Positions 1 to 32,000 of a stretch of DNA of 32,000 nt are shown in pieces. The stretch comes from Chlamydiota bacterium (lineage in GTDB: Bacteria; Auribacterota; JACPWU01), in contig JACPWU010000025.1 of NCBI GenBank assembly GCA_016196885.1, positions 1 through 32,000 of the forward strand. Direction: 5' to 3'. Positions within the stretch are counted from its first letter, which is position 1; the number at the start of each line of letters is the position of its first letter. The notes under the pieces were generated by a model. It saw nothing but the letters and a program-made list of their open reading frames with translations. It was not told the origin of the DNA and ran no database searches. The position numbers and the translations under genes were made by a program.

Positions 1-137
1 ACTTCACATGCTTCGTTACCTAACATGCGCAAAACTCGCTACACGGTGCTTGCCTCTCTTGCTTGTCGTGTCGGGACTAGAAATACTCTGTCTACTTCGC
101 ACCCGATAGCAGACGCCAGCTTCCCTGGCGTACATAT
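1..137 (-). ncRNA. Unassigned leader or small RNA transcribed from the 144-171 promoter and running off the left window edge
   Basis: It lies downstream of a near-consensus sigma70-type promoter. The 5' end carries the hairpin CGCCAG-GGAAG-CUGGCG (about 115-131). No RBS-preceded ORF is present on this strand. The sequence did not match any RNA family I could recognise. Confidence 0.3.
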
Positions 138-143
138 GTATAT

Positions 144-171
144 ATTATACATATTGATATGTATTTTTCAA
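144..171 (-). promoter_or_regulatory. Sigma70-like promoter: TTGAAA, 16 nt spacer, TATAAT
   Basis: On the minus strand the -35 TTGAAA is at 171-166 and a perfect -10 TATAAT is at 149-144, with a 16-nt spacer. It sits just downstream of the stop of the 203-1207 gene. Confidence 0.55.
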
Positions 172-202
172 CCTTTTTCCAATGGGCCATGGTCTACATT
201 TG

Positions 203-1207
203 TTAACTCACCCCATTCTGGGGTTTCCCGTTCGCAAAGCATTCCATGTTTTGGAGAGTGGTTTCGAGGATGCGGTTGAGGGCCTCGCGGCTGTTGAAGG
301 CCATGTGGGGAGTGATAACAACGTTTTCGCGGTGAAGGAGGATATGGTTTTGCACCAGAAGTCTCAATTTCTCTTCGGGGTAATTTTTGGAGAGAAGTTC
401 TTGCTCTTCCTTAATCATTTCCTCTTCCTCTAAGACATCCAAACCTGCACCCCTTAGAATCCCTGAGTCCAGGCCCTGGGTCAGGGCATGGGTATCCACG
501 AGTCCGCCGCGCGCGGTGTTGATGAGAAGAGCGCCTTTTTTAATCGTCTTTATTCTTTCTTCATTGATGAGATGATGGGTCTTGACATTGTAGGGACAAT
601 GAAGACTGATAATATCCGAGGAGGATAAAAGACAATCGAAAGGGACATATTCAAATCCGAGCACCTCGGCCAGAAAAGGCTGCGTCTGCGGATCATGGGC
701 CAGCACCTTCATCCCAAATCCCTTTGCCATTTGAATCACATGAAGCCCGATGCGGCCGGTTCCGATGATGCCCATGGTTTTACCCTTGAGGTCAAATCCT
801 TGAAGTCCTTCTAGGGAAAAGTCCCCGCGGGTTGTTCGAATGTAGGCCTTGTGGACATTGCGAGAGAGCGAAAGGATCAGGGCAAAGGTGTGTTCGGCCA
901 CGGTATTCTCGCCATAGTGGGGGACATTGACCACTTGGATTTTTCGAGCACGACACGTTGTCAAATCGATGTGATCAAACCCCGTGGAGCGTGTCGCGAT
1001 GAGTTGCAATTTGGGAAGGATCTTCAAGTGATCGGCCGAGACCTTGGAATAGATAAAGGTCGAGAGAATTTCGCAGTCGGGAATTTCTTTGAGTAATTTA
1101 AGGGAAATTTCCTCAGGAAAAATCTCGATCTCATGGTCTTTTAAGAATTTACTTTTCTTGAGAAAAGGCTTTTCCGACTGAGACACTTCAAAGAAGGCGA
1201 TTTTCAT
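203..1207 (-). CDS. D-isomer-specific 2-hydroxyacid dehydrogenase family protein (NAD-binding; LdhA/SerA-like)
   Basis: 334-aa ORF with the Rossmann motif GIIGTGRIGLHV and the family-typical NTARGGLVD and ITPHMAF segments. Its start forms a 4-nt ATGA overlap with the upstream cysC stop. Confidence 0.85.
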   Translation of the reverse strand: MKIAFFEVSQSEKPFLKKSKFLKDHEIEIFPEEISLKLLKEIPDCEILSTFIYSKVSADHLKILPKLQLIATRSTGFDHIDLTTCRARKIQVVNVPHYGENTVAEHTFALILSLSRNVHKAYIRTTRGDFSLEGLQGFDLKGKTMGIIGTGRIGLHVIQMAKGFGMKVLAHDPQTQPFLAEVLGFEYVPFDCLLSSSDIISLHCPYNVKTHHLINEERIKTIKKGALLINTARGGLVDTHALTQGLDSGILRGAGLDVLEEEEMIKEEQELLSKNYPEEKLRLLVQNHILLHRENVVITPHMAFNSREALNRILETTLQNMECFANGKPQNGVS

Positions 1208-1776
1208 TTCATTTTTTGGGTCTTTTTAAAATGATCCAATTCCTCAGAGGTTAAATATTTTAATTCATAAAGTTTTGTCATCACTTTTTCCACACTGGAC
1301 TTGACGCTTTCCCCATCTGAATAAACGGTCACTTCAGGGTGAAGGGGTTCTTCATAAGGATCTGAGACCCCTGTAAAATTGCCAATTTCGCCGGCCAAGG
1401 CCTTTTTGTAAAGGCCTTTCACGTCACGTTTGGCCAAAGTCTCAAGAGAACATTTCATATAGACTTCGACAAAATTTTTAATGTCTTTTCGGATTTCTTC
1501 TCGGACTTCTCGGTAGGGAGAAATGGCGGCTGAGATTGCGATCACGTCATTTCGGGAAAGAAGCTTACAGACAAAGCCAATTCTTTGAATGTTGATGTCG
1601 CGGTCAACTTTACTAAAGGTGAGGCCTTTGCTGAGGTGGGTACGGACTTCATCTCCGTCTAAAACTTCGACTTTTTTCCCAAGGCTTTTAAGCTCTTGAG
1701 CAACCGCTCGAGCAAGGGTGGATTTTCCTGAGCCGGATAAGCCTGTGAACCAAAGGGTAAAGTCACCGTTGGACAC
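1204..1776 (-). CDS. cysC: Adenylylsulfate (APS) kinase
   Basis: 190 aa with the P-loop GLSGSGKSTLA, and the size and layout typical of CysC. GTG start with AGGAGA 8 nt upstream. Confidence 0.9.
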   Translation of the reverse strand: MSNGDFTLWFTGLSGSGKSTLARAVAQELKSLGKKVEVLDGDEVRTHLSKGLTFSKVDRDINIQRIGFVCKLLSRNDVIAISAAISPYREVREEIRKDIKNFVEVYMKCSLETLAKRDVKGLYKKALAGEIGNFTGVSDPYEEPLHPEVTVYSDGESVKSSVEKVMTKLYELKYLTSEELDHFKKTQKMK

Positions 1777-1793
1777 TTTTTGATTCTCCTGAT

Positions 1794-2033
1794 TTATTCC
1801 ATCACATCTTGCTCAATGGGCTTTACTTTGATGCCTAAGTCCTTGATGTATTGAACGGCTTTTGTGATTTCACTTTGTTCTCCATCTAATTCTAGTCCAA
1901 TGACGCCAATGCCGGAACTGACCGTGGCGCTTCGAATGTTTGTGACCACTTTGAACTTCTGGCCCACATTGTAAATCACAGGCTCTTTGATGAGCTTCTC
2001 AGGATATGTGATGTAAATTCTGGTTTTTGGCAT
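1794..2033 (-). CDS. NIL-domain (MetN C-terminal-like, ferredoxin-fold) small protein
   Basis: 79 aa. The pattern EPVIYNVGQKFKVVTNIRSATV...GLELDG...IKDLGIKVKPIE matches stand-alone NIL-domain proteins found in sulfur and methionine gene clusters. Confidence 0.7.
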   Translation of the reverse strand: MPKTRIYITYPEKLIKEPVIYNVGQKFKVVTNIRSATVSSGIGVIGLELDGEQSEITKAVQYIKDLGIKVKPIEQDVME

Positions 2034-2084
2034 AAGTTTTTCTCTTTTACGAAGTCCGATGTTCGAAGTACAATGTACGGACTA
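2034..2084 (-). other. Intercistronic hairpin motif, copy 2 (starts at the TAG stop of the MoaD-like gene)
   Basis: Minus-strand RNA reads GUAGUCCGUACAU...GAACAUCGGACUUCGUAAAAGAGAAAAAC, with stem AGUCCG/CGGACU. It is homologous to the motif at 2379-2420. Confidence 0.5.
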
Positions 2085-2366
2085 CAGTCTTTTCCCCCCT
2101 GCAATCGCCGGAACAATGGAAACATCATCTCCCTCTTTAACCGTCGTTTGCATATTCTGTTTGAATCGAATGTCCTCTTCATTGATAAAAATATTGATAA
2201 ATTTTCGAACATTTCCAGAATCATCGCAGAGTCTGGCCTTCATGCCGGGATAATTTTTTTCAAGATTCTCAATGAGCTCTGCAATATTTTTAGCATTCAC
2301 AGGGATTTCGCCCTGTCCGTTGGTCAACTTTCTTAAAGGGGTTGGGACACGTACGATCACTGACAT
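2082..2366 (-). CDS. MoaD/ThiS-family ubiquitin-like sulfur-carrier protein; the GG is followed by a 3-residue tail (KRL)
   Basis: Small beta-grasp-like ORF ending ...VSIVPAIAGGKRL. GGAGG abuts the first ATG (2372) and lies 6 nt upstream of the second ATG (2366), so I prefer 2366 as the start. The track ORF is 2082-2372. Confidence 0.75.
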   Translation of the reverse strand: MSVIVRVPTPLRKLTNGQGEIPVNAKNIAELIENLEKNYPGMKARLCDDSGNVRKFINIFINEEDIRFKQNMQTTVKEGDDVSIVPAIAGGKRL

Positions 2367-2378
2367 TTTCATCCTCCG

Positions 2379-2420
2379 TTTTTCTATTTTGACGAAGTTC
2401 GATGTTCTATGTACGAACTA
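2379..2420 (-). other. Intercistronic hairpin motif, copy 1 (starts at the TAG stop of the ThrC-like gene)
   Basis: Minus-strand RNA reads GUAGUUCGUACAUAGAACAUCGAACUUCGUCAAAAUAGAAAAAC, with stem AGUUCG/CGAACU. The U-A pair here corresponds to a C-G pair in copy 2. Confidence 0.5.
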
Positions 2421-3665
2421 CGGTTTTTTATAGATTCTATCAAATTCAGACAATTTTGCGTCAATCAATTCAGGCACACCCACTTTTCCGACCAGGGCCT
2501 CTTGGGTTTTAAGGCCATTGCCCGTGATCGAGAGCACCACTGATTCGTCAGGTGGGATGTGTCCCGATTGAATTAATTTTTTCAAGGCCGCCAAGGTGAC
2601 GCCACCTGCGGTCTCTGTAAAAATGCCTTCTGTGGTAGCCAAAAGCTTCATCGCTTCTACAATTTCTTCATCCGTGGCTGTAGCGGCCCAGCCTCCGCTT
2701 TCTTTAATGGCTTTAATGGCATAATAGCCATCCGCAGGATTTCCGATGGCCAGGGACTTGGCAATGGTATTGGGTTTTTCAGGTTTGAATAAATCATTCC
2801 CTGCGATCACCGCATGCACAATGGGCCCGCAGCCTTCCGCTTGGGCTCCGTGCATTTTGGTGGAGGCATCTTCCGTGAGACCCAAATCGTAAAATTCCTT
2901 AATGGCTTTTTTTACTTTCGTGATAAGAGAGCCGCCCGCCATGGGGACTACAACGTGTTGGGGGGCACGCCAGCCGAGTTGTTCTAAAATTTCATAGGTA
3001 TAAGTTTTGGAGCCTTCTCCGTAAAAGGGGCGAATATTGATATTCACGAAGGCCCAGCCGTATTTGTCCGCGATTTCGCTACACAGGCGGTTGACCTCGT
3101 CATAATTCCCGCGAATGCCGATGACGTGACTTCCGAAGACGAGGGTTCCGAGAACTTTTCCTTGCTCCAAATCCGCCGGAATAAAAATATAACTTTCGAG
3201 CCCTGCCTGGGCTGCATTGGCTGCGAGGGAGTTGGCCAAATTTCCGGTCGAGGCACAGGCGACGATGTTCATCCCAAATTCTTTGGCCTTGGAAAGGGCA
3301 ACTGCGACCACACGGTCCTTAAAAGAAAGGGTCGGAAAATTCACTGCATCATTTTTGATGTAAAGTTCTTTGAGCCCTAAAGTTTGCGCCAAACGCCTTG
3401 AGCGATAAAAAGGGGTGTATCCCACTTCTAGCCCCACTGTAGGATCTTGATCCAAGGGAAGCAGTTCTTGATAGCGCCACATGGTGTGCTTTCGAGAGAG
3501 AATTTTCTCTCGCGTGAGCACTTTTTTAATGGCGGCATAATCGTAAACCGCTTCTAGAGGTCCAAAACAATCTTCACAGACATGATGAGGTTGGATGGGG
3601 TATTCCTTCAGGCATTCTCGACAGCGTAAACCTAGCGTGTAAGATTTTGTCTTCGTAATAGACAT
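2418..3665 (-). CDS. Threonine-synthase-family PLP enzyme with an N-terminal Cys-rich zinc-ribbon-like segment
   Basis: 415 aa. It carries the PLP-lysine motif LSFKDR, an N-terminal CRECLKEY...CEDC segment and a Gly-rich PLP-phosphate loop region. It is the first gene after the SAM riboswitch. Confidence 0.85.
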   Translation of the reverse strand: MSITKTKSYTLGLRCRECLKEYPIQPHHVCEDCFGPLEAVYDYAAIKKVLTREKILSRKHTMWRYQELLPLDQDPTVGLEVGYTPFYRSRRLAQTLGLKELYIKNDAVNFPTLSFKDRVVAVALSKAKEFGMNIVACASTGNLANSLAANAAQAGLESYIFIPADLEQGKVLGTLVFGSHVIGIRGNYDEVNRLCSEIADKYGWAFVNINIRPFYGEGSKTYTYEILEQLGWRAPQHVVVPMAGGSLITKVKKAIKEFYDLGLTEDASTKMHGAQAEGCGPIVHAVIAGNDLFKPEKPNTIAKSLAIGNPADGYYAIKAIKESGGWAATATDEEIVEAMKLLATTEGIFTETAGGVTLAALKKLIQSGHIPPDESVVLSITGNGLKTQEALVGKVGVPELIDAKLSEFDRIYKKP

Positions 3666-3687
3666 TGTTTATTCCCTTTATACAGGC

Positions 3688-3715
3688 AAAAAAAAACCTC
3701 TTCGATAAGAAGAGG
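3688..3715 (-). terminator. Intrinsic terminator forming the SAM riboswitch expression platform
   Basis: Minus-strand stem CCUCUUC-UUAUC-GAAGAGG is followed by a run of nine U. The 5' arm is complementary to the 3' part of the aptamer (GAAGAUAAGAG), which provides an antiterminator alternative. Confidence 0.85.
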
Positions 3716-3728
3716 TATCAAAGCCTCT

Positions 3729-3844
3729 CTCTTATCTTCCTCTTCATTTTGAAGAGCAGGAGTTAGCACCGATTTCTCACCCGAAGGCTTAAAACGGTTG
3801 CCGTGGCATCTCAGGGCCTTTCCCTCAGCCACTCTGGATAAGAG
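3729..3844 (-). promoter_or_regulatory. SAM-I (S-box) riboswitch aptamer
   Basis: The minus strand reads CUCUUAUCCAGAGUGGCUGAGGGAAAGGCCCUGAGAUGCCACGGCAACC...GGUGCUAACUCCUGC...GAAGAUAAGAG. This shows P1 CUCUUAUC/GAUAAGAG and the conserved GAGGGA, GGCCC, GCAACC and GGUGCUAA blocks. Confidence 0.9.
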
Positions 3845-3858
3845 CGTTATGTGGAGAA

Positions 3859-3888
3859 AATATCTCATAAGGGTGGATAGCATGTCAA
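3859..3888 (-). promoter_or_regulatory. Promoter of the riboswitch-controlled operon (TTGACA, 18 nt spacer, GATATT)
   Basis: On the minus strand TTGACA is at 3888-3883 and GATATT at 3864-3859, placing a start site roughly 10 nt upstream of aptamer P1. Confidence 0.5.
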
Positions 3889-3904
3889 GGTAAAAAACAA
3901 GCCC

Positions 3905-4207
3905 TGTGTAGTAGGATCGTGTATTCAAAAGTGTGTCCTTTTATGGATGCGGGTGGCCCGACAGGGGGTCCCCCGCTGATCGCCAGCAGGTCGAGACTTG
4001 AAAAATGACTCTTCAAAAACCAAACCGAGACCGACCCCACAGGGGCTATAACCTCTGTGCCGTCAGTTGATAAACGAAAAATAACATTTACTACCGCGAT
4101 AAGTTTTTCTGCCACCGGCAGAAAAACTTACCTTGCTGGGTGAGGAGGGACAGGACCCGCCTCCTCTTAAAAGGACACACTTTTAAATACACGACCTGTA
4201 GCAGGAA
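3905..4207. ncRNA. Unassigned GC-rich structured element closed by a long-range helix of about 35 bp
   Basis: Segment 3909-3946 is near-perfectly complementary to 4168-4207, with a core AAAAGUGUGUCCUUUUA / UAAAAGGACACACUUUU. Inner complementary pairs are GAUGCGGGU/ACCCGCCUC and CCAGCAGG/CCUUGCUGG. Internal hairpins are CACAGGGG-CUAUAA-CCUCUGUG and AAGUUUUUCUGCC-ACC-GGCAGAAAAACUU. There is no credible ORF. The strand is unresolved; a U-tract follows the element on the minus strand. Confidence 0.4.
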
Positions 4208-4286
4208 ACCTCTGAGAAACTCGTTAAAGTTGTCATCACATTCGCTTCGCTATTTTATTGTGTGATTTTTTTTAAATGGATGCGTC

Positions 4287-4315
4287 TTGACAAAGTCGTA
4301 CTTACATTGTATATC
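4287..4315 (+). promoter_or_regulatory. Promoter of the antitoxin-doc operon (TTGACA, 17 nt spacer, TATATC)
   Basis: TTGACA at 4287-4292, a 17-nt spacer, TATATC at 4310-4315, and TG at 4308-4309. Confidence 0.5.
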
Positions 4316-4344
4316 TAAAGTAAGTACTAAAGGAGATGATTCCT

Positions 4345-4572
4345 ATGGTTAAACATCTAACCCTTCATGGAAATAGTTCGGCTCTGATCATTGAAAAACC
4401 TATTTTAAAACTTCTTCATATCAGTCAGAAAACACCTTTAGAAGTGACAACAGATGGGCGTAATTTGATTATCTCTCCTGTGAAAAGTTCTAAAAGAGAA
4501 GGCCTAATGAGTATCGCTTTGGCCAAGGTCAATCACAGGCATGGTAAAACCCTTCAATCCTTGGCGGAGTGA
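4345..4572 (+). CDS. AbrB/SpoVT (MazE/Phd-like) antitoxin
   Basis: A small ORF immediately upstream of, and overlapping, a Doc toxin gene. The N-terminal part (LTLHGNSSALIIEKPILKLLHI...LEVTTDGRNLIISP) looks like a swapped-hairpin beta-barrel. AGGAG lies 9 nt before the ATG at 4345, whereas the track start at 4336 abuts the SD. Confidence 0.7.
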   Translation: MVKHLTLHGNSSALIIEKPILKLLHISQKTPLEVTTDGRNLIISPVKSSKREGLMSIALAKVNHRHGKTLQSLAE

Positions 4573-4969
4573 ATCTCTTTTGAAAAATATTCTTTTTCTG
4601 ACCTTGGCAGAAGTGATTATGATCCATAACAATCAGATTGAGCTGTATGGGGGTCGTGGGGGTGTTCAGGATATGCGTCTTTTGGAATCTGCCTTGGCAC
4701 AACCACAGGCCCAATTTCAGGGTGTATGGTTGCATCCCGATCTTTTTGAAATGGCTTCGGCTTATGCTTTTCACATTTCTCAAAATCATCCTTTTATGGA
4801 TGGGAATAAACGTACTGCTCTTGCTTGTGCTCTTGTATTCTTGGAGATCAATGGTGTTTCTCTGTTGGATCCAAAGCAAAAATTATTAGGTGCTGCTTGG
4901 AGGTTAGCAGGAGGAGAGTTGAATAAAAAAAAATTCTCAGATCTTTTGAGAAGTCTTCCTGAAGAATAA
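4541..4969 (+). CDS. doc: Doc (death-on-curing) Fic-family toxin
   Basis: It carries the Doc-type Fic motif HPFMDGNKRTA. The start is uncertain: ATG 4541 overlaps the antitoxin by 32 nt, while TTG 4580 gives the typical MKNILFLTLAEV N-terminus. Confidence 0.85.
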   Translation: MVKPFNPWRSESLLKNILFLTLAEVIMIHNNQIELYGGRGGVQDMRLLESALAQPQAQFQGVWLHPDLFEMASAYAFHISQNHPFMDGNKRTALACALVFLEINGVSLLDPKQKLLGAAWRLAGGELNKKKFSDLLRSLPEE

Positions 4970-4970
4970 A

Positions 4971-6824
4971 TTATGAGTTTCTATCTTCCAACGCCTTGTG
5001 TGAGCGGGAGGCCGATTTTCGCTCGATTTCGTTGAGCACCCTTTTTCTCAGGCGAATGCTTTTGGGGGTGACTTCGACCCGTTCATCATCTTCAATATAT
5101 TCTAGGGCTAGCTCCAGCGTCCATTCTCTGTGCGGCGTCAAACGAATGGCCTCGTCTGATCCAGAGGCACGCATGTTGGTCAATTTCTTTTCTTTGATCG
5201 CATTGACGACGAGGTCATTGCCCTTGTTGTTCTCGCCTACGATCATGCCTTCATAAAGATCAGCCCCTGGTCCCACAAAGAGCATACCGCGCTCTTGTAA
5301 ATTGTTGAGGGCAAAAGCCACGGTCTTTCCGAATCCTTGAGAAATAAGAACGCCCGTTTGCCTTCTTTCGATGCCCCCTTTATAAGGCTGATATTCTAAA
5401 AAGACGTGATACATGATAATGGTCCCTCGTGTGAGGGTCATACATTCCCCACGGAAGCCTAAAAGACCGCGAGAGGGAATGGTGAATTCCATGCGGAGGT
5501 TTCCCGAAGAAGTTTTCTCCATGTGTGTCATGGTTGCTTTGCGGGGCCCAAGGGCTTGAAGGACGACTCCTTGATATTGTTCTTCGATTTCAATGACCAG
5601 ATTTTCGACGGGTTCCAAAATTTCTTTTCCCATTTCTTTTAAGATCACTTCGGGACGGGAAACTTCAAGCTCGTAGCCTTCCCGCCGCATGGTCTCGATG
5701 AGAATAGCCAGTTGGAGCTCGCCTCGACCCGATACTTTCAGGGCTTCACCCTCCTGTGTTTCTTCAACATGGATTCCGATATTGGTTCTGGCCTCTTGAA
5801 TCAATCTTTCTCGCACGTGTCTTGAAGTCAAAAATTTTCCACCATCTTTTCCAGCCAGGGGGCTGGAATTGTGCGCGAATGTCATTGAGATCGTGGGTTC
5901 ATCAATTTTAATGAGAGGCAGGGCCTCTGGATTTTCAGAATCCGCGACCGTTTCTCCGACATTCAATTTTTCAAGACCCGCGATGCAAACAATGTCTCCG
6001 GCGCTGACTTCCTGAACAGGGATTCTCTGCATTCCGCGATAAGTGAAAAGTCCTGTAATTTTTCCTTTGATTTGGGTGCCGTCGCTTTTAATCAGCGTGA
6101 CAGGGCTTGCAATTTTCATCTTCCCGTGGTAAATACGCCCCATTCCCAGAACTCCGAGATAATCATCATAGTCCAACATGGTGATAAGCATCTGCAGAGG
6201 TTTTTCAGGATTTGCGATCGGGGGAAGTACCCGGTGAATCAATGTTTCAAAAAGGGGTTTTAAATCTTGGCTTTCATCTTTCAAATCTATCCAAGCCTTG
6301 CCTTCTCTTCCTGAGGCATACACCACTGCAAAGTCTAATTGCTCATCTGAAGCGTTCAGATCGCAAAAAAGATCAAAGGTTTGATCTAAGACCTCATGCG
6401 GTCGGGCATTCGGACGATCCACTTTATTGATGATGACGACAGGCTTTAAATGTAATTCAAGCGATTTTTTGAGGACAAATTTTGTCTGGGGCATGGGGCC
6501 TTCAAAGGCATCTACGAGAAGAAGGACGCCATCGACCATTTTAAGAATACGTTCCACCTCGCTTCCAAAATCCGCATGGCCGGGGGTATCCACAATATTG
6601 ATGCGGACGCCTTTGTATTCGACAGAGGCTATTTTGGAGAAAATAGTAATGCCCCGTTCTCGCTCTAGCTCATTCGTGTCCATGAGCCTTTCGGTGATTT
6701 CCTCGGTCGGCTTAAACTCCCCGCTTTGACGTAAAAGTGCATCGACCAGGGTTGTTTTTCCGTGGTCTACATGAGCGATAATCGCAATATTTCTAATCTC
6801 TGGACGTCTTTTTTCAGCACTCAT
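4971..6824 (-). CDS. typA: Translational GTPase TypA/BipA
   Basis: 617 aa with G1 AHVDHGKTTL, G3 DTPGHADF and G4 NKVD, plus EF-G-like domain order with the TypA-specific C-terminal region. Confidence 0.95.
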   Translation of the reverse strand: MSAEKRRPEIRNIAIIAHVDHGKTTLVDALLRQSGEFKPTEEITERLMDTNELERERGITIFSKIASVEYKGVRINIVDTPGHADFGSEVERILKMVDGVLLLVDAFEGPMPQTKFVLKKSLELHLKPVVIINKVDRPNARPHEVLDQTFDLFCDLNASDEQLDFAVVYASGREGKAWIDLKDESQDLKPLFETLIHRVLPPIANPEKPLQMLITMLDYDDYLGVLGMGRIYHGKMKIASPVTLIKSDGTQIKGKITGLFTYRGMQRIPVQEVSAGDIVCIAGLEKLNVGETVADSENPEALPLIKIDEPTISMTFAHNSSPLAGKDGGKFLTSRHVRERLIQEARTNIGIHVEETQEGEALKVSGRGELQLAILIETMRREGYELEVSRPEVILKEMGKEILEPVENLVIEIEEQYQGVVLQALGPRKATMTHMEKTSSGNLRMEFTIPSRGLLGFRGECMTLTRGTIIMYHVFLEYQPYKGGIERRQTGVLISQGFGKTVAFALNNLQERGMLFVGPGADLYEGMIVGENNKGNDLVVNAIKEKKLTNMRASGSDEAIRLTPHREWTLELALEYIEDDERVEVTPKSIRLRKRVLNEIERKSASRSHKALEDRNS

Positions 6825-7107
6825 CTTTCCTTCATACTGTGAGAAACATGGAATATAATCTTTAAAAGGTTTTTCGCCTCACAGTACTAGCCCACATTTA
6901 AACTTTAATTTAAGGAATAGCTTAGCAAGGTGGTACATCTTACCATGGTTTTGGTAAAGAGCAAGGGTGGAAAATATATCAAAAATCAAAATGCAAATAT
7001 CAAAATGACAAATCAAAATGTAAAAATTCTTCACTTTAAAGCCAAGAGGGTTTCTTTTTGATATTTGCATTGTCATTTTAATTTTTGCTATGAAAGTCGG
7101 GCTCATT

Positions 7108-7179
7108 TTGTAGTCGCCCCATTTATGGGGCTGCCGTGTGCCCCTTGCATGGATTGCCCGATGAATCGGGCGACTACAA
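7108..7179. repeat. REP-doublet (REPIN-like) palindromic element, copy A
   Basis: GTAGTCGCCCCATTTATGGGGC ... GCCCGATGAATCGGGCGACTAC. It consists of two inverted GTAG-headed hairpins with a 23-bp spacer. The same family occurs at 15403, 19081 and 28641. Confidence 0.8.
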
Positions 7180-7270
7180 AAAAAGCATGATGGGAAGAAC
7201 TTTCATCACACACGATGATCTCGAAAGATCATTAAAATTGATATTTTCACATGGAGGCTTATGCCGGGGC

Positions 7271-8482
7271 TTATGCCAAAAATCGAGAGGCCGAGATTCG
7301 ATAAACGTTTTTGCTCTCTAGTTTGCAAATATTTTCTTCTCTGCAAATTTGAACCAGAGGGATGTGATGGAGGGCCTCTTGGGTTTTGTAATGGTGGCGG
7401 GGAATGATCCCATCTGATAGTTTGGTTTCAATGAGAAGCCAGGGTTCTTTGTTTTTAACAATGAGAAAATCGGTTTCTTCTTGCTGTCTATTTCGGATGT
7501 AGAATAACTCGAAAGAGTGCTCGCTTGATTCTGTCCATAAGGATGTTTGTGACAAAAGCTCAACGGCAACGTAATTCTCAAACCGTTTGCCGGGATCTTG
7601 AATGTGCGTCCAGTCGTAAAGATAACATTTGGGGGCCTTCAGAAGGGAGCGCTTGATGTTTTTGGTATAAGGATGGATTTTGAAAGCCAGAAAAAAGTCC
7701 TCCAATCGGCGGAGATAATTTTTAACAGTCGGATGGCTTAGTTCCAGGTGTGAGGCGAGTGAGGACTCCGAAAGAGGACTCCCTGCCATTTCGGGAAGAA
7801 GAAGGTATAGGTCGTACAAGTATTCTTTGTCTATGATTCTGGTGAGAGTTCCGATGTCTTCTTTCAAGACGGTGTCCATGTAATCTTCAGACCATTTGGA
7901 TAAAAATACTTTGGATCCCTTTAGAAAAGGCTCTGGGAAGCCTCCGTATTCAATGAGGGAATCGAGCGTTTCTCGAGCGTTCGGATGGGTATCCATTTTT
8001 TTTTGGATGAAGTCTTGAACTCCCTTGGGTGTCGAGAGAGATTTTTTAGAAGAATGGAATTCAGAAATGGAGAGGGGAAAGAGATGAAATGTGAAGTATC
8101 TTCCTGAGAGGCTGTCTCCCGCCCGTTTGAAAATGTCGAGTTTTACAGATCCTGTTACAATGAAATGGTAGTGGTCGGACAGACTGTCAAAAATCGCTTT
8201 TAGGGCGTTTTTCCATTTCGGGATTTTATGGATTTCGTCGAAGCAAACCCATTGTTTATGAGAACGGGGAGGCCGATCTTCCGTCAAGAAAAGCTGATTT
8301 TCCTTGTATCGGTTTCGGACCGAGCGCAAATCCCATAAATAATACAAAGCCTCTGTTTTAGCTTCTTTGAGTTTAAGCTTAGCCAGAGTGGTCTTCCCGC
8401 ATTGGCGAGGACCTGTGATGAATCTCATTTGTCTCCCCCAGGTCTCAGAGAAGGCGAGTGTAGATAAGGTACGTTCCAGCAT
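7271..8482 (-). CDS. AAA+ ATPase with a DUF4143-type C-terminal domain (COG1373-like)
   Basis: 403 aa with Walker A GPRQCGKTTLAK and Walker B-like VCFDEIHK. The overall layout matches the ATPase_AAA_14 plus DUF4143 family. Confidence 0.8.
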   Translation of the reverse strand: MLERTLSTLAFSETWGRQMRFITGPRQCGKTTLAKLKLKEAKTEALYYLWDLRSVRNRYKENQLFLTEDRPPRSHKQWVCFDEIHKIPKWKNALKAIFDSLSDHYHFIVTGSVKLDIFKRAGDSLSGRYFTFHLFPLSISEFHSSKKSLSTPKGVQDFIQKKMDTHPNARETLDSLIEYGGFPEPFLKGSKVFLSKWSEDYMDTVLKEDIGTLTRIIDKEYLYDLYLLLPEMAGSPLSESSLASHLELSHPTVKNYLRRLEDFFLAFKIHPYTKNIKRSLLKAPKCYLYDWTHIQDPGKRFENYVAVELLSQTSLWTESSEHSFELFYIRNRQQEETDFLIVKNKEPWLLIETKLSDGIIPRHHYKTQEALHHIPLVQICREENICKLESKNVYRISASRFLA

Positions 8483-8494
8483 AATAACAATTTA

Positions 8495-8548
8495 AAGTAT
8501 TCATTTCAAAAAGTCAATACTTATTTAAGTATTCATTTAAAATAGTCA
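8495..8548. promoter_or_regulatory. Two 22-bp direct repeats in the divergent ATPase/epimerase promoter region (candidate operator)
   Basis: AAGTATTCATTTCAAAAAGTCA (8495-8516) and AAGTATTCATTTAAAATAGTCA (8527-8548), with a 32-bp period. Confidence 0.35.
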
Positions 8549-8630
8549 TATCCGTCTCATTGCTTCCTCTTCTTGTTTTTTGGGACTTTGTTCTTTAAAA
8601 TAGAAAAAATTGTTATTTAGGAGATGAAAA

Positions 8631-9575
8631 ATGGCTTTGACATTGGTTACAGGCGGTGCAGGCTTTATTGGTTCTCATGTGGTAAGAGGTCTTTTAGAAA
8701 AAGGTGAGAGGGTTCGTGTTTTTGATAATTTTTCCAGTGGCAAAGAAGAAAATTTAAAAGAGATTCAGGGTCAGGTCGATGTTATAAAAGGTGATTTGAC
8801 GAATGAAACAGAAATAAACTCTGCCCTGAAAGGGGTGGATTTTGTTTTTCATTTGGCTGCCATCCCTTCTGTTCAGCGCTCCATTGAGGACCCCATTCGA
8901 ATTTATAAGGCCAATGTCTTGGGGACCTTGAATCTTCTTTGGGCAGCGCGAAAGGCCGGAGTGAAGCGTTTCATCTATTCTTCGAGTTCATCTGCTTATG
9001 GGAATCAACCCACTTTGCCGAAAGAAGAGTCTATGAAGCCGGATCCCATCAGCCCTTATGCTTCTTCGAAATTGGCGGCCGAATATGATTGTGCTGTGTT
9101 TCACGCGGTGTATGGGGTTCCGACTGTGATGCTTCGATATTTTAATGTGTTTGGCCCTCGTCAGGACCCGGCTTCCTTGTATGCGGCGGTGATTCCCCGT
9201 TTTATCAGCCGACTTTTGAAGAAAGAGCCGCCGATTGTTTATGGAGACGGGCTTCAAACCCGTGATTTTACTTATGTGGAGGATGTGGTGCGGGCTAATC
9301 TTTTGGCTTGTGAGGCAAGCGAAAAAATATTGGGTCAATGCTACAATGTGGCCTGCGGGCAAGAGATTACCTTGTTGCAATTGTTGGATGAAATGCAGAA
9401 AATTTTAAAGGTTAAGATTTCCCCCCGATTTGAACCTTCTCAAATAGGAGATGTTCGAGCCTCCCGGGCCTCCATTGAAAAGGCAAGAAAGGCTTTTGGT
9501 TATGAACCAACGGTCTCATTAAAGGAAGGGTTGAAAAAAACGATTGCGTGGTTTGTTTCAAAAGAAAACAGATAG
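8631..9575 (+). CDS. NAD-dependent sugar-nucleotide 4-epimerase (extended SDR; WbpP/TviC-like)
   Basis: 314 aa with TGGAGFIGSH and the catalytic YASSK. The segments LRYFNVFGPRQDP...YAAVIPRFI are typical of the UDP-GlcNAc/UDP-GalNAcA epimerase subgroup. AGGAG RBS. Confidence 0.85.
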   Translation: MALTLVTGGAGFIGSHVVRGLLEKGERVRVFDNFSSGKEENLKEIQGQVDVIKGDLTNETEINSALKGVDFVFHLAAIPSVQRSIEDPIRIYKANVLGTLNLLWAARKAGVKRFIYSSSSSAYGNQPTLPKEESMKPDPISPYASSKLAAEYDCAVFHAVYGVPTVMLRYFNVFGPRQDPASLYAAVIPRFISRLLKKEPPIVYGDGLQTRDFTYVEDVVRANLLACEASEKILGQCYNVACGQEITLLQLLDEMQKILKVKISPRFEPSQIGDVRASRASIEKARKAFGYEPTVSLKEGLKKTIAWFVSKENR

Positions 9576-9584
9576 ACGTATAGG

Positions 9585-9625
9585 GAAGGGGTTTAGCGAG
9601 AGATTTAGCTTTCCCCTTTTCTTGC
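9585..9625 (+). terminator. Probable intrinsic terminator after the epimerase gene
   Basis: A GAAGGGG(UUU)AGC ... GCU(UU)CCCCUUU hairpin is followed by a U-rich tract. Confidence 0.4.
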
Positions 9626-9658
9626 CTATTTTTCTCTCAATTGCTATCATACCCGCTT

Positions 9659-11587
9659 ATGTGTGGAATCACCGGATTTAATTGGAAAGAAGCTGAATTG
9701 GTTCAGGCTATGGGGCGCCAGATTGCGCACCGGGGGCCGGATCAGCAGGGTTTTTACGCCGATGAAGGGGTGTCTTTGGCTCATCAGCGCCTCAGCATTA
9801 TAGATTTGTCTGAACATGGGCGCCAGCCTATGACAAGTGAGAACTGTTCTGCTTGTACCCGGAAACTATGGGTCGTATTTAATGGCGAGATTTATAATTT
9901 TAAAGAAGTCCGCACTTTCCTAGAATCCAAAGGTCATCAATTCCATAGCCATTGCGATACCGAGGTGATTTTGCATGCCTATGCTCAAGAAGGTCCTGAA
10001 TGTCTCCACCGTTTTAATGGAATGTTTGCGATTGCGATATGGGATGGGGCCCGAAAAGAATTTTTCCTGGCTCGGGACCGCTTAGGCGTAAAACCCCTTT
10101 ATTATTATTGGAAGGAGGGACGTTTTGTCTTTGCATCAGAGATTAAAGCCATTCTCCAAGATCCTAAAGTGTCTCGCGAAGTCAATCCCAAGGCCATTTA
10201 CGATTATTTAGGATTCGAGTTTGTTCCGGCCGATCAAACGATGTTTAAGGATATTTACAAACTTCCGCCCAGTCATTGGATGCTTTTGCGGGGTCGAGAG
10301 CTTCAAATCAAAAAATATTGGGATGTGAAATTTTCCTCACAAGAAGAAATGGCTCAGATGAATCGACCCAAGATGGTCAAGGAATTGATCGAGCGATTGA
10401 GCGAGTCTGTGCGAAAGCGTTTGATCAGTGACGTGCCTTTGGGCGTTTTTCTTTCGGGAGGGTTAGATTCAAGTGCCGTGGTGGCGATGATGAGCCGCCA
10501 TATGAAAGAGCCGATCAAGACTTTTTCTCTGGGCTATGAAGACCCTACTTACAGCGAATTAAATTTTGCGCGGCAAGTGGCTGAGCAATTTAAAACAGAG
10601 CATACCGAGATTATCATTGATCCCATCACCGTTCCTCTTTTTGAAAAAGCGGTGTGGCATTTGGATGAGCCCATGACAGATCTTTCTACCATTCCTTTTA
10701 TGCTCATTTGCAGAAAGGCGAGGCAAAAGGTGACGGTCTGTTTGAGCGGGGAGGGGGGCGATGAAGTTTTTGTAGGGTATGATCGCTTTAAGGCCAGCAA
10801 ATTCGATCAAATGTTTCAAAAAATTCCAGCGCCACTCCGAAAATATTTAATTTATCCACTTGTTCAAAAATTACCTGATCAATCCCAGAAAAAAGGTCTC
10901 CTCAATGTGATTCGAAGGTTTATGGATGGTTCAGCTTTACCTCAATCGGGTCAACACATGCGCTGGCAATATTTTCTGAATCCTGCGAACAACCCTCGTC
11001 TCTTTTCGGATGAAGTTTTAGGTCAAGTCAACGGATCTCCTTTCCATTTGATTGAGAAGGCCTTGACACAATGTTCTTCCACGGATCGTCTGAATCAAGA
11101 GATTTATGTGGATCTTCGATTTACCATGCCGGACAGTGTCTTGATGAAAGTGGATAAAATGAGCATGGCGACGGCGCTGGAGGTAAGAGTCCCCTTTTTA
11201 GATTATGAATTTGTTCAATTCAGCGCGGGTCTTCCGAGCAATTGGAAATTGGAAGGCTTTCAGACCAAGGCGATTTTCCGAGAGGCTTTGAAAGGAATTT
11301 TGCCTGACAACATTGTGGGTCGCGGGAAACAGGGCTACAGCTTTCCCATCAAAAATTGGCTGCGTCAGGAATTAAAAGATTATATGAAGGAACTATTAAA
11401 TGGGTCTCCTCTCATTCGCCAATATTTAAAACTGGACTATATACATCAATTGATTGAAGAGCATCTGGCCCGCACGCACAATCACAACCATGTCCTCTGG
11501 GCCCTTATGAACCTCGCTTTGTGGCACAAGATTTTTGTGCTGGATCAATGGGCAGGGCATCGCTTGGAAGACCGTGCTGTGGTTTAG
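9659..11587 (+). CDS. asnB: Asparagine synthase (glutamine-hydrolysing) family amidotransferase (WbpS-like context)
   Basis: The N-terminal MCGI places the nucleophile Cys at position 2, so I moved the start from the track's 9641 to ATG 9659. It also has the PP-loop SGGLDSS and is 642 aa from 9659. Confidence 0.9.
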   Translation: MCGITGFNWKEAELVQAMGRQIAHRGPDQQGFYADEGVSLAHQRLSIIDLSEHGRQPMTSENCSACTRKLWVVFNGEIYNFKEVRTFLESKGHQFHSHCDTEVILHAYAQEGPECLHRFNGMFAIAIWDGARKEFFLARDRLGVKPLYYYWKEGRFVFASEIKAILQDPKVSREVNPKAIYDYLGFEFVPADQTMFKDIYKLPPSHWMLLRGRELQIKKYWDVKFSSQEEMAQMNRPKMVKELIERLSESVRKRLISDVPLGVFLSGGLDSSAVVAMMSRHMKEPIKTFSLGYEDPTYSELNFARQVAEQFKTEHTEIIIDPITVPLFEKAVWHLDEPMTDLSTIPFMLICRKARQKVTVCLSGEGGDEVFVGYDRFKASKFDQMFQKIPAPLRKYLIYPLVQKLPDQSQKKGLLNVIRRFMDGSALPQSGQHMRWQYFLNPANNPRLFSDEVLGQVNGSPFHLIEKALTQCSSTDRLNQEIYVDLRFTMPDSVLMKVDKMSMATALEVRVPFLDYEFVQFSAGLPSNWKLEGFQTKAIFREALKGILPDNIVGRGKQGYSFPIKNWLRQELKDYMKELLNGSPLIRQYLKLDYIHQLIEEHLARTHNHNHVLWALMNLALWHKIFVLDQWAGHRLEDRAVV

Positions 11588-11698
11588 AGCCTGTCCATTA
11601 TGGTGCAATTTCCGCTCTATTGTGGTGTAGGTTGTCCTTCTAAAGATTTGACTGTGGTAGGTATGTCTGCGAAAGGTATCCTGATTGCTAACATTTTC

Positions 11699-11727
11699 TT
11701 GAGATTTAGGATAGTATCATAGATAAT
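11699..11727 (+). promoter_or_regulatory. Promoter of the PIN/RHH pair, possibly giving a leaderless mRNA
   Basis: TTGAGA (11699-11704), a 17-nt spacer, GATAAT (11722-11727), and the ATG at 11734 only 6 nt downstream. No SD is visible. Confidence 0.4.
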
Positions 11728-11733
11728 ACTGCC

Positions 11734-12162
11734 ATGAAGCCTCTCCGGATTGTGATGGATACCAACGTTCTCATTTCCGCTTTACGATCTAATCAAGGGG
11801 CCTCTTTTCAGTTGCTTCGGCGGGTTGATTGTCAGAAATTTCAACTTTGCCTTTCGGTGCCGCTTGTTTTGGAGTATGAGGCATCGGCAAAAGAGATTGT
11901 TTTGGAGACGGCGTTAACGAGGCGTGATATAGATGATGTGATAGATTATGTTTGTACTGTGGCAGAGCCGGTGAAAATATACTTTTTATGGAGGCCTGTT
12001 CTGCGTGATCCAAAGGATGATATGGTTTTGGAGTTGGCTGTCACAGCGGGTTGTGACGCGATTGTAACATTCAATAAATCGGATTTTTTAGAGGCTGTTC
12101 AGTTTAGAATTAAGATTTTAACACCAAAAGAATTGCTGGAAAAAATAGGAGAGCTTCCATGA
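11734..12162 (+). CDS. PIN-domain toxin (VapC-like)
   Basis: 142 aa with the N-terminal acidic motif IVMDTNVLISAL, and later acidic residues (DD, PKDDMVLE, ...DAIVTFN) in PIN-like spacing. Confidence 0.75.
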   Translation: MKPLRIVMDTNVLISALRSNQGASFQLLRRVDCQKFQLCLSVPLVLEYEASAKEIVLETALTRRDIDDVIDYVCTVAEPVKIYFLWRPVLRDPKDDMVLELAVTAGCDAIVTFNKSDFLEAVQFRIKILTPKELLEKIGELP

Positions 12163-12395
12163 GTAACATCAGTCTCAGATTACCAAATTCTCTACATCAA
12201 TTTGTCCGTTACCTTGCCGAAAAGGAACACGTTTCAATCAATCAAATGATCACCCTTGCCTTGACTGAGAAAATATCGGCTCTGATGACAGAGGAATATT
12301 TAGGTAAACGAGCAAAAAAGGGAAGTAAGAGAGCATTTTCAAAAGTTCTGAACAAGGTTTCAAATACTGAGCCAGCACCGCATGACCAATTCTAG
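12159..12395 (+). CDS. Ribbon-helix-helix (HicB/CopG-like) antitoxin
   Basis: 78 aa. ISLRLPNSLHQFVRYLAEKEHVSINQMITLALTE fits an RHH strand-helix-helix. Its start forms an ATGA overlap with the PIN gene stop. Confidence 0.65.
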   Translation: MSNISLRLPNSLHQFVRYLAEKEHVSINQMITLALTEKISALMTEEYLGKRAKKGSKRAFSKVLNKVSNTEPAPHDQF

Positions 12396-13128
12396 GTTTA
12401 AAATTCAAAAAGGATCAGGCTCTTCTTTCCGGCGTTATCAAGAGCTGGTCGTAGGGACGCGTGATTTAGGGTTCTTGATCAAGTATGAGTTGATAACGAT
12501 GCTTTTTGGAAACTTCCCAGGGGCGCTTGGAATTTTGCTTAGGAAATGGACGTATCCCTGGATTTTAGGGCGTGTGGGTCGAGGGGTTCTTTTTGGACAT
12601 CATATCACTTTGAGGCATCCTCGAAAAATTTTTATTGGGGAGGGTGTGATCATTGATGACTATGTCATGTTGGATGCGAAGGGCGAGACGAATCGGGGGA
12701 TTGAATTGGGGGAAGGCGTTTTTATCGGACGTCAGTCTATTTTATATGGTAAGAACGGAAATATCGTCTTAGAGAAAAAAGTGAATGTAGGGCATCGATG
12801 TATTTTTTATTCTTCCAATCAATTAACGGTGGGCGAAGGGACTATGGTCGCGGCAGATTGTTATCTCATGAGCGGTGGGGCCTATGATTTACAGTCCCCA
12901 GAAAAATTTTGCGATCAGGATGGCATGAATACCAAGGGGCCTCTTTCAATTGGATCTAATGTTTGGTTAGGTGCAAAGGTGGTTGTTTTGGATGGCGTTT
13001 CGATTGGTGAAAATTCGGTGATTGGGGCAGGGGCCGTGGTGGTAGAGCCCATTGCGAAAAATTCAATAGCGGTGGGTGTGCCGGCTAAAATTATAAGAAG
13101 TAACCCCTCCGACTCCCCTTTAAAATAA
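12382..13128 (+). CDS. Left-handed beta-helix (hexapeptide-repeat) sugar acetyltransferase
   Basis: It has repeated [LIV]G-x4 hexapeptides (IGEGVIID, LGEGVFIG, VGEGTMVA, IGSNVWLG, IGENSVIGAGAVV). The last 9 codons and the stop lie inside the repeat element at 13102-13232. Confidence 0.8.
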   Translation: MTNSRFKIQKGSGSSFRRYQELVVGTRDLGFLIKYELITMLFGNFPGALGILLRKWTYPWILGRVGRGVLFGHHITLRHPRKIFIGEGVIIDDYVMLDAKGETNRGIELGEGVFIGRQSILYGKNGNIVLEKKVNVGHRCIFYSSNQLTVGEGTMVAADCYLMSGGAYDLQSPEKFCDQDGMNTKGPLSIGSNVWLGAKVVVLDGVSIGENSVIGAGAVVVEPIAKNSIAVGVPAKIIRSNPSDSPLK

Positions 13129-13232
13129 AGGGGAGGGACTGTGGATGTTGAGCTAAGGGTAAAGAATCTTGATTTGGAGGAAGTTTTGTTTTTCTCCCCT
13201 CTTTAGTTCAAAGAGGGGTAGGGGGAGTTAAG
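13102..13232. repeat. MITE-like element family 2, copy 1 (hairpin-bearing terminal inverted arms)
   Basis: Left arm TAACCCCTCCGACTCCCCTTTAAAATAAAGGGGAG, right arm CTCCCCTCTTTAGTTCAAAGAGGGGTAGGGGGAGTTAA. Arms are conserved in the second copy at 15509-15637, while the interior diverges. Confidence 0.7.
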
Positions 13233-13262
13233 TTTTAAGCCAAAAATTTTGGAGGATTTAAA

Positions 13263-15356
13263 ATGATGAAAGTAGGCATTATTGGGGCGGGACAAATTGC
13301 ACGGGTTCATGGGCCCGTGATTCTTCAGCAGCCGAACACTCAGCTGGTGGGCATTGCAGATCGGGATTTGGCGAGGGCGTATGCCCTAGCGAATGCCTTG
13401 GGAAATCCCAAGGTGTATGATGATGCGGCGAAAATGATTGATGAAGCAAAACCGGATGTGGTGCATGTGCTGGTTCCTCCTCAGCATCACGCTGCGGTGA
13501 GCATTATGGCGATGGAGAAGGGCTGCCATGTGCTGATTGAAAAGCCTTTGGCGCTCTCTATGGAAGATGCCCAGCGTATGCTAGAGGCATCTCGAAAATA
13601 TAAGGTGCATCTGTGTGTAAGTCACAACATGGTGTACGAAGAGGTGGTTCAAAAAGCCCGCAAGTTAGTTTCGGACGGGGCGATTGGTGAAATCGTTTCT
13701 GTTGAGGCTTGTCATGTGTACAACGCCCGTCGAGATCAAAATTTGTTGGAAGAGGGGGCAGAACATTTTTATTGGTCCTATCGTCTCAATGGGGGACCTT
13801 TGCAGGATTTGATTCCCCACATGGCTTCGCTCGTTTTTGAATTTGTTCCCGAAATTAAAGAGCTTCATTCTGTCTCTTTTAACCGGGGGGTTTTGCCCAA
13901 GGGTTGGGATGATGAGATTCGGGTGCTGATAGGATCTGGAAAGATATCAGTCTATCTCACGATTTCTCTGAGTGAAAGGCCCGATACGATTACCTTAACG
14001 CTAAAGGGAACGAAAGGGATGATTCAGGCCAATCTCTTCAATGGTGTTTTGACCCTTCAGCAAAAATCAACACTTCCGAGAGCTGCAGTGCGAGGACTTT
14101 CAGGTTTTCAGGTGGCCGCACAAAATTTTAAGAATTCTGTGAAGAATATTTTTAAATTTTTAATGGGCAAAGTGGATAAATCAAGCGGGATCGGCCATGT
14201 GGTTCCACGTTTCTATCAAGCGATTCAGAAGGGTGGAGAGCTTCCCATTTCTGTGGATAAAAGTTTGAGGGTGGTGGAACTCATGACGCGTTTGTGGCCG
14301 AATAATCGCGTGATGCCTGAAAAGAAAGAGGCAAAGGTTTCTTCTCGTACGGGACCCCTTGTTTTGGTGACAGGGGCCTCGGGGTTTTTAGGAATTCATT
14401 TGGTGCGTAAATTGCTTGCTCGAAATTTTCGTGTTCGTGTTTTGTTAAGGGCCAATAGTTCGCATCAGGGACGTTTGAGAAATGAAGATGTGGAAATGGT
14501 TCAAGGCGATCTTTCGGATGGGGCAGCTGTGGCAAAAGCGGTTCAGGGCGTGAAAATCATTTATCATGCGGGTGCTCCTATGAACAACGACCCTTTTGAG
14601 CATGAACAGACCACAGTGGTTGGCACAAAAAATATTATTGAAGCGGCCTTGGCGAATCATGTTGAGCGTGTGGTTTATATCAGCACTTTGGCGGTGTGTG
14701 AATTGAATACTTTGAAGGATCATGATGTCGTTCGAGAAGATGTCCCTTACCAGAAAAATTCATCGCGAATGGGTCCTTATACAGTGACTAAAATACAGGC
14801 GGAAAAACTACTGCTCGAGGCCTATGAGAAAAATAAATTGCCAGTCACCATTGTTAGACCGGGCATTATCATTGGTCCTATGGGACGGGTCTTTTTTCCG
14901 CATTTGGGCTTCAAAAATCAGGACACTTTGTTTTTAATGGTGAAAGGAGGAAAGAATCCTCTTCCTCTCACCTATGTAGATAACACGGTAGATGGAATTC
15001 TTTTAGCTTCTCAAGAACCGAAGGCCGTCGGGCAGATTTATAATTTGATAGATTCATCAAACATTACGGTGAAGGATTATCTGGAGAATTTTAAGAAAGT
15101 GACAGGGATTCCCTCTCGTATTTTGAAGATGCCCTTTTTTATCCCTTACTGTGCGTTCGGTGCTTTTGAATTAGCCGGGGCGATGGGCCTTATGAAAAAA
15201 GGAAAGGCTTCTCGGGCCCAATTTAAATGGAAGCATCAGACGGTGACATTTGATAGTTCGAAGGCCACGGCTGAGTTGGGCTGGAAGCCCATTGTTCCGA
15301 TTGAGGAGGGAATGAGGCGGACTTTCGAATGGTATAAGGAACATTGCGGGTCTTGA
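13263..15356 (+). CDS. Fusion protein: N-terminal Gfo/Idh/MocA oxidoreductase plus C-terminal NAD-dependent epimerase/dehydratase (SDR)
   Basis: 697 aa. The N-terminus has VGIIGAGQIARVH and the EKP motif (VLIEKPLA). The C-terminal half has VTGASGFLGIHLV and YTVTK (YxxxK). GGAGG RBS. Confidence 0.8.
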   Translation: MMKVGIIGAGQIARVHGPVILQQPNTQLVGIADRDLARAYALANALGNPKVYDDAAKMIDEAKPDVVHVLVPPQHHAAVSIMAMEKGCHVLIEKPLALSMEDAQRMLEASRKYKVHLCVSHNMVYEEVVQKARKLVSDGAIGEIVSVEACHVYNARRDQNLLEEGAEHFYWSYRLNGGPLQDLIPHMASLVFEFVPEIKELHSVSFNRGVLPKGWDDEIRVLIGSGKISVYLTISLSERPDTITLTLKGTKGMIQANLFNGVLTLQQKSTLPRAAVRGLSGFQVAAQNFKNSVKNIFKFLMGKVDKSSGIGHVVPRFYQAIQKGGELPISVDKSLRVVELMTRLWPNNRVMPEKKEAKVSSRTGPLVLVTGASGFLGIHLVRKLLARNFRVRVLLRANSSHQGRLRNEDVEMVQGDLSDGAAVAKAVQGVKIIYHAGAPMNNDPFEHEQTTVVGTKNIIEAALANHVERVVYISTLAVCELNTLKDHDVVREDVPYQKNSSRMGPYTVTKIQAEKLLLEAYEKNKLPVTIVRPGIIIGPMGRVFFPHLGFKNQDTLFLMVKGGKNPLPLTYVDNTVDGILLASQEPKAVGQIYNLIDSSNITVKDYLENFKKVTGIPSRILKMPFFIPYCAFGAFELAGAMGLMKKGKASRAQFKWKHQTVTFDSSKATAELGWKPIVPIEEGMRRTFEWYKEHCGS

Positions 15357-15370
15357 AAAAATTCAATATA

Positions 15371-15496
15371 CCTATGCACTTGACTTTAGCTGTCGTACAT
15401 TTGTAGTCGCCCCATTCATGGGGCAATGCGTGGATTGCCCGATAAATCGGGCGACTACGCTTAACGAATTAAGGTACTTAAAGTAAAGTGCATAGG
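15371..15496. mobile_element. MITE-like element carrying a REP doublet (copy B)
   Basis: TIRs are TATGCACTTGACTTTAG and CTTAAAGTAAAGTGCATAG. The core at 15403-15458 is GTAGTCGCCCCATTCATGGGGC...GCCCGATAAATCGGGCGACTAC. No transposase is present. Confidence 0.7.
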
Positions 15497-15508
15497 CATA
15501 AAATTTAA

Positions 15509-15637
15509 TAACCCCTCCAGCTCCCCTTAAAAAATAAGGGGAGAGTAAAAAAGAGGAAAAAAAGAGGAAAAGTAGATGGGATAAGGTTTTTTTGTTTTTC
15601 TCCCCTCTTTATTTTAAAGAGGGGTTGGGGGAGTTAA
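15509..15637. repeat. MITE-like element family 2, copy 2
   Basis: TAACCCCTCCAGCTCCCCTTAAAAAATAAGGGGAG ... CTCCCCTCTTTATTTTAAAGAGGGGTTGGGGGAGTTAA, in the same orientation as copy 1. Confidence 0.7.
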
Positions 15638-15665
15638 TTTTTTTGACAGAATCTAGGATTTTATT

Positions 15666-16802
15666 ATGCGCATCGGCGTCATGCTTCGCAGCCTCAAGCA
15701 ATTGGGGGGAATTAAAGTTTATACCCTTAATATTCTTGATCACTTGCTAAAAATTGATTCGAAGAATGAATATGTTTTTTTCTACAATGATGAGAGTCTT
15801 TTGGGTCTTTATGCCAAACATCCAAATGTTCAAGAAAGAATTGTTAAATTTCCCACAAAGATTTTATGGGATCAGGTGGGGATCCCCCTGGCCATTCGAA
15901 AAGAAAAAATAGATCTCATTTTTAATCCCAAGCTTTCCATTCCTCTCTTCACACAGGCCAAAACCTTATTTCCTTTGCATGGGCTAGAACAGTTTGCGGT
16001 CTCTGAAATTTTTCCTGTACTTGACCGATGGTATTTTAAACTTATGATGCCACTTTTTGTCCGTCGGGCGAGTCGCGTGATTTCCATGACCAAGATGGGG
16101 GTGGATGAGATGGTGAAATACTTGGGTGTTCGCCGTGAAAAGGTGGCACCTATTTACGAGTCTTATCATGAGCGTTTTAAAGTTCTTCCCAAAGAGAGTG
16201 TAGAGGGGCTTCGGGAAAAATATCATTTGCCTGAAAAGTATTTGCTCTTTGTGGGCGGACTCAATCCCCTCAAGAATTTCAGTAATATTTTAAGGGCTTT
16301 TCAGCTTCTAAAGAAAGATTGGCCTCATAAATTAGTGGCTGTAGGTTTTAAACGCTGGAAGTATGAAGAAGATTTGGCTTTGGTTTCAGAACTAGGGCTT
16401 CAAAACGATGTCCTTTTTACAGGTTTTGTTCCAGATGAGGATTTGCCAGGTCTTTATAATTTGGCAGAGGCTTTTGTTTTTCCTTCTCTTTATGAGGGTT
16501 TTGGAATTCCGGTGCTTGAGGCCATGGCCTGTGGGTGTCCTGTGATCACGACCACCACAGGTTGCTCCAGGGAAATTGCAGCTGACGCCGCCCTTTTGGT
16601 TAATCCTCGAGAACCTCGTGAGATCGCAGAGGCCATTTCAAAAGTATTGTCGGACGACCCTCTGAAAAAAACAATGATTGAAAAGGGTTTGGCTCAAGCG
16701 AAAAATTTTAGTTGGGAAAAAACGGCTCGCGAGACATTGAAGTTGATGGAAGAGTTGGTATTTAATGAGGCTGGTAAGTTGGGAAAAAAAGATGTAAAAT
16801 GA
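15666..16802 (+). CDS. Glycosyltransferase family 4 (GT-B, RfaG-like)
   Basis: 378 aa with the C-terminal signature PSLYEGFGIPVLEAMACGCPVITT. Confidence 0.85.
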   Translation: MRIGVMLRSLKQLGGIKVYTLNILDHLLKIDSKNEYVFFYNDESLLGLYAKHPNVQERIVKFPTKILWDQVGIPLAIRKEKIDLIFNPKLSIPLFTQAKTLFPLHGLEQFAVSEIFPVLDRWYFKLMMPLFVRRASRVISMTKMGVDEMVKYLGVRREKVAPIYESYHERFKVLPKESVEGLREKYHLPEKYLLFVGGLNPLKNFSNILRAFQLLKKDWPHKLVAVGFKRWKYEEDLALVSELGLQNDVLFTGFVPDEDLPGLYNLAEAFVFPSLYEGFGIPVLEAMACGCPVITTTTGCSREIAADAALLVNPREPREIAEAISKVLSDDPLKKTMIEKGLAQAKNFSWEKTARETLKLMEELVFNEAGKLGKKDVK

Positions 16803-16823
16803 GGGAAAAAGGGGTGGTGTACC

Positions 16824-17063
16824 GTGAATTATCTTAAATACATCGTTCGTGATCCTAAGATTTGTGGAGGTGAGCCTGTTGTTAAGGGTACCCGTGTGAC
16901 AGTGCGTACTCTTTTGGCAAGTCTTGCAGAGGGGTCAGCGGTACAATCTATTTTAAAAGATTTTCCAACGGTGAGTGAAGATGCTTTAAGAGCTGTGATT
17001 GCTTTTGCTGCTATTTCTGCTGTAGAGGATTTACCAGTCTCAAGTCTACCTCGATTTCAATGA
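16824..17063 (+). CDS. DUF433-domain protein (antitoxin-like), apparently without a partner
   Basis: 79 aa with the family-typical DPKICGGEPVVKGTRVTVRTLL. GTG start with an AAGGGGTGG RBS. Confidence 0.7.
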   Translation: MNYLKYIVRDPKICGGEPVVKGTRVTVRTLLASLAEGSAVQSILKDFPTVSEDALRAVIAFAAISAVEDLPVSSLPRFQ

Positions 17064-17121
17064 AAATAAAATACGTGTGGCACATCCTCAAAATCCTACC
17101 TAAATATCTCAAGAGGTCATC

Positions 17122-18054
17122 TTGGCGCGGTTGAATAAATCTCTTCTCATCCGATGGATTGTAGGCATTGGTCTTATTGTCTATCTTTTTACCCTTATTA
17201 ATTTTCATGAATTTTCTGAAATTCTTTCCAAGGCTTCTTTACCTTTTTTCTTTTTGGCGGTGCTTTTGGTCTTGGTGGATCGCGTTTGGATGGGCTCGAA
17301 ATGGAACATTTTATTAAAGGTTCAAGGATTAAACGTTTCTATGTTTGAATGCGTTCGCGTTTATTTTATCAGTTCTTTTTTAGGGTTGGTTTTGCCGACC
17401 AGCGTGGGGGGCGATTTGGTTCGTTTGTTCAGTCTCTCTGTGGAAAAGGGGGAACGGGAAAAAGTAGCGGCTTCGCTGGTGGTGGAAAAACTTCTTTCCA
17501 TGATGGCGCTTCTTCTTTTGGTTATTTTTTGCGTTTTACTCCTGGTGATGACGTCGGCCATGACGGGCTGGCGTTATTTCTTGATGGCCTTGGGTGTATT
17601 TCTAGGCATGGGACTCATTTTTGTGATTTCTCTTCTTTTTTTACCTGTCGAGCGGCTTCGAAAAGCGGAAGGAAAATGGCTGAAGAAAATAGCGCGTGTA
17701 TTTTTGGCCTATCATGAATTTAGGCGTTATCACAGAGCTATGTTTGTTTTTTTTATTGTTTCTGTTTTTGAGCAGTGCATGCCTTTTTTATTTAATTATT
17801 CCTTGGCCAAGGCCTTTCATTTGCCGGGGAGTGCGCTTACTTATTTTATGATTGTCCCAATGATCTATATGATTGCTAGACTCCCTATTTCGGTAGACGG
17901 AATGGGCATTGCCGAGGCCCTTTTTGTTTTTCTATTTCCTTTGATGGGTCTCGATAAAACGCATTCTTTGCTTCTCGCCTTAGCAGGCCGATTGGCCACT
18001 ACTTTAGGCCATTTGATTGGTGGAATTTTTTATTTTTGGAAGAAAAAATCATGA
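17122..18054 (+). CDS. UPF0104 / lysyl-PG-synthase-TM-like (flippase-like) integral membrane protein
   Basis: 310 aa with about 8 hydrophobic segments and the motif SSFLGLVLPTSVGGDLVR. TTG start. This family is commonly paired with a GT2 gene. Confidence 0.7.
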   Translation: MARLNKSLLIRWIVGIGLIVYLFTLINFHEFSEILSKASLPFFFLAVLLVLVDRVWMGSKWNILLKVQGLNVSMFECVRVYFISSFLGLVLPTSVGGDLVRLFSLSVEKGEREKVAASLVVEKLLSMMALLLLVIFCVLLLVMTSAMTGWRYFLMALGVFLGMGLIFVISLLFLPVERLRKAEGKWLKKIARVFLAYHEFRRYHRAMFVFFIVSVFEQCMPFLFNYSLAKAFHLPGSALTYFMIVPMIYMIARLPISVDGMGIAEALFVFLFPLMGLDKTHSLLLALAGRLATTLGHLIGGIFYFWKKKS

Positions 18055-18085
18055 TATAGAATTTGTAATAGATGGATAGAGTATT

Positions 18086-18781
18086 TTGGAGAATAAAGTG
18101 AAGCTTTCTATTCTAATGCCGGTCTATAACGAAGCATCTACTTTGCGTGAGATTGTCGAGCAGGTGTCGAGGGTGAACCTTGATAAAGAGATCATTCTTG
18201 TTGATGATGGCTCGACGGACGAGACCCCTCAAATATTAAAAGATATTCAAAAAGAATATCCACAATTGATTGTTCGTCATCATGATAAAAATAGGGGAAA
18301 AGGATCCGCGGTCCGAACGGGATTGACTGAGGCAACGGGGGATTATGCGGTGATTCAAGACGCAGATTTGGAATATGATCCACAGGAATATCACAAACTT
18401 TTGGAGCCTGTGACACGATTTGGTGCCCAAGCTGTGTATGGGTCCCGGTTTATCGGGGTGCATAAAAATATGTTCTTCTGGCGTTATCTGGGGAATAAAT
18501 TTTTGAGCCTTGTTACGGATCTTCTTTACAACACCCCCCTTTCAGACATGGAGACTTGTTACAAATTAGTCAAAATGGATATATTAAAGTCTCTCTCTTT
18601 GAAGTCGAAGCGCTTTGAGTTTGAACCTGAGATTACAGCGAAATTACTCAAGAGAAAGATACGGATTTTCGAAATTCCCATTTCCTATGCTGGGAGAGAA
18701 TATGCAGAGGGTAAAAAAATCACTTGGAAAGATGGACTCTCAGCCTTATGGACACTTCTCAAGTATCGTTTTTTAGATTAG
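18086..18781 (+). CDS. Glycosyltransferase family 2 (soluble; polyprenyl-phosphate sugar synthase-like)
   Basis: 231 aa with LSILMPVYNE, VDDGSTDET and QDADLEYDP (DxD). Confidence 0.85.
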   Translation: MENKVKLSILMPVYNEASTLREIVEQVSRVNLDKEIILVDDGSTDETPQILKDIQKEYPQLIVRHHDKNRGKGSAVRTGLTEATGDYAVIQDADLEYDPQEYHKLLEPVTRFGAQAVYGSRFIGVHKNMFFWRYLGNKFLSLVTDLLYNTPLSDMETCYKLVKMDILKSLSLKSKRFEFEPEITAKLLKRKIRIFEIPISYAGREYAEGKKITWKDGLSALWTLLKYRFLD

Positions 18782-18860
18782 AAAAACCTCGGACGCTGTT
18801 TCTTTTTTTTGTCCTGATCATTGCGGCGCTTTTCCCCCGGTTTCTCATTTCTTGGGGAGT

Positions 18861-19188
18861 TTAGCCCGCATTTCTCATCAGATTTCGTTGCGAGGAACGC
18901 CTGAGTCTGCCTTGGATGCGAGGAAGACGACTGAGGCCATGTGAGGCATACTTTACAGCATGTTGAGCGTGGCCGACCGAGTCTGTACGGAGAGACGAGG
19001 CGGAATCGGAGAAGAGCAGCAGAAATGTGATGAGAAACAAACATGACTTTCAGTCACAAAGGGGGATGAAAATCACCCTTGTAGTCGCCCCATTTATGGG
19101 GCTGCCCGATGAATCGGGCGACTACAAGTCATCATAACTTATTGTATAAGAATAACTAAAGACTATTTTCAGATGAAATGCGGGCTAA
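18861..19188. repeat. Non-coding segment of about 330 bp bounded by inverted repeats, with a REP doublet inside
   Basis: TTAGCCCGCATTTCTCATC (18861-18879) is inverted relative to GATGAAATGCGGGCTAA (19172-19188). The interior is GC-richer than its surroundings and contains the direct repeat TGCGAGGAA-n-CTGAG twice. Confidence 0.4.
19081..19125. repeat. REP-doublet (REPIN-like) element, copy C (minimal form)
   Basis: GTAGTCGCCCCATTTATGGGGCTGCCCGATGAATCGGGCGACTAC. Confidence 0.8.
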
Positions 19189-19244
19189 TATATCACCTGT
19201 GCTAATATGGCTCCCATTATTTAACCTTGGAAAGGTAATAAACC

Positions 19245-20198
19245 TTGATGTCAAGTTCTTCTCCTGAGTTGTCCATTATTATTCCTCTGATGAATGAAGA
19301 GGAAAATATTCCTGAACTGATTCCTCGGGTTTGCGAGGCTTTGAATACTCTAGCCCGGTCTTACGAAGTTATCTTGATAGATGATGGGAGCACGGATCGG
19401 ACATGGGAACTTCTAAAAAAGGTCCGGGGAGAGGATGAAAGGATTCGCCTCATTCGATTTCGAAAAAATTTTGGTCAGACGGCCGCATTGAAAGCAGGGT
19501 TTGATGCGAGTCGGGGCAAGGTGATTGTCACCTTGGATGGGGATTTGCAAAATGATCCGCGTGACATTGGAAAGTTGTTGGGTGCTCTGGAAGAAGGATA
19601 CGATATCGTGAGCGGTTGGCGTTATCCCCGCCAGGATCCCTTCTTGAGCCGAAGGCTTCCTTCTATCATAGCCAATGGTGTCATTTCTCTGACCACCCAG
19701 GTAAAGCTGCATGATTATGGATGTACGCTGAAGGCCTTCAGGGCGGAGGTGGCCAAAAATTTGGATCTCTACGGTGAAATGCACCGCTTCATTCCAGCCA
19801 TTGCGAGTTGGATGGGGGTGACCGTGGCTGAGGTGAAGGTGAGTCATCAGGCTCGGAAAAGGGGGAAGTCGAAATACGGAATTTCTCGGACTTTGAAAGT
19901 TCTTCTGGATCTGATCACGGTCAAATTTCTTTTGAGTTATTCCACCAAGCCCATTCAGATTTTTGGATTGATGGGGCTTCTCACCGGAGGGGCGGGCTTT
20001 CTTCTTTCCATTTATTTAGCCTTTGTGAGGCTCTTTCTTCATCATCCCATTGGGGGAAGACCTCTCTTGCTGTTGTCGGTACTTTTAATATTTATTGGGA
20101 TTCAATTTATTACCATGGGGCTTTTGGCAGAAATCCAAATTCGGACCTATCATGAGTCTCAGAAAAAATCAATCTATGTGATTAAGGAGGAGATTTAA
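19245..20198 (+). CDS. Membrane-anchored GT2 polyprenyl-phosphate glycosyltransferase (ArnC/GtrB/CsbB-like)
   Basis: 317 aa with LSIIIPLMNEEENI, IDDGSTDRT and LDGDLQNDP, plus two C-terminal TM helices. The start is either TTG 19245 or ATG 19248. Confidence 0.85.
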   Translation: MMSSSSPELSIIIPLMNEEENIPELIPRVCEALNTLARSYEVILIDDGSTDRTWELLKKVRGEDERIRLIRFRKNFGQTAALKAGFDASRGKVIVTLDGDLQNDPRDIGKLLGALEEGYDIVSGWRYPRQDPFLSRRLPSIIANGVISLTTQVKLHDYGCTLKAFRAEVAKNLDLYGEMHRFIPAIASWMGVTVAEVKVSHQARKRGKSKYGISRTLKVLLDLITVKFLLSYSTKPIQIFGLMGLLTGGAGFLLSIYLAFVRLFLHHPIGGRPLLLLSVLLIFIGIQFITMGLLAEIQIRTYHESQKKSIYVIKEEI

Positions 20199-20200
20199 GT

Positions 20201-21844
20201 ATGAAAAGAAGGTTTCACGGAATTATTTTAGGTATTGGGATTTTGATGATGTTTGCAATCAATGGGCACTGTGAAGCAGTTCACCCTTGGGCGGTTTGGT
20301 CGGCTTCTGACGGAAATGATTTAGAAATTTATGCCTCACATGAGGGAGATAGTTCTTGGAATGTTCCCGAAAAAATTCATTCGGATAATGCTGTTTCTGA
20401 TACCTCTCCTGCCATTGTAATTGATTCCACAGGTAAGGCTTTTGTTGCTTGGGTAAGAGAAAATGGAGATAAAGAGGAAATTTATTGTTCGAGATGGGAT
20501 GGTTTACGTTGGTCTTTGGAAGAGCCTGTGGGTGTTCTTCAGGGTGTGCGATTTTCTGTGCCAGCTGTGACGGTAGATGACAAAGGAAATCCTTGGATTG
20601 TCGCTTCGGGTGTGAAAAATAATGGTCAGGACGAAATTTATGAAACACATCGTACTGTGACGGGTTGGACAGCGTGGATGCGTGTGAATCAAGAGGATGC
20701 ATCTCCAGATGTGGACCCCACCGTGATGGCTTATCAAGATCAAGTTTGGGTCATTTGGAGTGGGTATGATGGTGAGAATTATCAACTTTTCGGAAGACAT
20801 TCCAATGGGAAAAGCTGGACTCAAGAGGAAAAGCTTTTTCAAGGGGGAGGATTTTCGCAGAGTTTTCCTTCTCTAAGCGTTGAAGGTGGGAAATTCAAGC
20901 TTTCTTTTTACAAAAGCGATGAAGGGATGTTTAGCTTTTGGGATGGCCAGAATTGGTCTTTTCCTTCTTCTGCTACATTTTCGCTAGAAGAAAACTTGAT
21001 TAACATTTGGAAATCTCAAGCTGTTTATAAAGGTCAGACCGCTTGGTTTGAGGGTCCAGAAAATAGAGGTGCTTTTAATATTTTACTTAAATCGGATGAG
21101 GCTAAAACTTCTACAAAATGGGTTGCTCGTTTGAAGAAGCTTTTTGATATATCAGGAAATGAAGCTTGGGCGGCCACTGCAAATGTTTACACTGCTTTTG
21201 GAGACAGTATTACAGAAGGAGGATATCCTCCTTTTTTACAAAATCGCTTGAGTGGGGCGACGGTTGTAAACAGGGGGAGAGGAGGAGAGCTTACGGACGG
21301 TGGTTTGAGCCGAATTGGGGGTGTTTTGGCGGCTGATAGTCCTGAGTTCATTCTGATTATGGAAGGAACCAATGACGCTGGGAATGAGCATTCTCAGGAA
21401 TCGATTGCTTTTAATTTGGAACAGATGGTTGCCAAAGCAGCAGCTACAGGGACCAAACCCATCCTTTCAACCATTACTCCTCGTAAGGACAACCACAATG
21501 GAAAAGTGGAAAAGGTGAATGCCCTGCTTCGAGAGTTTGCGGGCTCTAACGGAGTTCCCTTAACAGACAATTATGCGGTGATTATTGCCAAACCCATTGC
21601 TGAATTTGATAGTTTGTACACGGATCATCTTCATTTCAATAGTGCTGGAAATGACATCATTGCCCAAGACTTTTTTGACACGATTAACAGTGTTAAAGGG
21701 GGTGGCAGCGGCGGTGGCGGTGGGTGCGGTTCTGTGAAACCCAATTTTCCTTCGAAATGGAATTTGAATTTGGAACCTTTGTTGTTCTCCATTTTTGTTT
21801 TCTTAATTTTGAGAAAAATGAGAAGAGTTTCTAAAGCCCGTTGA
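20201..21844 (+). CDS. Secreted protein: five-fold repeat (propeller-like) N-domain, SGNH/GDSL hydrolase, and a Gly-rich/Cys/TM/basic C-terminal tail
   Basis: It has a signal peptide (ILGIGILMMFAINGHCEA) and about 5 repeats of roughly 50 aa with the pattern W..W....G..EIY......W. SGNH blocks are FGDSITEGG, GTNDA and DHLHFN. The tail reads GGGSGGGGGCGS...LEPLLFSIFVFLILRKMRRVSKAR. Strong AAGGAGG RBS. Confidence 0.8.
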   Translation: MKRRFHGIILGIGILMMFAINGHCEAVHPWAVWSASDGNDLEIYASHEGDSSWNVPEKIHSDNAVSDTSPAIVIDSTGKAFVAWVRENGDKEEIYCSRWDGLRWSLEEPVGVLQGVRFSVPAVTVDDKGNPWIVASGVKNNGQDEIYETHRTVTGWTAWMRVNQEDASPDVDPTVMAYQDQVWVIWSGYDGENYQLFGRHSNGKSWTQEEKLFQGGGFSQSFPSLSVEGGKFKLSFYKSDEGMFSFWDGQNWSFPSSATFSLEENLINIWKSQAVYKGQTAWFEGPENRGAFNILLKSDEAKTSTKWVARLKKLFDISGNEAWAATANVYTAFGDSITEGGYPPFLQNRLSGATVVNRGRGGELTDGGLSRIGGVLAADSPEFILIMEGTNDAGNEHSQESIAFNLEQMVAKAAATGTKPILSTITPRKDNHNGKVEKVNALLREFAGSNGVPLTDNYAVIIAKPIAEFDSLYTDHLHFNSAGNDIIAQDFFDTINSVKGGGSGGGGGCGSVKPNFPSKWNLNLEPLLFSIFVFLILRKMRRVSKAR

Positions 21845-24774
21845 AAACGTTTGTTTGGCTTGCAGTGATCATTCTCTTGGGGATGATCCTGAGGACTTTT
21901 TATTTGGTCACCCCTACAGTGGATTCAGATCAAGCTGTTTTTGGTCTGATGGCCATGCATATTTTAAAAGGGGAGTTTCCACTTATTCAATGGGGTTTCC
22001 CTTACATGTCTTCGGGGGAATCCTTTTTTGCAGCCCCCTTTTTTTATTTTCTGGGGGCTTCTCCTTTTACGCTCGACTTAGCTATCGCCATTGAATCTTT
22101 GATTTTTGTCTGGCTCATTTTTTTTGTGGGCCGAAGAATCGGAGGCTCTCAAATGGGGCTTCTCTCGGCCCTTTACGTGGCGATCCCCCCTTCCTATCTC
22201 GCCATTCATTGTGTTTTGGCTCGAGGGGCCTACATTGAGACGCTGATTTTGGGGACCCTTGCCTTTTGGATGGCCCTTCGCATTTTTTATCCAGAGGGCG
22301 GGAAAGACCGGGGACCTCTTTCTTATTTTTTGCTGGGCACCGCTTTTGGCCTGGGCCTTTGGTTTCATTTTCTGATTATCTTTTTCATGGTACCCATTGG
22401 CTTTTTTTTTCTCATCAAGCCCAAAACACTTTTCAGAAAAGAGATCTCACTCTTAGTTTTAGGATTTCTTTTAGGAAGTCTTCCGTTTTGGGTCCACAAT
22501 TTTTATCACGGCTTCGAAGGCATTGCCTATCTTTCCAGGCATGAAAAGAGGCATCACACTTTTTGGCAGGGGTTGTCCCAATATGTGGGAAGGGATCTTT
22601 GCATTATCTTAGGCATGTTTCGCGATCATATTCAAACCGCCTTGACTTGGGTGAATGTCCCCTTCATTATTTTGTACGCGGCTTTTTTAGTTTATGGTTG
22701 GGGCCAATGGCTGAAATCCTTTTTTCACAAAGAGCCTTTGAAGGGGATTGGGCTTGTGCTTATTTTTCTTCTTTTTTATATCTTGATCGTGGATGAAAGT
22801 GAGTACATCGAGAAAGATACACGAAGATATTATGTCCCCCTTTTCGCGGGGCTCCCCCTTCTTTGGGCTTGGGTGGTTCAATCCTGGTCAAGGCGGTCTC
22901 GAGTTCTCAAAATTTCTCTCGTCAGTGCCTTCCTGTTTTTTCATCTCTTCACGAATTTCCGAGAAGCGGCTGTCTTCCATCCGGATTCGTTCAAACCTTA
23001 TCAGGAAAAGGTTCGCAAGGAAAAAGAACTGATTCATTTCTTAGAAGAGAAAAATCTTCGCCAAATTAATTACGAAGATTATTGGCTGGGATTTCGATTG
23101 AATTTCATAGCACAAGAAAAAATCATTTTTGCTCGAACATTCTACGAGCGCTATCGTCCCTATGAAGATATTTTGGAGCGCTCAGATCATCCTGTCTTTC
23201 TGGATGGGGCCAGCCAAAAATTTGGCCCCCTTTTCAAAATCATCGGGGGGAGTTGCGAGGAAAATCGTGTGGGAGATTGGAGTGTGTATCATGATTTTGT
23301 GGAGCCACAAGGTCGTTATCGTCAAGTCAATCTTCAGAATGCTCACGTTTCTGCCTCTGACCGGACAGAGGAGGCAAAATATGTTTTGGATCGTGATGCG
23401 GAAACCGCATGGACGAGTGGACGGCCTCGCTCGCCTGGGATGTGGGTCCAAATAGACCTGGGAAGGACCTATTCTCTGGGCCTCCTGCGGCTTTGGGATC
23501 GTCCTCATCATTTTCGGGATACGGCGCTTCAAGTGAGTGTTCAAGTGAGTTTGAATGGCGAGGAATGGAAAGAGGTCATTCCTCCGACACGGGGAGATTT
23601 TTATTATTGGAATGGCCCCAGAATTTACGGTTGGGAATTGGGCTATCGCTCGGAGGCGCGCCTTGGCCCTGTTCAGGCGCGGTTTATTCGTATCACTGGG
23701 CACGAGGCTGATTCTCAGCATCCTTGGATGATCTATGAAATTTTTGTCTATGAGCATGTGGGGGAGGAGAGGAATGTTAAGGATCAACCTCGGGTCATTC
23801 AGGCGATTCAAGAATTGAAATTAGAAAAAGTCTACGCCGATCGCTGGCTGAGCTCTAAAATCAAGGAAGACACCCAGGGAAAGGTTCAAACGGTGGAGCC
23901 TTTTAGCTATCCCCACTTCTATGGGGAGATGCCAAGCCGCCTCATCGAATGGGGCCCTCATGTAGGCTTTGCAGTGGAAGATGCGGACGCGGAGCAATTT
24001 GAAAAGGAGGCCCAGCAAGAAGGTTTCAACCTCTCTCGTCGAGATTGTGGAAGGTGGAGTCTTTTTTATTTTTCCCATTGGGGTGGAGAAGAGGAGGAAA
24101 TGGGAAAGGTCCCCAGTTTTTGGTGGACGGGTTTTGGAATTCTTAAAACCAATAGAAAGTTGAGGAGCGAGTATTTGGGCATAAGAGCTAGAAAATATGC
24201 GGAGAAAGGGGATTGGGCCTCTGCTCTGCGATATGATGAAAAAGCCTTGGAACGTTATTCCAACCATCAAGGGGTTCGGTGGGAATTGATTCAAGTTTTG
24301 GAAAAGCTAGGTCGGCTTGACGAGGCTCAAGAACAATTGGAAGAATTAAAATGGCAAACGGAACCTCGGGAGAAAATGCCCATTCTCTTTGAAAAGGGAG
24401 TCGAATTTTTGGGATTCTCGATCGAGTCTCATGAGGCCCATACGGGTCAGACGCTTCCTATTTATTATTATTGGAGATTGAATCAAGATCCAGGATCCGG
24501 GATGGGTGTTTTTGTTCATCTGAAAGGCCCGGGCCCTTTGATTCAAGGGGATCATAAATTTTTGGATCGTAACATGAAAGTGTGGCCGGCCCTGGAGGGG
24601 GAGATTTTTTATGAGGAAGAGCTTTTAAAAATTCCAGAAGTCACGCCTCCGGGACAGTACGAAATTTGGTTGGGTTTATTCGATTTGGGAACCGAGAGGC
24701 GCTGGAAGGTCAAGAAGACGGAGCTGAAAGAGAATCAAGGGGCTGTTTTTGTGGGAAGAATCCAGGTAAAATGA
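21841..24774 (+). CDS. GT-C fold (ArnT/PMT-like, GT39/83-type) membrane glycosyltransferase fused to a discoidin (F5/8 type C) domain and TPR-like repeats
   Basis: 977 aa. The N-terminal ~400 aa are polytopic, with an acidic first-loop motif (VDSDQAVFG). The segment at about 23327-23760 (DAETAWTSG...WVQIDLG...RFIRITG) is discoidin-like, and a TPR-like segment sits at about 24196-24350. The TTG start overlaps the previous stop (TTGA). Confidence 0.75.
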   Translation: MKTFVWLAVIILLGMILRTFYLVTPTVDSDQAVFGLMAMHILKGEFPLIQWGFPYMSSGESFFAAPFFYFLGASPFTLDLAIAIESLIFVWLIFFVGRRIGGSQMGLLSALYVAIPPSYLAIHCVLARGAYIETLILGTLAFWMALRIFYPEGGKDRGPLSYFLLGTAFGLGLWFHFLIIFFMVPIGFFFLIKPKTLFRKEISLLVLGFLLGSLPFWVHNFYHGFEGIAYLSRHEKRHHTFWQGLSQYVGRDLCIILGMFRDHIQTALTWVNVPFIILYAAFLVYGWGQWLKSFFHKEPLKGIGLVLIFLLFYILIVDESEYIEKDTRRYYVPLFAGLPLLWAWVVQSWSRRSRVLKISLVSAFLFFHLFTNFREAAVFHPDSFKPYQEKVRKEKELIHFLEEKNLRQINYEDYWLGFRLNFIAQEKIIFARTFYERYRPYEDILERSDHPVFLDGASQKFGPLFKIIGGSCEENRVGDWSVYHDFVEPQGRYRQVNLQNAHVSASDRTEEAKYVLDRDAETAWTSGRPRSPGMWVQIDLGRTYSLGLLRLWDRPHHFRDTALQVSVQVSLNGEEWKEVIPPTRGDFYYWNGPRIYGWELGYRSEARLGPVQARFIRITGHEADSQHPWMIYEIFVYEHVGEERNVKDQPRVIQAIQELKLEKVYADRWLSSKIKEDTQGKVQTVEPFSYPHFYGEMPSRLIEWGPHVGFAVEDADAEQFEKEAQQEGFNLSRRDCGRWSLFYFSHWGGEEEEMGKVPSFWWTGFGILKTNRKLRSEYLGIRARKYAEKGDWASALRYDEKALERYSNHQGVRWELIQVLEKLGRLDEAQEQLEELKWQTEPREKMPILFEKGVEFLGFSIESHEAHTGQTLPIYYYWRLNQDPGSGMGVFVHLKGPGPLIQGDHKFLDRNMKVWPALEGEIFYEEELLKIPEVTPPGQYEIWLGLFDLGTERRWKVKKTELKENQGAVFVGRIQVK

Positions 24775-24781
24775 AACATCC

Positions 24782-27496
24782 ATGACCAAAGCCAATTCAG
24801 GTCCATCTTCTTTCAAATCTTTTCTGTCGGACAGTTTTTATGTTCTGACACTCTTTTTTCTTCCTTTCATCCGATACGGAAAAATGATGGCTTCCTGTCT
24901 TGCGGGTCCGTTATTTTCAACAGCAGACATGAGTGGCATCCATTCCAACCAGCTCTTCTTTTTTGAAAATTTAAAGAGAGGAATCCTATCCCTCTGGAAT
25001 TCCCATGTCTCTTCAGGATTTCCCATTTTTGGAGATATTCAAAATGCCCTTTTTTATCCGCTTCAGGGTCTTTTTTTCCTATTGATGAAACAAGGCGTGT
25101 TGAAACTTCATGCAATGCAAATGATGGAAATTTTTCATTACTCCTTGGCCGGAATTTTTTCTTATGTTTGCGCTCGCTCTTTCAAATGGAGTCGTTTCGC
25201 CTCATTTGTTACAGGTCTTTCCTACATGTTCTCAGGTTTCTTGTGGGCCCATGGAGCTCAGGCAAATACGGTAGAGGCTGCTGCTTGGCTGCCTCTGATT
25301 TTTATGTGTATGCATCAAGCATTCGAGAAAAAAAGTTTTGGTCACGCCCTCGCTTGTGGTTTCGCATGGGCCCTTTCCTTCCTGGCGGGGGATTCCCAAG
25401 GTACCTTTTGTGTTTTTTTCTTTCTGGGGCTTTATTTTATTTTTCAGTGCGTTTGGGAAATAGGAGACCGTGGATTTTCAATGAGGATTCTTTCATATCC
25501 TTTCCTTTTTGGCCTTGTAGGATTGACCTTTATGGGTGTTGCAGCCATTCAGCTCTTACCCTCTCTTGAATGGGCGAGGAGGGCCTCACCCCTTTCGCTT
25601 CCTTTTTCGAACCTCACGGCGCTTTCTCTGAAACCCCGTTATTTCCTCAGTTTTCTCATTCCCTTTTTTGTCCCGGATGGGGAAATAGGATTAAAGGAGG
25701 GATACGTCTATTTGGGGCTTTTGCCGCCTTATTTTGCCTTTGCTTCTCTTCTGTATGTCAAAAAGGAAAGAAAAATCCTTTTTCTTGCCCTGATGGCTCT
25801 TTTGTCTTTTTTCTTGTCAATGGGGAGCGATAGTTTCATCCATTTTCTTTTCTATCGTTTCATTCCGGGGAGTTCTTTTTTTTCACCTCCTCGATTTATT
25901 TTTCTCTTCAGTTTTTGCGCGGCCCTTCTGGCGGGATGTGGGATAGAATTTCTCATTCGAGAAAAAGGAAGGCTGCCCTTCTTAAGTTTACTTTTAGGGG
26001 GGCTTGGCATCTCTCTAGGAGTAGGGTTCTGGATTCAAATTTCAGGAGGGCCTCTTTCAAGAGGGGATTTGCTGGATCGTTATTATTTATTCCTTCTTGT
26101 TTTGGCGCTTTCCTGTTTGGCCTTAAAAGTTTTTGAGAAGGGAAAATCTTCCCGAGGGAGCCTCTTCTTCCTGACTTTTATTTTGCTCTTTGATTTGTTG
26201 AGTGCGACCTCCTCCTTTCAAAAAACTGAAAGTACTTTGTCTTGTCCCATCTCAAATTCTCACGATTTTTTGCAAGGATCTCGGGGTCTTTTCCGTGTCA
26301 AAGATGAAATCGGACTTTGGAAGCCTCTGAGGGATGAACAGGCTCCTCTCATGGACCGTGTGGAAGGGAATGAGGAGAGTTCTGCACGTTTAGATTTATA
26401 TTCTCGTTTCCTCGCAAAAACCGTTGAGAACGCCCGGCTTCTGGATTTCTTGAACACCCGATTCTGGGTGACGTCAGACGAGCCTATGAATGAGTCCTGG
26501 TCAAAAAAATATCGTCGGGTCAAATTGAGTCGCATTCATTCCAGAAAAGAATTAGAAATTCACTGGCCTCGAGAAAAGGATGTCATAAACTCTATTCAGC
26601 TCGTTTCTTGTTTAGAAAATGCCCAGGACATTCGTCAGGGGACAACCGTTGCTCAATTACAAATAGTAGATCATAAGGGTAAATTCTACACCTTCCCCAT
26701 ACGGGCAGGACTAGAGGCGTCCGAGGGGATGTATGATCGCCCGGATATTTTTTTGAAAATCAAGCACCATCGAACCCTGATTGCCTCTTCCTCAAATGTC
26801 GAGGGAGAAACTTATCAGGCCCATCAGTATCTGGCGCATTTCGATCTTCCGAAACCGATTCGGCCTGTGAGGGCTGTTTTTCATTATCTTGTTGCCGAGG
26901 GTGATTGGATGGTTCAGTCGGTGACGTTGAATGATGTGAATATTTTTGACTCCAAAGATCGTTTCAAGAAAGTGGCCCCTCAAGTTTTTGAAAATCAATA
27001 TGTCCTGCCGCGCGCATTTTTAGTCCCCCGGGCAGAAGTGATTCCGAGTAAAGAAGATATTGAAAAAGAGCTTTGTGATTTAGAACCCTCTGAAACGGTT
27101 CTGCTTTCGAAAGCGCCGCCAGGCTATGTTCCTCTTCCCCTTATTTCTGAAAACTCAAAAAAGACAGAGGTTGAAATTAAGAAGTATTCTCCTGAAGAAA
27201 TTTTGCTTGAAACAGATTGCCTTCGTCAGGTTTTTTTAGTCATAAGCGAGAATTTTTATCCAGGATGGAAAGCGGAAGTAGACGGCCAAAAAGCGGAAAT
27301 TTACCAGGCCAATCTTTCTTTCAGAGCCCTGCTTTTAGAGAAAGGCAAACATACCATTCGAATGGTTTTTCACCCGGCCTCATTTAAGTGGGGATTAAGA
27401 CTTTCTCTGGGCTCTCTTTCTTTTTTAGGGCTTTATGCGATTTTTTCTCTTCTGATGAAGAGACGTTGGGCGTCCCATTTAAAATCCGAGTCCTAA
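24782..27496 (+). CDS. YfhO-family polytopic membrane protein (GT-C-type glycosyltransferase)
   Basis: 904 aa with many N-terminal TM segments, a large extracytoplasmic domain, the C-terminal signature NFYPGWKAEVDGQKAEIYQANLSFRALLLEKGKHTIRMVF and a final TM helix. Confidence 0.75.
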   Translation: MTKANSGPSSFKSFLSDSFYVLTLFFLPFIRYGKMMASCLAGPLFSTADMSGIHSNQLFFFENLKRGILSLWNSHVSSGFPIFGDIQNALFYPLQGLFFLLMKQGVLKLHAMQMMEIFHYSLAGIFSYVCARSFKWSRFASFVTGLSYMFSGFLWAHGAQANTVEAAAWLPLIFMCMHQAFEKKSFGHALACGFAWALSFLAGDSQGTFCVFFFLGLYFIFQCVWEIGDRGFSMRILSYPFLFGLVGLTFMGVAAIQLLPSLEWARRASPLSLPFSNLTALSLKPRYFLSFLIPFFVPDGEIGLKEGYVYLGLLPPYFAFASLLYVKKERKILFLALMALLSFFLSMGSDSFIHFLFYRFIPGSSFFSPPRFIFLFSFCAALLAGCGIEFLIREKGRLPFLSLLLGGLGISLGVGFWIQISGGPLSRGDLLDRYYLFLLVLALSCLALKVFEKGKSSRGSLFFLTFILLFDLLSATSSFQKTESTLSCPISNSHDFLQGSRGLFRVKDEIGLWKPLRDEQAPLMDRVEGNEESSARLDLYSRFLAKTVENARLLDFLNTRFWVTSDEPMNESWSKKYRRVKLSRIHSRKELEIHWPREKDVINSIQLVSCLENAQDIRQGTTVAQLQIVDHKGKFYTFPIRAGLEASEGMYDRPDIFLKIKHHRTLIASSSNVEGETYQAHQYLAHFDLPKPIRPVRAVFHYLVAEGDWMVQSVTLNDVNIFDSKDRFKKVAPQVFENQYVLPRAFLVPRAEVIPSKEDIEKELCDLEPSETVLLSKAPPGYVPLPLISENSKKTEVEIKKYSPEEILLETDCLRQVFLVISENFYPGWKAEVDGQKAEIYQANLSFRALLLEKGKHTIRMVFHPASFKWGLRLSLGSLSFLGLYAIFSLLMKRRWASHLKSES

Positions 27497-28514
27497 TCTT
27501 GCTGCAAATCCCTGTAAAAGGATATTGAGATAGCTCGATAGATTTTACCCATTTGTAATTTTTTGACGGAATTTTGCCTTTTACCCATCGGCCTAAATAA
27601 ATATCAAGAGATTCTATGAGATGGGTGTAAACATGTTTCACTTGTCTTATTTTTTCTCCTGCTGAAATTAAAATACCTATTTCTTGATGTGAATATTTTT
27701 GAAGTAATTTTGATCCTTCTTTTTTTTCTGAGACGCGAAAGTTAGGAAATTCCCAAAGGCCTCCCAAAAGACCTTTCAGAGGTCTCTGATGAATTAAAAT
27801 TTTGTCTTCTTTCCAAATGATGCCTCCCACTGTTTTAATCGCTTTTTGTACAACGCGTTTCATCAGGGGAGGGTAATCAGCTTGGAGCCCTTTTGCAAAG
27901 GCCTGGCAATTTTTTTGGAGAGGACAAATCAGACACTGCGGATTCTGGGGGGTACAGATTGTTGCCCCTAACTCCATCATGGCTTGATTAAAATCTCCCG
28001 CTCTTCCGTGAGCCAAGATTTTTTCCGCCTGTTCTTGAATTTTATCTTTGTCATCTGGGGTGAGAAAAAGTCGTGAAATGACACGTCGAACATTCCCGTC
28101 TACAACAGGTGTGTCTTCATCAAACGCAATGCTGGCAATAGCACTTGCGGTGTAGGGGCCAATCCCTGAAAGTTGAATCAATTCTTGTGCCGATGTGGGA
28201 ATTTTCCCCTGATATTTTTGAACAATTTCTTGTGCCGCCTTGTGAAAGTTTCGTGCTCTTGCGTAATAGCCAAGTCCTTCCCAAAAAGGGAGAATATCAT
28301 CCACTGTGGCCTGAGCCAGTTTTTGAATCGAAGGAAACCTTTTCATCCACCGCTCATAATAAGGAATCACGGTCTGAACTTGCGTTTGCTGAAGCATAAT
28401 CTCCGAGACCCAAATGGCATAAGGATCTTTCGTTCGCCGCCAAGGGAGGTCCCGCTTATGCTGGTCGTACCAGGAAAGAAGAGAGTGTTGGATATTTTGG
28501 GTGTTTTGCGACAT
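27384..28514 (-). CDS. mutY: A/G-specific adenine DNA glycosylase MutY
   Basis: 376 aa with HhH-GPD (LSGIGPYTASAIASIAF), a 4Fe-4S loop (CTPQNPQCLICPLQKNC) and a NUDIX-like C-domain. The last ~36 aa form a Lys/Ser-rich tail that overlaps yfhO. Confidence 0.9.
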   Translation of the reverse strand: MSQNTQNIQHSLLSWYDQHKRDLPWRRTKDPYAIWVSEIMLQQTQVQTVIPYYERWMKRFPSIQKLAQATVDDILPFWEGLGYYARARNFHKAAQEIVQKYQGKIPTSAQELIQLSGIGPYTASAIASIAFDEDTPVVDGNVRRVISRLFLTPDDKDKIQEQAEKILAHGRAGDFNQAMMELGATICTPQNPQCLICPLQKNCQAFAKGLQADYPPLMKRVVQKAIKTVGGIIWKEDKILIHQRPLKGLLGGLWEFPNFRVSEKKEGSKLLQKYSHQEIGILISAGEKIRQVKHVYTHLIESLDIYLGRWVKGKIPSKNYKWVKSIELSQYPFTGICSKIRTRILNGTPNVSSSEEKKSHKALKKKESPEKVLIPT

Positions 28515-28607
28515 TTTTGGACCTCATTCTCACAAATTCATTTCTTTTTAGCTATGAGAAAATATATCTCTTTCTCTAAGAATAGGTTAAGAAAATAATT
28601 TTTTAGG

Positions 28608-28735
28608 TATATGCACTTGACTTAAAGATGTCGTCCATTTGTAGTCGCCCGATTTATCGGGCTATCCACGGATTGCCCCATGAATGGGGCGACTACACTT
28701 AACGGATCAAGGATATTTGAGTCAAGTGCATATGC
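28608..28735. mobile_element. MITE-like element carrying a REP doublet (copy D), with its core inverted relative to copy B
   Basis: TIRs are TATGCACTTGACT and AGTCAAGTGCATA. Sub-terminal flanks are co-oriented with copy B. The 56-bp core (28641-28696) matches the reverse complement of the copy B core at 54/56 positions, against 46/56 in direct orientation. Confidence 0.7.
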
Positions 28736-28802
28736 CTTTAATTTTTTTTGACTTTTTTGACTCGCTTTGTGTCTCTATATTTGTAACAAAGAGAGGGGCT
28801 CC

Positions 28803-31800
28803 ATGAATCATATTAAATACCTTCAAAAAGGGGTTTCTTTAGCCCTTTCTCTTTCCCTTCTTTTTTATGATGTCTCCTTGGGTTCGGCTCAAGAATCCCA
28901 GGGAATGTTGGCGCCTCTTCCTCTGGAAAAGGCCCATTCTGTTGAAAAGCTAAATCTAGATTTGAATCCATCTCTCAAAGAACTTCAAATTCCATCGGAG
29001 TTTGGAGAAGTGATTGAACGTGAGATTATCCCTGATCGGCCTCTTCTTTTTATTATTGAAGACATTCATTGTAATCCAGAGGCGCAAGAAAATATCAAAA
29101 GGATTTTAGAAATATTAGAAAAACAGGTAGAAAAAAAAGAAGGGATGGGTGATGGAGGAAGAATGAGGGAAGAAGGACGCGGGGGGAAGGACGCAAAAGA
29201 ACTTGAGTCGTCTATCGTCCATCGTCCATCCTCTCTTTTTCATGTCTTTTCTGAGGGAGCCGAAGGTCCCATGGAACTGTCTTTTTTTACCGCTTTCCCT
29301 GATAAGGATGCTCTTGCACGAGCTACTGAAAAATTCCTTCAGAAAAGTGACATGGACGGTGTGGAATCTTTTCTGGTGACAGAGGGGCCTGGGAAAACTG
29401 AGGGAGTAGGTGTTGAAGATTTAAAAGCCTATGTCAAAAATGTGGAGTACATGGGAGATTTTCTTGAAGAAAAGGAACTTCAAGAACATGTTTGGCAGAA
29501 TTTGGAAATGGTTTTTAGAAAGTTGAGGGAGAAAATTTATTCTAAGGCGTTAAAATTTTTTTTTGAACAAAAACAAAAATACAGTGACTTTAAAATAGAT
29601 CTCACCACTTATATTCAATCTCTTGAAAAAATATATCAAGAAACCTTTCAAAAAAAGTTTGGAGCTGAGAAGCCGTTTTTGAGGCGCTATCTCAAGCTTA
29701 ACCGCTTAGAGACGCGTCTTGACTCTAGCAGGATTGAACAGGAATATTTGAAGTTTCTTGAAACCTTAGAGAAGAAACTTCCTCAAGAAGAATCTGCTTT
29801 GATTCTTCGTCATGTCCTGGAGCGCAGATTAGGACGTGAAAGCGATCAAGATCATTATACCTTTTTGAGTCGATACGCTCATCTTGTTAAAGGAGCCGAG
29901 ATTCCAAATTTGAAATTGCTCTTCAGACAGATGAAACTTTTGAAAAAGCTTTCGTGGAAAGATCTGGAAGAAGAGATCCATCAAGTTGAAGCGGAGCTGA
30001 CCACGATTTTGACAAAGACAGAACAGGAAAAGAATTTGGTTGCCTTGGAAGGTGATTATGAAATTTTGAAACGAATTATGAGCTTGGAAGGAAAGAGAGA
30101 AGACATCAAAACCGTCTATCGTCACTCGTCGTCCGTAGATCGTACAGAAAACCGTTTCGTCACAGAATTTGTTGCCAAACTCAAAACTTTGTATCTACGA
30201 ACGACGAACGACGAGCAACGAACGACAGCTTTTGAATCCCCCGACTTCGGAGACATTTTTGAAAAGGCAGAAAAATTCTATTCGCAGGTTCTCGACCGCG
30301 ATGAAATTTTTATGAAGAATGCGCTTCATGTTCTTCAAGAGAAAAAGCTTTCTTATGCTGCTTTGGTGATGGGTGGTTTTCATACATCGGGAGTTGAAGA
30401 GACCCTTAAAAAGGCGCATATTGGCTATTGCGTGATTACTCCCCGAATGACTCATTCCGATGACCGAAGTGTTTATTATCAGAAAATGAAGGAAATATTT
30501 GAGGTTCTGGGGGGAATGGATGATGGCCTCAAGAATGCCTCTTTTCCCACACTGAAAAAGATTGCGCTTCATCATTTTATGACTCAAGCTCAGGCGATGG
30601 GCAGAGTGATGATTGAAGAAGCTAGAATTTTGCCCAAAGGTTTCTTTGATGCTTGGGAAAGCAAAGCCCAAGACCTTGCTTCTGTGATCGAAGCATTGGA
30701 AAAAAGCCATCCTGAATCGGCAACCGTTTCAGGAGGTGAGTTTACTCTACAAACCCTTTTAGATCTGACAGAGCTTTCAGCTCCTGAATTAAGAACCCTG
30801 CTTCAAGACAATCAAGTTCGCCCCTTTTTAGAACGTTACATTGAAAATCTTTTGGCGTTCTCCGGGCATGAAGGGAAAGATTGGCGAGTGCTTTTGGGAA
30901 ATGAAGAAGAGCCTCCTCAATTTCCTCCTTCAGGTGGAGGCATTGTAAGTGCGATTAGAAATTCAGGTGCAGGAAACTGGATGGTGCTTTTGGCCCTTTT
31001 ACCTTGGTTGTGGATGACGGCTTGTAAAGGAAATCGAGAGACAAGTTCAACTTCATTAGAACGCGCTCCGCCTGTCGCTTCACCCGTTCAAGCACCTCAG
31101 TCTTTAGAACTTCCGCCTATGCCAGCTTCAGAGCCCTCGGTTTCTCCTGAAAAGGTAGCTCCTGCATTGAATCTTCCGTCCATGCCCACTGAAAGCTCTA
31201 ATCAAACCATTATTCCAAATACCCAAGAGCTAAAAGATAGATTTTGGGCGCAGGAAAATGGGACGCTTCAGCTAAGTGTGGGCGCCGATGGTTGGGTGAC
31301 TTTGACTTATACACTCACAGGCGATTACCTAGGAACCAAAGTATCTATCCCAAGCGCTTTTCGAAACTCAGGTGTGATAGAAGTGGAAATGAAGGGTCCT
31401 GGATCTGTTGAAATTAAGCCGAATGATCAAGGAGGCCCCTTCGTCAGCGAAAACCAAAAACTTCAAGTTAATCCAAACGACTACGGAGGAAGTGTAAGCA
31501 GTCTGACTGTTGGCTTGGTGCAAAGTAAATTAGGAAACAGCAGTGGAACGGTCAAACTTCGCTTTGTTCATCGTCCTTCAGGTGGAGTCATTATTGCTCT
31601 TAAAGAGTGGATGTTAAAATACATCGTCCCCTTAAAATGGGCGCCCTCTTACGACACGCGCATTGCACCTCTCCTGGAAGAATTTCTTTTTGGATTGCCT
31701 CTTGTTGTTGTGAGTTTACTAGGTTTTGACCCTACTTGGGTCCTGGCAGCCAATTTTATTTCCAGATCTCTCTTCTTGCTTCCTCAACACCAAGGAGGGA

Positions 31801-32000
31801 GATGGATTGCAGGTTTAGTGGCTCTTTCGAGTTTTATCTTCACTTCAATTCCCATTTATTTTCATTTGTCGCTGATTGTTTTGCCCGTTGTATGGATGAT
31901 TGCTATTGCAATTCATACGAAAATCAATAAAGGTGACCAACCCAGATTCTTTTCTTCACGATTTTTACGGGCAGAGGCCGTTTTTTCTGCGGCTCTTCTT
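28803..32000 (+). CDS. Large multi-domain exported/membrane protein, 3'-truncated by the window end and not in the supplied ORF track
   Basis: I translated it manually from ATG 28803 (GAGGGG RBS) and found no stop in 1,066 codons through position 32000. It has a signal peptide (VSLALSLSLLFYDVSLGSAQE), an internal TM with a lipobox-like LWMTAC, a Pro-rich linker, and a terminal polytopic region with a PLLEEFLF motif. The track's minus-strand ORFs at 29829-30125 and 30195-30710 are shadows of this frame. Confidence 0.8.
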   Translation, partial: MNHIKYLQKGVSLALSLSLLFYDVSLGSAQESQGMLAPLPLEKAHSVEKLNLDLNPSLKELQIPSEFGEVIEREIIPDRPLLFIIEDIHCNPEAQENIKRILEILEKQVEKKEGMGDGGRMREEGRGGKDAKELESSIVHRPSSLFHVFSEGAEGPMELSFFTAFPDKDALARATEKFLQKSDMDGVESFLVTEGPGKTEGVGVEDLKAYVKNVEYMGDFLEEKELQEHVWQNLEMVFRKLREKIYSKALKFFFEQKQKYSDFKIDLTTYIQSLEKIYQETFQKKFGAEKPFLRRYLKLNRLETRLDSSRIEQEYLKFLETLEKKLPQEESALILRHVLERRLGRESDQDHYTFLSRYAHLVKGAEIPNLKLLFRQMKLLKKLSWKDLEEEIHQVEAELTTILTKTEQEKNLVALEGDYEILKRIMSLEGKREDIKTVYRHSSSVDRTENRFVTEFVAKLKTLYLRTTNDEQRTTAFESPDFGDIFEKAEKFYSQVLDRDEIFMKNALHVLQEKKLSYAALVMGGFHTSGVEETLKKAHIGYCVITPRMTHSDDRSVYYQKMKEIFEVLGGMDDGLKNASFPTLKKIALHHFMTQAQAMGRVMIEEARILPKGFFDAWESKAQDLASVIEALEKSHPESATVSGGEFTLQTLLDLTELSAPELRTLLQDNQVRPFLERYIENLLAFSGHEGKDWRVLLGNEEEPPQFPPSGGGIVSAIRNSGAGNWMVLLALLPWLWMTACKGNRETSSTSLERAPPVASPVQAPQSLELPPMPASEPSVSPEKVAPALNLPSMPTESSNQTIIPNTQELKDRFWAQENGTLQLSVGADGWVTLTYTLTGDYLGTKVSIPSAFRNSGVIEVEMKGPGSVEIKPNDQGGPFVSENQKLQVNPNDYGGSVSSLTVGLVQSKLGNSSGTVKLRFVHRPSGGVIIALKEWMLKYIVPLKWAPSYDTRIAPLLEEFLFGLPLVVVSLLGFDPTWVLAANFISRSLFLLPQHQGGRWIAGLVALSSFIFTSIPIYFHLSLIVLPVVWMIAIAIHTKINKGDQPRFFSSRFLRAEAVFSAALL
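29144..29235 (+). repeat. Intragenic palindrome built from 7-nt tandem repeats (site 1)
   Basis: Left array: GATGGGT GATGGAG GAAGAAT GAGGGAA GAAGGAC GCGGGGG GAAGGAC GCAAAAG. Right array: TCGTCTA TCGTCCA TCGTCCA TCCTCTC, which is the reverse-complement type of the left units. It encodes the low-complexity loop GMGDGGRMREEGRGGKDAKELESSIVHRPSS. Confidence 0.7.
30113..30227 (+). repeat. Intragenic palindrome built from 7-nt tandem repeats (site 2)
   Basis: Left array: CGTCTAT CGTCACT CGTCGTC CGTAGAT CGTACAG (30113-30147). Right array: ATCTACG AACGACG AACGACG AGCAACG AACGACA (30193-30227). The arms are mutually complementary, and the first unit CGTCTAT is shared with site 1. Confidence 0.7.

Follow-up and report, generated by a model that had tools for sequence, protein, structure and literature searches.

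What is made by an operon in which a SAM-responsive riboswitch precedes a gene that profile annotation names threonine synthase? The operon lies in a 32 kb window, the whole stretch of DNA analysed, from a chlamydial MAG. It probably belongs to the methionine branch, and homology and gene context suggest that, behind a SAM-I 'off' switch, it would supply homocysteine by a sulfur-carrier route of the MetM/MetO type. High SAM shutting down a homocysteine-forming enzyme is sensible regulation, whereas high SAM shutting down a true threonine synthase is not. The features concerned are as follows.

3859–3888, minus strand: sigma-70-type promoter-like site, TTGACA-18-TG-n-GATATT, with an extended -10 (consensus scan)
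3729–3844, minus strand: SAM-I (S-box) riboswitch aptamer, complete P1–P4 (RF00162 and conserved fold)
3704–3736, minus strand: antiterminator, P1 3' strand and linker against the terminator 5' arm and loop (computed fold)
3687–3716, minus strand: intrinsic terminator with an 8-bp stem, 5-nt loop and U9 tract (terminator scan)
2418–3665, minus strand: candidate homocysteine synthase of MetM-like type, a PLP enzyme of the ThrC family, 415 aa (PALP, TIGR00260, tree)
2082–2372, minus strand: MetO/CysO-type sulfur-carrier protein, ThiS/MoaD fold, 96 aa (PF02597)
1794–2033, minus strand: stand-alone NIL-domain protein without cysteine, 79 aa (PF09383)
1204–1776, minus strand: adenylyl-sulfate (APS) kinase CysC, 190 aa (PF01583, NF002059)
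203–1207, minus strand: D-isomer-specific 2-hydroxyacid dehydrogenase, D-lactate-dehydrogenase type, 334 aa (PF02826 and PF00389)

The riboswitch and its operon

RF00162 (SAM-I) is the only Rfam family above threshold in a cmscan of the 32 kb window, with a single match on the minus strand at 3729–3844 that covers model positions 1–108 of 108 and scores 93.6 bits (E 1.8e-21) against the gathering score of 44.4 used as the cut-off. The preliminary description had placed an aptamer at exactly these coordinates and proposed a covariance-model check, in which the score lies far above threshold. The fold is conserved in an independent MAFFT alignment of 40 aptamers from upstream of homologous genes, where 94.4% of pair cells are standard compared with about 43% when the partners are slid by one column, and 14 pairs carry compensatory changes on both sides. 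The promoter-like site, separated by 15 nt from the aptamer downstream of it, is no more than a consensus match, agreeing at 10 of 12 positions and with TG before the -10.

Immediately 3' of the aptamer, where a terminator platform had already been read, is the hairpin ACCUCUUC-UUAUC-GAAGAGGU (3716–3696; computed energy -11.1 kcal/mol), followed directly by a U9 tract (3695–3687). In the minimum-free-energy fold of 3685–3740 (computed at -15.6 kcal/mol), the P1 3' strand and linker, GAUAAGAGAGAGG (3736–3724), pair instead with CCUCUUCUUAUC (3715–3704) to form an antiterminator. The same architecture is found in the chlamydial relatives L003, L092 and L094 and also in locus L007, and the terminator scan gave no terminator-like site on the minus strand from 1 to 4400 besides the riboswitch's own. 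From these elements the switch is inferred to attenuate transcription of the operon. When SAM is scarce, the P1 3' strand would pair with the terminator 5' arm, and the resulting antiterminator would allow RNA polymerase to read through; when SAM is bound, P1 would be closed, the terminator would form and the operon would be off.

Downstream lie five co-directional minus-strand open reading frames, which encode the ThrC-like enzyme (with AAGGGA 8 nt upstream of its ATG), the ThiS/CysO-type carrier, the NIL protein, APS kinase and the D-lactate-dehydrogenase-type enzyme. They stand in the order first described and are as tightly spaced as claimed, the gaps being 45, 48, 17 and -4 nt. The unit of riboswitch, ThrC-like, ThiS, NIL and APS kinase genes recurs in other chlamydial MAGs, with different flanks in L003, L092 and L094 and partly syntenic ones in L093.

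Threonine synthase or MetM-type enzyme

The first regulated gene had been described as encoding a PLP enzyme of the threonine synthase family, and the 415-aa protein indeed matches PALP (E 1e-69) and TIGR00260, the NCBI thrC model (296 bits, cut-off 167), so that HMM annotation alone names it a threonine synthase. Its nearest matches of known structure, whether by sequence or by fold, are without exception threonine synthases. With the class I enzymes of B. subtilis (6cgq), Aquifex (2zsj), Thermus (1uim) and M. tuberculosis (2d1f) it has in common the fold, the PLP lysine, most fold-defining residues and, presumably, the substrate O-phosphohomoserine, at about 35% identity over the catalytic domain (31–37% when fold-aligned). 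On this reading it would be a genuine threonine synthase, the riboswitch would set the balance, at O-phosphohomoserine, between the branches to threonine and methionine, and the function of the carrier and NIL protein would lie elsewhere.

Such an assignment is nevertheless very unlikely. In a neighbour-joining tree the protein falls with 85 relatives and a Nonomuraea gene that is accompanied by riboswitch and carrier, apart from five proven ThrCs, including those of the four organisms above, and from a ThrC encoded in a hom-thrC-thrB cluster. Of the two placements originally suggested, the phylogenetic one separates the protein from proven ThrCs but the HMM one leaves it above the thrC cut-off. 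In seven Nitrospirota loci a gene of the MetM-like type is the neighbour of one for a bona fide-type ThrC, and there is no hom or thrB context around the 415-aa gene. Unlike the class I enzymes, the protein has an extra N-terminal segment of about 60 residues with a Zn-ribbon-like CxxC...CxxC motif. Its clade invariantly has L143, N210, R212 and Y215 in place of ThrC T88, S155, N157 and R160, keeps the PLP lysine K116, and has R212 and K303 as new invariant residues. The T88, S155 and R160 positions, which we take from the Thermus structure literature to form the phosphate site, are replaced by L, N and Y in every member of the clade (100%). A CysO-type carrier gene adjoins the enzyme gene in 75 of 85 loci, and a SAM 'off' switch would have the wrong logic, since threonine would be cut when methionine is plentiful.

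The closest known system is that of Streptomyces albulus, in which MetM, a ThrC homologue, and the carrier MetO convert O-phosphohomoserine to homocysteine and a SAM riboswitch precedes metM, according to the available descriptions (Hasebe et al. 2024, Appl Environ Microbiol 90:e01247-24). This is the Streptomyces route that the preliminary description had named, correctly as far as those descriptions go. In Nonomuraea gerenzanensis a SAM-I aptamer (68.7 bits) is followed by a Zn-ribbon ThrC homologue with 52% identity to the 415-aa protein, and by a 91-aa carrier ending AVAGG, an arrangement that matches the one reported for S. albulus. It is by way of this actinomycete proxy and of secondary descriptions that the 415-aa protein can be putatively tied to the characterised MetM. 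The position of the Nonomuraea aptamer, directly against the start codon, suggests control of translation, in contrast to the intrinsic terminator here. The earlier reading, that SAM control of a ThrC homologue indicates a methionine precursor rather than threonine, gains support from the separate clade, the adjacency of the carrier and the Nonomuraea arrangement.

The sulfur carrier and the proposed route

The MoaD/ThiS-type carrier noted originally is borne out by a PF02597 match of the 96-aa protein (E 1e-14), the best solved relative of which is M. tuberculosis CysO (3dwg_C, E 2.9e-20). Its C-terminus reads ...PAIAGG-KRL, and the three residues after the Gly-Gly imply a need for trimming. 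A MetM-type enzyme would eliminate phosphate from O-phosphohomoserine and add sulfur at the gamma carbon, not water at the beta carbon, with the C-terminal thiocarboxylate of the MetO/CysO-type carrier encoded next to it as the sulfur donor. For this the KRL tail would first be removed to expose the Gly-Gly, after which a ThiF/MoeZ-type E1 would adenylate the carrier and load it with sulfur. On the model of CysO/CysM/Mec, a JAMM (Mec-type) enzyme would then hydrolyse the carrier-homocysteine adduct. Neither an E1 nor a JAMM gene was found in the 32 kb window; in S. albulus too, as described in the sources available, MoeZ and Mec are needed and encoded elsewhere. Those sources likewise place the ThrC-homologous PLP enzyme directly upstream of a small ThiS/MoaD-type carrier and behind a SAM riboswitch. 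The present system differs from the one they describe in its carrier end (GG-KRL instead of GG), in the addition of NIL, APS kinase and D-2-hydroxyacid dehydrogenase to the transcription unit, and in its chlamydial MAG host.

Homologues of the ThrC-like gene were surveyed in 85 loci from many phyla, 79 of them evaluable for an aptamer. The gene stands beside a carrier gene in 75 of the 85, usually within tens of bases, and the PAIAGG carrier motif is present in 75. Of the 79, 46 have a SAM-I aptamer ahead of the gene in the same orientation, the ten weakest matches being confirmed by Rfam; the other 33 lack one, and a search of nine of these for other riboswitch classes found none. ThiF is encoded in 37 of the 85 loci and Prok-JAB in 17, TusA, sulfite reductase, ATP sulfurylase and PAPS reductase recur in fewer, and many loci have no E1 or JAB nearby.

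In M. tuberculosis CysO-CysM-Mec, the carrier thiocarboxylate is the sulfide donor to a PLP enzyme for cysteine formation. The route proposed here resembles it (3dwg) in that a carrier thiocarboxylate feeds a PLP enzyme with an O-phospho amino acid as substrate and that a JAMM hydrolase and a MoeZ-type E1 are required, but the PLP enzyme is of the threonine synthase rather than the CysK/CysM family, the expected substrate is O-phosphohomoserine and the system is under SAM control. Could the operon nonetheless make cysteine from O-phosphoserine and the thiocarboxylated carrier? The kinship of the carrier with CysO of the CysM-CysO complex, the wealth of cysteine and sulfate-assimilation genes in related loci and the lack of a separate CysM-like gene in the window would fit, yet this is unlikely. 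In 46 of the 85 loci a separate CysM-like PLP enzyme is encoded next to the ThrC-like one with a single shared carrier, and two such enzymes on one carrier argue for two different products. Moreover, the enzyme is built on the scaffold of those that use O-phosphohomoserine, SAM riboswitch control at 46 of 79 loci speaks for the methionine branch, and the published activity of MetM, in the accounts available, is homocysteine formation.

Plant and some bacterial enzymes can use free sulfide on O-phosphohomoserine, and a direct sulfhydrylase would make the carrier dispensable or leave it to another thiolation. In one study sodium sulfide was tried as a sulfur source in order to imitate MetM activity, and E1 and JAB are missing near many related genes as well as from the window. 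Against this, the near-universal adjacency of the carrier (75 of 85 loci), the recurrence of E1, JAB and TusA in the neighbourhoods and the dependence of MetM on the MetO thiocarboxylate, as given in the accessible GapMind 2026 entry with its four pathway steps, make direct sulfhydrylation highly improbable.

The NIL protein and the distal genes

Within the MetM/MetO-type reading, the 79-aa NIL protein (PF09383, E 4e-13) may be a third component that serves the carrier system as an accessory subunit. Cysteine and a ferredoxin domain are both absent from it, and without cysteine it is not a persulfide relay. A NIL gene is on the same strand in 57 of the 85 loci, and in 12 loci NIL is fused behind the carrier's Gly-Gly as ThiS-GG-linker-NIL, with JAB in the locus for 11 of the 12; JAB-NIL, NIL-NIL and MetM-like-NIL fusions also occur elsewhere, the last in one truncated sequence. 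The profile of the operon-linked NILs aligns to E. coli MetN residues 269–339 (E 1e-13), its TNIRxA motif falling on N295...A299 of the C2 domain; in MetN, N295 and A299 are in contact with the bound L-methionine and fix the register of the beta-sheet (PMC6233128). The asparagine of this methionine site is retained in the 79-aa protein. The AlphaFold model is of low confidence (pLDDT 59.7). Most likely, to judge from these alignments and fusions, the protein binds methionine or homocysteine, either sensing it for feedback or providing recognition in the JAMM step. It belongs to the same domain family as the regulatory C2 domain of the methionine importer (PMC6233128), but stands alone at 79 aa with no ABC ATPase, its methionine ligand is putative, and its relatives are fused to the carrier, to JAB or, in the one truncated sequence, to the MetM-like enzyme.

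That NIL proteins are implicated in homocysteine synthesis in anaerobes, as the preliminary description says, holds for the link itself, but the pathway is a different one: the DUF39/NIL-ferredoxin/COG2122 route of methanogens and Desulfovibrio, in which a NIL protein is genetically tied to homocysteine synthesis (PMC5764234), starts from aspartate semialdehyde and has its NIL fused to ferredoxin. Here DUF39 is absent, the NIL lacks ferredoxin domain and cysteine, and its partner is a ubiquitin-like carrier system.

CysC (PF01583, E 5.5e-58; NF002059, 265.9 bits, cut-off 244) would supply PAPS for assimilatory sulfate reduction, and the resulting sulfide would be loaded onto the carrier. Its gene has the same operon position in L003, L092 and L094, although APS kinase is found in only 5 of the 85 loci. 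The start of the dehydrogenase gene overlaps the cysC stop by 4 nt. The closest solved structures of its product are D-lactate dehydrogenases (8i5z, 3kb6, 5z20; E about 1e-69), and only some chlamydial relatives have it, with L003 and L004 sharing it with the window and L094 lacking it; it is probably co-transcribed and peripheral to the pathway.

Cysteate synthases are ThrC homologues, and these last two genes could be read as part of a sulfonate operon, in which a cysteate-synthase-like enzyme adds PAPS-derived sulfite and the dehydrogenase acts on a sulfo-hydroxyacid. The 415-aa protein does match TIGR03844 weakly, and a ThrC-like structure of the capnine pathway (9k3c) is among its fold matches. 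The idea is extremely improbable: at 80.9 bits the TIGR03844 match falls below the cut-off of 324.9, L094 lacks the dehydrogenase and all but the five loci lack APS kinase, sulfite chemistry has no role for a sulfur-carrier protein, and the SAM riboswitch fits methionine synthesis.

The preliminary description had judged the combination of genes not to be a textbook arrangement. This stands for NIL, which is not among the four MetM/MetO steps in the accessible GapMind 2026 entry. It does not stand for the core, which is not new because both the MetM/MetO pathway and a SAM riboswitch in front of metM are in the literature, nor for SAM control of cysC, which has a precedent. What goes beyond the available MetM/MetO pathway descriptions, where both are absent, is the occurrence of such a system in Chlamydiota with cysC and the cysteine-free NIL in 57 of 85 loci. 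In B. subtilis, yoaD presumably encodes a 2-hydroxyacid dehydrogenase. The S-box regulon of that organism includes cysH-cysP-sat-cysC-ylnDEF and yoaDCB units (PMC2743287), so that an APS kinase gene and yoaDCB have SAM-I control there too, but the genes belong to distinct transcription units, in a Firmicute that has the classical met genes, unlike the single operon here.

The SAM-I riboswitch and its operon

The operon is headed by a riboswitch that the covariance model of the SAM-I family (RF00162) matches with 93.6 bits against a gathering score of 44.4 (E 1.8e-21, model positions 1-108 of 108), and this is the sole Rfam family above threshold among the covariance models in the 32 kb window. 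The elements of the leader and the genes that follow it are listed here.

3888-3859 (-), promoter-like site, TTGACA-18-TG-n-GATATT, by sequence match
3729-3844 (-), SAM-I aptamer
3716-3696 (-), terminator-like hairpin with an 8-bp G+C-rich stem, the U9 tract coming next at 3695-3687
First ORF after the aptamer (-), 415-aa threonine-synthase-family PLP enzyme with an N-terminal CxxC...CxxC motif
Second ORF (-), 96-aa ThiS/MoaD protein with the C-terminus AIAGG-KRL
Third ORF (-), 79-aa NIL-domain protein (Pfam NIL)
Fourth ORF (-), 190-aa APS kinase, above the NCBI curated cut-off
Fifth ORF (-), 334-aa D-isomer 2-hydroxyacid dehydrogenase, by domain match

The preliminary description had read an aptamer at 3729-3844, a terminator platform and five tightly spaced or overlapping genes from the sequence alone, and these readings hold: the RF00162 search returned identical coordinates, a terminator (3716-3687) and an antiterminator (3736-3704) were both found, and the ORFs and families of all five genes were borne out, with intergenic gaps of 45, 48, 17 and -4 nt. 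The terminator is the sole terminator-like site on the minus strand within 1-4400.

The 3' strand of P1 together with the linker (GAUAAGAGAGAGG, 3736-3724) can pair with the hairpin's 5' arm and loop (CCUCUUCUUAUC, 3715-3704). In the isolated platform the antiterminator helix is the minimum-energy fold at -15.6 kcal/mol, compared with -11.1 for the terminator. As judged by sequence and folding energy, terminator and antiterminator are mutually exclusive and share the P1 3' strand, and the same design is found in three of the chlamydial relatives (L003, L092 and L094) and in a further locus, L007. The predicted platform is thus of the classical S-box design, in which bound SAM would lock P1, the antiterminator would not form and transcription would end. 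The P1-P4 fold is kept in 40 aptamers upstream of homologous genes, where, in a fresh MAFFT alignment scored with the Rfam-derived structure, 94.4% of paired cells can pair, against about 43% when the partners are slid by one column, and 14 pairs are altered on both sides.

The APS kinase is well supported as CysC (NF002059, 265.9 bits against 244; TIGR00455, 212.5 against 138.7). In other phyla cysC lies beside the ThrC-like/carrier system together with ATP sulfurylase, PAPS reductase and sulfite reductase, and its role is most simply sulfate activation for sulfide supply. The dehydrogenase resembles D-lactate dehydrogenases, and its conservation is patchy even among the chlamydial relatives. 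The S-box units of Bacillus subtilis include cysH-cysP-sat-cysC and yoaDCB (PMC2743287), and neither cysC nor a dehydrogenase is unprecedented under such control.

The ThrC-like enzyme and threonine synthase

The 415-aa enzyme is a PALP-domain protein (E 1e-69) whose K116 aligns to K61 of Thermus ThrC, which a check of the Thermus numbering shows to be the PLP lysine, in agreement with the alignment. It is identical to a Chlamydiota MAG entry deposited as 'threonine synthase'. The preliminary description had argued that a ThrC homologue under SAM control makes a methionine precursor rather than threonine, and had mentioned a route reported in Streptomyces that combines such a homologue with a sulfur carrier. 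This is correct: as later papers describe the work of Hasebe et al. (2024, PMC11497804), the threonine-synthase homologue MetM and the sulfur carrier MetO of Streptomyces albulus convert O-phosphohomoserine to homocysteine; a 2025 paper adds that a SAM riboswitch lies upstream of S. albulus metM. GapMind 2026 sets out four pathway steps (MetO, Mec, MoeZ and MetM) and remarks that MetM frequently carries a wrong annotation as threonine synthase.

A proxy for the actinomycete metM was provided by Nonomuraea gerenzanensis (NZ_LT559118.1, locus L088), which was matched by tblastn of a plasmid collection. Here a SAM-I aptamer (68.7 bits) is followed by a ThrC homologue, then by a 91-aa carrier ending in AVAGG, and then by groEL; the same order of riboswitch, enzyme and carrier has been reported for metM/metO in another actinomycete. 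The homologue has the same N-terminal CxxC...CxxC motif and is 52% identical to the window protein; NIL is not present at this riboswitch-enzyme-carrier-groEL locus. PLSDB lists this sequence as a 'plasmid', yet at 11.85 Mb it is chromosome-sized; it has just 10 annotated features and contains three ThrC-family matches, the riboswitch-linked one being that compared here.

In a neighbour-joining tree of 100 sequences, one clade unites the window protein with its 84 relatives and the Nonomuraea gene, and a separate one holds the ThrCs of B. subtilis, Aquifex, Thermus, M. tuberculosis and P. megaterium (the last from a hom-thrC-thrB operon). The window enzyme is apart from six verified or operon-defined ThrCs and together with the gene in the actinomycete metM arrangement, with Nonomuraea as the proxy. 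With TIGR00260 (thrC) the enzyme scores 296.4 bits against a cut-off of 167.1 and by this HMM alone would pass as a threonine synthase. TIGR00260 does not separate MetM-type proteins from thrC, a point that GapMind makes as well. Cysteate synthase was rejected as an identity, the score with TIGR03844 being 80.9 bits against a cut-off of 324.9.

Seven Nitrospirota loci (L029, L036, L043, L056, L065, L071 and L083) contain both types, with an order, as in L036 at 7950-10905, of MetM-like gene, ThiS, NIL and a second ThrC-family gene of about 360 aa, which groups with bona fide threonine synthases of the Aquifex type. As the second gene is of the ThrC type, both presumed consumers of O-phosphohomoserine lie in one cluster, and the sharing of one branch point by two enzymes argues for two functions.

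The two groups differ at 22 columns that are fixed differently in each. T88, S155 and R160 of Thermus ThrC, which we take from the Thermus structures to be the holders of the substrate phosphate, are replaced by L143, N210 and Y215, invariant in all 86 clade members, whereas T, S and R are retained at these positions by 12 of 12 ThrCs; R212 and K303 are new invariant residues of the MetM-like clade. In ThrC the retained phosphate is said to direct water to the beta carbon, and the remodelled phosphate site of the MetM-like enzymes would fit a shift to gamma-replacement. A bona fide class I ThrC was rejected as the identity of the window enzyme on the separate clade, the replacement of these three residues and the absence of hom and thrB within the 32 kb window. 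No structure of MetM was found in the PDB by sequence or fold search, and a fold search with the AlphaFold model of the ThrC-like protein (pLDDT 69.8) gave only threonine synthases.

The CxxC...CxxC segment also occurs, at about 40% identity, in a 'thrC' of haloarchaeal plasmids, such as that at 3977-5236 of L089 (the Natrinema caseinilyticum megaplasmid). These genes have no carrier neighbour, take a place in the tree intermediate between the MetM-like clade and genuine ThrCs, and carry A, A, N and Q at the T88, S155, N157 and R160 positions, like neither group. Since a haloarchaeal Zn-ribbon 'thrC' without a carrier falls outside the clade, the CxxC motif alone is not diagnostic of MetM.

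Membership of the MetM-like clade, adjacency of a carrier gene (75 of 85 related loci, and 45 nt downstream of the enzyme gene in the window) and an upstream aptamer in 46 of the 79 loci with sufficient upstream sequence for judging together support the reading of the enzyme as the probable source of a methionine precursor. The core of the system (SAM riboswitch, MetM-type enzyme and MetO-type carrier) is the pathway already published in 2024. What appears to be new is its occurrence in Chlamydiota and its broad distribution across phyla, its apparent coupling to cysC, the residue signature that would part MetM-type enzymes from ThrC, and the likely NIL partner of the carrier system. The clade-invariant changes offer a simple annotation rule for MetM-type enzymes versus ThrC; as MetM-type enzymes are routinely annotated as threonine synthase, methionine prototrophy is mispredicted in many uncultured lineages.

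The carrier, its neighbours and the NIL protein

The carrier (PF02597, E 1e-14) ends in PAIAGG followed by KRL and a stop, so that its Gly-Gly is present and capped by three residues. Among solved structures it comes closest to CysO of the M. tuberculosis CysM-CysO complex (E 2.9e-20) and to a ThiS/MoaD protein from Amycolatopsis. Neither a ThiF/MoeB-type E1 nor a JAMM protease was found within the 32 kb window.

Four other chlamydial contigs, 79-85% identical, have the SAM-I aptamer, ThrC-like gene, ThiS and NIL in the same order, with APS kinase next wherever the contig extends; the dehydrogenase is in L003/L004 and absent from L094. Their flanks are unlike those of the window, except for an upstream BipA common to L093. 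Homologues of about 70% identity in Thermodesulfobacteriota and other phyla lie in richer clusters that contain a CysM-like PLP enzyme, Prok-JAB, ThiF, TusA, sulfite reductase, ATP sulfurylase, PAPS reductase and APS kinase. Screening a single genome for each GTDB species added 80 loci from at least a dozen phyla, with no Chlamydiota representative among them. ORFs were called in 85 loci and classed by phmmer against reference proteins from the first loci, and neighbours were counted on the strand of the ThrC-like gene.

Neighbours on the same strand as the ThrC-like gene (loci out of 85)
ThiS with PAIAGG motif: 75
NIL: 57
CysM-like enzyme: 46
ThiF: 37
JAB: 17
TusA: 17
Sulfite reductase: 10
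ATP sulfurylase: 7
PAPS reductase: 7
APS kinase: 5
Operon-type dehydrogenase: 2, both chlamydial

A covariance model built from three aptamers, in which the 3' strands of P3, P4 and P1 had been shifted by one column, gave 46 SAM-I matches in the 85 sources, and Rfam's own model upheld the 10 weakest of these (47.7-79.2 bits) as well as those of the window, L003, L007 and L088. All 46 lie on the same strand as the ThrC-like gene and directly upstream, with a ThiF gene between the two in five loci. No other riboswitch class was found in nine loci without SAM-I. SAM control is a trait of the ThrC-like family, which is found in Chlamydiota, Planctomycetota, Verrucomicrobiota, Nitrospirota, Zetaproteobacteria and others and is usually SAM-regulated. 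This distribution suggests that the 2024 Streptomyces pathway is a widespread homocysteine route, and a SAM-regulated operon for de novo homocysteine synthesis would point to greater biosynthetic autonomy of the environmental chlamydial lineage.

The carriers end in four ways. Gly-Gly is followed directly by a stop in 24 loci, with JAB nearby in none; by 1-12 residues in 36 loci, the window with its KRL among them; by a fused NIL in 12 loci; and by a fused ThiF in 3. Capped carriers would need a protease, which in the published MetM/MetO system is Mec. The three ThiS-GG-ThiF fusions are those of L013 (12084-13154), L026 (9211-10329) and L074 (9232-10299); a stand-alone NIL is present in all three loci and lies directly downstream in L026 and L074.

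The NIL protein of the window scores 49.3 bits with Pfam PF09383 against a cut-off of 24. In the 12 ThiS-NIL fusions NIL stands behind the Gly-Gly via a short basic linker, and a JAB gene is present in 11 of these loci, the twelfth contig being incomplete. A profile search of 1.84 billion representative proteins gave a compact NIL subfamily of 345 clusters at E <= 1e-10, and among the top matches were ThiS-NIL, JAB-NIL (P0196, P0225) and NIL-NIL (P0144, P0145) proteins. A further protein (P0238), N-terminally truncated, is 60% identical to the window enzyme and has a C-terminal NIL; this truncated MetM-like-NIL fusion might be an artefact. An apparent PALP-ThiS-NIL fusion (P0170) looks chimeric or misassembled and was left out of the counts. 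Because NIL is fused to up to three members of the carrier system, the domain architectures constitute strong evidence that it is tied to that system physically and functionally.

The NIL family has no conserved cysteine, and that of the window has none at all, which argues that NIL is not a persulfide relay and distinguishes it from the DUF39-pathway NIL-ferredoxin. That pathway was rejected for the operon, as the 79-aa NIL is without a ferredoxin domain or cysteine and there is no DUF39 in the window. The profile of the operon-type NIL matches the MetN C2 domain of E. coli (E 1e-13), where the NIL motif TNIRxA falls on NNIISA (N295...A299), with the equivalent of the Asn conserved. In MetN, N295 forms a hydrogen bond with the bound L-methionine, and binding is lost in N295A (PMC6233128). 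As the equivalent of N295 (N32 of the window NIL) is kept, we put forward, as a reading somewhat less likely than not, that NIL may bind methionine or homocysteine. An AlphaFold model of the NIL protein is of low confidence (pLDDT 59.7).

A tentative extension, which we consider somewhat more doubtful than probable, is that NIL is a third component of MetM/MetO-type (and CysO-type) carrier systems and binds the methionine or homocysteine moiety. It might serve for allosteric feedback sensing, or else might present the carrier-Gly-Gly-homocysteine adduct, or a carrier-GG-NIL precursor, to the JAMM hydrolase. If true, a role for NIL would be common to the MetN importer, the DUF39 homocysteine pathway and the MetM/MetO-type pathway. 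A 2018 study still called the role of NIL in homocysteine synthesis unknown (PMC5764234), NIL is not listed in the MetM/MetO pathway descriptions consulted, and a literature search of the papers at hand returned no described link between NIL and ThiS or MetM, which is weak evidence of absence. The linkage is a concrete, testable lead on the NIL domain in homocysteine synthesis.

Other features of the window

Elsewhere in the window are a Fic toxin module, BipA, asparagine synthase, polysaccharide genes, MutY and a long domain-free ORF, and nothing in these remaining genes is obviously tied to the operon. The Fic module (4336-4969, plus strand) comprises a 78-aa ORF overlapping the start of a 142-aa Fic/Doc-family protein in a toxin-antitoxin-like layout. 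The 450-bp gap between the operon promoter and this divergent module contains, at 4100-4130, a perfect 14-nt inverted repeat (TAAGTTTTTCTGCC / GGCAGAAAAACTTA) with a 3-nt spacer and no U tract on either strand, which may represent an operator or one end of an insertion. In L093, the chlamydial relative that shares BipA, BipA lies directly upstream of the riboswitch without a Fic/Doc module, and the Fic/Doc pair and palindrome may therefore represent an insertion in the window genome.

At 28761-32000 (plus strand) an open frame of at least 1080 codons continues past the window end. It has a signal-peptide-like N-terminus (MNHIKYLQKGVSLALSLSLLFYDVSLGSAQ...) and gave no Pfam match at E <= 0.01, features that suggest a large protein that is secreted or lies at the surface. 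An AAA_14/DUF4143 ATPase (7271-8482, minus strand) and a PIN_3-domain protein (11734-12162, plus strand) lie among the housekeeping and polysaccharide genes.
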